From Chthoniobacteraceae bacterium (GTDB taxonomy: Bacteria; Verrucomicrobiota; Verrucomicrobiia; Chthoniobacterales; Chthoniobacteraceae), in assembly GCA_031409335.1 (NCBI GenBank), contig JANNWY010000196.1, forward strand, positions 79,880 to 143,879: 64,000 nucleotides of DNA. Direction: 5' to 3'. Position numbers and translations under genes: made by a program. This document shows positions 1 to 64,000 of this stretch, one piece after another; position 1 is the stretch's first letter, and every line of letters begins with the position of its first letter. Under the pieces are notes generated by a model that was not told the origin of the DNA, did no database searches, and was given only the letters and a program-made list of their open reading frames with translations.

Positions 1-334
1 AACTGGCACTGCCGCCGACGGACCATTCGATATCGAGAAGGTGTGGGAGCAACTCCGCAACTGCTACGATCCGGAAATCCCCGTGAACATCGTGGACCTC
101 GGTCTCATCTACAGCCTCGACGTTTCCGATGAGGAAAAAGGCAAACGCGTGAGCGTGAAAATGACGCTCACCGCGCCCGGCTGCGGCATGGGCCCGTCGC
201 TCGCGGCGGATGCCGAGCAGCGAATGCTGACGGTCGCGGGAGTCGCCCGCGCAAATGTGGAACTCGTGTGGGATCCGCCGTGGTCGCCCGAGCGGATTTC
301 GCCCGCCGGTCGCGAGCGGCTCGGCATGGAATGA
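1..334 (+). CDS. sufT: Fe-S cluster assembly protein SufT/DUF59 family, 5' end outside the window
   Basis: Motifs YDPEIPVNIVDLGLIY, KMTLTAPGCGMG and VELVWDPPW. The frame is open to the window edge and the stop overlaps the next start (ATGA at 331-334). Confidence 0.85.
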   Translation, partial: TGTAADGPFDIEKVWEQLRNCYDPEIPVNIVDLGLIYSLDVSDEEKGKRVSVKMTLTAPGCGMGPSLAADAEQRMLTVAGVARANVELVWDPPWSPERISPAGRERLGME

Positions 335-1284
335 TTCGCGTCGTTCGCACCGCATTCGTCCTCGGTGCCGGCCTCGGCACGCGGCTGCGTCCGCTCACGG
401 CCCGCCGCCCGAAGCCGCTCATCCCGGTCGTCAATCGCCCGCTCATCAAGCACACCTTCGACCGGTTGCTCGCGGAGAGCATCGAGACGCTCGTGGTGAA
501 TACGCACTGGGCCGCGAACGCTTACGCCACGGCCTTTCCCGACGGATCGTATCGCGGCGTGCCGCTCGCTTTTCGCGAGGAAAAACCCGAAGTGCTCGAG
601 ACAGCGGGCGGCATCAAGAACGTCGCGGACTTGCTCGGCGACGAGCCGTTCATCGTACACAATGGCGACATCCTCACCGACCTCCCGCTGCGCCGCGCGC
701 TCGGCTACCACGTCGCCAGCGGGAATGAAGTGACGTTCGTCCTGCGCAGCGGCGACGGCCCGCTCGAAATCGCGTTCGATGCATCCGCGGGCCGCATCAC
801 TGACATCGGCCGCCGGGTCGATCCCGCGCGCGAGCCGCGTTTCCTTTTCACCGGCATCTATATCGTGCAGCCGGGATTCCTGCGGCGCATCCCGCCGGCC
901 ACAAAGCTCAGCGTCATCCCGATCTTCTGCGACATGATCCGCACCGGCGCAAAGCTCGGCGGGATCCTCATCGACGAAGGCCACTGGTGGGACCTCGGCA
1001 CGCGCGAGCAGTATCTCGCGGTGCATCAATGGATCGCGGAAAGCGGATCGGTGGATGCCGCGGATTGGATCGATGCCACCGCGAAGATTTCCCCGACCGC
1101 GGTGATCGCAGGCGCGACCGCGATCGGTGCGAAAGCGCGCATCGGCGACGGCGCGCAGTTGCGCGATTGCATCGTCTGGGAAAACGCCGAAGTCGCGCCG
1201 GGCGCGGTGCTGGAGCGCTGCATCGTCACCGACGGCGCGCGCGCGGAAGGCACGCACACCGATCGCGATTTCGCGGCGGACTGA
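331..1284 (+). CDS. Sugar-phosphate nucleotidyltransferase (MurU / mannose-1-P guanylyltransferase-like) with C-terminal hexapeptide repeats
   Basis: Motifs LGAGLGTRLRPLT..RPKPLIPV, LETAGG, HNGDIL and WWDLGT, followed by a left-handed beta-helix tail. ATG at 331 is coupled to the sufT stop. Confidence 0.85.
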   Translation: MIRVVRTAFVLGAGLGTRLRPLTARRPKPLIPVVNRPLIKHTFDRLLAESIETLVVNTHWAANAYATAFPDGSYRGVPLAFREEKPEVLETAGGIKNVADLLGDEPFIVHNGDILTDLPLRRALGYHVASGNEVTFVLRSGDGPLEIAFDASAGRITDIGRRVDPAREPRFLFTGIYIVQPGFLRRIPPATKLSVIPIFCDMIRTGAKLGGILIDEGHWWDLGTREQYLAVHQWIAESGSVDAADWIDATAKISPTAVIAGATAIGAKARIGDGAQLRDCIVWENAEVAPGAVLERCIVTDGARAEGTHTDRDFAAD

Positions 1285-1286
1285 GT

Positions 1287-2090
1287 TTACGCGGAGCGGC
1301 GGCGCCGCGAAAACATCGCCAGACTTGAGACCACGAGCAGCATCACGCTGCCCGGTTCTGGAACCGCGACATTTGCATTTCCGGGTGAGATCGTCTCGGT
1401 GCCGGTCGTAACGAAGGTCGCTTGGCCCGGAGTCGGGTCCGCAGTGTAAGGACCGCCGGGGTTTGTGCCCACGACATCGGTGGCCTGCCACTGGTTCGTC
1501 GTTCCATCTCGAAAGAGCACGTCGGAGGTGAAGGTGAAGGTCGGCGAAGGCCCGCCAATATTCAGGAAGCCGAGTTCATCGGCATAGCCGACATTGGCGC
1601 CTCCATCATTTTCAAGAAGACCAATTCCGTCGATGACGCTCGCCCATGGGAATGCGTCGAGCGTTCCATCGTTGTTCGTATCGAGATCCTGAGCCAGCGC
1701 ACCCGTAAATCCCGAGACAAGCAGGTAAGTCTGGGAGCCATTTTCAATGTCGGGTATGAAGTCGGCGACGTTGACGACGGTCGCCGGGTTTGGTGCGGGG
1801 TTGATCACCGCAGCGCTGTCGCGCCAGAGGAAAAGCCCGTTCGTGCCCGTGCTGAATGCGCCAAGGTTTAACACGAAATCAATCGGCCCGGGAGTGGCAC
1901 CGTCCCCTTCGATGCCGATCAAAGTGAGTCCGGTCAAACTTTCCGCTCCGCCTGTCGTGCTGTAGATTTCGATGAATTCCTGCCCATTGTCGGGGCCTGG
2001 CGGATTGATGAAGATTTCGTTCAGTTGAATCGCGGCGTGGCTCGTGGTGGCGGCGGCAATGGATGCGAGTGAGAAGATGATGTTTTTCAT
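1287..2090 (-). CDS. PEP-CTERM surface protein with lamin-tail-like N-terminal domain
   Basis: Signal peptide MKNIIFSLASIAAATTSHA, then QLNEIFINPPG..QEFIEI. C-terminus is VPEPGS, a TM helix and RRRR. Confidence 0.85.
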   Translation of the reverse strand: MKNIIFSLASIAAATTSHAAIQLNEIFINPPGPDNGQEFIEIYSTTGGAESLTGLTLIGIEGDGATPGPIDFVLNLGAFSTGTNGLFLWRDSAAVINPAPNPATVVNVADFIPDIENGSQTYLLVSGFTGALAQDLDTNNDGTLDAFPWASVIDGIGLLENDGGANVGYADELGFLNIGGPSPTFTFTSDVLFRDGTTNQWQATDVVGTNPGGPYTADPTPGQATFVTTGTETISPGNANVAVPEPGSVMLLVVSSLAMFSRRRRSA

Positions 2091-2254
2091 GTGATGGGTT
2101 GATGGTGAGTCTGGGAGCGGGCGTGAATTCAATTGAGCCGTGTGGCGTTTTCTGGACGCTGTTGAAAAGACCGCGCGCCAATCGTGTGACGGTTGGATGA
2201 CAGCCAATTCCACCGCGACTCCGCGCTGGTCAGCGGATGTGAAAGGCGGAACAC

Positions 2255-3211
2255 TTGGCGCTGATGCACGCCGATCCGTTCCACAAAACTGTCTCCGTCG
2301 AGCCCATCGAGAAGGGCGGCTCGGGTCGCAAATTCTGGCGGCTGCACGCCGGCGGGCCTTCGCTCATCCTCGTGCGCTACGGCCCCGATCGGCCTGAAAA
2401 CAAACACTACGTCGCGATCGGCCGCTTCCTCGCCGGAGTGGGCGTGCGCGTGCCGGCGGTTCATTTTCACGATGAAGCCGAGGGACTCATCCTGATGGAA
2501 GACGCGGGCGAGACGGACCTGTGGAGCTTTCGCGCCGCGCCGTGGCGCGAGAGGCGCGCGCTGTATCAGCGCGCGCTGGATCAGGCGCTCATCCTGCACA
2601 CGCAGGCGCACGCCGATCCCGCCGCGGGCACTTTGCAAATCCTCCAGCCGGTCTTCGATTCCGCGCTGTATCGCTGGGAACAGGAATACTTTTTCGAGCA
2701 CTGCCTCGGCCGCCATTTTGGAATCACGGAACACCCAAACCTCGCGCGCCTTCGCGAAATCGCCGATCAACTCGCCGCCGAGCCGCGCTGTCTCGTGCAC
2801 CGCGATTTTCAAAGCCAGAACGTGCTCGTGCGCGACGGCGAAGTCTGCCTGATCGACTTTCAGGGCCTGCGCCCTGGCCTCGCCGCGTACGATCTCGCGT
2901 CGCTGCTGCTCGATCCGTATGTCGATCTCACCGCCGAGGAACGCGAGGAGCTGCTCGCGCATTATCTGAGCGGATTGCACGGCCCCGGACGGCAGGACAA
3001 TCCGCACTTCCGCGCGATCTACGACTGCTGCGCGATGCAGCGGCTCATGCAGGCGCTCGGCGCGTATGGAAAGCTCGGGCACCTCGATGAACGCACGCAT
3101 TTCCTCGAACACATCCCGGTGGCGCTTGCCCGTCTGCACGGCGTGGTCGCGCGGATCGACGGGCTCGATGAACTCGCGGCAATGCTCGCCTCGCTGCCGG
3201 CTAAAAAATAG
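2255..3211 (+). CDS. Aminoglycoside/choline phosphotransferase-family kinase, AmgK-like (start uncertain, 2255 or 2264)
   Basis: Motifs GGSGRKFWR, LILMEDAG, HRDFQSQN, LIDFQG, YDLASLL and QRLMQALGAYG, with a MurU-like gene nearby. Confidence 0.75.
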   Translation: MALMHADPFHKTVSVEPIEKGGSGRKFWRLHAGGPSLILVRYGPDRPENKHYVAIGRFLAGVGVRVPAVHFHDEAEGLILMEDAGETDLWSFRAAPWRERRALYQRALDQALILHTQAHADPAAGTLQILQPVFDSALYRWEQEYFFEHCLGRHFGITEHPNLARLREIADQLAAEPRCLVHRDFQSQNVLVRDGEVCLIDFQGLRPGLAAYDLASLLLDPYVDLTAEEREELLAHYLSGLHGPGRQDNPHFRAIYDCCAMQRLMQALGAYGKLGHLDERTHFLEHIPVALARLHGVVARIDGLDELAAMLASLPAKK

Positions 3212-3255
3212 CGCCTTTGCAGATGACGAGTCGTGGATTCCATTTGCCAGCCGCC

Positions 3256-6200
3256 ATGAGATTTTCCGCCGTCGCATTCGCCATCACCGCTTTTTCGATC
3301 CCTGCTTTGCGCGCGGCGGACGCGCCGGATTTCAATCGCGAGGTGCGGCCGATCCTCTCGAACTATTGCTTCAAATGCCACGGCCCGGATGACAAGACGC
3401 GGAAGGCAAAACTGCGGCTCGATGTGCGCGACGAGGCGCTGAAGCCCGCGAAGTCCGGCGACCACGCGATCGTGCCGGGGAACGTCAATGAGAGCGAACT
3501 GGTGACGCGCATTTTTTCCAAGGACGAGGACGAGCTGATGCCGCCGCCCGCGACGAAAAAGGAGATGACCGACCAGCAGCGCGATGTGCTGAAACGCTGG
3601 ATCGCATCGGGCGCGAAGTATGATGCGCACTGGGCATTCCTCGCGCCGAAGCAGGCCGTGGCGATTGCGGATTGCGGATTGCGGATTGCGGATTGGGAAA
3701 AGCGCAACGCCGCTCGCGGGGCGGAACTCAGGCGGCAGCAGGTGGCGCTGGAAAAATGGCCGGAGAATCCCATCGACGAGTTCGTGCTCGATCGACTCTT
3801 GAGAGAAGGACTCACCCCTTCGCCGGACGCTGATCCGCACACGCTTTGCCGCCGGCTTTACCTCGACCTCACCGGACTGCCGCCGACACCGGAGGAGGCG
3901 CAGGCCTTTGTGGATGGGTCCCATAGGTCGAATGGGTCCCATACGACCTATGAGCAACTCGTGGACAAGCTGCTCGCCTCGCCAAAGTACGGCGAACGCT
4001 GGGCCCGCCGCTGGCTCGATCTCGCGCGCTACGCCGACACGAATGGCTACGAAAAAGATCGCAACCGCAGCATCTGGCCGTGGCGCGATTGGGTGATCAA
4101 GGCGCTGAATGCGGACATGCCGTTCGATCAATTCACGATCGAACAACTCGCGGGTGATCTGCTGCCAAATGCGACGCCCGATCAGATCGTCGCGACCGGC
4201 TTTCACCGGAACACGATGTTGAATGAAGAAGGAGGCATCGATCCGCTGGAGTTTCGTTTTCACGCGATGACCGATCGGATGGCGACGACGGGCGTGACGT
4301 GGATGGGCCTCACGGTCGGCTGCGCGCAGTGCCACACGCACAAGTTCGATCCGATCCAGCACCGCGAGTATTACCAGATGATGGCGTTCCTGAATAACGC
4401 CGACGAGCCGGAGTTCGATTTACCCGATCCGACGGCGGCCGAGCGTGCAAAGAAGAATGCAGAGCGCGTGACGAAGCTGCTCACAGAACTGCCCGACAAG
4501 TGGCCGGTGGATGCGGGCGACGCGCGCTGGGAGTCGCCGCGTCCGGTGGAGGTAAAGACGGAGTCGGGCGAAGTGCCGAAGCTGCTCGACGATAGTTCCG
4601 CGCTCTTCGCCGCGCCGGGGCCTGCCGCGGATGTCTGCACGTTTGTTTTTGAAACGGAGACGACCGGCATCGACCGCGTGAGGCTCGAAGCGCTGACCGA
4701 TGATTCGCTGCCTGCGAAAGGGCCGGGCCGGGTCTCCCACGGAAACTTCGTGCTGACCGAAATCGTGGTGATGGCTGCACCAAAGTCGGCGCCCGAGAAG
4801 ATGGAGCGCATGGCGATCGTAAGCGGGACGGCGGATGCGGAGCAGGACACTTTCCCGATCGGGAATGCCTTCGACGGAAACGATGCGACGGGTTGGGCCG
4901 TGCATGCGCCGGGCAAACCGCTGAATGCGCCGAAGACCGCGGTCTTCACCTTGAAGCAGCCAGTTGGATTTCCTGGCGGCACCCGGATCGTCGTGCGGCT
5001 CGAACAAAAGCACGGAGCCGCGCACACGATCGGGCGTCCGCGATTGAGCTTTGGCGCGCCCGCGGGCGAGCTGAAGCCGGTGACCGAGCGGCGGGGCGAG
5101 ATCGTCGAGAAAAAATTTGCCGAATGGCTGGCGCGGGAGCGCTCCCGGACAGTCGCGTGGACGGTGCTCCGCCCTGTGGAGGCGAAATCGAATATGCCGC
5201 TGCTCACGTTGCAGCCCGATGGGTCGATTTTTGGAAGCGGCGACATCACGAAGGCGGACACCTACGATTTGAAATTCACGAACGTCCCGCGCGGCATCAC
5301 CGCGATCCGACTGGAGGCGCTGCCCGATGAACGCCTGCCGAATCATGGACCGGGGATGACCTATTACGAAGGACCGAAGGGCGACTTTTTTCTCGGTGAA
5401 TTCCAACTCAGCGCGGGCGGGCAGTCGGTGAAGTTCAGCAAAGCCACCGAGACATTTTCCAAGAACGCGATGGGTGGCACTCCAGCGCCGGCGGCGCTCG
5501 CCATCGACGGCGATCCGCAGACCGGCTGGTCCACCGGCGGGCGCGAGGGGCAGGAAAGCGATGCCGTGTTCCGGCTCGCGGCACCGCTCGGCGAGGCGCG
5601 CGAGCTTTCGCTGAAGATGATGTTCGGGCGCCACTACGCTTGTTCGCTCGGGCGCTTTCGGATTTCCGTCACCAACGATCCGCGGGAGATCGAGGCCCGC
5701 GAGATTCCGGATGAAATCGAGCGTCTGCTCGTGATTCCCGAGACCACGCTGACGAATGCCCAGCGCCAGGAACTGCGACAGCATTTTCTTCTCACCGCGC
5801 CAGAACTCGCCGCCGCACGTGCGGAGATCGACAACTTGCGCAAGGCCCCGTCTGCCTTCGCGTCGACTCTCGTTCTCCGCGAGCGCCCGCCGGAAAATCC
5901 GCGCCCGACCTTCATCCACAATCGCGGCGAATTCCTGCAGCCGACGGATCGCGTCGAGCCGGGCGTTTTTGGGTTCCTTCCTGCGTTGCCGGACAAGGCT
6001 AAACCCGATCGTCTGGCCTTCGCGCGCTGGCTCGTGTCGCCGGAGAATCCGCTGACCGCGCGCGTCACCGTGAACCGCCAGTGGGCGATCCTGTTTGGGC
6101 GCGGGCTGGTGCGAACCACGGAGGATTTCGGGTATCAGGGCGAGTCGCCTTCGCATCCGGAATTGCTCGACTGGCTCGCGGTCGAATTCGTGAAGCAAGG

Positions 6201-6924
6201 CTGGTCGCTGAAAAAGCTGCACCGTCTGATCGTAACCAGCGCGACCTACCGGCAGTCCTCGCGCGTGACGCCGAAATTGCTGGCGAAAGACGCCGAGAAT
6301 AAATGGCTCGCCCGCGGACCCCGCGGACGGCTGGACGCCGAAGTCATTCGCGATTCCACGCTGCGCGCCGCCGGATTGCTCTCCGGAAAAATCGGCGGTC
6401 CGAGCGTCCGCCCGCCACAACAGGAAGGCGTGAGCGAAGTCGCCTACGGCGGCGGAAGATGGGACGCGAGCGCGGGCGAAGATCGCTACCGCCGCGGGCT
6501 CTACACCTTCATCAAGCGCACCGCCCCCTACGCGATGCTCACGACCTTCGACGCCCCGACCGGCGAAGCCTGCATCGCCCGCCGCGACGTTTCCAATTCC
6601 CCGCTGCAAGCCCTCACGCTACTCAACGACATCGTCTTCATCGAAGCCGCGCAGGCGCTCGGGAAGACGCTCGCGAGCCAGCCCGGCAGCATCGACGAGC
6701 GCATCGCATCGCTCTTTCGCCAAGTCCTCACGCGCCCGCCGACCGCGGATGAAACGGCGCTGCTCGCCAAGTTTTTCGTGACGCAAAAAGCGCGCTTCGT
6801 TTCAAACGAACTCGATGCCAAAGCCATCGCCGGCGAAGGCACCGGCGACGTGAATGAACGCGCCGCGTGGACGGCGCTGGCGCGGGCGATTTTCAATCTG
6901 GATGAAGCGGTGACAAAAGACTGA
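3256..6924 (+). CDS. Planctomycete-type cytochrome c protein (PSCyt1 + DUF1549/PSCyt2 + DUF1553/PSD1) with two inserted discoidin/galactose-binding-like domains
   Basis: Motifs DFNREVRPILS..CFKCHGPD, YGERWARRWLDLARYADT, CAQCHTHKFDP, NPLTARVTVNRQW, HPELLDWLA and PLQALTLLN, plus a signal peptide. Confidence 0.9.
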   Translation: MRFSAVAFAITAFSIPALRAADAPDFNREVRPILSNYCFKCHGPDDKTRKAKLRLDVRDEALKPAKSGDHAIVPGNVNESELVTRIFSKDEDELMPPPATKKEMTDQQRDVLKRWIASGAKYDAHWAFLAPKQAVAIADCGLRIADWEKRNAARGAELRRQQVALEKWPENPIDEFVLDRLLREGLTPSPDADPHTLCRRLYLDLTGLPPTPEEAQAFVDGSHRSNGSHTTYEQLVDKLLASPKYGERWARRWLDLARYADTNGYEKDRNRSIWPWRDWVIKALNADMPFDQFTIEQLAGDLLPNATPDQIVATGFHRNTMLNEEGGIDPLEFRFHAMTDRMATTGVTWMGLTVGCAQCHTHKFDPIQHREYYQMMAFLNNADEPEFDLPDPTAAERAKKNAERVTKLLTELPDKWPVDAGDARWESPRPVEVKTESGEVPKLLDDSSALFAAPGPAADVCTFVFETETTGIDRVRLEALTDDSLPAKGPGRVSHGNFVLTEIVVMAAPKSAPEKMERMAIVSGTADAEQDTFPIGNAFDGNDATGWAVHAPGKPLNAPKTAVFTLKQPVGFPGGTRIVVRLEQKHGAAHTIGRPRLSFGAPAGELKPVTERRGEIVEKKFAEWLARERSRTVAWTVLRPVEAKSNMPLLTLQPDGSIFGSGDITKADTYDLKFTNVPRGITAIRLEALPDERLPNHGPGMTYYEGPKGDFFLGEFQLSAGGQSVKFSKATETFSKNAMGGTPAPAALAIDGDPQTGWSTGGREGQESDAVFRLAAPLGEARELSLKMMFGRHYACSLGRFRISVTNDPREIEAREIPDEIERLLVIPETTLTNAQRQELRQHFLLTAPELAAARAEIDNLRKAPSAFASTLVLRERPPENPRPTFIHNRGEFLQPTDRVEPGVFGFLPALPDKAKPDRLAFARWLVSPENPLTARVTVNRQWAILFGRGLVRTTEDFGYQGESPSHPELLDWLAVEFVKQGWSLKKLHRLIVTSATYRQSSRVTPKLLAKDAENKWLARGPRGRLDAEVIRDSTLRAAGLLSGKIGGPSVRPPQQEGVSEVAYGGGRWDASAGEDRYRRGLYTFIKRTAPYAMLTTFDAPTGEACIARRDVSNSPLQALTLLNDIVFIEAAQALGKTLASQPGSIDERIASLFRQVLTRPPTADETALLAKFFVTQKARFVSNELDAKAIAGEGTGDVNERAAWTALARAIFNLDEAVTKD
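3663..3696 (+). repeat. Tandem heptamer (GATTGCG)x4 plus a partial copy inside the PSD1 CDS
   Basis: Read directly: gattgcg gattgcg gattgcg gattgcg gattgg. Confidence 0.9.
3914..3952. repeat. In-frame palindromic repeat element inside the PSD1 CDS
   Basis: ATGGGTCCCATA occurs twice at 18-nt spacing. CATAGGTCG (3922-3930) is the reverse complement of CGACCTATG (3944-3952). Confidence 0.8.
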
Positions 6925-6987
6925 CGGCGGGTCCTCCGCGGCTTTCGGCACGATGTGAAAGCGGTGAAGGAATCACCGCAGTCCAGA
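6925..6987. repeat. REP-like intergenic palindrome
   Basis: AAA-GCGGTGA-aggaa-TCACCGC-AGTCCAGA forms a 7-bp stem at 6961-6979. A degenerate opposite half (cggcgg...ccgcggctttc) lies just after the stop. Confidence 0.45.
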
Positions 6988-7074
6988 GCCTTCGGCGGCA
7001 CCGATATTTCCCGTCGCGCGCGCCGGATTCAAGGAAAGCTGGAAGTCGCGGTTTGAATGTTGGACCCTCGCCAA

Positions 7075-9129
7075 ATGCACGTGATCCCCACCTTTCTCAG
7101 ACGGTTCATCAGCGCGGGACTCGCGCTCGCTTTTCCCGCGACCGGCGACGCCGGCGGCTCGCTCCCGGCTGGCTTCAGCGAATCCGTCTTGGTCTCCGGC
7201 CTCACTCAGCCGGTGAGCATCGCGTGGGCGCCGGATGGCAGCCAGCGGCTCTTCGTCACCGAGAAAGCTGGCGGCATTCGCGTGATCCGAAATGGCGCGC
7301 CGCTCGCGACCCCGTTCGCCATTTTTCCTCAGCTCTACACGCAGAGCGAATGCGGCGTCCTCGGGCTGTGCTTCGATCCAAATTACGTCGCGAACCGCCA
7401 CGTGTATGTCTTCGTCACGATCTCCGCTTCGGAGCAGCGCATCGTGCGTTTCACCGATGTCGGAAACCGCGGCACCGAGCGCACGAATATCCTGACGGGC
7501 TTGCCGACGCTCGGCGTGAACCACAACGGCGGCGCGCTGGGCTTTGGCCACGATGGAAAACTGTACTGGGCAATCGGCGACAACGGCGCGAAGCGCGGGG
7601 TCGATGGCGATCTGGCGAGCCTCGCGGCGAAAGTGGGGCGCGCGAATGCGGACGGCAGCGTGCCTTTGGGCAATCCCTTCGCCGACGGCTCCGGGCCGAA
7701 TAACGACTACATTTGGGCGACGGGTTTTCGCAATCCGTTCACGATGACTTTCCAGCCGCGCTCAGGAAAACTCTGGCTGAATGTGGTCGGGTCGAATGCC
7801 GAGGGACAGACCGTTCCGAACAGCGGCCCTGGCTACGAGCAGATCTTCGCGCTCAATGCGGGCGAAGACGGCGGCTACGATGACTACGAGGGAAACCAGC
7901 CGAATGGCAGCCGCTACAACACGCCCTTCGCGCGGCCCTTTGCGCATCCGGCTTTGCAGTATAGAACGAGGCCGTTGACCGGCGGCGCGGTGGGCGTGCA
8001 GACGCCTGTTCAGGTGCTCGGGATTTCGCGCTCGACCGGCGTGGATGTCGTTCTGACCGCCACGCCCCATCCGTATTTCACGGGAAACGTCGTGCGGATC
8101 ACCGGCACAACCGACGCGACTTTCGACCGCACGTTCGTGGTTCGATCGGTGCCGAGTGCGACGACGTTCACCGCGTTCGATGCCGGAGCCGATGGCAGCG
8201 CGAGCGGCGGACAGGCGGCGGCGCTCTCCTTTGGCAGCAGCATCACGGGCGGCACATTTTATGACAGCAGCGCTTTCCCGGCTGGATCCCGAGGCAACTT
8301 TTTCTTCGGCGATTTCACCAGCGGCCTGCTGATCCGCGCGAAAGTCAATGAAAGGGGCAAAACCTCCGATGTTTCAGTCTTCAGCACGGGCCAGGGCTCG
8401 CCCGTCGATCTCGCGGTCGGGCCGGATGGCGCGCTTTACGTTGCCGACTTCGCCGCGGGAGCCATCCGCCGGATCGCGTGGACGCAAGCGCCCGCCGACC
8501 TCCTCGTCACGCCCACCGTTTTCAAAATGCGCGAAGGCGGACAAGCAAACTTCGCCGTGCGGCTCGGCAGCGCGCCGATCGTCCCGGTCGTCGTGACGAC
8601 GCACGGCGCGTCGCAAAATCAAAACGCGGTCGTCACCGCGGGTGAAATGCTCACCTTCAACGCGACGAACTGGAACGTCCCGCAGCCCGTCACGATCGCC
8701 GCCGCCACCGACGCGGACGACGATGACGAAAGCAGCGAGTTCGTTCTCACCGCGCCGGGACTCGCGGCGGAGACGGTGAGCGTGAGCATCACGGACACGA
8801 GCGCTGAAGCGCCGCTGCTTTCGGTGAATACTTTGACCATCAATGAAGGCAGCGGCGGCAATGTTTTTGTGAGCCTGCCGCAGCGACCCGCGGGCAATGT
8901 GACGCTCAGCGTGCGGCGCACTTTGGGAATCGCCGCGCGCGTCGTCCACGGTGGGGCGCTCGTGTTCACTCCGGCAAATTTTGCGACGCCTCAGCGCGTT
9001 ACGATTTACGCGAATCAGGACGTGAATACGCGGGATGCGGTCGTGCGTTTCATCATCGGCGGCCGCGGCTACACGGCGCGCGGGATCACCGTCAACGCGC
9101 TCGACAACGATCCGCTGCGCGCGCCTTGA
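7075..9129 (+). CDS. Secreted PQQ-dependent glucose/sorbosone dehydrogenase-family beta-propeller with C-terminal Calx-beta/Ig-like repeats
   Basis: Motifs LFVTEKAG, ECGVLGLCFDPNY, NHNGGALGFGHDGKLYWAIGD, WATGFRNPF and VDLAVGPDGALYV. The tail has LTFNATNWNVPQPVT and LVFTPANFATPQRVT. Confidence 0.85.
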   Translation: MHVIPTFLRRFISAGLALAFPATGDAGGSLPAGFSESVLVSGLTQPVSIAWAPDGSQRLFVTEKAGGIRVIRNGAPLATPFAIFPQLYTQSECGVLGLCFDPNYVANRHVYVFVTISASEQRIVRFTDVGNRGTERTNILTGLPTLGVNHNGGALGFGHDGKLYWAIGDNGAKRGVDGDLASLAAKVGRANADGSVPLGNPFADGSGPNNDYIWATGFRNPFTMTFQPRSGKLWLNVVGSNAEGQTVPNSGPGYEQIFALNAGEDGGYDDYEGNQPNGSRYNTPFARPFAHPALQYRTRPLTGGAVGVQTPVQVLGISRSTGVDVVLTATPHPYFTGNVVRITGTTDATFDRTFVVRSVPSATTFTAFDAGADGSASGGQAAALSFGSSITGGTFYDSSAFPAGSRGNFFFGDFTSGLLIRAKVNERGKTSDVSVFSTGQGSPVDLAVGPDGALYVADFAAGAIRRIAWTQAPADLLVTPTVFKMREGGQANFAVRLGSAPIVPVVVTTHGASQNQNAVVTAGEMLTFNATNWNVPQPVTIAAATDADDDDESSEFVLTAPGLAAETVSVSITDTSAEAPLLSVNTLTINEGSGGNVFVSLPQRPAGNVTLSVRRTLGIAARVVHGGALVFTPANFATPQRVTIYANQDVNTRDAVVRFIIGGRGYTARGITVNALDNDPLRAP

Positions 9130-9145
9130 TTCCGCAAGATTGCGC

Positions 9146-9173
9146 TTGTCGGCCCGATGTCCGCCCCTACTCT
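9146..9173 (+). promoter_or_regulatory. Putative sigma70 promoter for the riboswitch leader
   Basis: TTGTCG, 16-nt spacer, TACTCT, about 30 nt upstream of the riboswitch. Confidence 0.35.
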
Positions 9174-9200
9174 CCGCCGCAGTTCTTTGCGAGTCATAGT

Positions 9201-9392
9201 CAGTGAATGGATGAAAGGAATTCCGTGAGAATCGGAAACAGTTGCGCTGCTGTAACTGGATACGACTTCCCAATGCCAATCTCTTAAAACCGATTCGTCG
9301 GTCGCGGAGGTGAAGGCGGGAAGGAGGTGTGTGGAGACCGGGTGACCGGGCTTCGCCGAATGCCAGAAGTCAGAACATTTCCACCGTTCACT
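9201..9392 (+). ncRNA. Cobalamin (B12) riboswitch
   Basis: Core TGAAAGGAA-TTCCG-TGAGAAT-CGGAA-ACAG-TTGCGC-TGCTGTAA, then GGGAAGG (about 9318) and a B12-box-like GCCAGAAGTCAGAAC (9362-9376). Closing stem AGTGAATGG/CCGTTCACT. It lies directly upstream of a DUF4465 gene. Confidence 0.85.
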
Positions 9393-9529
9393 CTCATTCG
9401 TCCCCGCGTGTGCGGGCAGGCGAAAAACCTTCTTCGCAAGAAAGAAGAATGAGGGCACCACATCGCTCGCCGCGCGGCATTCGCCGTCGCGTCGTGGGTT
9501 GGTCTCTCCATCACAAACAAGAGACATCC

Positions 9530-10330
9530 ATGAAAATGAAATCCATCGCCGTCGCGGGCATCCTCGCGTCGGTTTCCATCGTCAACGCAACCGCCGCCGT
9601 CATCGACTTCGACGACCTCACCGTGCCACTGAGTGGCTACGAAAACGGGGCGAATCTCGCGGGCGGCTTCACCAGCCGGGGCGCGGGCTTTAACAATTCC
9701 TACGAGAGCATGTTTGGCTCGTGGGACGGGTTTGCCTACTCGACCAACGGCAATACCACGACGGCCGGCTTCCTGAATCAATACAGCGTCTTCACTGGCG
9801 GCGGCAGCGATGCGAACGGCAGCGTCGTGGCGGGCAATGTGTTTGCGCTCGGCTTCGTGGGATTCACCGTGCCGGCGATCTCGCTCGCGGCGGATCAATC
9901 GCGCCCGCTTTCGCTGCGCGTGACGAATACGACCTACGCGGCGCTTTCCATGGCGAATGGCGACGCGTTTTCAAAAAAGTTCGGTGGCGTCAGCGGCAAT
10001 GATCCCGACTTTTTCAAACTCACCGTGACCGCGCTGGATGCGAGCGATGCGCTGATCGGGACGCTGGATGTCTTCCTCGCCGACTTCCGTTTTGCCGACA
10101 ACTCGCAGGACTACATCCTGGATACTTGGACGGCAGTGGACCTTTCGTCGTTCGGCAGCGGAGTGGGTGAATTGCAATTCACGCTCGCCTCTTCCGACAA
10201 CGGCCTGTTTGGCATGAATACACCCGCGTATTTCGCGATCGATAACGTCGTCGCCGTGCCGGAGCCGGGCGCGGTCGCACTCTTGCTGACGGCCCTCGCC
10301 GCGATCGGTTCACGCCGTCGTTGGAGCTGA
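9530..10330 (+). CDS. DUF4465 (BtuJ-family, putative B12-binding) protein with PEP-CTERM anchor
   Basis: Motifs SWDGFAYS, VTNTTYAALSMANGDAFSKKFGG, LADFRF, WTAVDLSS and SSDNGLFGMNTPAYFAIDN. Signal peptide at the N-terminus; VPEPG-TM-RRR tail. Confidence 0.85.
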   Translation: MKMKSIAVAGILASVSIVNATAAVIDFDDLTVPLSGYENGANLAGGFTSRGAGFNNSYESMFGSWDGFAYSTNGNTTTAGFLNQYSVFTGGGSDANGSVVAGNVFALGFVGFTVPAISLAADQSRPLSLRVTNTTYAALSMANGDAFSKKFGGVSGNDPDFFKLTVTALDASDALIGTLDVFLADFRFADNSQDYILDTWTAVDLSSFGSGVGELQFTLASSDNGLFGMNTPAYFAIDNVVAVPEPGAVALLLTALAAIGSRRRWS

Positions 10331-10332
10331 AA

Positions 10333-11610
10333 ATGAAAGCCACCCCGCTCCATCTGCTGGCGCCCGCCGTGATGTTTTTTCACGGCGGGCTGCTCGCGGG
10401 TCCGTACTCCGCGGGCCTGAACGATCCGGCGAACGCGAGTGATGCGCCGGTGCCGGGATTTGTGGGGCTCGACGGGATCGGCGGCGTGCCGTTTGAGGAC
10501 GAATTTGGCGAGCCCATCAATGCGCGAAACTATGTGAATCCGCTTTTTTTTGGCTGGGCGTCCTCGTTTTCCGGGTACTCGCGCCCGGCCGACGTAAGCC
10601 AATTTTGGGGCAATGCGGGAAAATCACTCGGGCCGGTGACGGGCAACAATATCCACATCGTTTCCCTCGGCGATCTGAGCGCCGCGCAGATCGGCGGCGG
10701 CGCGCTGCCGGGCTCGATCACGCTGCATTTTGCGAATCCGATTCGCAATCTGACCGGCGCGGATTTTACCGTTTTTGAAAATGCGCTGATCGAGATCGGC
10801 AGCGGGATTTTCGGTGAACTCGGATACGTCGAGGCGTCGAGCGACGGCGTGAATTTCGTCCGCTTTCCCTCGGCCTCGCTCACCGCGGCCGCAGTCGGCG
10901 CGTATGGCACGTTTGATCCGACGGATGTCTTCAATCTCGCTGGTAAACATGTGAACGGGGACGGCGATTCGTGGGGCACGCCGTTCGATCTCACGGCGGT
11001 CGGGCTCGCGAGCGCGAGTCACATTCGCATCGTGGATATTCCGGGTAGCGGCGCGTTTCGCGACAGCGCGAACCGCCCGATTTACGATGCGTGGGTGACG
11101 TTCGGCTCGGGCGGCTTCGATCTGGAAGCGGTCGGCGCGATTTCGCGCGCGATCGCGTTCGATCAATGGCAAACCGTGCGCGGACTCGTCGGCGCGCAGC
11201 GCGGTGCGGCCGTGGATTTGGACCGGGACGGTGTTCCGAATTTCCTCGAATACGCCTTCGCGCGACTACCCGATCGCGTGGACGAAACTCCGACTCCCAC
11301 GACCACGGAAATCGCCGCCGGGCGACTCGTGATCACCTTTACCCGCGATGAACGCGCGTCCGATCTCGTGTATGAAGTGCAGGCCGCGAACGATCTCGCC
11401 GCAAACGCGTGGACAACGATCGCGCAAAGCACGGCAGGCGCGCCGACCGTGGCTGCGGGCGCGTTCACGCCGGCGATCACCGAGACGAGTGCGAGCGCGA
11501 TCGCGAGCGTCGGCGTGCTGCGCAAAGTGCGCGTCGCGGATGTGCAGACCGTGGCCGGAAATGCGCGTCGCTTTTTACGCATCAAAGTGACAAGCATCCC
11601 GGTGCCATGA
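10333..11610 (+). CDS. Secreted cell-surface protein, BtuH-like N-terminal domain plus verrucomicrobial C-terminal domain
   Basis: Motifs IVSLGD..GSITLHF..IRN..GADFTVFENA, YVEASSDG, GTPFDL, HIRIVD and GFDLEAV. The C-terminus reads DLDRDGVPNFLEYAF...RFLRIKV. It starts 2 nt after the previous stop. Confidence 0.65.
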   Translation: MKATPLHLLAPAVMFFHGGLLAGPYSAGLNDPANASDAPVPGFVGLDGIGGVPFEDEFGEPINARNYVNPLFFGWASSFSGYSRPADVSQFWGNAGKSLGPVTGNNIHIVSLGDLSAAQIGGGALPGSITLHFANPIRNLTGADFTVFENALIEIGSGIFGELGYVEASSDGVNFVRFPSASLTAAAVGAYGTFDPTDVFNLAGKHVNGDGDSWGTPFDLTAVGLASASHIRIVDIPGSGAFRDSANRPIYDAWVTFGSGGFDLEAVGAISRAIAFDQWQTVRGLVGAQRGAAVDLDRDGVPNFLEYAFARLPDRVDETPTPTTTEIAAGRLVITFTRDERASDLVYEVQAANDLAANAWTTIAQSTAGAPTVAAGAFTPAITETSASAIASVGVLRKVRVADVQTVAGNARRFLRIKVTSIPVP

Positions 11611-12431
11611 GCGCGCGCGCACAACGGAGATCAGCACAGCCACGAATCGGTGCGTTCACGTTGGTCGAGTTGCTCGTGGTGATTGGTCTCATCGCGGTGC
11701 TGGCCGCGGTGCTCCTGCCTATCCTTCATGCCGCAAAGGTGAGTTCGTACGCGGCGCGCAGCACGAACAGCCTGCGTCAACTCGTGGCCGCAAACATCAC
11801 GTATTCCGCGGAGAAAGGCTTCTACGTTCCCGCGGACAACCGCCGGAACAATCGGCGCTGGCACGGTGGCCGCACTTCGCCGAAAGAGCCATTCGATCCG
11901 GCGCGGGGATTCCTCGCGGAGTATCTGGGAAAATCGCGCGCGGTCACGCCGGACCCCTTTTTCAGCGACATGCTGAAGGACGGAAAGACCTTCGAGGAAG
12001 GCACGGGTGGCTATGGCTACAACGCGTCTTACGTCGGCGGCACTCCCGAGTGGGGGTGGAATCCGGACGGGACAAGGCAATCCGCCGTGCCCGCGGCGAT
12101 CGAGCGTCCGGCGACGACGATGATGTTTGCGACTTCCGCCTATGCGCGTGAAAACGGCGTGCAGGAGTATCCCTACGCCGAGCCGCCGTTCTGGGATTTC
12201 GGCGACGGCCCGGTCGCGCATCGCCCGTCGCCGACAGTCCACTTTCGCTACAACGGGCGGGCGCTCGTCGGCTGGTGCGACGGCCATGTGAGTTCCGAAG
12301 AAAGAGTCGTGCGCGCGGACGGCGAAAATCCACACTCGGGAAATGCGGAGGCGCAGAATCTCGGGTGGTTCGGCTCGGACGAGGAGAACGGCTTTTGGAA
12401 TCCGCGCCGAGTCGGCCCCAGGGGGCGCTGA
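11607..12431 (+). CDS. Type IV pilin/pseudopilin-like protein (prepilin N-terminal cleavage motif, H-X9-DG-type C-terminus, DUF1559-like)
   Basis: Motifs GAFTLVELLVVIGLIAVLAAVLLP, STNSLRQL, GYGYN and HFRYNGRALVGWCDGHV. ATGA overlap with the upstream gene. Confidence 0.85.
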   Translation: MSARAQRRSAQPRIGAFTLVELLVVIGLIAVLAAVLLPILHAAKVSSYAARSTNSLRQLVAANITYSAEKGFYVPADNRRNNRRWHGGRTSPKEPFDPARGFLAEYLGKSRAVTPDPFFSDMLKDGKTFEEGTGGYGYNASYVGGTPEWGWNPDGTRQSAVPAAIERPATTMMFATSAYARENGVQEYPYAEPPFWDFGDGPVAHRPSPTVHFRYNGRALVGWCDGHVSSEERVVRADGENPHSGNAEAQNLGWFGSDEENGFWNPRRVGPRGR

Positions 12432-12439
12432 TCGGGGCT

Positions 12440-14077
12440 TCAGGCTGCGACCGCCGACTGCGATTCCTCCGCGCCGGACGCCACCAGCACGGCGCGGCGC
12501 AACTCGGCGGCGCTGACGGGTTTTGCGACGATGAGGGCGATGCCCTCGGGCAAGGTTCCGCGCGCCTGCATTTCATCGCCAAATCCGGTCAGCAAAATCA
12601 CCGGCGTGCCGGGGGCGGTGCCGTGGATGGCGCGCGCGAGTTGCTCGCCGCTCATTCCCGGCATGGATTGGTCAGTGACGACGAGATCGAATCGCGCGGG
12701 ATTGAATTTCGCCATCGCATCGTTTCCGTCGCACGCGATTTCCACGGAGTGGCCGTCGGCGCGCAGATATTCGGCGATCAGTTCGCAGATGATTTCCTGA
12801 TCGTCGGCGACGAGGATGCGGAGGTTCCGTGAAGTCCCGGTTTCCACCGATTCCACGCAGACGTGCGATTGCGGGGCGGCCAGCGGCAGGCTGATGTGAA
12901 AGGTCGTGCCGCGGCCGATCTCGCTCGTGATTTCGATCGTTCCGCCATGCCGCTGGATGATGCCATACACCACCGACAGGCCGAGCCCGGTTCCGCGTTC
13001 GCCCTTCGTCGTGAAGAACGGTTCGAGACAGCGCGCGCGATCTTCTTCGCTCATGCCCGTGCCGGAATCGGCCACCGCGACAGTCGCGAATTCCCCCTGC
13101 ATTCCCGTGGTCGCGACGATCTTCCCGCCATTCGGCATCGCATCGACCGCGTTGAAAATCAGATTGGTCAAAACCTCGCGCAACTCCGCCGCATTCCCGG
13201 CGATCGGCGCGGATGCCTGCAGGTTCGTGAGCACTTCGATTTGCACGCCGTCCGAGCGCGCCTTGCCTTTCCATTTCGGCGCGGTGAGCGAGACGGCTTG
13301 GGTCACGGTCTCGTTGAGATCGACGGGCACGCGCACGTCGTTGCACGTCGCAGGCCGGTAAAATTCCCGCAGCCGGCTGACGACGTGCGTCGCATCCTGC
13401 GCGGCGGCGATCATGTGGCGCAGATACGCGATTTCGCGCTCCGGCCCGCTTTGCAGCATGTATGGGAGCAGCAGCTCGCCGTAGCCGAGCACCATCGTCA
13501 GCGCGTTGTTGAAATCGTGCGCGATGCCGCCGGCCATCATGCCGAGCGCGCTCAGGCGTTCCTGCTTCACCACATGCTCCTGCGTCGAGCGGAGTTCCGC
13601 GAGCAATTCCTCCAGCCGCGCCGTCCGTTCGCGGACCAACTCTTCCAGACCGAGGTTCTGCTTTTGCAATTCAAGATGCAGAAAGCGGTTTTCGAGCAGG
13701 TTGTTGATGCGCAGGACGACTTCAAAATTATCCAGCGGCTTGGTGACGAGATCCTTCGCGCCAGCGGCGAGCGCGCGGCGTTTGGTGTCGATCGTGACAT
13801 CCGCGGTGAGCACGAGGATCGGCAGATAATCCTCGGGATCGACGGCGGCCTTCAATTGCTCGATCACCGCGAAACCATCGAGGTGCGGCATGTGCAGATC
13901 GAGCAGCACGAGGTCCGGGCGAAATTCAAAATACAGCGCCAGCGCCGTCCGCGAATCCGTCGTGCTTTTCACCGCCGCGCAGCCAAACATTTCCAGCACG
14001 CGTTCCAGCAACCGGATGTTCGACGGCTCATCATCGACGATGAGGACGCGGGCCTTGTTGAGCAATGGTTGAGGCAT
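12440..14077 (-). CDS. Cytoplasmic hybrid histidine kinase (REC-HisKA-HATPase-REC)
   Basis: First REC: VLIVDDE/LLDLHMP. Kinase core: GGIAHDFNN, NLIFNAVDAM, DSGTGM, PFFTTK, GTGLGL. Second REC: LVADDQ/VTDQSMP. Confidence 0.92.
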   Translation of the reverse strand: MPQPLLNKARVLIVDDEPSNIRLLERVLEMFGCAAVKSTTDSRTALALYFEFRPDLVLLDLHMPHLDGFAVIEQLKAAVDPEDYLPILVLTADVTIDTKRRALAAGAKDLVTKPLDNFEVVLRINNLLENRFLHLELQKQNLGLEELVRERTARLEELLAELRSTQEHVVKQERLSALGMMAGGIAHDFNNALTMVLGYGELLLPYMLQSGPEREIAYLRHMIAAAQDATHVVSRLREFYRPATCNDVRVPVDLNETVTQAVSLTAPKWKGKARSDGVQIEVLTNLQASAPIAGNAAELREVLTNLIFNAVDAMPNGGKIVATTGMQGEFATVAVADSGTGMSEEDRARCLEPFFTTKGERGTGLGLSVVYGIIQRHGGTIEITSEIGRGTTFHISLPLAAPQSHVCVESVETGTSRNLRILVADDQEIICELIAEYLRADGHSVEIACDGNDAMAKFNPARFDLVVTDQSMPGMSGEQLARAIHGTAPGTPVILLTGFGDEMQARGTLPEGIALIVAKPVSAAELRRAVLVASGAEESQSAVAA

Positions 14078-14190
14078 GTTTGGGACGGGCTTGCCCGGCT
14101 TCCCTCCGGGCGGAAAGTGGCGGCATTTGTTCCCCTCTGGAAAAGCATGTGGTATGCCTCCGCCGTGCTTGCAGCCGCTTCCAAACCTTC

Positions 14191-14877
14191 ATGACGGTCC
14201 CCATCGACCGCCAAAGTTCCCGTGTGCGCAGCATGTTTTCCGCGATTGCGCGACGCTACGATTTCGCCAATCACCTACTCAGCGGCGGCCTCGATTTCTT
14301 TTGGAGAAAGCGCGCCGCCAATCTCGTCCGAGCGTGGAAACCATCGCGGATTCTCGATCTTGCGACCGGCAGCGGCGATCTCGCGCTCACGATCCGTGCC
14401 GCGTGCCCCGACGCCGTGATTGTCGGCGCCGATTTCTGCCATCCGATGCTCCGCGTCGCGCAGAAAAAGGGCCTCGCACTGCTCGTCGTCGCGGATGGCC
14501 TCCGACTCCCTTTCACCGACGCCACGTTCGATGTGCTCACGATCGCCTTCGGCCTCCGCAATATGGAATCGTGGTCCGCCGGCCTCCGCGAAATGCGGCG
14601 GGTACTGAGCCCCGGCGGGCATCTGCTCGTGCTGGATTTCTCCATCCCACCACCGCCGCTGCGCTGGATTTACCGGCCCTATCTCCACCACGCCATGCCG
14701 CGCATCGCGTCCTTCGTGACCGGGCAAAAGTCCGCGTATGACTACCTCGGCGAATCGATCGAGCAATTTCCCCACGGCGAAGCCATGTGCGCGCTTCTCC
14801 GCGAAGCAGGATTTGCCGAATCCACGTGCGAACCGCTCAGCGGCGGCATCGTTTCGCTCTATACGGCAGGGTGTTGA
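14191..14877 (+). CDS. ubiE: Ubiquinone/menaquinone biosynthesis C-methyltransferase UbiE/MenG
   Basis: Motifs MFSAIARRYDFANHLLSGG, ILDLATGSGD, IAFGLRN and AYDYLGESIEQFP. Confidence 0.9.
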   Translation: MTVPIDRQSSRVRSMFSAIARRYDFANHLLSGGLDFFWRKRAANLVRAWKPSRILDLATGSGDLALTIRAACPDAVIVGADFCHPMLRVAQKKGLALLVVADGLRLPFTDATFDVLTIAFGLRNMESWSAGLREMRRVLSPGGHLLVLDFSIPPPPLRWIYRPYLHHAMPRIASFVTGQKSAYDYLGESIEQFPHGEAMCALLREAGFAESTCEPLSGGIVSLYTAGC

Positions 14878-15566
14878 ACGGGCCGTGCTTTCACCAGCAG
14901 GAAGACAATCAATCCGAGCGTGGCCGCGGATGAAATGAGGGAACTCGCGCTCTGCACGCGGAAAAATTCGCCGGCCAGTTGCGGCGATGTCTGGCGGAGG
15001 ATGATCATCGGCGAGAGCGTGGTGCCGACTAAGGAAAGGCCGTTTGCGAGCAGGAGGAAACCGCCGGTCCACCATGGATTTTGTGCAGTCCAGTTCAACA
15101 TCGCGCTCACCCGCGAATCGGGGCGAGCGACCGCGAGCAGCGTCCAGATGAAGAGCCCGAGCGAGAGCAGTTTCGTGGCGCTGACTATCGCTGCAAAGGC
15201 CGCCGGACTGGTGGTGAGGGAAGCGCCTGCCAGCGCGAGGAGGGAATCCAAAACACCGAGTGCGCTTCGCAATGTGGTCCATCCCGCAACGCCTAAAATG
15301 AGCCACCAAAGCGCGCGACGTGGCAGCAGCGTGGACTCCGCTTTTTCAAACTCAGCCTCGATCTCTGCCGGGCTGCCGAGACGCCGGGTGGCGATGAGGA
15401 ACGCTTCCGCGTCATTGAGGCCACGCTGATGGAGATCGGCGATGCTGTCGCTCAGATGGCTTTCGAGTTCGGCGATTTTGCCGGGTTCGAGATTGCCGCG
15501 CGCGGCGAGGTGAGTGGTCCAGTGGGCGCGGGCGGATGTCAGATCGAAGCGGGAGTGGGATTCCAT
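14859..15566 (-). CDS. Membrane protein with permease-prefix domain, partner of PadR
   Basis: ELESHLSDSI...GLNDAEAFLIATRRLG followed by several TM segments. Overlaps the 3' end of the PadR gene. Confidence 0.75.
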   Translation of the reverse strand: MESHSRFDLTSARAHWTTHLAARGNLEPGKIAELESHLSDSIADLHQRGLNDAEAFLIATRRLGSPAEIEAEFEKAESTLLPRRALWWLILGVAGWTTLRSALGVLDSLLALAGASLTTSPAAFAAIVSATKLLSLGLFIWTLLAVARPDSRVSAMLNWTAQNPWWTGGFLLLANGLSLVGTTLSPMIILRQTSPQLAGEFFRVQSASSLISSAATLGLIVFLLVKARPVQHPAV

Positions 15567-15877
15567 AGGGTGTTGAGGGTTTGATGCACGGAGAGCCATT
15601 GCTGTTGCTCGGTCCTGAGCGCAGCGCCGCCAGGTTTGGTGAGGCGGTAGTATTTTCGCTTTCGACCCGTGTCAGAGTCCTTCCACTGCGCTTCGATGAG
15701 ACCCTCGTCTTCGAGACGGTGGAGCACCGGGTAAAGCATTCCTTCGGTCCAATTCAGCTCACCGCCGGAGAGTTCCTTCACACGCTGGATGAGCGCGTAG
15801 CCGTAGCTTTCGCCATCGGATAGGAGCGAAAGCAGGAGCGGTCGCGTGGAGGCGGCGACGAGTTCTCGATTGAGCAT
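15539..15877 (-). CDS. PadR-family transcriptional regulator
   Basis: Motifs ESYGYALIQ, EGMLYPVLHRLE..GLI and RKRKYYRLT..G. The start is taken at MLNRELV rather than the long ORF start. Confidence 0.92.
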   Translation of the reverse strand: MLNRELVAASTRPLLLSLLSDGESYGYALIQRVKELSGGELNWTEGMLYPVLHRLEDEGLIEAQWKDSDTGRKRKYYRLTKPGGAALRTEQQQWLSVHQTLNTLWNPTPASI

Positions 15878-16030
15878 GGGGATAGAGATACATAGCTCAA
15901 CGAGGTATGTCAACTCGTTGTGCGGAAGACATGGCCTGAGCACGGGAAACTGAAACCAGTTCGATGTCCTGATTTCCTCCCGAACCGCTGTGATGGTATG
16001 AAACCAAAAAACGAAATCCTCAAACTTCAC

Positions 16031-16402
16031 ATGAACATCACATCCCGCCTCCTCATCACTGCCCTCTGCACGTCCGCCTTGCTCCTTCCAACGCCACTTC
16101 TCGCCGCGAAAGGCGGGAAGAAGGGGAAGAAAGCCGACCAGACCCAGAATGCCGGCAAGGCTGCGCGTCCCGGTATGTTGTTGAAAAAATATGACGCCGA
16201 CTCGAACGGATCGATCGACGGAACCGAAGTCGAAGCACTTCGCAAGGCATTCGACGCGGACAAGACGGGACCTTTGAAAAAGCTCGATGCGAATAGCAAC
16301 GGCACGCTCGATGACACGGAAATCAGCGCCATCAAAAAGGGCAAAGGCAAACAGAAGAAAGCCGGGGCGGGCGGGAAAAAGAAGGCGCGGAAAAACAAGT
16401 GA
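16031..16402 (+). CDS. Small secreted Lys-rich EF-hand protein
   Basis: Signal peptide and EF loops DADSNGSIDGTE and DANSNGTLDDTE. Confidence 0.75.
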   Translation: MNITSRLLITALCTSALLLPTPLLAAKGGKKGKKADQTQNAGKAARPGMLLKKYDADSNGSIDGTEVEALRKAFDADKTGPLKKLDANSNGTLDDTEISAIKKGKGKQKKAGAGGKKKARKNK

Positions 16403-16461
16403 CGTTTTCAGGAGACGGCACTGGAAATCGTGCCGGGCCCTGCCATCTTTCAGGCACTTCC

Positions 16462-16815
16462 ATGTTGCTCCCTCGATCCTTCGCAATCGCGATTTTTCTG
16501 GCGGCCTTCGCGCCATCGTTCGCCGCCGCGGCAAAGCCAAAGCCGGCCAAAAAGTTTCCGCCCGCGGTGACTGTGAAAGATCTCGCGTTACGAGAGGCGC
16601 GGACTTGCGATACCAATCGCAACGACAAAATAGACGCGCAGGAGATGACGCAACTGCGTCTCGCGCAATCGAAGAATCCGAAGAGCTACCTGTATCTTTT
16701 CGACAACAACGGAAACAACTACCTCGACGATTCGGAGATCGCGAAAATTTCGCTGAAGCCGGAGAAACCACGGCTGATCCACGCGGATCAGCCGAAGAAA
16801 AAGAAGAAGAAGTAG
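16462..16815 (+). CDS. Small secreted Lys-rich EF-hand protein (second copy)
   Basis: Signal peptide, EF loops DTNRNDKIDAQE and DNNGNNYLDDSE, and a poly-Lys tail. Confidence 0.7.
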   Translation: MLLPRSFAIAIFLAAFAPSFAAAAKPKPAKKFPPAVTVKDLALREARTCDTNRNDKIDAQEMTQLRLAQSKNPKSYLYLFDNNGNNYLDDSEIAKISLKPEKPRLIHADQPKKKKKK

Positions 16816-16827
16816 AAAGGCATCGGC

Positions 16828-17370
16828 ATGGAAAACACCGCCGAATCCCCGCTCGCTTCGCAGAAGCGCTTGATGCTGCTGATGACGCAGCACCAGCGGC
16901 GGATTTTTTCCTACATCTTCACGCTCGTGCCATCGCGCGCGGATGCGGAGGACATCCTCCAGGACACGAGCCTCGTGATTTGCGAAAAATTTGGCGACTT
17001 CACACCCGGCACCGATTTCGCGGCATGGGCGTGCCGGATCGCGTATTGGGAAGTGCGGCGGGCGCGGCAGAAATTTGCGCGGGCGAAAGTGGTGTTCGAT
17101 CAGGACGTGGTGGATGCGCTGGCGCAGACGGCGTCCGCGATGATCGCCGAGGTGAGCGAGCGGCATGAGGCGCTGGCGGGATGTTTGAAAAAGCTGCATC
17201 CGCGCGACCGCGAATTGGTGCTGATGCGGTATGAGCCGGGCTGCGGTGTCGAGGAGGCGGCGCGCTGCTCGGGGCGCTCGCTCGATGCGGCCTACAAGGC
17301 GCTGGGGCGCATCCGCAAGACCTTGCTCGATTGCGTGAGCCACCGGCTCGCGACGGAGGGCGCGACATGA
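16828..17370 (+). CDS. ECF RNA polymerase sigma-70 factor (PVC type)
   Basis: Motifs HQRRIFSYIFTLV, DAEDILQDT, FAAWACRIA, CLKKL..RDRELV..RY and YKALGRIR. Confidence 0.9.
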   Translation: MENTAESPLASQKRLMLLMTQHQRRIFSYIFTLVPSRADAEDILQDTSLVICEKFGDFTPGTDFAAWACRIAYWEVRRARQKFARAKVVFDQDVVDALAQTASAMIAEVSERHEALAGCLKKLHPRDRELVLMRYEPGCGVEEAARCSGRSLDAAYKALGRIRKTLLDCVSHRLATEGAT

Positions 17371-18935
17371 ATTTCAGCGACGCCGACCGGCTCGAACTCA
17401 GCGAATTGTGCGGCGCGCTGGTGGACGGCACGCTCGACATGGAGCGGCGCAACCGGCTGGCCCAGATGCTCGCCACTTCGGAAGAAGCGCGCCGCTTCTA
17501 CGTCCGCGCGATGTCGCTCTCGGCGAGCCTGCACGAGTACGCGAGCGATATGCCGATCGAGCGCCCGGTGCCCGCCGCCGAGCGACCGACCGCGTGGCGA
17601 TGGGCGCTCGGCGCACTGGCGACTGCGGCGGTCGTCGTGTTTGCATTCTGGCTGGGTGCTTTGCGGAGTGGCGACCAATCGGTCGAGGCCGTGCTGGCGG
17701 ACACCGGCGGCGAGGAATTCGTCGCGCAGATTTCAGGGGCGAAAAACTGCGCGTGGCGCGGTGCCGCGATGCAACCGGGCGAGGAGCTGCGGCGCGGGCA
17801 GCGGGTCGAGCTGATGAGTGGCTTCGCGGAGATCACGTTCGACTGTGGCGCGCAGGTGACGATCGAGGGGCCGGCGACGCTGACGGTGAATTCGGATTGG
17901 GAAGCCGGGCTGGAACGCGGGACGCTGAAGGCGCACGTGCCGGCAGAGGCCGTCGGCTTTCGCGTCGCGAATCCAGCGGTCTATGTCATCAATCCGGGCA
18001 CGGAATTCAGCATCGTCGCCGATGCCGAAAACGTGCGGGAGGTTTTCGTCACGAAAGGCGCGATCGAGGTGCAATCGCGCGATGGCACCGAGGGCGGGCG
18101 GAACGGATTTGCGCTGCTCGAAAATCAGGCGCGACGCTTTGCGGCAAACGGGCCAACGGAAGTTCGCGATCGAGATCAAAAGCTCGCGCGCCTTTCCAGC
18201 AAGACACAGCTCGATCGGCTGATTCGGCCGGCAAACTACACGCACTGGTCCTTCGACGAACTCGACGGCGCGAACTTCCCCAATACGAGCATCGGTGCGA
18301 ACGCAGCTTCCAGCCCGGCGCGCATTCACGCTCCGAAGGAATTCGATTTCGCGCGTCTCCGCTCGACCGGCCGATTCCTCGGCGCGGTTCGTTTCGACGG
18401 AACCGTCTCCGCGACGGCATTGGTTCCGGATCTCTCGAAGCGGACGGCGCGGACGGTCGCCTTCTGGGTGAAAATCCGCGAGAACGCGCCGCTGCCGGAA
18501 GTCGGCGCGATCCTCTCGTGGCCGGGCGTGCAGATCGGGTGGAACCGCAATCCCGAATCGGGAACGCTCGGCGGGCTCTCGACCCGGGCCGGACGCATGA
18601 TCACGGCCGGGGCCACGCCGCTGCGGGATGGCCACTGGCATCACATCGCCGTGGTGCTGAATCCCGGGCGAAAGCCAGACGCGATGCAGATTCGCCAGTA
18701 CGTCGATGGCCGGCTCGAGAGTGCGCAATCGAAGCGCGCTGGAAAACGGACGCTCGCACGCGGGACGTCGCAGCAGGCGGATTTGCTAACGATCGGAGCT
18801 GGCGCGGATGGGACGATTTTCCGCGGGGAAATGGACGAGCTTTTCATCGCGGACCGGGCGCTGGTGCCGCAGGAAATCCGGGGTTTGATGAACCGCAATC
18901 AGCCGCTGCGGGCGGAGCCGCTGGCGGCAAATTGA
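17367..18935 (+). CDS. FecR-like anti-sigma factor with C-terminal LamG domain
   Basis: N-terminal helix ending EEARRFY, a TM segment, then GAQVTIEGPA and GTEF. LamG motifs HWSFDE, TVAFWVK, DGHWHHIAVV, YVDG and GEMDE. ATGA overlap with the sigma gene. Confidence 0.85.
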   Translation: MNFSDADRLELSELCGALVDGTLDMERRNRLAQMLATSEEARRFYVRAMSLSASLHEYASDMPIERPVPAAERPTAWRWALGALATAAVVVFAFWLGALRSGDQSVEAVLADTGGEEFVAQISGAKNCAWRGAAMQPGEELRRGQRVELMSGFAEITFDCGAQVTIEGPATLTVNSDWEAGLERGTLKAHVPAEAVGFRVANPAVYVINPGTEFSIVADAENVREVFVTKGAIEVQSRDGTEGGRNGFALLENQARRFAANGPTEVRDRDQKLARLSSKTQLDRLIRPANYTHWSFDELDGANFPNTSIGANAASSPARIHAPKEFDFARLRSTGRFLGAVRFDGTVSATALVPDLSKRTARTVAFWVKIRENAPLPEVGAILSWPGVQIGWNRNPESGTLGGLSTRAGRMITAGATPLRDGHWHHIAVVLNPGRKPDAMQIRQYVDGRLESAQSKRAGKRTLARGTSQQADLLTIGAGADGTIFRGEMDELFIADRALVPQEIRGLMNRNQPLRAEPLAAN

Positions 18936-18942
18936 TCGCGGC

Positions 18943-20415
18943 TCAAAACGCGCCGTCGCGCAGATCGCGGAATGCCGCGCCCAGATTTGCGATGACGTGT
19001 GTCGCGGACAGCGACTCTTCGGATTCGCCCCCGCGCGTGATCGCGCACTCCGCGGCGCGCCCGCAAAGCCATGCGCCAACACGCGCGGAATCGTAGAGCG
19101 CGAGACCTTGCGCGGCGAGCGCGGCGAGGACGCCGGTGAGGACATCGCCCATTCCGCCGCTGGCCATTCCGGGAGTGCCGGTGGGATTGTAGCTGAGCGG
19201 GAGCGCGCGCTGGCCGATCAGCGTGCGCGCGCCTTTCAGCAGGAGCGTGGCGGGAAAACGCGCGTTGAATTGCGCGACAGTTGCGGGTCGCGAAAGCGTT
19301 TTCGATTCCGGGAAAAGTCGCGCCATTTCGCCGGGATGCGGCGTGAGCAATCGCGGACCGGCGCACACTTCCAGCGATTGGAGGTGCGTGGCCAGGACGG
19401 TGAGCGCGTCGGCATCGACGATGAGCGGTTGTGGCGCGCTTGCGATGAGTTCGAGAATCTCCGCGCGCTGCTCTGTGCCGAGGCCGGGACCGATGGCGAG
19501 GACGTGGTGGTTCGCGTCGAGGATTTCGAGATGCGAGTCGATGGCTTTTACCATGATCTCCGGCGCGGTGCGTGCAGCGACGAGTGGCTGCGCCTCCCGC
19601 GAAACGTAAAGCGTCACGAGCCCCGCGCCCGCATGAACACAGGCTTCCGCGGCCATGATCGCCGCGCCGGTGAAGCCGGGCGAACCGGCAAGAATGCCGA
19701 CGCGCCCGCAATCGCCCTTGTGCAAATCGAAGCGGCGGCGCGGGAGCAGCGCGGCGAGATTTGCGGATGTGGCGACTTCCGCGCCGCTATTGGGAGTGAA
19801 ACGTTTTGTGAGTTCGTCGAGCGGCAGCACGGCAAGTCGTCCGACAAAATTTGTCGCGCCATCCGCAAGCAGTCCCGCTTTCGCGCAGCCGATCGTGAGC
19901 GTGAAATCGGCGATGACGGTGTCGGGACCGGGTGCGCCCGAGTCGCCATCGAGGCCAGTGGGCAGGTCGATGGCAAAAATGTGCGCGCTGTTTTCTCGGC
20001 GGAGACGATTGATTTCGCGCACGGCTCCGAGGATCGGTTCGCGCAAAGGACCGCCCGCGCCGATGCCGAGCAGGCCATCGAGAACGATGAGTGGGCGGGC
20101 GTGGTTTTGCGCGTTGGGCGCGGCGGCAAGCCGTTCGTGGTTTCGCGCCGTCAGCTCGGCCCACTCGCTGGCCGCGAAGGCGGGCCGCAACTCGATTTTC
20201 CATCCCGCCAGCGCGAGATGCCGCGACGCGACGAGCGCGTCACCACCATTGTGACCTTTCCCAAACACCGCGATGCAGCGCCCGGGATCGGGAAAAAATT
20301 GCCGGACGGCGCGGGCAATTTTTTCCCCGGCTTCCTCCATCAAATCATGCGCGTCCACGCCATCCGCGAATGCCCGCGCCTCGATCGCCTTCATTTCCGC
20401 GCAGGTGGCGATCAT
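18943..20415 (-). CDS. nnr: Bifunctional NAD(P)H-hydrate epimerase/dehydratase
   Basis: Motifs LMEEAG, GKGHNGGDA, AIDLPTG, HKGDCG, GPGLG, VDADAL, TPHPGEM and GMGDVLTG. Confidence 0.93.
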   Translation of the reverse strand: MIATCAEMKAIEARAFADGVDAHDLMEEAGEKIARAVRQFFPDPGRCIAVFGKGHNGGDALVASRHLALAGWKIELRPAFAASEWAELTARNHERLAAAPNAQNHARPLIVLDGLLGIGAGGPLREPILGAVREINRLRRENSAHIFAIDLPTGLDGDSGAPGPDTVIADFTLTIGCAKAGLLADGATNFVGRLAVLPLDELTKRFTPNSGAEVATSANLAALLPRRRFDLHKGDCGRVGILAGSPGFTGAAIMAAEACVHAGAGLVTLYVSREAQPLVAARTAPEIMVKAIDSHLEILDANHHVLAIGPGLGTEQRAEILELIASAPQPLIVDADALTVLATHLQSLEVCAGPRLLTPHPGEMARLFPESKTLSRPATVAQFNARFPATLLLKGARTLIGQRALPLSYNPTGTPGMASGGMGDVLTGVLAALAAQGLALYDSARVGAWLCGRAAECAITRGGESEESLSATHVIANLGAAFRDLRDGAF

Positions 20416-20430
20416 CGCAGGCGCGAAGCG

Positions 20431-21021
20431 TTAATACTTCCTATCGATCGCCGCCGCGATGGCGCTGGCGATGCGCTGCCGATGACTCGCGCTGAGGAGT
20501 CGCCTGGCTTCGGCGCGATTCGTGAGAAAACCGCATTCGCACAGGACCGCCGGGTTGGAATTGCGGCGCAACACGTAAAAGCCGCGACGCCGGACGCCGC
20601 GATTTTCCGTGCCCGCCGCGCCCAGGATCGCGGAGTGGAGCGCCGCCGCGAGCGACGCGCTTTTTCGGCTGTAGTAGTAAGTCTCGATTCCGTTCGCGCC
20701 TTCACGGGCGCCGGAGTTGAGGTGAATGCTGACGAAGGCCGCGCCCCGGTGCGAATTCGAGATCGCGCAGCGTCGATCCAGCCCGACGAAATAGTCGCCG
20801 GAGCGCGTCATCACTGTGCGAAATCCGCGCGCGCGGAGTTCGGCGGAAAGCCGCCGCGCGATGTCGAGCGCGTAGGGTTTTTCGGCGATGCGCTGGCCGG
20901 GCGAGCCGCCGCGGTCGTGCCCGCCGTGGCCGGCGTCGATCACGATCGTCTTTGCCGCAAAAGCCGGCGAAACCCCGAGGATCAGGGCGAACAGGAAGAG
21001 GAGGAAGCCGACTCGTTTCAT
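20431..21021 (-). CDS. N-acetylmuramoyl-L-alanine amidase (Amidase_3)
   Basis: Motifs IVIDAGHGGHD, EK, FVSIHLNS and PAVLCECGFLTN, plus a signal peptide. Confidence 0.92.
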   Translation of the reverse strand: MKRVGFLLFLFALILGVSPAFAAKTIVIDAGHGGHDRGGSPGQRIAEKPYALDIARRLSAELRARGFRTVMTRSGDYFVGLDRRCAISNSHRGAAFVSIHLNSGAREGANGIETYYYSRKSASLAAALHSAILGAAGTENRGVRRRGFYVLRRNSNPAVLCECGFLTNRAEARRLLSASHRQRIASAIAAAIDRKY

Positions 21022-21088
21022 GCAGGAGAGGGCGGGAAGGTTTCAAAACATGCCGCGATTGCCAGTGGTATTTCGCGGCGTGGATATT

Positions 21089-21805
21089 TCACGAGTGATC
21101 GGAGCGCGCAGGCAGGATGATTTGGAAAACGGTTTTCTTCGGCTTGCTCGTCACGCGGATCACGCCGCCATGCTGCTGGATGAAACCGAGCGCGACGGTA
21201 AGGCCGAGGCCAGTGGAGTTGCCGCTCTTTTTTACCGAATAAAACGGCGTGAAAATCTTCTCGAATGCGTCCTTTGGAATGCCGGGGCCGTCGTCGGTGA
21301 CGGTGAGTGAAAGCCAGTGGATCGGCTGGCGGCCCGCGGTGGTCGGCGTCGGCGCGTGCGCTTCTTTCTTCAATTCGATCGACACATTTCCACTCGACCC
21401 GACGGCATCGAACGCGTTGCGGATGACTTCGATGACGGCGGTTTTGACGCGCCCGACATCGGCCCAGACTTTCGGGGTTTCATCGAGACAACACAGCTGC
21501 AGCTTCACTTTTGGCCCGGCCATTTCCTGTAAAGTCGGGCGCAGACGATGGAGCATTTCGGAGAGATCGAGTTCGCGCCAGACCGCGCTCGACGGGCGCA
21601 CGAGGGAATGCGTGCGATCCATCAAATCGCTGGCGGCACGCGCACCGTCCTGGATTTTCGCGAGCCCCTCCATCGTTGGCTTATCGAGTTTTTTGTTGTC
21701 GAGCAGCAATCCCAGATAGCCGTGGAAAAGCGTGAGAATGTTATTCATCCGGTGCGCGAGGCCGCGCACCAATTGATCCTGAAATTCCGAATGTTCGATC
21801 TGCAT
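21089..21805 (-). CDS. Minimal histidine kinase (HisKA + HATPase, no sensor domain)
   Basis: Motifs GLAHRMNN, IRNAFDA, DDGPGI, FTPFYS and TGLGL. Confidence 0.8.
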   Translation of the reverse strand: MQIEHSEFQDQLVRGLAHRMNNILTLFHGYLGLLLDNKKLDKPTMEGLAKIQDGARAASDLMDRTHSLVRPSSAVWRELDLSEMLHRLRPTLQEMAGPKVKLQLCCLDETPKVWADVGRVKTAVIEVIRNAFDAVGSSGNVSIELKKEAHAPTPTTAGRQPIHWLSLTVTDDGPGIPKDAFEKIFTPFYSVKKSGNSTGLGLTVALGFIQQHGGVIRVTSKPKKTVFQIILPARSDHS

Positions 21806-21886
21806 TTGAAGCAGAACTGACTTAGCAGGATGGATACCCGCGCGAATTGGGATTCCGAATTCCTGTTTGGAGCGCGACGCGGGCGG

Positions 21887-23317
21887 CTAAACCAGCAGCC
21901 CGGCCTGTTGCAGCGCGGCTTCGCTGGGCATTTGCGTGGGATCGGCGAGGACGGCGCGGCCTTCGGGAGTGAGATCGACCATTTCGTGCCAGCGATTCGC
22001 GAGGGCGAAGTTTTCGCGCGCCTGGTAGCGCATCAGCGGGCTGGGGGACGCGGGCTCACCGGTGCGCAGCCACGCGCCGTCGCCGGTGAGCACGAGATCG
22101 ACGGCATCGACTGAAAACAACCGGCAGACTTCCGCGAGCAGGGCGGAGTCGTCCACGATTTCGGGGAGGCCGACTTGCCGGAGAAACCGGTTCGCGTTTT
22201 CCACAGCGACGGGAAATGGAACGCGCATCGCGCTGGTCTGGGCGAGCGCGGCGAGGAAGGCTTTCGTCGCCGGTGCGTCGAAATCGAGCGTGAGATCGTT
22301 GGGCCCGAGCATGCGCATGGGGACGCCGGGCTGGAGATTTGCCCTGCCGCCTGCGGGCCGGAGTCGGAGGCCGATGGCGCATTCGCGAATCGTCTCGGTC
22401 TCCGGAGTGCGCGCGGGTGCGGTGCGGCAGAGGAGGGTGCTGCGGAGCCAGCGCTGGTAGAGCACGTCCATGAATTGCTGCGCGCGGAGGAAGTCGGGAG
22501 CGAGCTCCGCGAGGGTGTCGCGAATCGGCGTGGGGACGTGCTCGAAGGGCATCGAGGCGTAGTGCGCTTCGGAGAGAAAGTGCAGACCGTGGCGCGTGGC
22601 GTGCGCGGTGAAATCGAGGAACGTACAGGGGTCGTTCACGAGGCTGAGTTCATCGTGGAAAAGGAGCGCGGGCGATTTGCGCAGCATGTCGGCGACGGCT
22701 TCGCGGAGGAGCGCGGCGTAGGCTCCGGGCTGATTCGCGGTGCATTTGGCCAGCACGCCGAGGATGTGGCGCGCGTGATTGAGCTGGGATTGCGGCGCGG
22801 TTTCGCGGGCGGATTCCGCGAGGAGAAATTTCCGCATCCCATCCAGCAGTCCGCAACCCGGCAGCACATTGTAACTCACATAAGCGACGCCCGCCGGCGC
22901 GAGCGCGGTGGCGCAGACCGCGAGCAGCCGCTCCTTCACATCGTCCGGCACCCACGAATAAACGCCGTGCGCGATGACGTAGTCGAACGCGCCCGGCTCC
23001 GGCGCGAACTCACGCAAGTCGGCGTGGAGGAAGCGCGCATTCCCGATGCCGCAGGCGACGCGCGCCGCTTCGGCGGTGGCGATTTGTTTTGCGGAAAAAT
23101 CGACGCCGGTGAACTGCGCGTTTGGTAGCCGTTCGGCAAGCGGGAGCAGATTCATCCCCTCGGCGCACCCCAACTCGAGAACGCGGCAACGATCCGGCGG
23201 GGTCGCCGACATTCCAAACAGCCGCGCGATCGCGCCAACGCGCGCGGGATGCGAATGCGGAATCGCGCCGTGGCGGTAGGGAATGTCGTCGTAACGCGCG
23301 CTGAGCGGATCGGTCAT
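21887..23317 (-). CDS. Class I SAM methyltransferase with methyltransferase regulatory domain
   Basis: Motifs YDDIPY, RVLELGCAEGMN, FDYVIAHGVYSWVP, GVAYVSYN and QFMDVL..R.LR.TLLC. Confidence 0.85.
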   Translation of the reverse strand: MTDPLSARYDDIPYRHGAIPHSHPARVGAIARLFGMSATPPDRCRVLELGCAEGMNLLPLAERLPNAQFTGVDFSAKQIATAEAARVACGIGNARFLHADLREFAPEPGAFDYVIAHGVYSWVPDDVKERLLAVCATALAPAGVAYVSYNVLPGCGLLDGMRKFLLAESARETAPQSQLNHARHILGVLAKCTANQPGAYAALLREAVADMLRKSPALLFHDELSLVNDPCTFLDFTAHATRHGLHFLSEAHYASMPFEHVPTPIRDTLAELAPDFLRAQQFMDVLYQRWLRSTLLCRTAPARTPETETIRECAIGLRLRPAGGRANLQPGVPMRMLGPNDLTLDFDAPATKAFLAALAQTSAMRVPFPVAVENANRFLRQVGLPEIVDDSALLAEVCRLFSVDAVDLVLTGDGAWLRTGEPASPSPLMRYQARENFALANRWHEMVDLTPEGRAVLADPTQMPSEAALQQAGLLV

Positions 23318-23373
23318 GCAGCGAGGAGAGCAGAAGTGCGAAGTTTCGACGACATCGGTGGTGAGCCGCCAAA

Positions 23374-23790
23374 CTACCGCTGATGAAAGCGGGTGAAGCC
23401 TCCCGCGGTCAGGCCAGTCTTCAGCGCAGCATCTTCAGTCCAAAGTTCGGCGTCTAGGTGCAGAGCGAGAGCGACGTAGGGCGTGTCTTTCGGGTCGGTT
23501 GGGGCGCAAAGCCGGTGGGCCTCCAGCCAAGTGCCAATCGGGATTGCGGCTTCGTCGGTGAAGTCCAGCGAAGAGACGAGGGCGTGGAGAGCTTCGAGGA
23601 GTTCGGCCTCGGATTTACGCATGGCGCGGAGGAGGCGGTCCTTGTGTTTGAATAGCTCGACGAATAGAAAGCGCGGAGCGATGAAACGAATGTCGTCGCT
23701 GGAGTCGAGCCGACCCCGCAAGTCTCCGCGTCCGCTGGCGAGCGCACGAAAAGCGATGTTCGCGTCCACGATGACGCGGCGCTCGCTCAT
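23374..23790 (-). CDS. PIN-domain (VapC-like) putative toxin
   Basis: Motifs VIVDANI, ELFKH, DPKDTPYVALAL and LWTED. The start overlaps the upstream small gene. Confidence 0.85.
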   Translation of the reverse strand: MSERRVIVDANIAFRALASGRGDLRGRLDSSDDIRFIAPRFLFVELFKHKDRLLRAMRKSEAELLEALHALVSSLDFTDEAAIPIGTWLEAHRLCAPTDPKDTPYVALALHLDAELWTEDAALKTGLTAGGFTRFHQR

Positions 23791-24017
23791 GCCTCCGCTG
23801 CGCCGACAGGCGGGATGAAGCGATGCCGATTGCGCGCCCACCAATCGGCTTTCATCTCCTCGGCCATGGCATCGGCCATGGCATCGGTCATGTCGCTGCC
23901 AGCGACAGCCGCTTCAAGCCGCAGGCCGCGCAAAAGTTGCGCAAGGCGCTCGTCGGTGACATCCCCACGCGGGATATGGAGGTGGATGGTGTCGGCAGTG
24001 GCCTCGACGGAAATCAT
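23787..24017 (-). CDS. Small hypothetical protein, probable antitoxin of the PIN toxin
   Basis: 76 aa, translationally coupled upstream of the PIN gene, with an acidic helix ending EEMKADWW. Confidence 0.6.
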   Translation of the reverse strand: MISVEATADTIHLHIPRGDVTDERLAQLLRGLRLEAAVAGSDMTDAMADAMAEEMKADWWARNRHRFIPPVGAAEA

Positions 24018-24137
24018 GATCCCGAGGCTATCGCGACTGCGGGCTCATGTCCAATTTGCGAGTTTGCCATCAAAACGCGGGCGGAAAAAATTTGAGCAGA
24101 CCGGTCGTTTGCATGTCAGATGGCCTCCCGCAACTTG

Positions 24138-25280
24138 ATGACTGTGATGCCTCTAAAATCGCGCCTGCTTTTACTCCTGACTGCCGCCACGCTCACCGTT
24201 CCGGTTTCCGCCCAGACGGAGCCCGCGCTGGAGCCATCCGTCGTCGCCGTGGCAAAGGCGATGCCTGCCGTGGTCAACATCAATACCGAACGGGTGGTGC
24301 AGCATACGGTGCGCGATCCGCGGGATGAGTTTTTTAACAATTTTTTCGGCGGGCCGATGCGTCCGCCGCGGCTGGTGAAGCAGACGGTGCAGAGCCTCGG
24401 CTCGGGGTTCATCGTGGATGCGTCAGGCTTCATCGTGACGAATGAACATGTGGTGCAGCGGGCGGCGGATTTGAAGATTTCGGTGACGACGAATGATGGG
24501 AAGACTTACATCGCCAAGTATATCGCGGGGTCGCCGGAGACGGACCTCGCTTTTCTAAAGATCGAGTCGAAGGAGAAACTGCCATTCATTGAACTCGCGG
24601 AACTTTCGCCAAATCTGCTCGGGCAGACGGTGCTGGTGCTGGGAAATCCGCTGGGCTACGGGAGTTCGGTGGCGCGGGGGATTTTGTCGGCGAAGGCACG
24701 GTCGGTGTCGGTGGATAACAAGGATTACAAAGACCTGGTGCAGACGGATGCGGCGATCAATCCGGGGAATTCGGGTGGGCCGGTGGTGGACTTGAGCGGG
24801 AAGCTGGTGGGGGTGAGTTCGGTGAAGATGGCGTTCACGCCGCAGGGAGTGCCGACGCAGGGGCTGGGATTTGCGATTCCGGGAATTGCGGTGCGCGATC
24901 ATGTGGCGGAATTTCGCAAGGTGGCCGCGGGGCAGAAGAGCTCGAAGGCGCGGGCGACGCAGAGCCGCGTGCGGCAGTATTTCGGGCTGCAACTCCAGGA
25001 TATGACGCCAGAGCTGGCGGAGACGATGGGCTACGAGGCGGATGCGGGTGTGGTGATCGCCGATGTGGAAGCGGGATCGCCGGCGGATCGGGCGGGGTTT
25101 AAGCGCGGGCTTGTCATCAGCCAATTGGGGCGCTATCGCGTCACCTCCTCCAAACAGGTCGAGGACCTTTTGGAGCCGGTCAGCACGGGTTCTGTCGTGG
25201 ATTTCACGGTCGGACTCGTGCGGACGGCCGGTCGGCGTGAGTTCGTGTCATGGACCCCCGTGACGATGAATGCGCGCTGA
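24138..25280 (+). CDS. HtrA/DegP-family serine protease with one PDZ domain (start 24120-24147)
   Basis: Motifs PAVVNI, LGSGFIV, TNEHVV, TDLA and QTDAAINPGNSGGP, plus PDZ motif GSPADRAG. Confidence 0.92.
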   Translation: MTVMPLKSRLLLLLTAATLTVPVSAQTEPALEPSVVAVAKAMPAVVNINTERVVQHTVRDPRDEFFNNFFGGPMRPPRLVKQTVQSLGSGFIVDASGFIVTNEHVVQRAADLKISVTTNDGKTYIAKYIAGSPETDLAFLKIESKEKLPFIELAELSPNLLGQTVLVLGNPLGYGSSVARGILSAKARSVSVDNKDYKDLVQTDAAINPGNSGGPVVDLSGKLVGVSSVKMAFTPQGVPTQGLGFAIPGIAVRDHVAEFRKVAAGQKSSKARATQSRVRQYFGLQLQDMTPELAETMGYEADAGVVIADVEAGSPADRAGFKRGLVISQLGRYRVTSSKQVEDLLEPVSTGSVVDFTVGLVRTAGRREFVSWTPVTMNAR

Positions 25281-25303
25281 GTTTTCCTCCACCACCGAAC
25301 CGC

Positions 25304-26236
25304 ATGATTAAAGTCGAAAACCTCACGAAACGTTATTCCGGCTTTACCGCGATCAAGGACCTCAGTTTCGAGGTGGCGAAGGGCGAAATCGTTGGCTTTC
25401 TCGGGCCAAATGGCGCGGGCAAAACGACGACGATGCGCATTTTGGCTGGGTTTCTGCCGGCGACGAGCGGGCGGGCCTCGATAGCGGGGTTCGATGTGTT
25501 TGAGCAAAGTCTGGAGGCGCGGAAACGGATCGGGTATTTGCCGGAAAATACGCCGCTGTATCCCGAGATGCGGGTGAATGAATATCTGCGCTACCGGGCG
25601 GATTTGAAGGGCGTCGAGGGTCGGAAGGTGAAGGAGCGCGTGGGCGATGTGATCGACCAGTGCAGCTTGAAGGAAAAGGAGCGGGCGATCATCGGAACGC
25701 TCTCGAAAGGGCAGCGGCAGCGGGTCGGGCTGGCGGATGCGCTGGTGCATGATCCCGAGTTGCTGATCCTCGACGAACCGACGATCGGGCTCGATCCGAA
25801 TCAAATCCGGCAGGTGCGCGAGCTGATCAAGAATCTCGCGAACAAACGCACGGTACTGATCTCGACGCACATCCTGCCCGAGGTGGAAATCATGTGCTCG
25901 CGCGTGATCGTGATCCATCAGGGGCAAATCCGCGCGAGCGATACGGCGGAGAATTTGTTGAAAAATCACCGCGCCGCCGGCAACATGCGGGTGGAGGCGA
26001 AGACGGGTGGGACGAATGGGCGCGAGGCGTTGCTCGGGCTGCCAGGGGTGAAGGATGTGACCGAAGAGCAGGACGGGGAATTCAGCATTTTCAATCTCCG
26101 ACTCGAAGCAAACGCCGATCCGGCGGAAGCGGTGATGAATCTGGCGATTTTCCGCCGCTGGAATGTGCGCGAACTCGCCCGGCGTCGCGCGACGCTGGAA
26201 GATGTCTTCGTCGAACTAACCCATTCGGATAGCTAA
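25304..26236 (+). CDS. ABC-2 transporter ATPase (GldA-like)
   Basis: Motifs GPNGAGKTT, LSKGQRQRVG, LILDEPTIGLDP and STHIL. Confidence 0.92.
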   Translation: MIKVENLTKRYSGFTAIKDLSFEVAKGEIVGFLGPNGAGKTTTMRILAGFLPATSGRASIAGFDVFEQSLEARKRIGYLPENTPLYPEMRVNEYLRYRADLKGVEGRKVKERVGDVIDQCSLKEKERAIIGTLSKGQRQRVGLADALVHDPELLILDEPTIGLDPNQIRQVRELIKNLANKRTVLISTHILPEVEIMCSRVIVIHQGQIRASDTAENLLKNHRAAGNMRVEAKTGGTNGREALLGLPGVKDVTEEQDGEFSIFNLRLEANADPAEAVMNLAIFRRWNVRELARRRATLEDVFVELTHSDS

Positions 26237-26241
26237 AAACT

Positions 26242-26304
26242 CTTCCTCTTAATCTTAATCTTCCTCCAAATTCCGATAGTCGGCGGAGGAAGATTAAGAG
26301 GAAG
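26242..26304. repeat. Intergenic inverted repeat built from AATCTT/AAGATT units
   Basis: CTTCCTCTTAATCTT(AATCTT)CCTCC ... GGAGGAAGATTAAGAGGAAG: 20-bp arms with one extra hexamer on the left. Confidence 0.75.
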
Positions 26305-26330
26305 CGGAAGAACCCACTGACCCACCTTCC

Positions 26331-27086
26331 ATGAAAACCTTCTTCACCCTGCTCGACCGCGAAATGAAGAGCTTCTTCCACTCGCCGATCGCTTACGTCG
26401 TCCTGTTTTATTTCCTGGTGCTAACCGGCTTCAATTTTTTCTTCCAAGTTAGTTTCCTGAATCGCGGCCCGACGGAGATCACCGTCGTGGAAGCCGTCTT
26501 CAACACGGTCATTTTCTGGTTCCCGTTCGTGCTGATCTTTCCATTGATTACCATGCGGACTTACTCTGAGGAATTCCGCATGGGGACGTTTGAAACACTG
26601 ACGACCGCTCCCGTGAGCGACTGGCAGGTGGTCCTCGCGAAGTTCTTTGGCGTGCTGTTCTTCTACATCGTCCTGTGGGCTCCCAGCTTTAGTTACTTCG
26701 CCATCTTCCAACTCATCACCCAGCAGCAGGCAGCGAATGCCGCGGGCGCCTACTATGGCAGCTATCTGCTGATCCTATTGATCGGTATGTTTTATATCTC
26801 GATCGGCTGCGTGGCTTCGGCGCTCACGAGGGATCAGGTGAACGCCGCGATGATTAGTTTTTCGGTGATCACACTCTGCTTCTTCGCCGGGCTGCTCACC
26901 TTCGTGATGAACGTCACCGATCCCGCGCTGAAGGACATCAACACTTATATCTCCGCCGTGGAGCATATGGGTGACTTTTCCAAAGGCATGATCGATACGC
27001 GGCCGATCGTCTGGTATCTGTCACTGACGGTCCTGATGCTTGTCATTAACTTCCAAGTCTTCCAATACCGGAAGTGGAAGTCCTAG
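26331..27086 (+). CDS. ABC-2 transporter permease (GldF-like)
   Basis: Motifs REMKSFFHSPIAY and PLITMRTYSEEFRMGTFETLTTAPV..VVLAKF, with multiple TM segments. Confidence 0.88.
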   Translation: MKTFFTLLDREMKSFFHSPIAYVVLFYFLVLTGFNFFFQVSFLNRGPTEITVVEAVFNTVIFWFPFVLIFPLITMRTYSEEFRMGTFETLTTAPVSDWQVVLAKFFGVLFFYIVLWAPSFSYFAIFQLITQQQAANAAGAYYGSYLLILLIGMFYISIGCVASALTRDQVNAAMISFSVITLCFFAGLLTFVMNVTDPALKDINTYISAVEHMGDFSKGMIDTRPIVWYLSLTVLMLVINFQVFQYRKWKS

Positions 27087-27104
27087 CACCCATTCTCATT
27101 TCAC

Positions 27105-28646
27105 ATGGCTGAAGAATCCCAGGAACCAAAAACGGAAAATGCGCCGGCGAAGAAATCGGTGACGATCAAGCGCGTGCAGATCGGGCTAAACGTGATCATC
27201 CAGATCGCGGTGATGATCGTGATCGTCGGGATGGTGAACTATTTCTCGTTCCACCACTTCAAGCGGTTCGACCGCACGCGCGATCAGAAGTATGTCTTGA
27301 GCGAGCAGACGAAGCAGGTGCTTGCGGGTTTGCAGAAACCAGTCACGGCGATTGTATTTTTCTCCAGCGGATCAGAGGTGTATGCGGACGTGGTCGCGCT
27401 TCTCCGCGAGTATGAATATGCGTCGAAGACCAAGTTTAAGACGGAGGTCGTGGACCCATACCGGAATTTCACCCGCGCGCGCGCGCTTCAGGATAGATAC
27501 AAGTTTGGTCAGAACGACAATGTCGTGATCCTGGACTACGAGGGGAAGAGCAAGTTCGTGGAGGCCGCGGATATGGCGGAGGTGGATAACAGCGGGATCA
27601 TGATGGGGCAGCCGCCAGTGGTGAAGGCGTTCAAGGGTGAGCAGTCGATGACGAGTGCGCTGCTCGAGCTGACCGAGGAAAAGCAGAGTAAAATTTACAT
27701 AACCGCCGGGCACGGCGAGCTGGAACTCAATGCAGCGTCGCTGACCGTGGCGGCGACTGGTCCGGAAACGATGAAAGGGCTGGCGACCTACGTCGCGCGG
27801 CAGAACATCAAGACCGGGACGCTCAAACTCGCGGATGTGGAAAAGGTACCAGACGATGCCCGCGCGCTTTTGATTCTCGCGCCAAAGTTCGATTTCACGG
27901 AACGCGAGATGACGCTGCTGCGGGAATATTGGGAGCGGAAGGGCCGGGTGTTCGTGTCGCTGGAGACGGGTCCCGCGATGGAACGACTTGCCGATTTTTT
28001 CGTCGATAACGGCATTCGTCCGCAGGACGACCGGATCGTGCGGCTCGTCACGCTGCCGGGGAATGTGACGGGGATTCTCCGGGAAGTTTCCGCGGCGATC
28101 CAGCCAGGGCATCCCATCACCAAGCGGCTCGGGAATGTGAACTTGCAGTTCATGGGCAAGACGCAATCCATCTATCTCGATCAACAGCGGGCGAAGCCGC
28201 TGGGGATCAGCCTGACTCCGCTGATCGAGGTGGTGGAGAAGAGCTATCACGGCGAAACCGAGAACGCGGGTGGTGACGGAGCACCGATCTTTTTCGATGC
28301 GAAGAAGGACCATACCGTGCCGCTGGCGGTGGCGGTGGCTGTGGAAAAAGGGGCGCTGGCTGACAAGCGCGTGAGCGTGGACACGTCGCGGATGGTCGTG
28401 GTCGGGAACGGTGATTTTTTGCGCGACAGCGCGCTGACGGAAGCGGGATTGGATTTCACGCTGGCGGGCGTCAACTGGCTGCTCAACCGCGAGGAATTGA
28501 TCGCGATCGCGCCAAAAGAGCGGAAAACTTTCGCGCTGAATCTGACCGATGAGCAGATGGCGCAAATCCTCCTTTCGGTGGTTTTTGGAGTTCCCGGACT
28601 CGTCGCGCTGTGCGGCCTGCTGGCGTGGTGGCAGCGGCGGAACTAG
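27105..28646 (+). CDS. GldG-like ABC auxiliary component
   Basis: N-terminal TM segment, RFDRT..YVLSEQT, IYITAGHGE, RMVVVGNGDF, VNWL and a C-terminal TM segment ending WWQRR. Confidence 0.85.
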   Translation: MAEESQEPKTENAPAKKSVTIKRVQIGLNVIIQIAVMIVIVGMVNYFSFHHFKRFDRTRDQKYVLSEQTKQVLAGLQKPVTAIVFFSSGSEVYADVVALLREYEYASKTKFKTEVVDPYRNFTRARALQDRYKFGQNDNVVILDYEGKSKFVEAADMAEVDNSGIMMGQPPVVKAFKGEQSMTSALLELTEEKQSKIYITAGHGELELNAASLTVAATGPETMKGLATYVARQNIKTGTLKLADVEKVPDDARALLILAPKFDFTEREMTLLREYWERKGRVFVSLETGPAMERLADFFVDNGIRPQDDRIVRLVTLPGNVTGILREVSAAIQPGHPITKRLGNVNLQFMGKTQSIYLDQQRAKPLGISLTPLIEVVEKSYHGETENAGGDGAPIFFDAKKDHTVPLAVAVAVEKGALADKRVSVDTSRMVVVGNGDFLRDSALTEAGLDFTLAGVNWLLNREELIAIAPKERKTFALNLTDEQMAQILLSVVFGVPGLVALCGLLAWWQRRN

Positions 28647-28669
28647 CTTTTCACCGGACGTTTTCGACC

Positions 28670-30541
28670 ATGAAATCTCGCAGCACACTCCTCCTCCTGC
28701 TCGCCGCCGGGCTCATTTTCGGGCTCATCAAATTCTACGATTCCAGATACGCGCCGACGCGGGATGCGGCGCGGGATTCAAAGAAACTGATCACGCTCGA
28801 CCGCGACACGATCAATACGATCGCGATCAAAAACGCGGAGGGCGCGATCGAGATGCGGAAGCAGGACAACGATGTCTGGATTCTCGAAAAGCCGGTGAAA
28901 GACCGCGCCAGTTCGCTCGCGATCAGCGGGCTTTTCACCGCGGCGGAGAATTTGAATTTCGACGCGGTGATCGGTGACGACAAGCCGGTGGAGAAAGAGC
29001 AGCTCAAGGAATACGGGCTCGCGAACTCGGAGACGAAGGTGACGTTTGGCGGCGGCGGGAAGGACGTGGAATTGCTCTTCGGCAGGGACGCGGCGGTGGA
29101 CGGGAAGATTTACGCGAAGCTCGCCGACGGGGGGAAAGTGTTCGTCATTTCCACGGAACTGAAGATGCAGATCACGAAAAAGGCGGATGAATATCGGGAA
29201 CGAAAACTGACCGATCTGACGAGCAGCCAGGTGAACAAGATCGCGATCAAAAGCGCGGCGGGCGAAATCGAACTCGAAAAGGAGAACGACCATTGGAAGA
29301 TGTCGAAGCCGCTGAAGGCGCGCTGCGACGATGGCAAGGTCGGCGATCTCATTTCCCAGGCGGCGACCGCGCACATTGATTCATTCGTGGCGGACGCGGC
29401 GAATCTCGCCGCGTACGGATTGCAGGAGCCGCGCGGCACCGTGTCGCTCTTTTCCGAAGGCGGCGACACCCCGACGGTCCTGCACATCGGCGGGGACGCG
29501 AAGGATGTGAAGGACAAGATTTACGCCAAACTTTCGACGCGGGATTCCGTGGTCGTTTTACCTAAAAAAGTGGAGGCGCTGCTGGCGACGAAGCCGAACG
29601 ATCTGCGCGACCGGAGCCTGCTGCGCGTGGAGGCCGACATCGTGGACCGGATCACGATCGAAGGCGCGGGCCGGGAAAAAATCGTGCTCGCGCGGAAGGG
29701 GGAGACGTGGGTGCGGGACAAGGATTTGCCGGTCAATGCGATGGAAGCGGCGCGGCTGCTGAAGGATTTGCAGAATCAACAGGTCGTGAATTTCGAGGCG
29801 GATGTGGCGACGGACTTGCCAGCATACGGGCTCGATCAACCGGCGGTGAAGGTGACGCTGAGTTCCTACGCGTCGGAAAATACGCCGGAGACGAAGGCGG
29901 GCGAGCGCCCAATCGTGACGGTGCTTTTTGGCAGAGTCGATGGCGACAAGGTTTACGCGAAGCTGGATGAGGAACCATTCGTCGTGGCGCTCCCGGTGGA
30001 TGCGCTGGAGGCGATCCGCACCGATCCGATCGAGTGGCAGGAACTCGCGATCTACAAACTGAAGCCGGAGGAAATCACCGCGATCGAAGTCGTGAAGGAC
30101 GGTCAGGCACCCATGTCGCTGGAGCGCGACAAGGACAAATGGAAGCTCGCGAAGGGCGATGGGAATCTGAACCAGGTGAACGTGCAATCGCTCGTGAACA
30201 CACTCGCGACCTTGCGGGCGGTGCGGTGGAACGGTGTCGCGACGGCGGCGGACGGCCTTGAGAAACCGGCGGTGGTCGTGACACTCAGGACGGGCGGAAA
30301 TGTCGCGGGAAAAGTCACGATCGGCGCGCTCGGTGAAGACGGAATGTGGAGCGCCGCCGCGGACGGATTTGCAGGTGTCTTTGCCATGAACAAGCCGGAT
30401 CAGCAGGCGTTTGTCCTCCCGCTGATCGACAAGCCCGCCGCACCCACACCGGCAGCGCAACCGGCACCCGCCGCCGCGCCACCCATGCCCGCGCCCAACG
30501 TGCCCGAAGCCTTGCCCACACCGCCGCCTCCGAATCCGTAG
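28670..30541 (+). CDS. DUF4340-domain protein (three repeats, Pro-rich tail)
   Basis: Repeated L..YGL..P segments and KIYAKL/KVYAKL motifs, in the usual position after gldG-like genes. Confidence 0.8.
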   Translation: MKSRSTLLLLLAAGLIFGLIKFYDSRYAPTRDAARDSKKLITLDRDTINTIAIKNAEGAIEMRKQDNDVWILEKPVKDRASSLAISGLFTAAENLNFDAVIGDDKPVEKEQLKEYGLANSETKVTFGGGGKDVELLFGRDAAVDGKIYAKLADGGKVFVISTELKMQITKKADEYRERKLTDLTSSQVNKIAIKSAAGEIELEKENDHWKMSKPLKARCDDGKVGDLISQAATAHIDSFVADAANLAAYGLQEPRGTVSLFSEGGDTPTVLHIGGDAKDVKDKIYAKLSTRDSVVVLPKKVEALLATKPNDLRDRSLLRVEADIVDRITIEGAGREKIVLARKGETWVRDKDLPVNAMEAARLLKDLQNQQVVNFEADVATDLPAYGLDQPAVKVTLSSYASENTPETKAGERPIVTVLFGRVDGDKVYAKLDEEPFVVALPVDALEAIRTDPIEWQELAIYKLKPEEITAIEVVKDGQAPMSLERDKDKWKLAKGDGNLNQVNVQSLVNTLATLRAVRWNGVATAADGLEKPAVVVTLRTGGNVAGKVTIGALGEDGMWSAAADGFAGVFAMNKPDQQAFVLPLIDKPAAPTPAAQPAPAAAPPMPAPNVPEALPTPPPPNP

Positions 30542-30597
30542 CCAGCGCCGGTCGGCAGCGTTGACGATTTCACCAGTAACCGCCTACCTTCCTCCAA

Positions 30598-32385
30598 ATG
30601 CCTCGAACCCCATGGCTCCTCGTTTTCGGAACGGCGATTGGCGCTGTCGTAGTCGGTTTCTTTTTGGGGCAGAGTCTCAGTGAAAAGCCGTTCGGTCCGA
30701 CTCAAGCCGTGCAGTTGAGGGAAAGCAGCCCGTCACTTTCCGGAAACGTGCCGGTCGAGCGTGGCAGCGCGGAAGCGGGTCGGGAAGCAGTGGTGACTTC
30801 CGCTCAACCGCTCGGCGGGTCGATCGACGACGCGATTGTTCGGATGATGAAAGCGCCGAACAATCCAAGGAGCTATCGCGATCTCCTGCTGGCCACCGCG
30901 CGGTTGGAATTGGCGGATATTCCCGCTGCTTTGGCGCGCGCGAGGAGCCAGGGAAATGCGGGCCGCAATTCCTCGGTGCTCTCCGCGATCATCTCGCGCT
31001 GGGCGGAACTCGATCCAGGGGCCGCGACGCAGTATGCGCTCACCATGCCTGAGCGGAATATGGGCAGCTACCTGATCGCCTCCGCGGCCAGCGAATGGGC
31101 AAGGGCGCAACCGCAAGCTGCCATGACGTGGGCGCTCGGCCAGCCGGTCAGTTCGCAAAAGCGCACCTTGATCGAAGGCATCGCCAGCGGACTCGCGGAG
31201 ACCGATCCCGAGGGAGCGCTCCGTTTCCTGGGCAACAACCCAGGCGAATGGCAGGGAAGCGGTGCCATCTCCCGGATTTTTTCCACATGGGCGGAGCGGG
31301 ATGGAGCCGCGGCGGCGCAACGCGCGCTGGCGCTACCGGTAAATCCAAATCGCACGAGCGCGCTGAACGCGGCCATCGCCGCGTGGGCGGAGCGCGAGCC
31401 CGGCAATGCCTTCGCTTTCGCGAACCAATTGCCCGAGTCCGCGAGCAAGGCGAACGCTGTCATGTCTGCCCTGCAAACGTGGGTGGGCGTCGATCCCGAT
31501 GGCGCGGGCGCGCAGGCGCTCGCGATGCCGGAGGGTGAGATGCGGGAACGTGTCTTGAGCCAGGTCGTGGGGCAGTTGGCGCAGCGCGAACCGGCAAGCG
31601 CGCTGCGTTTCATCGAGCGGATGCCGGCCGGGGAAAGCCGCGATGAGATGCTTGGCACGATCGTGCAGCAAATCGCGGCGACGGATCCGAGGAATGCCGC
31701 CGGCCACCTGAACAGCTTCCCGCAAGGCGCCGCCCGGGCACAGGCCACGACCGGGATCGCCCACGTCTGGGCTCGGCTGGACGGCCCCGCCGCGCTGGCC
31801 TGGGCGCAGAGCCTGCCGGAGAGCGAGGAAAAGGGCGTGGCGCTCAGCGAAGTCTTCGGTGAAATGAGTCGCATGAATCCACAGCAGGCGGCGACGCTTG
31901 CGCTCGGGAAACTGACGGGCGCGGCGCAACTCATGGCGACTGGGACGATCGCGCGCCGCTGGGTGCGCACGGATTCCGCGTCCGCCACCGCCTGGGCAGC
32001 CAGCCTGCCTGCGGGTGAAGTGCGGGATGGCGCTTACAAGAATCTGCTGACCAGTTGGGCTGAGCAGGATCTGATCAAGGCTGGCACTTTCCTAAACAAT
32101 CTGGCACCCGGCTCCACGCGCGACGCGGCCATCATCGGCTATACCTCGAAGGCTGTCGTCGCCGACCCGGAAGGCGCCGCGGTCTGGGCGGCGAGCATCG
32201 CGGAACCGGCCATGCGCGAGACCGCGCTCGGACAGGTGGTCCAGCGCTGGCGGGCGCAGAGCCCGGTGGATGCGAACGCATGGCTCACCCAGACGCAGGT
32301 GCTCAGCGCGGATGCGAAGGCGAAGATATTGGAGCGCGGCAATAATGTTTCCAACCGGGTGTACTTCCAGACCCTCTCCGAGTGA
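30598..32385 (+). CDS. Membrane-anchored alpha-helical repeat protein (W..(D/E)P..A..WA..LP repeats)
   Basis: N-terminal hydrophobic helix followed by more than ten imperfect repeats of about 31 aa. Confidence 0.7.
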   Translation: MPRTPWLLVFGTAIGAVVVGFFLGQSLSEKPFGPTQAVQLRESSPSLSGNVPVERGSAEAGREAVVTSAQPLGGSIDDAIVRMMKAPNNPRSYRDLLLATARLELADIPAALARARSQGNAGRNSSVLSAIISRWAELDPGAATQYALTMPERNMGSYLIASAASEWARAQPQAAMTWALGQPVSSQKRTLIEGIASGLAETDPEGALRFLGNNPGEWQGSGAISRIFSTWAERDGAAAAQRALALPVNPNRTSALNAAIAAWAEREPGNAFAFANQLPESASKANAVMSALQTWVGVDPDGAGAQALAMPEGEMRERVLSQVVGQLAQREPASALRFIERMPAGESRDEMLGTIVQQIAATDPRNAAGHLNSFPQGAARAQATTGIAHVWARLDGPAALAWAQSLPESEEKGVALSEVFGEMSRMNPQQAATLALGKLTGAAQLMATGTIARRWVRTDSASATAWAASLPAGEVRDGAYKNLLTSWAEQDLIKAGTFLNNLAPGSTRDAAIIGYTSKAVVADPEGAAVWAASIAEPAMRETALGQVVQRWRAQSPVDANAWLTQTQVLSADAKAKILERGNNVSNRVYFQTLSE

Positions 32386-34025
32386 TGATGAATACCCATC
32401 GCAACAAAGCACCGGGCTGCGCTGCATGGGTATGCATTACCGCCTTTGCCTTAATGATCTCCCCAGCGGGCAATGCGGTGGAAGCTGGCACAAAGGCGAA
32501 AAAGAAAGCCGATATCGGCGCGGAATTTTTCCATGAACCGACGGTGCGCATCTTCGATTTCAAAGTGCCCGAGGCTGCCTTGCTGGAGCTAAACCAGTCC
32601 TCCCGCACCTACGTTTCCGGACAAATCACCGAAGGCGAACTGGTGCTGGCCAATGTGGGAATTCGATTGAAAGGCATGGGTAGCTTCCGCGGCCTCGATG
32701 AAAAGCCGAGTTTCGCGGTAAAGTTCGACGAGTTCGATGATAAGCAGACTTATCGCGGGCTGAAGAAGCTCATGTTCAACAACTCCTCGCAGGATTCCAC
32801 CTACCTGGCTGAGTTGCTGGCCACGCAGTTGTTTGATGACGCGGGGGTGCCCGCCGCGCGCGTCACCCATGCCCGCGTGCGCCTGAATGACCGCGACCTC
32901 GGGCTTTACGTCGTCATCGAGGCAATGAACAAAGACTTTCTCAAACGCCACTTTGGGAGCGGGAAAGGCAATCTCTACGAAGGTTATCTTCAAGACGTGA
33001 ATGGCCGCCTGGAGCAGGACAATGGCGAGGATCTCACCCGCGCTGATTTGCGCGCGCTTTATGAAGCCTGCACGCTTCCAGACCCATCGGAGCGCTGGGA
33101 ACAGTTGAATAACGTCGTCGATGTGGATCGTTTCCTCTCGTTCATCGCGATGGAGCTGCTGACGACCCATTGGGATGGTTACGCCATTCACTTCAACAAC
33201 TACCGGCTCTATCACGATCCGAAAACGGACAAGCTGGTCTTCATTACCCATGGCCTCGACTGGGCCTTCCGCCGCCCAAACGTTTCGATCGAACCGCCGT
33301 TGAAGAGTGTGATGACGCGCGCGGTTCTGACGACTCCTCAAGGTCAGAAACTTTACCAGGAGCGAATCCGAACTTTGTTCGCAAAGGTGTTTAAGCCACC
33401 GGTCATTGTCGAGCGGATGGAACAGGCGCTCGGAAAGATTCGCAGCGCGGGGTTGAAGCCTGCCGTTCTTGCGCAATTGGAGCGGCGCGCGGATGTGATG
33501 CGCGAGCGCATCCTCCTGCGCGAGACGCGCGTCGATGAGCAACTGCGGGGAATCCCACCGACGCCACTGCCATTCGACGCAAAGGGTTTTGCGCATCCGG
33601 TGTCCTGGCGGGAAGAGCCCGATCGGGGCGACGCGATCGTCGATCGCGTGAAGCTCCAGGGAAAGGACACGCTGCACATTCAGGCTCGTGAAGAACGAAC
33701 GCGCGCATCCTGGCGCTCACAGCTTTGCATGCTGCCAGGCTGGTATCGCTTTGAAGGAATGGCCCGCACGAATGTAACGAGTGGCTATGCTAGGCTGCGC
33801 ATCTCGGGTGATACGCGCGCCGTCGGCGTCTCCGGCGGCACAGGCTGGCAATCCATCGCGCATGATTTTCAAGTGCCGCAAGGTAGCCTCGACGTGGAAC
33901 TCGTGTGCGAGTTGAACGCGGTGCAGGGCGGCGACGTCTGGTTTGATCTCGCCTCGTTGCGCGTGAAGCGAATCACTGCGCAGGAAGTGCGAGTGCTCAA
34001 TCGACAACCCGTGGTGCGGGAGTAA
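32385..34025 (+). CDS. CotH-family secreted protein kinase homologue with C-terminal jelly-roll-like domain
   Basis: Motifs GIRLKG, KPSF.VKF, LGLYVVIE, GNLYEG, HWDGY and NNYRLY. Confidence 0.85.
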   Translation: MMNTHRNKAPGCAAWVCITAFALMISPAGNAVEAGTKAKKKADIGAEFFHEPTVRIFDFKVPEAALLELNQSSRTYVSGQITEGELVLANVGIRLKGMGSFRGLDEKPSFAVKFDEFDDKQTYRGLKKLMFNNSSQDSTYLAELLATQLFDDAGVPAARVTHARVRLNDRDLGLYVVIEAMNKDFLKRHFGSGKGNLYEGYLQDVNGRLEQDNGEDLTRADLRALYEACTLPDPSERWEQLNNVVDVDRFLSFIAMELLTTHWDGYAIHFNNYRLYHDPKTDKLVFITHGLDWAFRRPNVSIEPPLKSVMTRAVLTTPQGQKLYQERIRTLFAKVFKPPVIVERMEQALGKIRSAGLKPAVLAQLERRADVMRERILLRETRVDEQLRGIPPTPLPFDAKGFAHPVSWREEPDRGDAIVDRVKLQGKDTLHIQAREERTRASWRSQLCMLPGWYRFEGMARTNVTSGYARLRISGDTRAVGVSGGTGWQSIAHDFQVPQGSLDVELVCELNAVQGGDVWFDLASLRVKRITAQEVRVLNRQPVVRE

Positions 34026-34066
34026 GAAAGCGTCCCGACACCCGACTAACATCCCACCATTCCACC

Positions 34067-35638
34067 ATGCAAAAATCCTCCGCTGCCATCCTGCTCTTTC
34101 TCGTCTCGCTGTCTGCGAGCGCCCTTTCCGCGCCAAAGCCCAATGGCACCGCCGAGCACATCGTCGTCGTCGTGTGGGATGGCATGAGGCCGGACTACGT
34201 CACGCCGCAGCATTGTCCGACGCTCTATTCACTGGCAACCAACGGCACGTTCTTTCGCCGGAATCATTCCGTGTTCATCAGTTCGACGGAAGTCAACGGC
34301 GCGGCGCTGGTGACCGGTGCCAATCCCGGCAAGAACGGAATCCAGGCGAATACGGATTTTCGCCCGGAGTTGAGCTTCCTGAGTAGCTATGCGACGGAAA
34401 GCCTGGAGGCCGTGCGGCGTGGCGATTTGCTGACGGGCGGTCGATACTTGCAGACTTTTACGATCGCGGAGACGCTTCAGCGAGCGGGCCTCCCCACAAT
34501 CAGCGCTGGTGGCAAGCCGGTCGCATTGCTTCACGACCGATCGTCGCGCAAAGACTCGGAGGCGGCAAAGAAGTCGGTGACAGTTTTTGAAGGCAAGACC
34601 ATCCCGCGCGACGTCAGTGAGGGATTGGCCAAAGTAAATGATGACAAGGCATTTCCCGGCGCGATCACGATTCCAAACACCGGGCAGGACAATTGGACCA
34701 CCCGCTCGGTGGTGCGCGCTCTATGGAAAAACGGCGTGCCCAAGTACACCCTGCTGTGGCTGAGCGAACCGGACAAGAGCCAGCACGACAGCGGGGTGGG
34801 CTCTACCAATGCTTTGGCGGCAATCGAGTCCAGCGACAAGAACCTTGCGGAAGTCATCAAGACGCTCAAGGACAAGGGTGTGTATGAGAAGACGAACATC
34901 TTCGTGGTTTCCGACCATGGCTTCTCCACCATCAGCGCCGGTCCAGACCTAGCTTCGCTTCTCAGGAAGCAGAAGTTCAAAGCGGACAGCAAGCTGGAAG
35001 ATCCCGAGCCTGGGGATGTCATCGTTATCGGTCTTGGCGGGGCCGCGCTGCTCTATGTGGTGGATCGCGACGAATCAGTCGTCCGCCGCCTCGTGGAGTT
35101 CCTGCAAACGACCGACTTTGCCGGGGTGATCTTCTCCCGTCAGAAGCTGGAAGGAACCCTGCCGCTCGAGTCAGTGGGCTACTCCAGCGCGAACAGCAAC
35201 TCGCCAGACATCGTGCTCTCGTTTCGGTGGACGAGTGAGCGCAATGAATACGGCGCACCCGGCATGATGGCATCCACGGGTGGCACTCGTGGCAAGGGCG
35301 CGCACGGCTCCCTCAGCCGGCATGATATGAACAACACACTCGTGGCGGCTGGTCCCGACATTAAGAAAGGTCTCTTAAGCGATGTGCCAAGCGGCAACAT
35401 CGACCTGGCTCCGACCGTGCTATGGCTTCTGGGTGTGGAACCGATCAATCCGATGGATGGTCGCGTCCTTCACGAGGCTCTCGTGCCCAGCAAGGAGCCG
35501 CCACCCAAGGTGAACGTGAAAAAACTCGAAGCGACGCGCGATCTGGGTCTCTTCCGCTGGAAGCAGTATCTCCAGTCCAGCGAAGTCAACGGCACTCTCT
35601 ATTTCGATGAGGGCAACGGGGAAGTAGTGCCGAAGTAA
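34067..35638 (+). CDS. Secreted alkaline phosphatase superfamily nucleotide pyrophosphatase/phosphodiesterase
   Basis: Motifs VVVWDGMRPD, SSTEVN, EPDKSQH, VVSDHGF, GAHGS and IDLAPT. Confidence 0.88.
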   Translation: MQKSSAAILLFLVSLSASALSAPKPNGTAEHIVVVVWDGMRPDYVTPQHCPTLYSLATNGTFFRRNHSVFISSTEVNGAALVTGANPGKNGIQANTDFRPELSFLSSYATESLEAVRRGDLLTGGRYLQTFTIAETLQRAGLPTISAGGKPVALLHDRSSRKDSEAAKKSVTVFEGKTIPRDVSEGLAKVNDDKAFPGAITIPNTGQDNWTTRSVVRALWKNGVPKYTLLWLSEPDKSQHDSGVGSTNALAAIESSDKNLAEVIKTLKDKGVYEKTNIFVVSDHGFSTISAGPDLASLLRKQKFKADSKLEDPEPGDVIVIGLGGAALLYVVDRDESVVRRLVEFLQTTDFAGVIFSRQKLEGTLPLESVGYSSANSNSPDIVLSFRWTSERNEYGAPGMMASTGGTRGKGAHGSLSRHDMNNTLVAAGPDIKKGLLSDVPSGNIDLAPTVLWLLGVEPINPMDGRVLHEALVPSKEPPPKVNVKKLEATRDLGLFRWKQYLQSSEVNGTLYFDEGNGEVVPK

Positions 35639-35677
35639 GCGGGTATGTGAGGTTCCTCGCAACAGTTCACCCAATTC

Positions 35678-37315
35678 ATGGAACCCAGCACCTTCTCCAC
35701 AGGCAGACGGATGGGTAACGTCTTGTTGGTCGCGATCGTGCTTTTCTGCGCGTGCAACCGCCGCGGAAATGCCTTGGCTCAAAAAGTGGCGCAGCCGGAC
35801 AGCCTGTTTGTGACCCGCGAGGTTCCCAAGCTGAGCATCGAGATCTCAGAGGAAGGGATGGAAGTCCTGCGCGGGTACCGCCAAGTCTGGCGCCAGCCCC
35901 GTCCCGAACGCATCGATGTCAAAGCCACGGTTCGGGAAGGGACGAAAGTCTATAAGGACGTCGCGGTTCACCTCAAAGGGTCATACACCTTTCAGCCAAT
36001 TGACGCCCGCCCGTCGCTCACCCTCAATTTCGAGAAGTTTGTCAAAGGTCAGCAGTTTCATGGGCTCACCAAATTGCACCTTAACAATACGGTGCAGGAT
36101 CCGAGTTACCTCAGCGAAGCTTTCGCCAGGGATTTGTTTAACGACATCGGCGTGCCCACCCCGCGCGCGGGTCATGCGCTGGTCACCCTCAATGGGCGGG
36201 CCATGGGTCTCTACGTGCTGGTGGAAGGTGCCAATAAACAGTTCCTCGCGCGGCACTTTCAATCGACCGAGGGTAATCTCTACGACGGCGACAACGGCGC
36301 GGAAATCACTGCGGAGCTGGATGTCGATTCCGGGAAGAATCGAGAGGACCGATCGGAACTCGACCAACTTGCCGAAGCCGCCGAGGAACCTGATTCAGCC
36401 AAGCGTTGGGCGCGGCTCGAACAACTGTTGGATGTCGATGAATTCCTGAGTTTCATCGCGGGCGAAGTGTTGCTCGTCCATTGGGACGGTTACGGGACCG
36501 GTGGACCCAATAACTACCGCGTCTTTCACGATGCCAGCCGCGGTAAGATCGCCTTCATTCCCCAGGGATTGGACCAGTTGCTCAGATCGGGAGCGACCGC
36601 GCAGAAGTTGACGCCGCATTTCACCGGAGTGGTGGCCCGCGGTCTCGTGACCACGCCGGAGGGACGGCGCCGGTATCTGGCGCGGGTCAGCAGCCTCGCC
36701 GCGAAAGAGTTCAGTCGTGAAGCACTGCTCGCGCGGGTCGATCGACTTGCCGTGTCGGTGCGCGCTGGATTGGCACCCGATCGTCAACTGATCGAGAGAT
36801 TCGACGGTGGTGTGAACTATTTGAAATCCGCCATCGCCGCCCGGACCGAAGTCGTCGCCCGCATCCTGAGCCAGCCCTCCCGCCCGATCACATTCGACGC
36901 CTCGAACACCGCCACACCAGCAAACTGGCAATTCAAGACCGGCAACACCCGGCCAGCCAGTGGCAGAAAGCTCGTCATCGACAATCGCGAAGTGCTCCAG
37001 GTCCAGTCTCGCGGAACCGAGACGGTCGGCTCGTGGCGCACTCTGCTGCTGCTCGAAGACGGACGCTATGAGTTCACGGGCCGGGCGCGCGCGGAAGGGA
37101 TCGACGCGGCGGAAGCCACCGGCACCGATGGCGTGATCCTGCGGATTTCCGGGGAGAAATTTCCAAAAAGCAACGCGTCCCCGGAATGGACGACCCTGAG
37201 CTATGAGTTCGAGGTGCATGGCATCGAGGACGTCGAACTCGTCTGTGAATTCCGCGGCTCGCAGGGTACCGGCTCGTTCGATCCAGGCTCGATGCGGCTC
37301 ATCCGGAAGCCGTGA
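35678..37315 (+). CDS. CotH-family kinase homologue, paralogue of 32385-34025
   Basis: Motifs AVHLKG, RPSLTLNF, MGLYVLVE, GNLYDG, HWDGY and NNYRVF. It shares the SWR...LRISG...VELVCE tail. Confidence 0.85.
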   Translation: MEPSTFSTGRRMGNVLLVAIVLFCACNRRGNALAQKVAQPDSLFVTREVPKLSIEISEEGMEVLRGYRQVWRQPRPERIDVKATVREGTKVYKDVAVHLKGSYTFQPIDARPSLTLNFEKFVKGQQFHGLTKLHLNNTVQDPSYLSEAFARDLFNDIGVPTPRAGHALVTLNGRAMGLYVLVEGANKQFLARHFQSTEGNLYDGDNGAEITAELDVDSGKNREDRSELDQLAEAAEEPDSAKRWARLEQLLDVDEFLSFIAGEVLLVHWDGYGTGGPNNYRVFHDASRGKIAFIPQGLDQLLRSGATAQKLTPHFTGVVARGLVTTPEGRRRYLARVSSLAAKEFSREALLARVDRLAVSVRAGLAPDRQLIERFDGGVNYLKSAIAARTEVVARILSQPSRPITFDASNTATPANWQFKTGNTRPASGRKLVIDNREVLQVQSRGTETVGSWRTLLLLEDGRYEFTGRARAEGIDAAEATGTDGVILRISGEKFPKSNASPEWTTLSYEFEVHGIEDVELVCEFRGSQGTGSFDPGSMRLIRKP

Positions 37316-37320
37316 ATCCG

Positions 37321-37728
37321 CTAACCCACGACCTCGCCCGGCGGCAGCAGCCACGCCTGGGGAAACTGCGTGAAACCGACGTGCGGGTAATATTCCACCG
37401 CGGCGGGCGCGGCCAGCAGCAGCAGCGTGGCTTTCGGCGCGGCGGCTTGCGTGCGGCGCATCAGCTCCTTGCCGATCCCCTGGCGCTGGTGCGAAACGCG
37501 CACCGCGAGATCCGACAGATACGTGACGTAACTGAAATCCGAAACCGCTCGCGCGATGCCCACCAGCATCTCGCCATCCCATGCCGTGATGACGAGATTC
37601 GCGTGCCGCAGCATCGCGGCGAATCGCTCCGTGTCATCGACCGGCCGCCGCTCGGCGAGGGTCGAGGCGCGGTAAAGTTCGCGGACGGTTTCCAGGTCGA
37701 GATCATTGCCGGTGCGGTAGGAAATCAT
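37321..37728 (-). CDS. GNAT-family N-acetyltransferase
   Basis: Motifs LVGIARAVSDF, YLSDLAV..HQRQGIGKEL and YYPHVGF. Confidence 0.9.
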   Translation of the reverse strand: MISYRTGNDLDLETVRELYRASTLAERRPVDDTERFAAMLRHANLVITAWDGEMLVGIARAVSDFSYVTYLSDLAVRVSHQRQGIGKELMRRTQAAAPKATLLLLAAPAAVEYYPHVGFTQFPQAWLLPPGEVVG

Positions 37729-37923
37729 GGGAGTGTGACGACGCGATAAAAGCGCGCCGCAGCCACGCTGTCAGTCGCATTCACCGCCGCTGCCGCCTGC
37801 CACCGCGAGACGGCGGAGTCTGGGAAGCGTGCGCAAACGCAAAATCCGACCCCGGTGAATTTTCGAGGAGCCAGACCGGGCCATTGCCACCGCTCCCGGC
37901 TTGAGATAAGTCTTTACCCCAAG

Positions 37924-38505
37924 ACGAGTGCCACCGCCAAACTCTCCGAACTGATCAGCGCCGCCGACTATCTCGAACGCGAGCGCGCCGCCGGGACGCG
38001 CAGCGAATACATCAACGGCGTGATCGTCGCGATGGCGGGCGGCACGATGGCCCACGACATCATCGCGGGAAACATTTACGCCGCCCTTCACCTCCAAATG
38101 AGCGGCCGTCCCTGCCGCGTTTTCACCGCCAACATGAAAGTCCGCATAGAGCGCGCGAACCTCTTTCGCTATCCCGACATCTCCGCCCTCGGCGGCCCGG
38201 TCGCGCTGCACGATTCCATCGGCGACGTGTATCTCAATCCCTCCTTCCTCTGCGAAGTCCTTTCCCCCGGCACCGAGGCTTACGATCTCGGGGAAAAATT
38301 CGCGCTCTACCGGCTGCTCGATTCCTTCGTCGAGTATCTCGTCGCCGCGCAAGATTGCCGCTTCGCGCAGCTCGTCCGCCGTTCGCGTCACGGCGGCTGG
38401 GAAACCACCGAGTTTACCGAGCTGGAAGACGTCATCACGCTCGAATCCATCAACTGCTCCCTCCGCGTCGCGGACGTTTACGACAAGGTCGATTTTCCAC
38501 CCTGA
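37924..38505 (+). CDS. Uma2/DUF820-family endonuclease-fold protein (start codon uncertain)
   Basis: Motifs SEYINGVIVAMAGG..AHDII, YPDI, EVLSPGTEAYDLGEKF..YR and EYLV. Confidence 0.85.
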   Translation, partial: TSATAKLSELISAADYLERERAAGTRSEYINGVIVAMAGGTMAHDIIAGNIYAALHLQMSGRPCRVFTANMKVRIERANLFRYPDISALGGPVALHDSIGDVYLNPSFLCEVLSPGTEAYDLGEKFALYRLLDSFVEYLVAAQDCRFAQLVRRSRHGGWETTEFTELEDVITLESINCSLRVADVYDKVDFPP

Positions 38506-38551
38506 TCCTAAATCATTCCGTGGAAGGCGGAGCGGAAATCCCGCGGCATGG

Positions 38552-40114
38552 CTACCAGTTCCGCAAATTTTTGTTCCGCTCCTCGTCGTACTTCTGCCCC
38601 GCGTGATGCCGCGCCTGCGGCTCCAGCGACTTCTGATCTTCCTTCAGTTTCGCCAGCATCGACTCGAACGATTCCTTCGCCTCCTCCGGCTTGCCGGGCT
38701 GCGGTTTCCCCGGCGGCTGATCGCGTTTCGCCATTTGCTGCCGCAGGCGTGAAAGCGCGGCCTGCACTTGCTGCTGGCCTCGTTTCGCAGGCGCGTTGCC
38801 GGGCTCGAGTTGCTGCGCTTTTTCAAAACTCGTCTCCGCTTTCTCGAACTGCGCGATGGCTTCACCCGGTGAATCCTTTCGTTCCGCACGTTCCCCCTGC
38901 GCTTGCTCCTGCTGCCCGAGTTGCGTGAGCAGCGGCGCGAGCTGGCTCTCCACTTTGTCGATCCGCGGCTGGATTTTTTCGTTGCCGGGATTGATCGCTT
39001 TCGCCTGCTCGAAGCTCTCCAGCGCACCGAGCAGATTCTCCGCCGCTTGCTCCGCGTCGCGCTTCATCTGGTCCTCGCCGCGCTGCGCCTGGCGGTCGCC
39101 CTGGTCGAGGTGGAGCTGCTCCAGTTCCTCCTTCACTTCCTTTTCGCCGGCCTTCGCGTCGGCGTGCTCCGGTGCCTGCGCGAGTGCCTGCTGGAAATTC
39201 TCCAGCGCTTTTTCAAAAGTCTCCGCTGCCTGCTGCGGGTCGTTTTTTTTTTACAGCCGCGCCTGCTGCTGATCCTTGCGAACCGCGTTGTCGAAAGAGT
39301 TCGCGAGTTTCTCCTGAACCCGTTTTTCACCGTCTTTCGCCACCTGATCCTCCGGCACGATGGCCTGCGCCTGCTGGAAATTTTCGATCGCCTTTTGCAA
39401 TTCCTCCTGCGCGTTCTGCCGCTCCCGCTGGTTGTCCTGATTCCGCCGATCCGCGGTTTTTTCCAGCGACTCCGCCTTCCGATCCAGCATCTCGGCGAGC
39501 AGTTTCTCGATCTCCTTTTTCTCCGCTTCGCGCTCGGCGCTTTTCGGATTCAATGCCAGCGCCTGCTCCGCATACGCGAGCGCCGCGCGCAGTTGCTCGA
39601 TCGCCTTGTCGTGATTCCACGCCTCCTTTTTCGCATCCGCGACGAGCCGCTTTGCGAGCCGCGCATACACATTTTCGAGCGCCTTTTCGACCAGCACGAG
39701 ATTCTGCGCCGCCGTCTTGTTGCGCTTGTTCAAACCGAGCGCCACACGAAATGCCTCGCGGCTCTGCTCCAGCCGCGCGACCGCCGCATCGGGCTGCGCT
39801 TCGATCTGCGGCTGCACGAGCCGGTAGGAAACATTCCCGATCTGCAGCCATACCTGTTCCGAAAGCCCATCCGGCAAAGCCACGGACGCGAGTTGCTGCC
39901 AGGTTTCATCCGCCTTCGCAAAATCCTTCGTCGCATAAGCCGCGACGCCCGCGTCGTAAAGCAGCCACGGATCGTTGGGATTTTTCGCGAGCAGTTCCGC
40001 GACGTGTTCCGCCGCGGCCGCCGGATCCTTTTTCAAAAGCTCGCGGGCAAACGGCACGTCCCCGAACGCCGGTGCGGTCACGGCAACGGTCGCGAGGAGC
40101 AGGCGGATTTTCAT
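38552..40114 (-). pseudogene. Secreted TPR/coiled-coil BatC-like protein interrupted by one in-frame TAA at 39251-39253
   Basis: ORFs 39251-40114 and 38552-39136 are in the same frame. The junction reads QARL*KKNDPQQAAETFEKALENFQQA. TPR motifs LYDAGVAAY and IGNVSY; the C-terminus ends LRNW. Confidence 0.7.
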
Positions 40115-40164
40115 GGGTCGGATTCTAAACACGATTTGCGCCAAACACACGCCGGGGATTCGCA

Positions 40165-41601
40165 TCAGCATTCATCGCTCGTCAGCATCCCGGCAAAGGC
40201 GCTGGTCCGCAGCGATTCGAGTTGCGGGCGGTCGAGGAAGATCGCGCGCATTTTGGCAACGCGATCGGGTGCGAACTTCGTGGCGAAGTTGCGCGCGAAT
40301 TTCTCCACGAGCAGCGGGATGCCTTCGGCGCGGCGGCGGCGGTGGCCGAGGGGATACTCGACTTCGATGCGCGCGGTGCTGGTGCCGTCGGTGAAGAAGA
40401 CTTGCACGGCGTTGGTGATGGATCGCTTGGATGGGTCGAGGTAATCGCGCGTGTAGCGCGGGTCTTCGCGCGCGGTCATCTTTGCGCGGAGCGCATCGAT
40501 GCGCCGGTCGGCGGCGATCGTGTCCTCGTAATGATCGGCGGTGAGCGCGCCGAAGATGAGGCCGATGGCGGTCATGTATTCGAGGCAGTGATCGCGGTCG
40601 GCGGGGTTCGCGAGCGGGCCGGTTTTGTGGATGATGCGCAGCGCGCTTTCGTGCGTGGTGATTTCGACGCGGGCGATTTCACCGAGACGATTTTGGACGA
40701 GAGGGTGAAGCGCGATGGCGGCTTCGACGGCGGTTTGCGCGTGGAATTCGGCGGGGAAGGCGATTTTGAAAAGCACGTTTTCCATCACGTAACTGCCGAG
40801 CGGACGCGCGAGCGTGACGGGCTGTTTTTTGAAAAGCACATCGCTGAATCCCCACGTCGGCGTGGAGAGCGCGCCGGGGTAGCCCATCTCGCCGCGCATC
40901 GCCATGAGCGCGTGCCACACGCCGCGCGCGGTGGCGTCGCCGGCGGCCCAGGATTTTCGCGAGCCGGTATTCGGCGCATGACGATAAACGCGGAGCGCGC
41001 CGCCGTCGGCGAAGGCGTTGGAGAGCGCATTGATGATCAGCTCGCGTGTGCCGCCGAGGAGCGCGGTGGCGACGGCGGTGGAGGCGATGCGCACGAGCAG
41101 GACGTGATCGAGACCGGCGCGGTTGAACGAATTTTCCAACGCGAGCACGCCTTGGATTTCGTGCGCGCGGATCATCGCGGTGAGCACGTCGCGCACGGTG
41201 AGTATGCGGCCATTGCGATCGAGCCAGTCTGCGACGCCCAGGATCGCGCCGAGATTGTCGGATGGGTGGCCCCAATCGGCGGCAAGCCAGGTGTCGTTGA
41301 AATCCAGCCAGCGGATCAGCGTGCCGATGTTGAATGCCGCCGCGACCGGATCGAGCACGAACGCAGTCCCCGGAACACGCGCGCCATTTTCCACCACAAT
41401 GCCGGGAACGAGCGGGCCGAGCAGCTTCGTGCAGGCGGGATAACTCAGTGCGAGGATGCCGCACCCGAGCGAATCCATGAGGCAAAGGCACGCGGTGTTA
41501 TAGGCCTCGTCGCCGAAAGCGGGGGCGGCGAGAACGTAGTCGGCGATCTCGCAAAGGAGCGCGTCTGGCGCGGGACGGGGGCTGTTCGGCTCGGAGTTCA
41601 T
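40165..41601 (-). CDS. prpD: 2-methylcitrate dehydratase
   Basis: Motifs [50 protein letters not shown] and [12 protein letters not shown]. Confidence 0.95.
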
Positions 41602-41670
41602 GCGTGCCGACCATTCACCGATCTCCGGGAATGGAAACCGCGGATTGCACGGATTGCCGCGGATTCGTGC

Positions 41671-44600
41671 TCAACTGGCAGTGCGGCGTTCCACCTCGCG
41701 AGCCTGGCGCGCCTTGCGGCGCTCGCGCCAGCCGATGAGGCCCACCAAACCCATCGCGGCAAAGACACTCGATGGCTCGGGCACGGGGACGATTTCAAAG
41801 TGAGTGCTGTCGAACTGAAGCGCAGTATAGCCGCTGCTGAAGCCGTTGAAGACGACGCTGCTTTGGCTGAAGCCGGACAGGAAAGTCATGCGCGCCGCAT
41901 CGTTGCCCTGGAACATGAGGCGGTCGTTCGTTCCGTCCACGCCCGCGGTTAATGCCGAGCCATTCCAATTCAGGATCGAGAGCGTCCCAGCCGAGTAGGT
42001 GCCGCTCGCGAACATCAAGCTGCCGACGCCGGAGAAATCGATCGTGGAGTTTGCCGAGAGTGTGAGCGCGCCCATTCCGTCGAGGGAGGAGACACCATTT
42101 CCTTCCAGCGCACCGCCGACATCGATCTTGCCGCCGTTCAGATTCACGGTCGCCGCGTCGTTGATGCGGCTGCCCGCGCCGCTCAGCAGCAAGGTGCCGC
42201 CGTTGTTCACCGCGATACTTGTCGTCGAGCCCAGGGTTCCCGCGCCGGCTGCTTGCAAGGTGCCTGCGCTGATGGTGGTCGCACCGGTGAAGGTATTCGC
42301 GCCCGTCAGCACGGTCGTGCCGGTGCCGCTTTGGATCACGGCCCCCGTGCCGGAGATGGCATTGGGGACGGTGTAATTGTCGGAACGCTTGAATTCGAGC
42401 GTGCTGTTGTCGATCACCGCGCCGCTGCCCAATGTGCCCGCCGCGCCTCCGTTGCCGATTTGCAAGATGCCACCGGTGATCGTCGTCACGCCCGTGTAGG
42501 TGTTCGAGCCTGACAGAATTTGCGTGCCCGCGCCGAGCTTGGTCAAAGCGATGCCGCCAAGACCTTCACCATTCCCACTGCCACCGTCGGTCATCGCGCC
42601 GCCGAAGTCGCCGGAACCGCCGGACACACCGACCGAGAGCGTGTCATAGACGCCGACACCGTTGCCGAAGCTGTTGGTGAGGGTGCCCAGTCCATTGAGC
42701 GAATTGATCGTCACGGAATCCGCCCGCATGTCGAGCGTGGCTCCGCTGGAAATATCGAGATTCGCGGTGTTGCCGGACCAGTTGGCCGCATTGCCGTCGT
42801 TTCGCAGGGTGCCCTGCTGGACGAGAATGTCGCCAGTGGGGCTCACCGTGCCGAAAAGCGAAGTCGTGCCGGGGCCGCTTTTCACGATCGTGCCATTCCC
42901 GGTGATGGCACCGGTGATGTTGTAGTTGTTCGCGAGGGCGGGCGCGAAGTCGAGCGTCGCGTCAGGATCCACGCTCAGCGCACCTGGTCAGCTCGCAGCG
43001 TTGTTCAGAATGAGGCGCAGCCTACCCTGCTGGACGGCGGTGGCGCCGCTCCAAGTCTGGTTGTTCCAAGTGGTGAGTTCCTGTGTCCCCCCGCCGGTCT
43101 TGACGAAGTTCAGCTTCCCGGCGGTCGCGTGATTGCTAAAGCCGCTGCTCCGGTCGCGGATGTGGCCGAAGTAACTCTGCGTGCCGCTGGTCACGTTGAG
43201 CGTGAGGGTGCTATTCGTAGCGGGCGAGGCGTCGCCTTCGACGAGTTGCACGACGCCACCGTCCGCGCCGCCGAGATTGCTCAGCCCTGCGACGGTTTCG
43301 TTGAAGCCATTCAAATTGAGGTAGCTCCACCTGCCGGACGCCGCGCCGAAGGTGACCACCGTGCTGTCCGCGATCTGATCGTCCGCGCCGAGCCGCACGG
43401 TCGTGAAGGTGTTCGCCGCCGCCGTGGGCACGCCCATTTGCAGCGCACCGCTGATCGCATTGCCGCCAGCGCGCTGGAGCAGCACCTGCATGTTGTTCGT
43501 CGCGGTCGCGCCATTCTCCACGATGGTCGCCCCGTTGATTTGTCCGGTGATTTGGAAGGTGGAGTTGACCGGCGCGAGCGTGAGGGTGCCGTTGGTAATG
43601 TCGCCCGCGAGTTCTGCATCGATCGCCGCACTGCCGCCGAGCGAAGTAATCCGGCCCGCGCCAGCATTGAGGTCGATGGGATTCAAGAAACGCGTCGTGC
43701 TGTCCGAATTTGGCCCGCTCAAAATGAGGCTCGATGCGGTGGGCACAAAGTTTCCCGCGTTCAAAGTCATCGTCCCGCCCGCCCCGCCGATATTCACGAT
43801 GCGCGTGCCGCCGAACGCCCCGAAGCCACCGCTGCCGGTGAACTGCACCTGGCCATTGCCGGTGCCGAGGGCTGCGGTGAAATCCGTGACACCCAGCTCC
43901 ACGATGCCGCCATTCATGTTCACGTTGGAATTTGGTGAAAGCGCCGTGGCACTGGCCTCGCGCAGCGCGCCGCCGGTGATGAGAGTGGTGCCGGAATGGG
44001 TGTTCGCGCCTGTCAGACTGAGGGTGCCACTACCCGACTTCGTCAGACCGAGGATTTTCCCCGCGCCGCCGTCCTGTAAGATGCCATCGAACGTCGAGGT
44101 TCCAGACACGGTGAGCGTGCCCGTGCCGACCGCGAGATTCGTCACGATGCCCGGCACGGCTCCGCTTCCGGCCGTCAAGGCACTGACGGTTTGATTGAGC
44201 GCATTGAGATCGAACGTGCCACCCACCGTCGCTCCGCCACTCACCGTGAGCGTGGTGCCCACCGGCAGACGGTCGTTCCCGCCTCCGATGCGCAGGATGC
44301 CGTTGCTCACCGTCGTCGCTCCTCCATAAACGCTGGCACCTGTCAGGGTAAAAGTCCCGGTGCCAATCTTCGCGAGGTTGTTCCTGCCGATATCAATCGA
44401 AGTGTTATTCGCACCCACTCCGCCGATGCCACGGATGACGCCGTCAAACTGGCTGCTGCCGTTATTCGATCCGACGGTCAGGGTGTTATTGGTCTCGCCG
44501 AGCGCGAACGTGTTGATGACCGTGCCGCTGCCGGTCAGTTTATCCACGATCATGTCATCGGTGCGCAGATCCAGTTCCGCGCCGCCGGCGACGAACACAT

Positions 44601-47379
44601 CGGCCGTGCTGCTGGTCCACAACGTGGTGTTGAAGCCATTTCCAAAGCGCCCGTCGTTGATGAGGATCGTTCCCTGAAAGTTGGCCGGTGCTGCCCCCCG
44701 AAACTGGAACCAGCCCGCACCCGTCTTGGTGAGCGTGCCGGTGCCAGTGAGTGTTCCCAAGTCCACCCAGTTGTCCACCACAGTGTTGGTCGTGTTGACG
44801 GTGAGAAAAGCGCCGCTGGCAATGCTCCATGCGCTGGCATTGAGCGCGTTCGTGCCGTCGAGGATCAGCGTCCCCTGACTCACCGTCGTGGGTCCCGTGT
44901 AGTTCGTGCCTGCTCCGCTCAGCGTCTGCGTGCCGGTCCCGGTTTTTACCACTGCCCCGGTGCCACCGATGCCACCGGAGAAGGAGCCGCCGCCGTCGTT
45001 GGTCCCGAGGGTCAGGGTCTGCGCGCCGAGGGTCACCGCTCCCGCGCCATTGAGGGATTTCACGCTGGCATTGGCGACCGAGCCGGCCCAGTTCGCATCG
45101 AGGCGCAGGGTGGAGCCGAGGGCAAACGTCACATCGCTATTCTGAAACACCAGCCCCGCGCTGCCGTTGACGAACACGTTGCCGGAATTAACCTGCAACG
45201 CGCCGGAGTAACTGCCCGCGGTGGTGCGGAAGACGAGGCCGTTATTCCCACCGCCGGTCGTATTGAGCGTCAGCGCCCCGGCGCCGGAGATGCCTGCATC
45301 GAAGAACACATTGTTGTTCGTCGTGTCGGTGTTGTTGACGTTGATGGTGCTGGCGGCGGACACCGTTAGCCCGCCGGTCCACACCTTCCATGCGTTGGCA
45401 GCGGTAGTCGTGTGGGAATAGATGCCCCCATTGAGCGTCAGCGTGCCGCCAGCCGCGCCTTGGTTGTTGTTGGTTCCAGAAGTGCGGAATTCACCCCCGG
45501 CATTGACCGTGACCGGCGAATTCCACGAGCTGGTTCCGGCGAGAGTGGTGTCATGCGCGAGGATGCCTTGGTTGACCGTGGTGGTGCCAGTGTAAGAGAT
45601 GGAGACCCCTGCCTGATTGCCGATCGTCTGCGTGCCCGCTCCTGTCTTGATGATGTTGAGCTTGTTCGTCGTTCCACCGTCGTCCTGGTCGCGGAAGTAT
45701 CCGTAGGCAGCGTAGGTGCCGGTTCCGTTGAGCGTCAGGGTGGCCGGGTTGCCTGGGCTGAATAAGTTGATCCCCTGATTCTGCACGATGACATTCGCAT
45801 TCGAAGTTCCACCGTCCAGACCTGCCAGCGTTTGATTGGTTCCCTGGAGATCAAAGCGCCCCCAATTCCCAGCCGTGTTCTTTCCGACGATGACGACACC
45901 TGCGCCAAATTGATTGTCCCACTGATTGCGCCCCGCGCCCGTGGTCGTCACATCGCCCATGCGCAGATTAAACTGCCCGCCAGTGCCGCTGCCGAGCCAG
46001 ACCTGCGTGTTCGCGGCAATCGCCACCGCCCCGCCCGTTTTCTGCAAACGCAGCGACGCGTTCGCACCCTGTCCGTCCACCACCGTCTTGCCCGTGAAGG
46101 TATTGCTCGCGGCTCCCCCGAGGATGATGTCCACCAACTGCGTCGAACCGCCATTCCATGAAGTGTAGCGCGACATGGCTAGGTCGCCGGGGCCGGAGAT
46201 GACTCCATTGAGCGAGTGAGTCCCCAAGGAGTAACCGCCAATCGCGCTATATTGGCCCGTGTTGTCGCCGAGGATGATGCCGGTCGTGTTGTTGAGGACG
46301 ATGTTCCCGGTGAGCGTCTGATTCCCCTCCAGTCTCAGCGCGCCGATATAGAATCCGTTGTCCCGCCACCCGGCTCCGTTGCCGATGGTGAAGCTATTGG
46401 TGAACGTGTTCGTCCCCGTGAGCAGAGCGGTCGCCCCGGTTTGCAGGTCGATGGCTGCCGAACTCAACTGGCTGGCTGATGTGGCGATGATCCTCGCGCC
46501 ATTCACGCGTAGTGTCCCCGTCAGCCCGGTGTTATTGCCGGTCAGGTTGTAGTTGCTGAAGATTTGATTTGCCGCGCTGTTCGTGCCTTGAAACAAAATC
46601 GTGCCCGCGCCGCTCAGGTTGTTGGCAATGGTCACGTTGGAACCCGAGGAGTTCGAGTTATCCCACTTCATTGTCGTGCCTGCCGCCACGGAGACGGCGG
46701 ACGACCCGGAGATGGACCCGGCATTGGTCCCATTGCCCACCGTCAGCGTTCCCGCAGTGAGAGTGGTCGCTCCGGTGTAAGTATTCGCGCCGAGCAGCAC
46801 CACCTTGCTCGCTTGCTCGACTGTGATGCCGCCGCCCTGCGAAATGACCGTGCCCGTTCCGAAAGTCACCGTCTTGTTGTTCACGCCAAAGACCCGGATG
46901 TTGTTTCCGTTGGTGAAAACATTCGCGCTGTTAATCACGAGATCGCCATTCACCGGATTGAACTCACCCGTGCCCGGCTGCCCCGCCACGATCGCCAGCG
47001 CCGCGAGCGAAATGGTCTGGGTCAGCGTGCTGTAGTTTTCGATCTTCCCGAAAATGTCGATGGCATTGCCACCCACGTTGAAGGCACCCGCGGTCGCGGC
47101 AAAGGTGATCGAGTGGAAGTCATCGAACGCCGTGTAGTTATTGTTCGGGGTGAGTCGCACCGCCCCGTCGAAAACCAGATCCGTCGTGGCCCCGGTCGTG
47201 GGTGCGCTGCCGCCCCAGTTTGCGCCTGAACCAAAGAGATCATCGTCCACGTCCCCTCCGTTCCAGGTGAACGTGGCCGCGTTGGCGGACGTGGCGGCCG
47301 CGAGCAGGAGGATGCTCCCCGTGAGAATCCGGCGGATGGAGCGACGGCGCGGAGTGCTGGAGTCAGGGAGATTGCTCAT
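41671..47379 (-). pseudogene. Giant autotransporter-associated beta-strand repeat protein with PEP-CTERM, interrupted by one in-frame TGA at 42988-42990
   Basis: ORFs 42988-47385 and 41671-42972 share a frame and the junction reads NNAAS*PGALSVDP. Many K.G.GT.TL.G.NT(Y/F)TG.T repeats. The signal peptide is in the first part and VPEPSS-TM-RERR in the second. Confidence 0.8.
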
Positions 47380-47421
47380 AAACATACCGGTTCAGGGGTG
47401 CCATTCGAGGGTCGTGGAAAT

Positions 47422-50400
47422 TCAACGCGTGTGGGTGGCGTGATGCACTTTGCGCCGACGAAAGCCGAGCAGCGTGAGCATTCCGCCGAAGAGCAGCGCG
47501 GCGCTGCCGGGCTCGGGGACGCCCTGCACGGAGGCCGCTCCAGCGAGCGCGTCGCCGCCGAATTCCGCCAGCGCGCCAGGCGATTCCATCAGCGCGCCCA
47601 GCGTGGCGACTCCGCCGTCATTGATGGTGAGTGAGTCGAGCGTCTGGCTGACGCCGAAATTCGCGACCGCGTTGACGATGACATCCGCACCCGCGGCGTT
47701 GCTGGCCAAATTAAGGGTGCCTTCATCGGCTGTGAGCGTGGTCATGCTCAATGTCCCGGAGAGCTTTAGTTTGCCGCTGCCAGCTTTTGTAAAGTCCCCG
47801 CCGCCGACGATGTCGCCAGCGTAGATCGTACTGGTCGCGTCGCCTGCGGTCAGGCTGCCGTCGCTGAGTGAAATACTGCTGCCCGCGACGCCGGTGAGTG
47901 CGCCGATGGTTTGCGTCACGCCGTTCACGTCGAGCGCCGCGCCCGCGGCGGTGAGGGAGACTGGGCCAGTCGAGGGTAGGACGTTCGTAGCGCCGCTCCT
48001 CCATTTGCGGTTCAGGTATGCTTCGACGGCTCCGCGTTCTTCCGAAGTGAGCACGCTGGTGAAGACGAGCATTTCACCGATGTCGCCGGAGGAATACTCA
48101 GTTACCGGGTTGCCGCTGAAGCCACCGCCCAACGACAAGCCATTCGGCCCTTCTGCCCCGGAGCCAGTACTGCCGCGTTCGGCGCCATTGACGTAAAACT
48201 TGGCCGCGCCACCCGTGGCAATCGTGCCGGTATAGATCCGCGACACGGTATCGGGAATACCTGAGTTGTTAAGAAAGCCATTGTTAAAGTAGGCCGACTC
48301 TCCGTTGGTATTCCAAGTGCCAAGCAGCCAGTTGTTGTTTAGCCCGGCAAGCAGTCGCTGGTTCGAGCCACCCGTCAGGCGTCCGGCATACATCACGGTC
48401 ACGTTGCCGGCAGTGAAGTCCAGGCCATTGGTGAGCCGGTCGAAGGGTGCCCCGCCGCCAGCGGCTGCATCGAAGCGGATGACGGACCTGTTGTTCATCG
48501 CGGGTTCGGCAGCGATGAAGGTTGGTTCCTGGCCGAGTGCTGCGCTGGTATCGCCAGCTACGCCGAACGTGGCCCCCGTGTTGTTCAACCAGTTGGTCAC
48601 GACACCGCCGCCGCTCGTGACGATCGAGACGCCGTCCGTGGCATCAAGTTGGATGGCGCTGGCCACCGGCAGCGTTTGGCTGGCCCCGAGCTTGATCGTG
48701 CCGGCATTGATGGTGGTCGCGCCTTTGTAGGTGCTGTTGTTGGTTAGAGTCAGGACTCCGGCACCGTTCTTAGTCACGCCACCCGTGCCACTGATGCCAC
48801 CAGTCGTCGTGCTGGCGTCGGATCGGTTGAAGACTAGAGCGCCATTGTTGACGATCGCACCATTGCCGATCGCGCCGCTCGTGCCGCCATTGCCGATTTG
48901 GAGTGTTCCCCCGCTGATAGTCGTCGTGCCGGAGTAGGTGTTATTCCCGGCGAGCGTCTGTGTGGCGGTGCCCTGCTTCGTCAGGACGACCCGGTTGCCA
49001 GTGCCATCGGCGATCACGCCGGAAAAGTTGCCGTTGTTATTCGTGTTGCCGATCTTCACCCGCGTCTCGCCCCCGCCCGTGAAGTTCGCCACCATGACGC
49101 CCGACCCATTGAGCGCACCCATCGCGAAATCACCCGGCGCGCTGCCCGCCCATCCGAGTCCCTGGTTCAGCAGTTCCATCGTGCCGTGGAGGGTGATGTC
49201 CGCATTCTCGAGCGCAGTCGTGGTGCCACCGACGGAGATACCGCTACCGGCGTTCACTACTGTGCTGGCAATGCCATTGACGATGATCGTTCCGGTGAAG
49301 GTGGAGTTGTTGTTACGAAGCTCTACAGCGTTGCCAGGATTGGCGGAAGCGATCGTCAACGTGCCGGAACCATGCAAACCACCGTCCAGGAAAAGGTTCT
49401 TGTTGGTCCCGGTCGTATTCGTCACCGAGTTCTGATTGATCGTGGTGTTGCCCGAGACAGTGAACCCACCCGCCAGAGTGAGAAAATCCCCGCCGTTGGT
49501 CTGGCCATTGTGAACGAGCGTCCCACCGCTACTCAGCGTAAAGGCTGCGCCACTGCCCATTCCCATGTTCACTGTGTTCGACAAAATCACCGTGGCGTTG
49601 TTGCCCACCGTGGTCGGAGAAGCATAACCGGTTGTGTTCAACAAGGTGAGCGCTCCGGCATTGACGGCGGTCGGGCCGGTGTAAGTCGCTCCTGCTCCCG
49701 AGAGGGTCTGCGTGCCGGTGCCGTTTTTAACCAGACTCACGGTGCCGCCGGTGAAGTCGCGGATCGCGCCGTTGGTCGTGTTGAAGGTGAAGGCGTTCGC
49801 GCCCGACACATCGAGGATGAGTTCGGACGTGGAGTCCACCGCCGCCGGACTGCCAAACTCCGAGTGCTGGATGGCATGGAAGATCTTTGCCCCGACTGCG
49901 GAGTTCTCGATGCCTCCGAGGGTTTGGGTGGTTCCCTTTAATTCCAGGCGGGTGTCGCCGGCGGTGGTGAAGCGCAACACACTGCCCGGCGCAAACTGCT
50001 TATCCTCGGAGGTGGACACAATGCCTCTGGTGCCTGGCGCCGCCATGATGAGATCGCCCGGGATAGCCACGGCTCCGCCCGTCTTGGCGAGGATCAATTG
50101 CCCATTCGAGGCAAAGGTGCTGGTGCCGGTGTAAGTATTCGACGACGCGCCTGAGAGCGTGAGCGATCCGGTGCCGACTTTGGTCAGGCTGCCGACGGTG
50201 CCGGAGAGCTCTCCCCCGTAGTTTGTTACGGTGTTGCTGGCACCCACGCTGATCGTGTTGCCGCCGATGTCCAAGGCGTCTGCCCCGTTCAGCCCGCCGA
50301 TGTTGTAGGTGTTATTTCCAGCGACGCTGAAGGCTACCACTTGTGGGCCGGAAGTGCCTGTGTCGAGGGTGCTGCTTTGCAGCGCACTGAGATTGTTCAA

Positions 50401-53400
50401 CGCCAGCGTCCCGCCCGAGACCGTCGTGGAACCTGTCCGGGTACTGGCCGTGAATAGGGTCAGCTTCCCGTTGCCAACTTTGACCACCGCGCCGGACGTG
50501 CCGTTGCCAATGGCGGTGGCAAAAGTAACGTCGTTTCCATTGGTGTCGAAGGTCGCGGTAAGTCCGTTCAGCAGAGCGGTCCGGGCGGACACGTCTTCCG
50601 TGTTGCTGCCATTCCAGCGCAAGGTGCCACCCGCAACTGTGATGGTGCCAGTGGTGCCGAGCGAGCCACTGTTAAAGGCCAGCGAGCCAGCGGAGATCGT
50701 GGTGCCACCCGTGTGGGTATTAGCGCCCGTGACAGTCAGCGCGCCCGCGCCGAGCTTGATGAGGGTGACGGCACCCGTGCCGTTGTTGGCGATGACCGAG
50801 TTGATGGTGATGCCATTCGCGGTGCTGGCATTGTTCACCTCGACGTTGCCCGCGGTGTTGTCCGCCCCGCCTGCGGTGAGCGTGCCGTTGTCGAGCGTCA
50901 GCGCGGAACTGCCCGCAGGCAGGAAAACTCCCCCAGCCGCGCCGAGGCGCAGCGTGTTGCTGGCTCCGATGTCCACTGCCGCAGTGCCGGGGCCGGCACC
51001 CTGCAAGAGGCTGTTGATGGTCGTTGTGCCCCCCGCAGCCAATGTTACACCGATGCCGCCTCCGTTCTCGATGATCTTGACGTTGCTTGCGCTGCCATCC
51101 GCAATGGCACCACCCATGCGATTCACGTTTGTATAGGCCGCGTAGGCGTTGATCGGTCCACCGACACCGTTGGTCGAGTTGAACGCCCAATCACTACCGA
51201 CCGTCGCCCAAGTTCCGAGGATGCCACCCGCGTTGTTCAAAGTATCCGTGGTGGCGATGCCGGAAGCGCCAAAACTAATCGCGGCCCCGGCATTGCGGGT
51301 GATCGCGTTCATTTGCAAGACCGCAGCACCCGAGGTGCGCGTGACCGAAGACGCCGTCCCGAGCGCGAGAGTTGTGGAGGCCACGATTTCCGTGTGCGAA
51401 CCGCCGCTGAGATCGAGCGTTCCACCCGCGAGGGTAAGCACGGCAGTATCCGAGAGCTTATTGTTGTCCTCAGTGCCGTAGTCCAGTCGGAGCGTGCCAG
51501 CATTGACCGCGGTGCCTCCCGTGTAGCTGTTCGCACCGCTGAGGCTCTGCGTGCCACCGCCCACTTTTGTGATGCTGCCGCTACCGATGACACTGCCATT
51601 GAATGCACCCGATCCATTGTTAAGTCCGAGGTTGAGCGTGGAGCCGCCGAGCGAAACGGTGCCCGTGCCGCTGACGCTCTTGAGCTGGTTGGTGCCGTTC
51701 TGAGTGCTCGCAAAAACCGAGGCGAACTGGAGCGTGGCGCTATTCAGCGTCACGTCGGCGTTGGCGAGTTGCGAGCCCGTGACTGCGCCACCGCCTCCGA
51801 TCACCAGCGAGCCATTGGTCACGGTAAGGCTGCCGGTGTAGGTGCTGTTGTTGTTGCGCAGCACGGTCGAGAGGTTGTTGTTCGGCGTCACGCCGTCGGA
51901 CAGGGTGTGATTGATCGCGAGTGTCTGCGCACCCGAGGCCCCGAGGCCGCCATCGAGAAACAGCCAGCCCACGCCATTGCCGGGATCCGCTCCGTCGTTG
52001 CGGAGGTTCAGCGTCGCACCACCCGCGGTCGGGCTCAGTTTGCCGTTCCACACCATCCAGCCCGCAGCGCCCGTGCGATTGAGGGTTCCCGCCAGGGCAA
52101 TCCTTGCTCCCACTTGGTTGTTTTGGAAATTCGGGCCAGTCCCATTGATCTCGAAAGTCGCACCGGATGCGACCGTGGTGGGCGAAGCATAGTTGAGCGT
52201 CTGCTGCAACTCGAGCGTGCCCTGCACCACAGTCGTCGTGCCGGTGTATCCGATATTGTCGCCTGCGAGCGTCTGGGTTTCCGCGCCCGTCTTGATGAGA
52301 TTCAGCAGCCACGTCCCCGCGCCGCCATCGCGGTCGCGCAGATAGCCGTTGTAAAACAAGGGCCCAATGTTGTTGTCGATCGTGAGTGTCGCCGGGCCGT
52401 TGGTGCCGCCGCCGCCGAGGCGCTCGTTTTGAATGACTCCTCCGCCAGTATTTCCCTGGAGGCCGGCCAGCGTTTGCGTCGTTCCCTGGAGATCAAAGCG
52501 CGTCCAGTTTCCCGGTGCGTTCACAAACGTCATCACCACGCCCGCACCGAATTGCTCGTTGGCCGCCATCCTCAAATTCGGCTGGCTGGCATTGAAGTTA
52601 CCCATTTGCACCGCACCGATGATCGCCTTCGCACCGCCGGTCTTGCCGAGCACCAGCGTGCCGTTGTCCACCGTGGTCACGCCATCATAAGTATTCGACG
52701 ATGAACCGCCGAACGTGAGCTGGCCGCCGCCGGTCTTGGAAAGGTTGATGCCCGCCCCGCTCACCACGCTATTCACGGACAGGCTGCCGGACTGAATGTA
52801 AATGCTGCTGTCCGCCGCCATCGTCACCGAGCCACCCCACGTATTGTTACCAGTCCAGCTTGCCAGCGCCCCGCGATCGCCCAGCATGCCCGTGCCAGAA
52901 ATCGTCACTGCTTCATTCGCGATATGGACATTGCCCGCACCGCCATTTTCCACCTGCAAAGTCGCCCCGCTCGCCACCACGGTGCCCTGCGCCGACGAGC
53001 TAAGCGAACCCGCATTGCGCACCACGAGAAAGCCCGAGTTCACCGAGGTCACACCCGTGTAGGTATTGCTGCCGTCAACATACGTCCCCGCCGTTCCAGT
53101 CCCTTCAAACGTCAGGCCGTTCACGCCCGCGATGCTGGAAGTGATCGTGCCGAAAACGCTGTTTGCCGTGACCGTGGACGTTGCCGAGCCAAAGGTGAGC
53201 GGGTTGCACGTGAGGTTGTAGCCGTTGCCGTCGAAGGTGATATTCCCCACCCTGATGCTCGTCCCAAGGATAACCTCGCCGCCCGTCCCGCCAAACACCG
53301 CGTCATCCGGCACGACGCTATTCACCCATGCGATATTGTTCGCACCGAAATCGGGCGTCCAATTTCCATTCGTGAGATTCCAGGTTCCGGCACCTCCGGT

Positions 53401-53526
53401 GATGAAACCGTCGCCGACGCCTACTAGGCCGGGTTGGGTGTCCCATGTGAGAGGCATTGCGTGCGCCGCGGCGGCGAGACTGAGCAGGGTGGCGATGCTG
53501 TGGCGGAGGATGCGGGGTGTTTTCAT
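47422..53526 (-). CDS. Giant autotransporter-associated beta-strand repeat protein with LamG-like domain and PEP-CTERM (about 2030 aa)
   Basis: Starts MKTPRILR with a signal peptide, followed by passenger repeats. LamG-like segment GDIGEMLVFTSVLTSEERGAVEAYL; VPEPGS-TM-RRRK tail. Confidence 0.9.
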   Translation of the reverse strand: MKTPRILRHSIATLLSLAAAAHAMPLTWDTQPGLVGVGDGFITGGAGTWNLTNGNWTPDFGANNIAWVNSVVPDDAVFGGTGGEVILGTSIRVGNITFDGNGYNLTCNPLTFGSATSTVTANSVFGTITSSIAGVNGLTFEGTGTAGTYVDGSNTYTGVTSVNSGFLVVRNAGSLSSSAQGTVVASGATLQVENGGAGNVHIANEAVTISGTGMLGDRGALASWTGNNTWGGSVTMAADSSIYIQSGSLSVNSVVSGAGINLSKTGGGQLTFGGSSSNTYDGVTTVDNGTLVLGKTGGAKAIIGAVQMGNFNASQPNLRMAANEQFGAGVVMTFVNAPGNWTRFDLQGTTQTLAGLQGNTGGGVIQNERLGGGGTNGPATLTIDNNIGPLFYNGYLRDRDGGAGTWLLNLIKTGAETQTLAGDNIGYTGTTTVVQGTLELQQTLNYASPTTVASGATFEINGTGPNFQNNQVGARIALAGTLNRTGAAGWMVWNGKLSPTAGGATLNLRNDGADPGNGVGWLFLDGGLGASGAQTLAINHTLSDGVTPNNNLSTVLRNNNSTYTGSLTVTNGSLVIGGGGAVTGSQLANADVTLNSATLQFASVFASTQNGTNQLKSVSGTGTVSLGGSTLNLGLNNGSGAFNGSVIGSGSITKVGGGTQSLSGANSYTGGTAVNAGTLRLDYGTEDNNKLSDTAVLTLAGGTLDLSGGSHTEIVASTTLALGTASSVTRTSGAAVLQMNAITRNAGAAISFGASGIATTDTLNNAGGILGTWATVGSDWAFNSTNGVGGPINAYAAYTNVNRMGGAIADGSASNVKIIENGGGIGVTLAAGGTTTINSLLQGAGPGTAAVDIGASNTLRLGAAGGVFLPAGSSALTLDNGTLTAGGADNTAGNVEVNNASTANGITINSVIANNGTGAVTLIKLGAGALTVTGANTHTGGTTISAGSLAFNSGSLGTTGTITVAGGTLRWNGSNTEDVSARTALLNGLTATFDTNGNDVTFATAIGNGTSGAVVKVGNGKLTLFTASTRTGSTTVSGGTLALNNLSALQSSTLDTGTSGPQVVAFSVAGNNTYNIGGLNGADALDIGGNTISVGASNTVTNYGGELSGTVGSLTKVGTGSLTLSGASSNTYTGTSTFASNGQLILAKTGGAVAIPGDLIMAAPGTRGIVSTSEDKQFAPGSVLRFTTAGDTRLELKGTTQTLGGIENSAVGAKIFHAIQHSEFGSPAAVDSTSELILDVSGANAFTFNTTNGAIRDFTGGTVSLVKNGTGTQTLSGAGATYTGPTAVNAGALTLLNTTGYASPTTVGNNATVILSNTVNMGMGSGAAFTLSSGGTLVHNGQTNGGDFLTLAGGFTVSGNTTINQNSVTNTTGTNKNLFLDGGLHGSGTLTIASANPGNAVELRNNNSTFTGTIIVNGIASTVVNAGSGISVGGTTTALENADITLHGTMELLNQGLGWAGSAPGDFAMGALNGSGVMVANFTGGGETRVKIGNTNNNGNFSGVIADGTGNRVVLTKQGTATQTLAGNNTYSGTTTISGGTLQIGNGGTSGAIGNGAIVNNGALVFNRSDASTTTGGISGTGGVTKNGAGVLTLTNNSTYKGATTINAGTIKLGASQTLPVASAIQLDATDGVSIVTSGGGVVTNWLNNTGATFGVAGDTSAALGQEPTFIAAEPAMNNRSVIRFDAAAGGGAPFDRLTNGLDFTAGNVTVMYAGRLTGGSNQRLLAGLNNNWLLGTWNTNGESAYFNNGFLNNSGIPDTVSRIYTGTIATGGAAKFYVNGAERGSTGSGAEGPNGLSLGGGFSGNPVTEYSSGDIGEMLVFTSVLTSEERGAVEAYLNRKWRSGATNVLPSTGPVSLTAAGAALDVNGVTQTIGALTGVAGSSISLSDGSLTAGDATSTIYAGDIVGGGDFTKAGSGKLKLSGTLSMTTLTADEGTLNLASNAAGADVIVNAVANFGVSQTLDSLTINDGGVATLGALMESPGALAEFGGDALAGAASVQGVPEPGSAALLFGGMLTLLGFRRRKVHHATHTR

Positions 53527-53564
53527 GTTGTATTGGGGATGTTGGTTTTCGAATAGGGAGAGCC

Positions 53565-56500
53565 TCAGGGGGCTTGGATTTTCATGCGGAGAAACTGAGT
53601 CGGCACTCCCGACGCCGGCGTAGTCAGGCGGCGGATCTCGGTGATGCTGCCGTCGCCGTTTGGCAACGCGGAGACGAGCACGGTCGCTTGAGTCGTCCAG
53701 CCAGGCAGTGTGGTGCAGGCTTCGATGGAAAATGTGAGAGCGCTCGCGCCGGGCCGCCGCTTGTAGCGGAGTGCGCGGTAGGGCACGGCGGCGTCCGTGA
53801 CGATGAGTGCCTCGACGAGCGGGTGCGCGGGGTCGAGCGGGTTCGTGGCGAGCGCGAATTCGAGCAGGTTTGACCAGCCGTCGAATTCGGGATCGGCGAG
53901 GGGCGCGGAGTTGACCGCGTAGTTTGCGCCCGCGGGATCGAAATGGCGGTCGATCCACGTTTCGTAGCTCATCGCGGCTTCATCGGCGCCCGGCGTGCCG
54001 CCGCGGTCGAAGCTTGCGCGCCAGCTTGCGGCGACGGCGTGATCGGGACTTGCCGCGGGATTGACGAGCAGCAGCGAGGCACCGCCGCCGTCCGCCGCCG
54101 TGGGCCACGGCGCGAGGTCGTCGTAGTTGAAATCGCGGATCGTGCCCGCGGGGCCGATGAGCGCGAGGCGTTCGCCGCTGTTCGCGAGGCTGGTGAGATC
54201 GGTGAATTCGCCCGCGATCGGCAGGCCGGGGCCGTAGCGCGCCTCGAAAGCCGCGCGAGTCCGCACCACGATGGCACGGCCACCCGGCGCGAGCTGCTGG
54301 ATGGGGCTCGCATTGAAATCGAAATGGACGCCTTCGGTGAACCGCACATTGTGTAAATCCACGTAGCTGCCGCTGATATTGGACAATTCGATAAATTCGT
54401 AGTCGTCCTTGTCACCGGAGACCGTGAGTTCCACCGCGCGGGTCGGCGCCTCGGGATGGTAATGCAGCTCGCTGATGATGAGATTCGCACTGCTCGCGGG
54501 CGCGGAATCGACATTGTAAAAGGCGAAGTTCGCGCCGGACCATTCGCCATTGTGCAGCACGCGGGCGCGGACGGTTTGCGTCGCATTCAGCACGATCGGC
54601 GTCGCGGTGCTCTGCGTCGTCGCGACCAGCGCGGCATCGAAACTCAGGTCGTCTTCGGACACGCTGACTTTGTGGATTTCCACGGCCAGCACATTTGTCC
54701 CCGCGATGAGCAGCGCGGGGCTGATGGTCTGCTCGTAGTAAAAGGTGCTCTCGTCCGCACCGCCCACGTTGGTCAGCGCCGCGGTCCCATACAGGATCGC
54801 GTTTGTCGGGTGCAGGTTGCTGCGCATGACCTCGGCGCCGTTCAAATACACGACCGCGCCATCGTCGCGCAGAAGCTGCACCTTGAGCGCCGAAACCGCC
54901 TGCGGATTGGCCACGGTGAAGGATTTGCGGAAATACGTCGTCATGTAGCGCGCGCTCGGATTGCCGCCGTAACCGATGACCGTCGCCTCGTCGCCATCGC
55001 CATAGCCGAGCTGCCCCGGCCCCTGCGCCCAAGCCGTGTCAATGAAGGTGGTCTGCTTCCACGTGCCCGGCGCGGCGGTCGCGGTGACGAGATAGCGCCA
55101 CGTCGCGTTTTTCGAGACGAGATCGGACAGCGTCGAGCCGCCCTGATATTGCTGCGCGGTGGCTGAAGGAAGGCCGTTCGCGCCACGCGGATCGGTGCCG
55201 TCGGTGGTGTAATACATCGCGCCGATCAGCGAATCGAGAAACACCTGCGTGCCCGGCGGCGCGGGTCCGCCCGCGCGGCTGATCGTTGGCTGATTGATGC
55301 TCGGGTAAAGGCTCACGTTGCGGAAGCGCGTGATCTGTTTCGGCCACATCACATCCCAAAATCCGGTGCCCGCCGCCTGCATGAAATTCATCTCGGAAAG
55401 CCACGTCGTCTCGCGCTTGAACGAGGTCGCCTGCTGGCGGTTTCCCCAGCGCGCGCTCTCGCCGACGATGGGCTGATCGAGCGTCGCCTGAAAGCCGGCC
55501 CAGCGCGCGCGGCTGTTCGCCTGGGTGAGGGGACCCCCGTTGTAAAACAGCGCGTGGACCCGCTCGCGGAAGCGGTCCTTAAAGGCCGGCCCCTGCCGCA
55601 GTTTGGCGTAAAGGATCGCGGGACAATTCGGGGCGCTGACCGTTTCAAAAACGCCGGGGAAAATCACCGAGCCAGTGCGGTTCACATCGTCATTGGAAAT
55701 CTCCTGATCCCACGGAAAGAAGTGGAACCCATCGCTCAGCGGGCCGCGCCGCCGCGCCGACCAGTAGTTGTGATCCGGCCAATCCTCCGCACCGCCCGCG
55801 ATGTGGAGGATCATGTAGTCGATGAAACTCGGCATGTGCAGCAGCGGCTCGATCGCCGGGTTCACCGAGCCGTCCGGGTTTCGCCCCTGCACCTGCCAGT
55901 AGCCCGCGTTGGTCGTGAGCGCAGCGCCATTCGCCAGCACCATCAGCGCATTCCACGCGGTCATGTTCCCCGCCGCCAGGTCGGCGAAATCCTTGATCAC
56001 ATCGTACTCGTCGGCAGTGCCGCCGAGATAGCCTGCGGCGAAGTCGTCCTCCGGGCGCTCGGTGATTTCATAGACGCCCCAGTAGAGCCCGTTCAGGAAA
56101 AGCTGCACGTAGCGCGAATGCCCCGCGGCGTTGCCCAGATCACGCATGGATTTCCGCATGTAGCCGTCGCGGATGTAGGTGCCCTTTTCGTTCACCCAGC
56201 GCGGCGGGCCGTCGATCACCGGCCACGAATCGGTGGACGCGGCGCGGAGATTCAGCCGGTTGAATTCCTGCAACGGCGAATCCTCGAAGATCTTTTCCTT
56301 CAGCTTCCCCGTGCCGTACTCGCCGCGGAAATAAACCCGCAGCGGATGTTTCGGCGTGAAGCCGTGGCTGCGGCTCGAATTGCCGTGTGTGCGCAGCCCG
56401 GCGTCGGCGTGCCACTCTTTGCCGATGCCGTCGGGCTGAAAATATTCGAGCGACACGCGCCGCTCGCTGGCGAGCCCGCGCTGACTGGTGTCATAATACA

Positions 56501-58664
56501 GCCCGCCCGCGGTGCCCGCGCCGACTTTCCAAAGTTCATCGTGCGGCGCGACGATGCTCAGCGTGGGCAGCGCCGCGAGCGCCTGCTCGAAGCTGTAGCC
56601 CGCGAGCGTGCTGTTCACCACGGTCGGCTCGACGCCGTAGTCCGCCCCGACACCACCCGCCCATGTCGCCGGATACCCCGCGGGCGCGGCGGGCTGATTG
56701 CGCACTTGATTGGTGAAAATGTAAGTCTGCGTGTCCGCGTCCGTCGGCCAGAATCCGGTCTTGAACGCCGCCGTGCGCAGCAGGGTGGTCGCGGAAAAAT
56801 TGAGCGTGACCGTTGGTCCCACGCCCGCATTTGCCGCGGGGACGAGCGTGCCATTGGTCAGCGTCGGCACGCTGCCATTCGTCGTGTAAGCCAGCGCCGC
56901 GCCCGGTGTGGCGCAACTGACGGTGGTGCTGAACGGCGCGGCGAACCAGCCGCGATCCACCGTAAATTGCGTGTCCGCGACGAAGCCCTCGAAGCCGCCC
57001 GTATTCGCCAGCGCGGGAGTCGGCACCATGTAGCGGTTCGGCACTTCGTCGATGTCGGTCGCGATCAGCTCTGGCGAAAAGAGCACCTCCGGGCTGCTGG
57101 CCACGCTGTTCATGACATGCACGGCAAGGATGTTCGCGCCGACTGCGAGCAAGTTTTTGAAAGCAGTGACATCGATGTTTTCCACGACCACCGCCGCGCC
57201 GATCAAGCGGTCGCTGCTGGCAGTGGAGTTCCACTGCGGGCTCGCGGGCGCATTGCGGCGCGCGACTTCGGTGCCGTTGAGGTAAGCGACGAATCCATCC
57301 TCGTAGCGCACACGCAGCGCGACCTGTTCGTAGTCGGAGCCGGGCCGCGTCATCGTGAAAGGCACGCGCAGATAGCCGGTCGCGTTCACGTTCAGCATGG
57401 ACGCGCTCACGTTCGACTTCACATACGGCGTCAGGCCCGCGAGCGCGAGCGGCGACGCACCCGTGGCGAGCGTCTGCGCCTGCGCCTGCGTGAGCGCCAC
57501 GTTCCAGACCGCGGCCTCGTCGATTTCGCCATTCAGAAATTGGCTCACCGCATCGTTGCTAAAGCCGATGTTCACATGCTGCTGCCAGTTGAAATCCGAC
57601 TGCGCCTTCGCGCCCGACGCCACGAGCACGCCGTCCACATAAACCTTCTGTCCGCCCGACGCGCCGCCGAAGACGTGCGCGACATGATGCCACTGGCCGT
57701 TTGCATAGGCCTTGCCGGTCGAGGTGATCGTCTCGTTGCTATAGGTGCGCGCTCCGATGTTGCCCCCGATCAAATAAACATGCCGGTCATGCCCATCGGA
57801 ACCGAGATCCACCCCGACCACACTCCAAAGTCCCGCGTTCGGATTCGTCGTGCGAAACCAGAACGTCGAGGAATACGTCGCCTCCGAGACATCGATCGCG
57901 CTCGAAACGAAATCCCCGTCCACCGAACTGAACGCCAGCGACTTTCCCGCGCCCACCTGCGTCGGCACCGCCGCGCTGAACGCCGCGCCATTGATCGTCA
58001 CCGGCGTCGTCCCCGCGCTGTCGGCAGTCGTGTCATCGAAACTCCAGTAAGCCTGCGGCAGCGGCCCCGACGCGCCCGACTGGTAACCGACCGCTGCCTG
58101 CACATTCGTCCACGAACCATCACCAAAACCCGCTGCCGTCCAAGTGATGCCAAGCGTGCCATTCGGCGGCACCAGCCACTTCCCCGCCGTGGTCGGCATC
58201 ACCACGCGATCCTCCGTCACATTGCGCGAAACGCCGTAACTGAAATCCACGCGCTGCGTCGGAAACGTCGGCGCAAACTGGCTCGCCACGAGCACGCCAC
58301 CCGGCTGGAACAGCGCGAGATATTCGCCATCCCCATCCAGTATGAAACTCGTGTGCAACTCCGCCGCGGAATTGACGCGATTTTTCCCCGAAGCAAACAC
58401 CACCAGCCTCCCGCCCGCCGGCAGCGCCACCGCCGGAAACGTCCACAACGCCGGCACCGCTGCCTGATTCGTGAGGCTCCATCCCGCGAGATTCACCGCC
58501 CCCGCGCCAGTGTTCTCCAGTTCGATCCAATCCGAATGCGCCCCATCGGCATCGACCAGACCCGAATCATTTCGCGCGACAAATTCCGAAATCCGAACCT
58601 GCGCGCGCGCACAGCTCAGGAGCAAAAGAAAACATCCGAAGGCGACTAAAAGGCGGGGGAACAT
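53565..58664 (-). CDS. Giant secreted protein: lamin-tail, LamG, Fn3-associated and CotH kinase domains plus verrucomicrobial C-terminal domain
   Basis: Motifs [60 protein letters not shown] and ISELHYHP. The tail reads [17 protein letters not shown]...FLRMKI. Confidence 0.88.
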
Positions 58665-58831
58665 CTTGCGAACAAAGATCGTATAGCACACCCCGACCGC
58701 TTGCCGAGATTAGGCGAAGATTCGCCAGAACGGAAAGAGGGCCGTTGCGTCACAGAAACTGCGCTGCTCATAACCCCCGGCGCACCCCGGCACAAGGACG
58801 ACAACGCGACAGCACCGCGCCATGAGTGACG

Positions 58832-59086
58832 CGTAAGCGTGCGACCGTTGCAATCGAGGTAATCCGCGACGGCGAGGATCGCGCCGAGGTTGTCGGAAGG
58901 GTGGCCCCACTCGGCGGCGAGCCAAGTATCGTTGAAATCCAGCCAGCGGATGAGGCAGCCGATGTCGAACGCGGCGGTGACCGGATCGAGGACGAACGAC
59001 GTGCCAGGAACACGCGCGCCGTTTTCCACCGAGATGCCGGGAATGAGCGGTCCGAGCAGCTTGGTCCAGGCGGGATATTTCAGCGC
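58832..59086 (-). pseudogene. prpD: prpD remnant matching residues 51-135 of the intact PrpD
   Basis: Translates [17 protein letters not shown]...[26 protein letters not shown]...RTLT. By manual alignment, 72 of 85 residues are identical to 41197-41451. No homologous start or C-terminus. Confidence 0.9.
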
Positions 59087-59127
59087 GGCATTCCAAGACT
59101 GGCTTGGAACCGTGCTTTCCCGCCCGC

Positions 59128-59859
59128 TCAGTGCGTCGCCGCCAGTGCGTTGAGCAGCGCCTCGCCAGCGCGCACGAGGATCACGTCGATCGGCAGCACC
59201 TGACCGGCGCTCACGAAAAAATTCCCCGCGTGGCAGTCGAACGCGGCGATCCCATCCCGCTCGCGCAGAAAAGAAAGCGCGCCCGAGTTTCGCACCACGA
59301 CTGGCGGCAGCATCGCGAACCCGAGCGCCTCCATGAACTCGGCGATCTGCTCCGGCTCGGGCGGCTCGCCGCGAATGGTCGGCTGGCTCGTCACCACCCG
59401 CATTCCGTCGCCCGCATCGAGCACGCCGAGCAACTGGATGTCATCGCCGAAAAGTTCGTTCGCGAGCAGGAGCCGGTCGAGATACTCGGAGGGCGTGGCA
59501 ATGCGCGTGCGCGGACGCTGCGCCCATTCATCCCACTCTTCATCGAAATACTCCTCCACATCCACCGTCCACCCGCACTCGCCGGGCAGCGTGAGCTTGA
59601 TGAAACGATCCGCCGCCTCGTCCTGCCACACGACGTGCTCCGCGCCGCCTTTTCGCGCAGGCGCGAGCCAGCGTGCGGGATCGAGGATCAGGCTCCGCGC
59701 TTGCGCCCAAGCGCGGAGGGCGTGCGCTTCGGCGGCTGTCCGCTGCGCGAGGCCGCCCGCAGACTCCGCTCCATCTGGGCGTAGGCTTCGGCGGAGGTCA
59801 TGTGCGGCTGACTCAAGCGCAGTTGACGGAGTTTCTTCGGGTCGGTTTCCATGTGGCAT
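59128..59859 (-). CDS. Putative polyvalent-protein-type Ser/Thr kinase domain protein
   Basis: Motifs [22 protein letters not shown]...NELFGD, VVTSQP.IRG, DCHAGNF and LPID. Confidence 0.6.
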
Positions 59860-60005
59860 CAGGGATTCGCTTGGGAAAGTAGCACACTCCTGGCGCGGGA
59901 CTCAAGCGCGGTCCGCATTGTACCCGCCATCAAATGCGGAACGTGAAACAGGGTTTTTCCCGTCGGCAGGCTCAAACACTCACAGTCCATTTTTTCTCCG
60001 GCACC

Positions 60006-60269
60006 TCAGCCCGCTCCGACGCCTGCGTGTTCCAGCCGTTCGGCAATCCAAACTTTGATGAGCGACTGACGCGGCACACCGAGACGATTCGCTTCACGGT
60101 CCAGCGCGCTCACCACCCATGCGGGAAAATCCACATTCACCTTCTGCGGCGTCAGCAGCGCGGGGACCGTGCGCGGATTCGAGAAATACGCGGTCAGGTC
60201 CGAGCCGGACTCGATTAGCTCATCGGTCAGGGGTGGCAACCCCCGTTTATTTTTTGAGATTTTTTTCAT
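60006..60269 (-). CDS. BrnA/CopG-like antitoxin
   Basis: KVNVDFPAWVV..LDREA.RLGVPRQSLIKVWIAERL, overlapping the toxin 3' end. Confidence 0.85.
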   Translation of the reverse strand: MKKISKNKRGLPPLTDELIESGSDLTAYFSNPRTVPALLTPQKVNVDFPAWVVSALDREANRLGVPRQSLIKVWIAERLEHAGVGAG

Positions 60270-60522
60270 GGTATTTGGCTTCTTTTTCGGTGGCAAAGCG
60301 CGCGCTAATCAAGCGGACGGTAGGACCGGCGCGAAAGGTGAACACCGCCACATGGACGACCTTTCCCATCATCGCAAGGCGGGCGTAGCGGTATTCTCCG
60401 TTGACGACTCCCAAATCGATCTCGACGCCGGCCACATTCCAGAGCGATTGAGCCTCCTCAAAGCTCACACCATGCTTGGCTTTGTTGATTTCGTTTTTCG
60501 CGCGGTCAAACTCGAATTTCAT
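60247..60522 (-). CDS. brnT: BrnT-family toxin
   Basis: MKFEFD..KNEINKAKHGVSFEEA...RLISAR.AT.KE. Confidence 0.88.
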   Translation of the reverse strand: MKFEFDRAKNEINKAKHGVSFEEAQSLWNVAGVEIDLGVVNGEYRYARLAMMGKVVHVAVFTFRAGPTVRLISARFATEKEAKYHEKNLKK

Positions 60523-60608
60523 CGACCGCGCAGCGTAGGATGCCGGGACACACGCGCAAGGAGAAGGTGCGGAATGAGGATGCTCGCGAAAGGAAAGCCC
60601 CTGTCACG

Positions 60609-61574
60609 CTACGGCTTCGTGATCTCGACGCGGTAGAATTTCGGCGTTCCCGTTGCGTTCAGGTCGGTAATTGTTCGTTCCTGGCCGGCGTCGCTGGGCG
60701 CGGAGGGATTTGTGAGCGGTGCGTAGCTGCCGGTGAGCAGGCTGGGCTTGGAGGTGATCGTGTAAGTGCGGTCGGTGAGGCGCGGGGCGAAGATCAGTTT
60801 CTTCTGCGCGGGCTGGCCGGGCACGCTTTGGATTTTGAGGGTGAAGCGCGAGCTGGCGTCGAGTGGGTTCAGGCCGGCGATGTATTTGAAAAGGTTCGTC
60901 TGCCCGGTGCCGCTCACGTCCGCATTCGGTCCCGCGTTCGCATTCGGCGGGAGGCCGAAGTATTGCACCTGCCAATCGTCGCCGACGCCATCGCTGGCAT
61001 ACGTGCCGAAGTTATCCGGGATGCTGTCGAGCACGGTGAGATTCAGGCTGCCGGTGTTGCCCGCAGAGGTGCCTTGCGCCGTCGCCGCCGTGTTTTGGAA
61101 AACGAGGCCTGCCGTCGCGAAGCCGGTGGCATTGATCGAAGTCAGCGGGCCGCTGGCGACGCTCCAGGTGACTTCCGTGGCGGCGACGGCGAGAAAAGTG
61201 GCATCGTCGAGCGATTGCCATGCGGCGAGTTGGAGCGTGCCGCCTTCGCTGAGCGTCAGCGGCGCGGCGGTGAGGGTGAGCCCGGTCACTTCGTAAAGCT
61301 GCGCGATGTAGCCGCTCTTCGCCGTCTCGGCGGGCGCGGCGACCGTGGAGATGCCTGAGACGCCGCCCACGCTGCCGTCATTCGTGTAGCTCGCGCTCGC
61401 GGTGCGTTTGCCGCCGGCGTCGGCGGTGTCGGTGGCGATGGTGTAACTCGCGGAGGTGCGCGAGCCGGCGTGAAGGTTAAATACCGGCACCAGCGCTAGG
61501 AGTAGCACTTGGAGCATCGGCGCGGAGCGAGCCTTCCAAGGCGGGGCAATTTGGAGGATGGACGATGGATTCAT
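60609..61574 (-). CDS. Secreted protein with Ig-like domain and verrucomicrobial C-terminal domain
   Basis: Signal peptide, SASYT repeats and an Ig-like VTWSV..INATG segment. The tail reads DDWQVQYFG..TNLFKYIAGLNP...KFYRVEI. Confidence 0.7.
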   Translation of the reverse strand: MNPSSILQIAPPWKARSAPMLQVLLLALVPVFNLHAGSRTSASYTIATDTADAGGKRTASASYTNDGSVGGVSGISTVAAPAETAKSGYIAQLYEVTGLTLTAAPLTLSEGGTLQLAAWQSLDDATFLAVAATEVTWSVASGPLTSINATGFATAGLVFQNTAATAQGTSAGNTGSLNLTVLDSIPDNFGTYASDGVGDDWQVQYFGLPPNANAGPNADVSGTGQTNLFKYIAGLNPLDASSRFTLKIQSVPGQPAQKKLIFAPRLTDRTYTITSKPSLLTGSYAPLTNPSAPSDAGQERTITDLNATGTPKFYRVEITKP

Positions 61575-61583
61575 GGGGATTGG

Positions 61584-63860
61584 TTAGAAGGAGACGATGG
61601 TTCCCGCAGAACTCAGCGGGATGAATTGCCCTCCGCCGATGTAGAGCAACTCAATGGCCGCGAACTGCCCACCGTCCAAGGAGCCAGCGCTACCGGAGGT
61701 TGTCGAAGAGGTAGGGCTGGGGATGTAAATTTGGCCAGGGTCCGCTACTGCGACCAGTTTGGTGCCATCGGAAGACGAGGCTACGGACCGCCAATCACGG
61801 GTTTTGCCGCGAGCAGTCCAAGTAACGCCGGAATCAATGGAGGTGTAAATCTGGTCAAACCGCGCCGTGGCGACGAGTTTGGCACCATCGGAGGATGATG
61901 CTACGGAATACCAAGGCCGGCTACTCTCGCGCACTGCCCACGTAGCTCCGGAGTCTATGGAGGTATAGATTTGGCCACCATCCACCACCGCGACCAGCTT
62001 AGTGCCATCGGAAGAAGACGCGACGGACCTCCAATTTTTGTTGCTCTCGCGAGCTGTCCAAGTAGCTCCAGAATCCGTGGAGGTATAAATCTGGCCGTTT
62101 TGCACCACGGTAACCAGCTTGGTGCCGGTCGAGGATGACGCGACAGATAACCAACTTCTGTTGCTCTCGCGAGCCGTCCATGTAGCTCCGGAATCCGTTG
62201 AGGTGTAAATCTGGCTGGAAGTTACCGCGACCAGCTCGGTGCCATCGGAGGACGACGCGAGGCGATTCCAAAGCCGGCTACTTTCCCTAGCTGTCCACGT
62301 AGCTCCGGAATCCACGGAGGTATAAATTTGACCACCAAACACTGCCGCAACGAGCTTGGTGCCATCGGAGGACGACGCGACGGAACTCCAGCTCCGGATG
62401 CTCTCACGGCCAGCCTCTAAGAACGACGGCATACTCCCGTTCGTCGAAATACTCTGCCCAGCGTTTTGCGCGATCTTCCATCCCCCGGTGCCCCAACCGG
62501 TGACTCGCACCACATCGCCCACCGTCGGGGAAGCGGGCAGCGTGATGGTGGTCTGCGAAGCACTCGTGGCAATGTAACCCGTCCTGGGTGCCGCCGACTG
62601 AGTGGTGCCCGCAATCGAGACCCAGGACAGCCCGCCCCCGACGCCCGTGAGCCCCGACCCATCGCCATGCACCACCCCGGTGAGATAAGTATCCGTCTGC
62701 GTCCCCGGCGTGCCGATGCGGATGGTGTTGGCCTCCCCCGCCACGCCCTCATTGCCGATGACGATGTTGTTGTTGCCGGTGGTGAGATTTTGCCCGGCCC
62801 TCCGGCCCAGAGCGATGTTCCCAAAACCGGTTGTGTTGTTCGCCAAGGCAGACCATCCGACAGCGGCATTGCCGGTTCCGGTAGTGTTGGAGAACAGCGA
62901 CACGATTCCGTTTGCAGTGTTTTCGGAGCCGGTCGTGTTGGAATAGAGCGCGCTAAACCCCGTGCCGGTGTTTTCGGAACCCGTAGTATTGGACTGGAGG
63001 ATAGCCGATCCAGCCGCCGTGTTAAAGTTCCCGGTCATCGTGAAATTTCCGGAGTTAGTGCCGACAAAGAAGTTGCCACTGCCGTAACTGTGAAAGAGAC
63101 GCGCGCCGTTCTGCATGATGACTCCGACGCTGAAACTCGTGGTAGTGGGGAGGGTAATGCCGCCGCCTAAATTGATCGTCCCAGCCGAGAAGTTCCCGCT
63201 GCCATCCCGTTTTACAAGAGCGCTGGCCGTGTTCGCACTCGTCGCTGCATTGGCGACGTTCGCGCCTGCGGCGACGCTTGCCGCGCTGGTACCACCAACT
63301 TGCATGACGACCGTGCCTAACTGGGTGCCGCCGACATCCCCGATCAATGAGCCGGTGAAGCTCGCGGCGCTCAACGCTATGCTGGCATTACCGACGAGGT
63401 TGCCGTTAAAGGTGCCGATCGTGACGCCACCGAGGGTGAGACCCGATGCCAGTTGAGTGCTACCCACTGCGCCGACGGCGATCTGCGTTCCAGCAACCGT
63501 GCCAGTAATGTTCGCGGCAGCCACCGAATTGGCGCTCGCCGCATTGGCTTCGGTCAAGGCCTGCCACTGGTTGTTCCCGATGTATTGCAGCCCCACCGTC
63601 GTCCCCGCCGCGCCCGCCAGCGGATTGGAGGTTGTTGTGGCCGCTGAGGTGTAGATTCGACCGCCGGTTGCTGTCGCGGCCAGCTTGCTCCCATCGGAGG
63701 ACGACGCCACGGCCCACCACGCGCGCACGCTGTCTCGCGCCGTCCAAGTCACACCGGAATTCGTGGAGGTGTAAAGCTGATCGCTCCGGGCTGCGGCGGT
63801 GAGTTTCACGCCGTCAGCCGACGAAGCAATGCCATACCACTGCCGGGCATTCTCCCTAGC
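61584..63860 (-). CDS. Fibre/adhesin-like protein with 14-aa NT(A/G).G..AL.SNTTG repeats and BNR/Asp-box propeller repeats, probably 5'-truncated
   Basis: Repeats of about 42 aa, W.SVASSSDGTKLVA...IYTS.DSGATWTARES. The ORF runs to 63950, but the first 30 codons look unrelated and lack a signal peptide. Confidence 0.7.
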   Translation of the reverse strand, partial: ARENARQWYGIASSADGVKLTAAARSDQLYTSTNSGVTWTARDSVRAWWAVASSSDGSKLAATATGGRIYTSAATTTSNPLAGAAGTTVGLQYIGNNQWQALTEANAASANSVAAANITGTVAGTQIAVGAVGSTQLASGLTLGGVTIGTFNGNLVGNASIALSAASFTGSLIGDVGGTQLGTVVMQVGGTSAASVAAGANVANAATSANTASALVKRDGSGNFSAGTINLGGGITLPTTTSFSVGVIMQNGARLFHSYGSGNFFVGTNSGNFTMTGNFNTAAGSAILQSNTTGSENTGTGFSALYSNTTGSENTANGIVSLFSNTTGTGNAAVGWSALANNTTGFGNIALGRRAGQNLTTGNNNIVIGNEGVAGEANTIRIGTPGTQTDTYLTGVVHGDGSGLTGVGGGLSWVSIAGTTQSAAPRTGYIATSASQTTITLPASPTVGDVVRVTGWGTGGWKIAQNAGQSISTNGSMPSFLEAGRESIRSWSSVASSSDGTKLVAAVFGGQIYTSVDSGATWTARESSRLWNRLASSSDGTELVAVTSSQIYTSTDSGATWTARESNRSWLSVASSSTGTKLVTVVQNGQIYTSTDSGATWTARESNKNWRSVASSSDGTKLVAVVDGGQIYTSIDSGATWAVRESSRPWYSVASSSDGAKLVATARFDQIYTSIDSGVTWTARGKTRDWRSVASSSDGTKLVAVADPGQIYIPSPTSSTTSGSAGSLDGGQFAAIELLYIGGGQFIPLSSAGTIVSF
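61730..62400 (-). repeat. Coding tandem repeat, about 126-nt period, five to six copies
   Basis: Recurring GGTGCCATCGGA(A/G)GA and TAGCTCCGGAATC blocks that encode Asp-box blades. Confidence 0.85.
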
Positions 63861-64000
63861 TAGAGCCTGTCCCACCGGTGGCCAGGCAAGGCGGGGCATG
63901 GGCTGGCGGGCGATAAGAAAAGAGGCATGAAGACGCGATTCGCGCTTCATGCCCCAAATTCGCGGTCTATAAGTCTGTGACCAAACAAAACTTCATCCCT
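63856..64000. mobile_element. Possible end of an insertion element interrupting the fibre-like gene
   Basis: The repeat pattern breaks at CTAGCTAG followed by AGCCTGTCCCA. A hairpin GGCATGAAG-acgcgattcgcg-CTTCATGCC lies at 63924-63953. No transposase is visible in the window. Confidence 0.3.

Follow-up and report, generated by a model that had tools for sequence, protein, structure and literature searches.

A cobalamin riboswitch operon pairing two putative B12 binders with a prepilin-type protein: a candidate pilus-type route of B12 uptake in Verrucomicrobiota

A three-gene operon under a cobalamin riboswitch, carried on a window of 64,000 nucleotides (the whole stretch of DNA that was analysed), is likely a B12-scavenging module in which a prepilin-type protein takes over the outer-membrane step of BtuB. 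We put the probability of this reading at about 50%, the part assigned to the pilin being suggested by the slot that its gene occupies. The pilin gene is thus a likely marker of a hitherto undescribed route of B12 uptake. As taught, B12 uptake in diderm bacteria proceeds through BtuB with TonB and then through BtuFCD. In this B12-dependent genome, where CobS was not found, the only cobalamin-riboswitch target found is an operon that has no transporter gene and instead has a dedicated pilin. Across the phylum, operons that are otherwise alike have either the pilin or the TonB-dependent receptor in one and the same position.

A covariance-model search placed the aptamer at 9191–9402 on the plus strand, matching RF00174 with 43.6 bits (E 1.2e-7) against a gathering score of 31.5 bits and covering the full model (positions 1–189 of 189). 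The riboswitch-like leader recognised in the sequence-only reading is therefore real; the start given there, 9201, lies 10 nt inside the aptamer. Scoring 150 of the 652 first-look candidates in the 7.9-Mb Chthoniobacter-like genome gave no other RF00174 match. Between the aptamer and the start codon lies a leader stretch (9403–9529, plus strand). The RNA fold of 9385–9545 has a minimum free energy of −56.6 kcal/mol (z −3.09 against shuffles), and a predicted 3' hairpin at about 9492–9533 encloses the AUG of gene 1, whose ATG starts at 9530. This hairpin over the gene 1 start region is a candidate translational expression platform that would depend on ligand; no terminator-like site was found on the plus strand.

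The three genes are tightly coupled, as had been described from the letters. Gene 2 begins after a spacing of 2 nt behind the stop of gene 1, the stop of gene 2 overlaps the start of gene 3 as ATGA, and the unit ends where a minus-strand gene for a hybrid histidine kinase/response regulator (12440–14077) converges on it. Also as described, the unit lacks btuB and btuFCD, and neither a TonB-dependent receptor nor a B12-type ABC subunit was found within its three genes. The search for a TonB-dependent receptor was also negative across the whole window, where the only ABC genes (25250–27086) are of the ABC-2 type and lie 13 kb off. No genes for pilus or pseudopilus assembly were found near gene 3 in the window.

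Gene 1 (9530–10330, plus strand) encodes a protein of 266 aa with a signal peptide, a DUF4465 domain (a BtuJ-type B12-binding beta-jellyroll) and a PEP-CTERM tail. It belongs to the DUF4465 Pfam family by profile match, though not to the Bacteroides lipoprotein type: PF14717 matched residues 63–241 with 168.7 bits (E 2.2e-49, cut-off 25) over profile positions 3–176 of 176, and no other DUF4465 gene was found in the genome. The tail passed the TIGR02595 cut-off (20.8 bits against 16) and stayed below that of the Pfam PEP-CTERM model (17.3 against 20.7). The signal peptides of both gene 1 and gene 2 lack a cysteine, so neither binder is a lipoprotein; for gene 1, this N-terminal signal and the PEP-CTERM tail ruled out a Bacteroides-type surface lipoprotein. 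Solved B12 complexes among its relatives are 9hmu, 9fct and 9i2l, and the top match is 9hmu, a B12-bound DUF4465 protein of Coraliomargarita (E 3.2e-27). That protein, D5EK51 of Coraliomargarita akajimensis (PDB 9HMU), and a homolog from Haloferula luteola share both the family and the phylum of gene 1. In the available text of PMC13398666, DUF4465 proteins of two Verrucomicrobiota bound B12 in vitro, and binding by the 9HMU protein was demonstrated in the same way. As genomic context that text gives only TonB receptors, ABC transporters and beta-propellers encoded at the same location; its main text, as far as available, does not mention pilin, PEP-CTERM or Verrucomicrobi (PMC13398666).

Gene 2 (10333–11610, plus strand) encodes 425 aa comprising a signal peptide, a BtuH-like domain assigned by fold match (residues about 20–275, nt 10390–11157) and a C-terminal beta domain (residues about 295–425, nt 11215–11607). 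The C-terminal domain is unnamed; it matches about 20 other ORFs of the genome and recurs in many of its large secreted proteins. Single-sequence searches of Pfam, NCBIfam and PDB sequences with gene 2 gave no match. An AF2 model reached pLDDT 93.8, and when its residues 73–272 were compared with 48,161 PDB chains using VIA-align, 7biz_B (BtuH2 with cyanocobalamin) ranked first with Z 13.2, aligning 158 residues at an rmsd of 2.7. Second was 8blw_B (BtuG1) with Z 12.6, 161 residues and 20% identity, and third a generic jellyroll with Z 10.4; the BtuH domains thus score just 2–3 units above generic discoidin/CBM32 jellyrolls, which reach Z 10.4. The A1 profile of the gene 2 domain matched 8blw_B weakly (E 0.0024 over about 100 residues) and gave no match to 7biz. 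Gene 2 is thus BtuH-like by predicted fold and one weak profile match, and its B12 binding is putative. BtuH-like domains are fused to DUF4465 in 8 of the 26 long relatives scanned, and such fusions also occur in 8 of the fetched loci described below. Both upstream proteins, then, belong to or resemble known B12-binding kinds, as the sequence-only reading had proposed.

The nearest described system is the Btu relay of Bacteroides thetaiotaomicron (BtuJ, BtuH, BtuG, BtuK, BtuB and BtuFCD), with which the operon has the cobalamin riboswitch and binders of the BtuJ and BtuH kinds in common. The Btu surface binders are thought to hand B12 inwards, and BtuH is frequently co-encoded with BtuB, according to the available text of PMC13616437. 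In contrast to that relay, the present operon lacks BtuB, BtuG and BtuFCD, its binders are not lipoproteins, and they carry a PEP-CTERM tail (gene 1) and the unnamed C-terminal domain (gene 2). The gene 2 domain shares its predicted fold with the BtuH domains of BtuH2 (PDB 7BIZ) and of the BtuG1 C-terminus (PDB 8BLW chain B); unlike the solved BtuH proteins, gene 2 lacks PKD domains and a lipobox, and BtuB is not encoded next to it. Among relatives a TonB-dependent receptor does occur in the locus, at 12 loci of Verrucomicrobiota and at 32 of 76 that come mostly from other phyla. A prepilin gene, as found here, is in none of the Btu loci described in the available portions of PMC13616437 and PMC13398666.

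Gene 3 (11607–12431, plus strand) encodes a prepilin-type protein of 274 aa with a leader, a G|FTLVE site, a long N-terminal helix and an enlarged beta head. Its class III signal reads ...PRIGA|FTLVELLVV, and the prepilin N-methylation motif PF07963 scored 22.0 bits against a cut-off of 21.2. Among 27 orthologs, all 27 matched N_methyl and all 27 retained E21. In the AF2 model (pLDDT 89.7) a helix at 19–70 precedes the beta head. Matches by VIA-align were all weak (Z ≤5.9), nearly all of the top 20 being pilins or pseudopilins; Foldseek with this model returned nothing at E 1e-3. The signal, the long helix and the beta head are shared with type IV pili and type II secretion pseudopili, including the competence pili ComP and ComGC, and the head is about twice the size of that of the usual type IV pilins, to which it is weakly similar. 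Competence pili offer a functional analogy, since they draw a bulky ligand in by way of a secretin and independently of TonB; the ligand here would instead be a vitamin or a vitamin-loaded protein, and a gene 3 fibre is putative.

In type II secretion, pseudopilins drive the outward movement of folded proteins. Gene 3 could accordingly serve a type II secretion-like machine as its dedicated pseudopilin or adaptor, helping to put both binders on or outside the cell, with B12 entering by another way. We consider this export role unlikely. It would fit the match of the gene 3 model to the pseudopilins EpsG (Z 5.0) and PulG (Z 3.8), about as good as that to true pilins (PilA4 5.9, ComP 4.6), as well as the seven secretin matches in the genome and the gene 2 product, on which no recognised anchor was found apart from its unnamed C-terminal domain. 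Against it, gene 1 carries a sorting signal of its own (PEP-CTERM), and B12 entry would be left unexplained in a genome without a recognisable BtuB.

The DUF1559 prepilin family is greatly expanded in Planctomycetota and Verrucomicrobiota, and we know of no function assigned to the family at large. The label 'DUF1559-like' given earlier to gene 3 fits only loosely: 15 of 27 orthologs matched PF07596 at E up to 1 (best 1.4e-8), but the copy in the window gave no match at that threshold. The ortholog consensus HFRHxGxAxVxWCDGH (HFRH-x9-DG) fits the signature named H-X9-DG; in the window pilin this stretch reads HFRYNGRALVGWCDGH, where Y takes the place of the H and the nearer invariant H stands at X12. 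Compared with the DUF1559/H-X9-DG prepilins (PF07596), the gene 3 subgroup is distinct and tied to BtuH-like genes. In a tree the BtuH-linked pilins group together and are nearly monophyletic, a single clade not being rejected (p-AU 0.29), and the nearest paralog of gene 3 in this genome is just 30% identical over 161 aa. The most conserved pilin motifs (RWHG, GGYGYN, HFR and W-DGH) are largely common to paralogs that are not BtuH-linked, and no B12-specific site stands out among them. We found no literature linking pilins to cobalamin and, in the accessible text of papers mentioning DUF1559, no co-mention of cobalamin.

The BtuH-like/pilin adjacency was found at 32 loci in 31 Verrucomicrobiota genomes of 15 families, counts that overstate separate events because the genomes are kin. 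In 21 of the 31 genomes RF00174 immediately precedes the pilin-type operon, and in 16 of those 21 it is the only RF00174 match of the genome. At the other 10 no RF00174 match was found at the operon; contigs are cut just upstream at two of these loci. One further genome (G366) has an AdoCbl-II match just below cut-off (35.1 against 36.5 bits). These data uphold the pilin as a conserved, dedicated partner. In Planctomycetota, one locus (G468) has the gene order of the window.

Could the pilin gene be without a B12 role, co-transcribed by an accident of position? One family member, G347 (97% complete, 6% contamination), would fit, as it has both the DUF4465 and the BtuH-like gene and no pilin ortholog at E 1e-15. 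The pairing, however, is kept over 15 families while pilin identity falls to 34%, it survives a change of order in which the pilin gene lies upstream of the BtuH-like gene (L126), it recurs in the same order in the planctomycete locus, and in the window stop and start overlap. An accidental passenger is already hard to hold, and we regard it as very improbable.

The proposed role of the pilin as the outer-membrane step draws support from a comparison of 43 loci that were retrieved for their similarity to gene 2. Beside the BtuH-like gene stood a pilin ortholog at 26 loci, a TonB-dependent receptor instead at 12 and neither at 5; none of the loci had both. The 13 best of the remaining pilin matches added five further pilin-type loci. 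The 11 receptor-type genomes contain no pilin ortholog anywhere at E 1e-15, yet they encode DUF4465 and BtuH-like proteins, so that export of the binders does not generally need the pilin. Conversely, a full-length ortholog of the BtuH-linked receptor (272 bits or more) was present in 11 of 11 receptor-type genomes versus 0 of the 28 pilin-type genomes searched. A receptor of moderate similarity is encoded elsewhere in four of those 28 (G099, G269, G077 and G023), and in G269 a second cobalamin riboswitch is located about 4 kb upstream of it. The mutual exclusion of pilin and receptor therefore holds at the locus and not strictly genome-wide. In two loci, G065 and the planctomycete G468, a BtuF-type gene directly follows the pilin gene, giving the order binders, pilin, periplasmic binding protein; receptor-type loci show the corresponding series of binders, receptor and BtuF. 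That the slot of the receptor, lying in these two loci between binders and BtuF-type gene, is held by a pilin gene also argues against the export role.

The distribution of BtuF-type proteins bears on one more alternative, in which gene 3 is a single, non-polymerised pilin anchored in the inner membrane, whose head binds B12 in the periplasm and hands it to an inner-membrane transporter, B12 crossing the outer membrane through an unrecognised receptor or pore. Consistent with such a shuttle, the head of about 200 aa is larger than in typical pilins and contains numerous aromatic and glycine positions that are invariant, DUF1559 is entered in Pfam as SBP_bac_10, the genome has five TonB-dependent receptors, and a search for PF01497 (BtuF-type) gave no match in this genome or in 7 of the 29 other pilin-type genomes. 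A BtuF-type protein is nevertheless present in 22 of those 29, and directly behind the pilin in the two loci named above, so the pilin is not simply a replacement of BtuF; moreover, the either/or pattern at the locus concerns the receptor and not BtuF. We judge the shuttle improbable.

The host genome has six matches to the B12-binding domain, and a search for CobS gave none. Uptake fully explained by a btuB elsewhere had been named as one of the outcomes that would refute pilus-type uptake. None of the five TonB-dependent receptors reaches a BtuB equivalog cut-off, and the one nearest the BtuH-linked receptor scores 33 bits; their presence still counts against reading the pilin as BtuB's stand-in. 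As for pilus-type uptake itself, the riboswitch, the kinds of binder, the conserved pilin and the absence of btuB and btuFCD from the unit all stand; that the pilin would form a pilus, bind B12 or a binder, or move B12 inwards is suggested by the logic of the gene slot.

Under the preferred reading of the operon as a B12-scavenging module, scarce B12 would open the leader and all three proteins would be made. Gene 1, held at the surface by its PEP-CTERM tail, and gene 2 would capture corrinoids extracellularly, in the manner of BtuJ and BtuH in Bacteroides. The gene 3 product would be processed by prepilin peptidase and assembled into a pseudopilus or short fibre by one of the type II secretion or type IV pilus-like machines of the genome, whose presence is indicated by the seven secretin matches. 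This structure may take a loaded binder or B12 itself through a secretin into the periplasm without TonB. Because no BtuF-type protein was found in the genome, a DUF6580 membrane protein is a candidate for the inner-membrane step. The broader proposal, that PVC bacteria have a TonB-free outer-membrane uptake of B12 in which a ligand-dedicated pilin, working on a machine of the type II secretion or type IV pilus kind, replaces BtuB between surface binders and periplasmic BtuF, is tentative and we hold it somewhat doubtful.

If the pilin does carry out the outer-membrane step, it would represent a novel mode of vitamin entry into cells and would provide the first testable ligand for a member of the DUF1559 prepilin family. 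That huge family might then be a set of cargo-specific uptake pilins, and the BtuH-linked clade would be the first of them whose ligand is known. It is an old idea that Planctomycetota and Verrucomicrobiota use fibres to pull large molecules inwards, and a B12-dedicated pilin would bear on it directly.

The sequence-only reading had placed a leader resembling a cobalamin riboswitch before three tightly coupled genes, in a unit that ends at a convergent gene and lacks a TonB-dependent receptor or ABC subunit. Each of these observations was confirmed. The aptamer (9191-9402, plus strand) matches RF00174 over the full model (E = 1.2e-7), and its score of 43.6 bits exceeds the gathering score of 31.5. 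It is the only RF00174 match found in the genome (G000; 7.9 Mb, 326 contigs, 98% complete) in a genome-wide search that scored 150 of 652 first-look candidates, and the three genes behind it are the only ones found in G000 with predicted B12 regulation. Gene 1 (9530-10330, plus strand; 266 aa) is followed after 2 nt by gene 2 (10333-11610, plus strand; 425 aa), whose stop overlaps the start of gene 3 (11607-12431, plus strand; 274 aa) in an ATGA. A minus-strand gene for a hybrid histidine kinase/response regulator (12440-14077) closes the unit, and no TonB-dependent receptor or B12-type transporter turned up when the window's 33 other large ORFs were scanned against Pfam. Because the AUG of gene 1 sits inside a predicted RNA hairpin between aptamer and start (z = -3.09 against shuffles) and no terminator-like site was found on the plus strand there, riboswitch control of the operon is likely translational.

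Elsewhere in the window, the region immediately 5' of the riboswitch (3217-9129, plus strand) encodes a 1235-aa PSCyt1/PSCyt2/PSD1 (DUF1549/DUF1553) protein and a 690-aa glucose/sorbosone-dehydrogenase-like protein, a pair typical for PVC genomes and with no B12 link seen. Three giant ORFs of 1465, 2178 and 1708 aa occupy 42988-58691 on the minus strand. The first two and a neighbouring 433-aa ORF (41671-42972) contain PATR repeats, the third contains lamin-tail, CotH and laminin-G domains, and more CotH genes lie at 32382-37315; these ORFs and CotH genes are unrelated to the B12 operon.

The product of gene 1 belongs to DUF4465 (E = 2.2e-49) and ends in a PEP-CTERM tail; G000 has no other DUF4465 gene. 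Its closest solved relative is 9hmu, a B12-bound DUF4465 protein from the verrucomicrobium Coraliomargarita akajimensis (E = 3.2e-27). As published in PMC13398666, DUF4465 proteins from several phyla, two Verrucomicrobiota among the sources, bind B12.

As a single sequence, gene 2 has no match in Pfam or NCBIfam and none among PDB sequences (phmmer); its relatives number more than 2,300, and a homolog with 61% identity is encoded by Chthoniobacter flavus Ellin428. We modelled it with AlphaFold2 from a 55-sequence alignment (pLDDT 93.8) and compared the model by VIA-align, without a pre-filter, to one representative of each of 48,161 PDB clusters. Residues 73-272 best match 7biz_B, which is BtuH2 with cyanocobalamin (Z 13.2, 158 residues, rmsd 2.7), followed by 8blw_B, the C-terminal domain of BtuG1 (Z 12.6, 20% identity). 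Both solved BtuH-type domains therefore head the ranking, and generic discoidin/CBM32 jellyrolls come next (Z at most 10.4). At the sequence level, a profile of the gene 2 alignment also matched 8blw_B (E = 0.0024). Given the complete model with both domains, Foldseek returned only low-TM discoidin-type rows and 8blw_B, and the unbiased VIA-align search was more informative. The domain is modular: among 26 long representatives scanned, eight contain DUF4465 as well and one contains DUF4430, and DUF4465 and the BtuH-like domain form a single ORF in eight fetched loci. Given these structural matches and gene fusions, the N-terminal domain of gene 2 is BtuH-like by its modelled fold and tied to DUF4465. 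The C-terminal ~130 aa (11215-11607, plus strand; residues ~295-425) form a beta domain that comes after a DxDxDG-type stretch. This domain is found again, C-terminally, in about 20 large ORFs of G000 and is a candidate sorting or anchoring domain. Searches of the ESM Atlas with gene 2 and with this domain gave only unnamed Verrucomicrobiota clusters. We consider it very likely that the operon serves B12 scavenging.

To define the gene neighborhood in Verrucomicrobiota, we fetched 56 loci, 43 by likeness to gene 2 and 13 as the best pilin matches not yet covered, and annotated them with our own profiles. A gene 3 (pilin) ortholog lies beside the BtuH-like gene in 26 of the 43, mostly directly downstream of it; in L126 it is upstream, and in L129 one gene separates the two. 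In another 12, all lacking the pilin, the BtuH-like gene is immediately preceded by a TonB-dependent receptor gene; five have neither, and none has both. In the 13 pilin-selected loci, the BtuH-like gene adjoins the pilin in the five strongest-scoring and does not in the other eight. Including the window, pilin-type loci total 32, from 31 genomes and 15 families, and receptor-type loci total 12, from 11 genomes and five families. In 21 of the 31 genomes RF00174 immediately precedes the pilin-type operon, and in 16 of these it is the sole match of the genome. One further genome has an AdoCbl-II match just under the cut-off (35.1 versus 36.5 bits), and in the rest no riboswitch was found at the operon, two of those loci being cut by contig ends; in L124, L125, L126, L127, L128 and L133 none was found even at E up to 0.1. 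A receptor-type operon, that of G081, likewise has a riboswitch directly upstream of its DUF4465 gene. The pairing of BtuH-like gene and pilin, in most of these genomes behind a cobalamin riboswitch, is conserved in Verrucomicrobiota. That the pilin is a mere passenger gene is very improbable; it is probably a working part of the operon.

The separation of pilin and receptor extends largely, though not strictly, to whole genomes. The 11 receptor-type genomes contain no pilin ortholog at E 1e-15, and a full-length ortholog (at least 272 bits) of the BtuH-linked receptor is present in all 11 of them versus none of the 28 pilin-type genomes searched. Of these 28, 19 have nothing at E 1e-10, five have weak matches to the N-terminal part of the receptor, and four (G099, G269, G077 and G023) encode a receptor of moderate similarity elsewhere; the one in G269 has a second cobalamin riboswitch ~4 kb upstream. 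These cases indicate that the pilin and receptor routes can coexist in one genome. G000 itself encodes five true TonB-dependent receptors, the closest of which matches the BtuH-linked receptor at 33 bits. None reaches the BtuB equivalog cut-offs (TIGR01779, NF007926), but the BtuH-linked receptors of relatives miss them as well, so this test is still compatible with a divergent BtuB in G000. One of these five receptors could still be the btuB elsewhere that the sequence-only reading named as a refuting case. As the best single mechanism, we propose that the pilin would perform the outer-membrane step in place of the TonB-dependent receptor, a reading whose entire basis is the gene-slot pattern and to which we assign a probability of about 0.5.

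The gene 3 product has the prepilin N-methylation motif, and in its model (pLDDT 89.7) an N-terminal helix of 50 residues is followed by a large beta head. Its best structural matches are weak and are type IV pilins or pseudopilins (PilA4, Z 5.9; EpsG, 5.0; ComP, 4.6); Foldseek gave no match at E 1e-3. G000 also has seven secretin matches. The protein could be a secretion pseudopilin dedicated to the binders, a role that its pseudopilin-like matches would suit; we regard this as unlikely, the exchange of pilin for receptor beside the BtuH-like gene pointing to the outer-membrane step. The earlier label "DUF1559-like" holds only loosely: 15 of 27 orthologs match PF07596 at E up to 1, and the window copy does not match. 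Linked pilins, encoded next to a BtuH-like gene, are 34-68% identical to gene 3, whose nearest paralog in G000 shares 30% identity across 161 aa. A maximum-likelihood tree built from 27 linked pilins and 13 unlinked ones gathers the linked sequences into one group, joined by one unlinked row (from a short contig), and a single clade of linked pilins is not rejected (p-AU 0.29). Few columns set linked pilins apart from unlinked paralogs (H86, W223, F96 and F129/E130). Most invariant motifs are family-wide, so this comparison points to no site specific to the linked pilins.

At L145 in G044 (7012-8568, minus strand), a 518-aa single frame joins a BtuH-like domain, a PEP-CTERM tail and a complete prepilin (RRKTASVRGG|FTLMEM) with no intervening stop. 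Such a fusion would have a coherent membrane topology; the frame may be genuine, but loss of a stop codon or a misassembly could equally have produced it.

A BtuF-type gene (PF01497) directly follows the pilin gene in G065 and G468, and in at least six receptor-type loci such genes are found a few kb or less from the receptor. Thus, both share one gene order: binders first, receptor or pilin second, periplasmic binding protein last. We also considered the pilin as a stand-in for BtuF. This was rejected because 22 of the 29 other pilin-type genomes have a BtuF-type protein. A further alternative is that the pilin acts without polymerising, as a periplasmic shuttle. The lack of a PF01497 match in G000 would accommodate such a role, but the slot it fills is that of an outer-membrane receptor, and we find the shuttle unlikely compared with a pilin at the outer-membrane step. 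G000 has six matches to the B12-binding domain PF02310 and no CobS was found, from which the organism seems to need imported corrinoid.

DUF6580 membrane-protein genes are found beside or inside the operon in three loci (L011:5932-6516, L120:10359-10940 and L130:2594-3121). The G000 copy (G000:C37:58907-59458; L136:13905-14492) comes after a transaldolase gene, with no riboswitch found there. Across 42 genomes, PF01497 is absent from six of the seven with DUF6580 and present in 32 of the 35 without it. The DUF6580-bearing genomes are close kin (families f1, f5 and f11), so this pattern reflects few independent events. DUF6580 has no match among PDB sequences or in NCBIfam, and we found no paper on it; its genomic distribution makes it a candidate for B12 import across the inner membrane.

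In place of DUF4465, the first gene of many loci encodes a 330-435-aa protein, commonly with a PEP-CTERM end, whose profile matches NHL-type six-bladed beta-propellers (Pizza designs, the PknD sensor domain and DFPase). This gene occurs in pilin-type loci and one receptor-type locus (L120:8916-10040, L011:6956-7960, L123:8272-9381, L127:5910-6995, L110:1738-2754, L130:3149-4183, L133:8403-9419, L124:12203-13288, L163:4762-5910 and L140:9686-10993). Its product may serve as a counterpart of the BtuG/BtuK propellers. In G366, the pilin gene is immediately followed by a small gene (L123:5717-6286) that encodes Cys_rich_CWC and DUF5522 domains. L121 (G347:C439:1-9000) is an exception in which DUF4465 and the BtuH-like gene are followed by genes for 517-aa and 849-aa secreted proteins. 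The locus has no receptor, its genome (97% complete, 6% contamination) has no pilin ortholog at E 1e-15, and the sole RF00174 match of that genome is on another contig.

Similarity to gene 2 also led to 76 loci that come mostly from other phyla; of these, 32 contain a TonB-receptor match and none a pilin-profile match, as would suit a BtuH-like domain that generally serves TonB-dependent B12 uptake. Among 251 sampled Planctomycetota genomes, three encode DUF4465 (four loci). Each of the four DUF4465 genes is immediately preceded by RF00174 and adjoined by a prepilin gene. The planctomycete G468 has the order of the window, namely riboswitch, DUF4465, BtuH-like gene and pilin ortholog (E = 4.7e-74). 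In the remaining three, the prepilin is a more distant, divergently transcribed one of DUF1559 type, and one of these loci has a second riboswitch on the prepilin's strand. At planctomycete L181 (G614:C36), back-to-back cobalamin riboswitches (L177:647-772, minus strand; L177:977-1181, plus strand) face the DUF4465 gene and the divergent DUF1559-type prepilin, one each. In eight Planctomycetota loci selected by BtuH-like likeness, neither a prepilin-motif ORF (searched to 6 kb) nor a TonB-receptor match was found. In this phylum the prepilin link was thus seen only at the four DUF4465 loci.

A B12 function of the binders has already been published for Bacteroides (PMC13616437) and, for DUF4465, for Verrucomicrobiota (PMC13398666). 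We found no mention of a pilin in the sections consulted of either paper, and the word "pilin" is absent from the main text of the latter. Full-text searches, whose scope excluded subscription journals and supplements, gave no match for DUF1559 with cobalamin or cobalamin riboswitch with prepilin, and titles and abstract openings gave nothing on vitamin B12, Verrucomicrobia and pilin together. The operon reads as a Btu-type capture relay with a pilin in the place where the receptor is expected.
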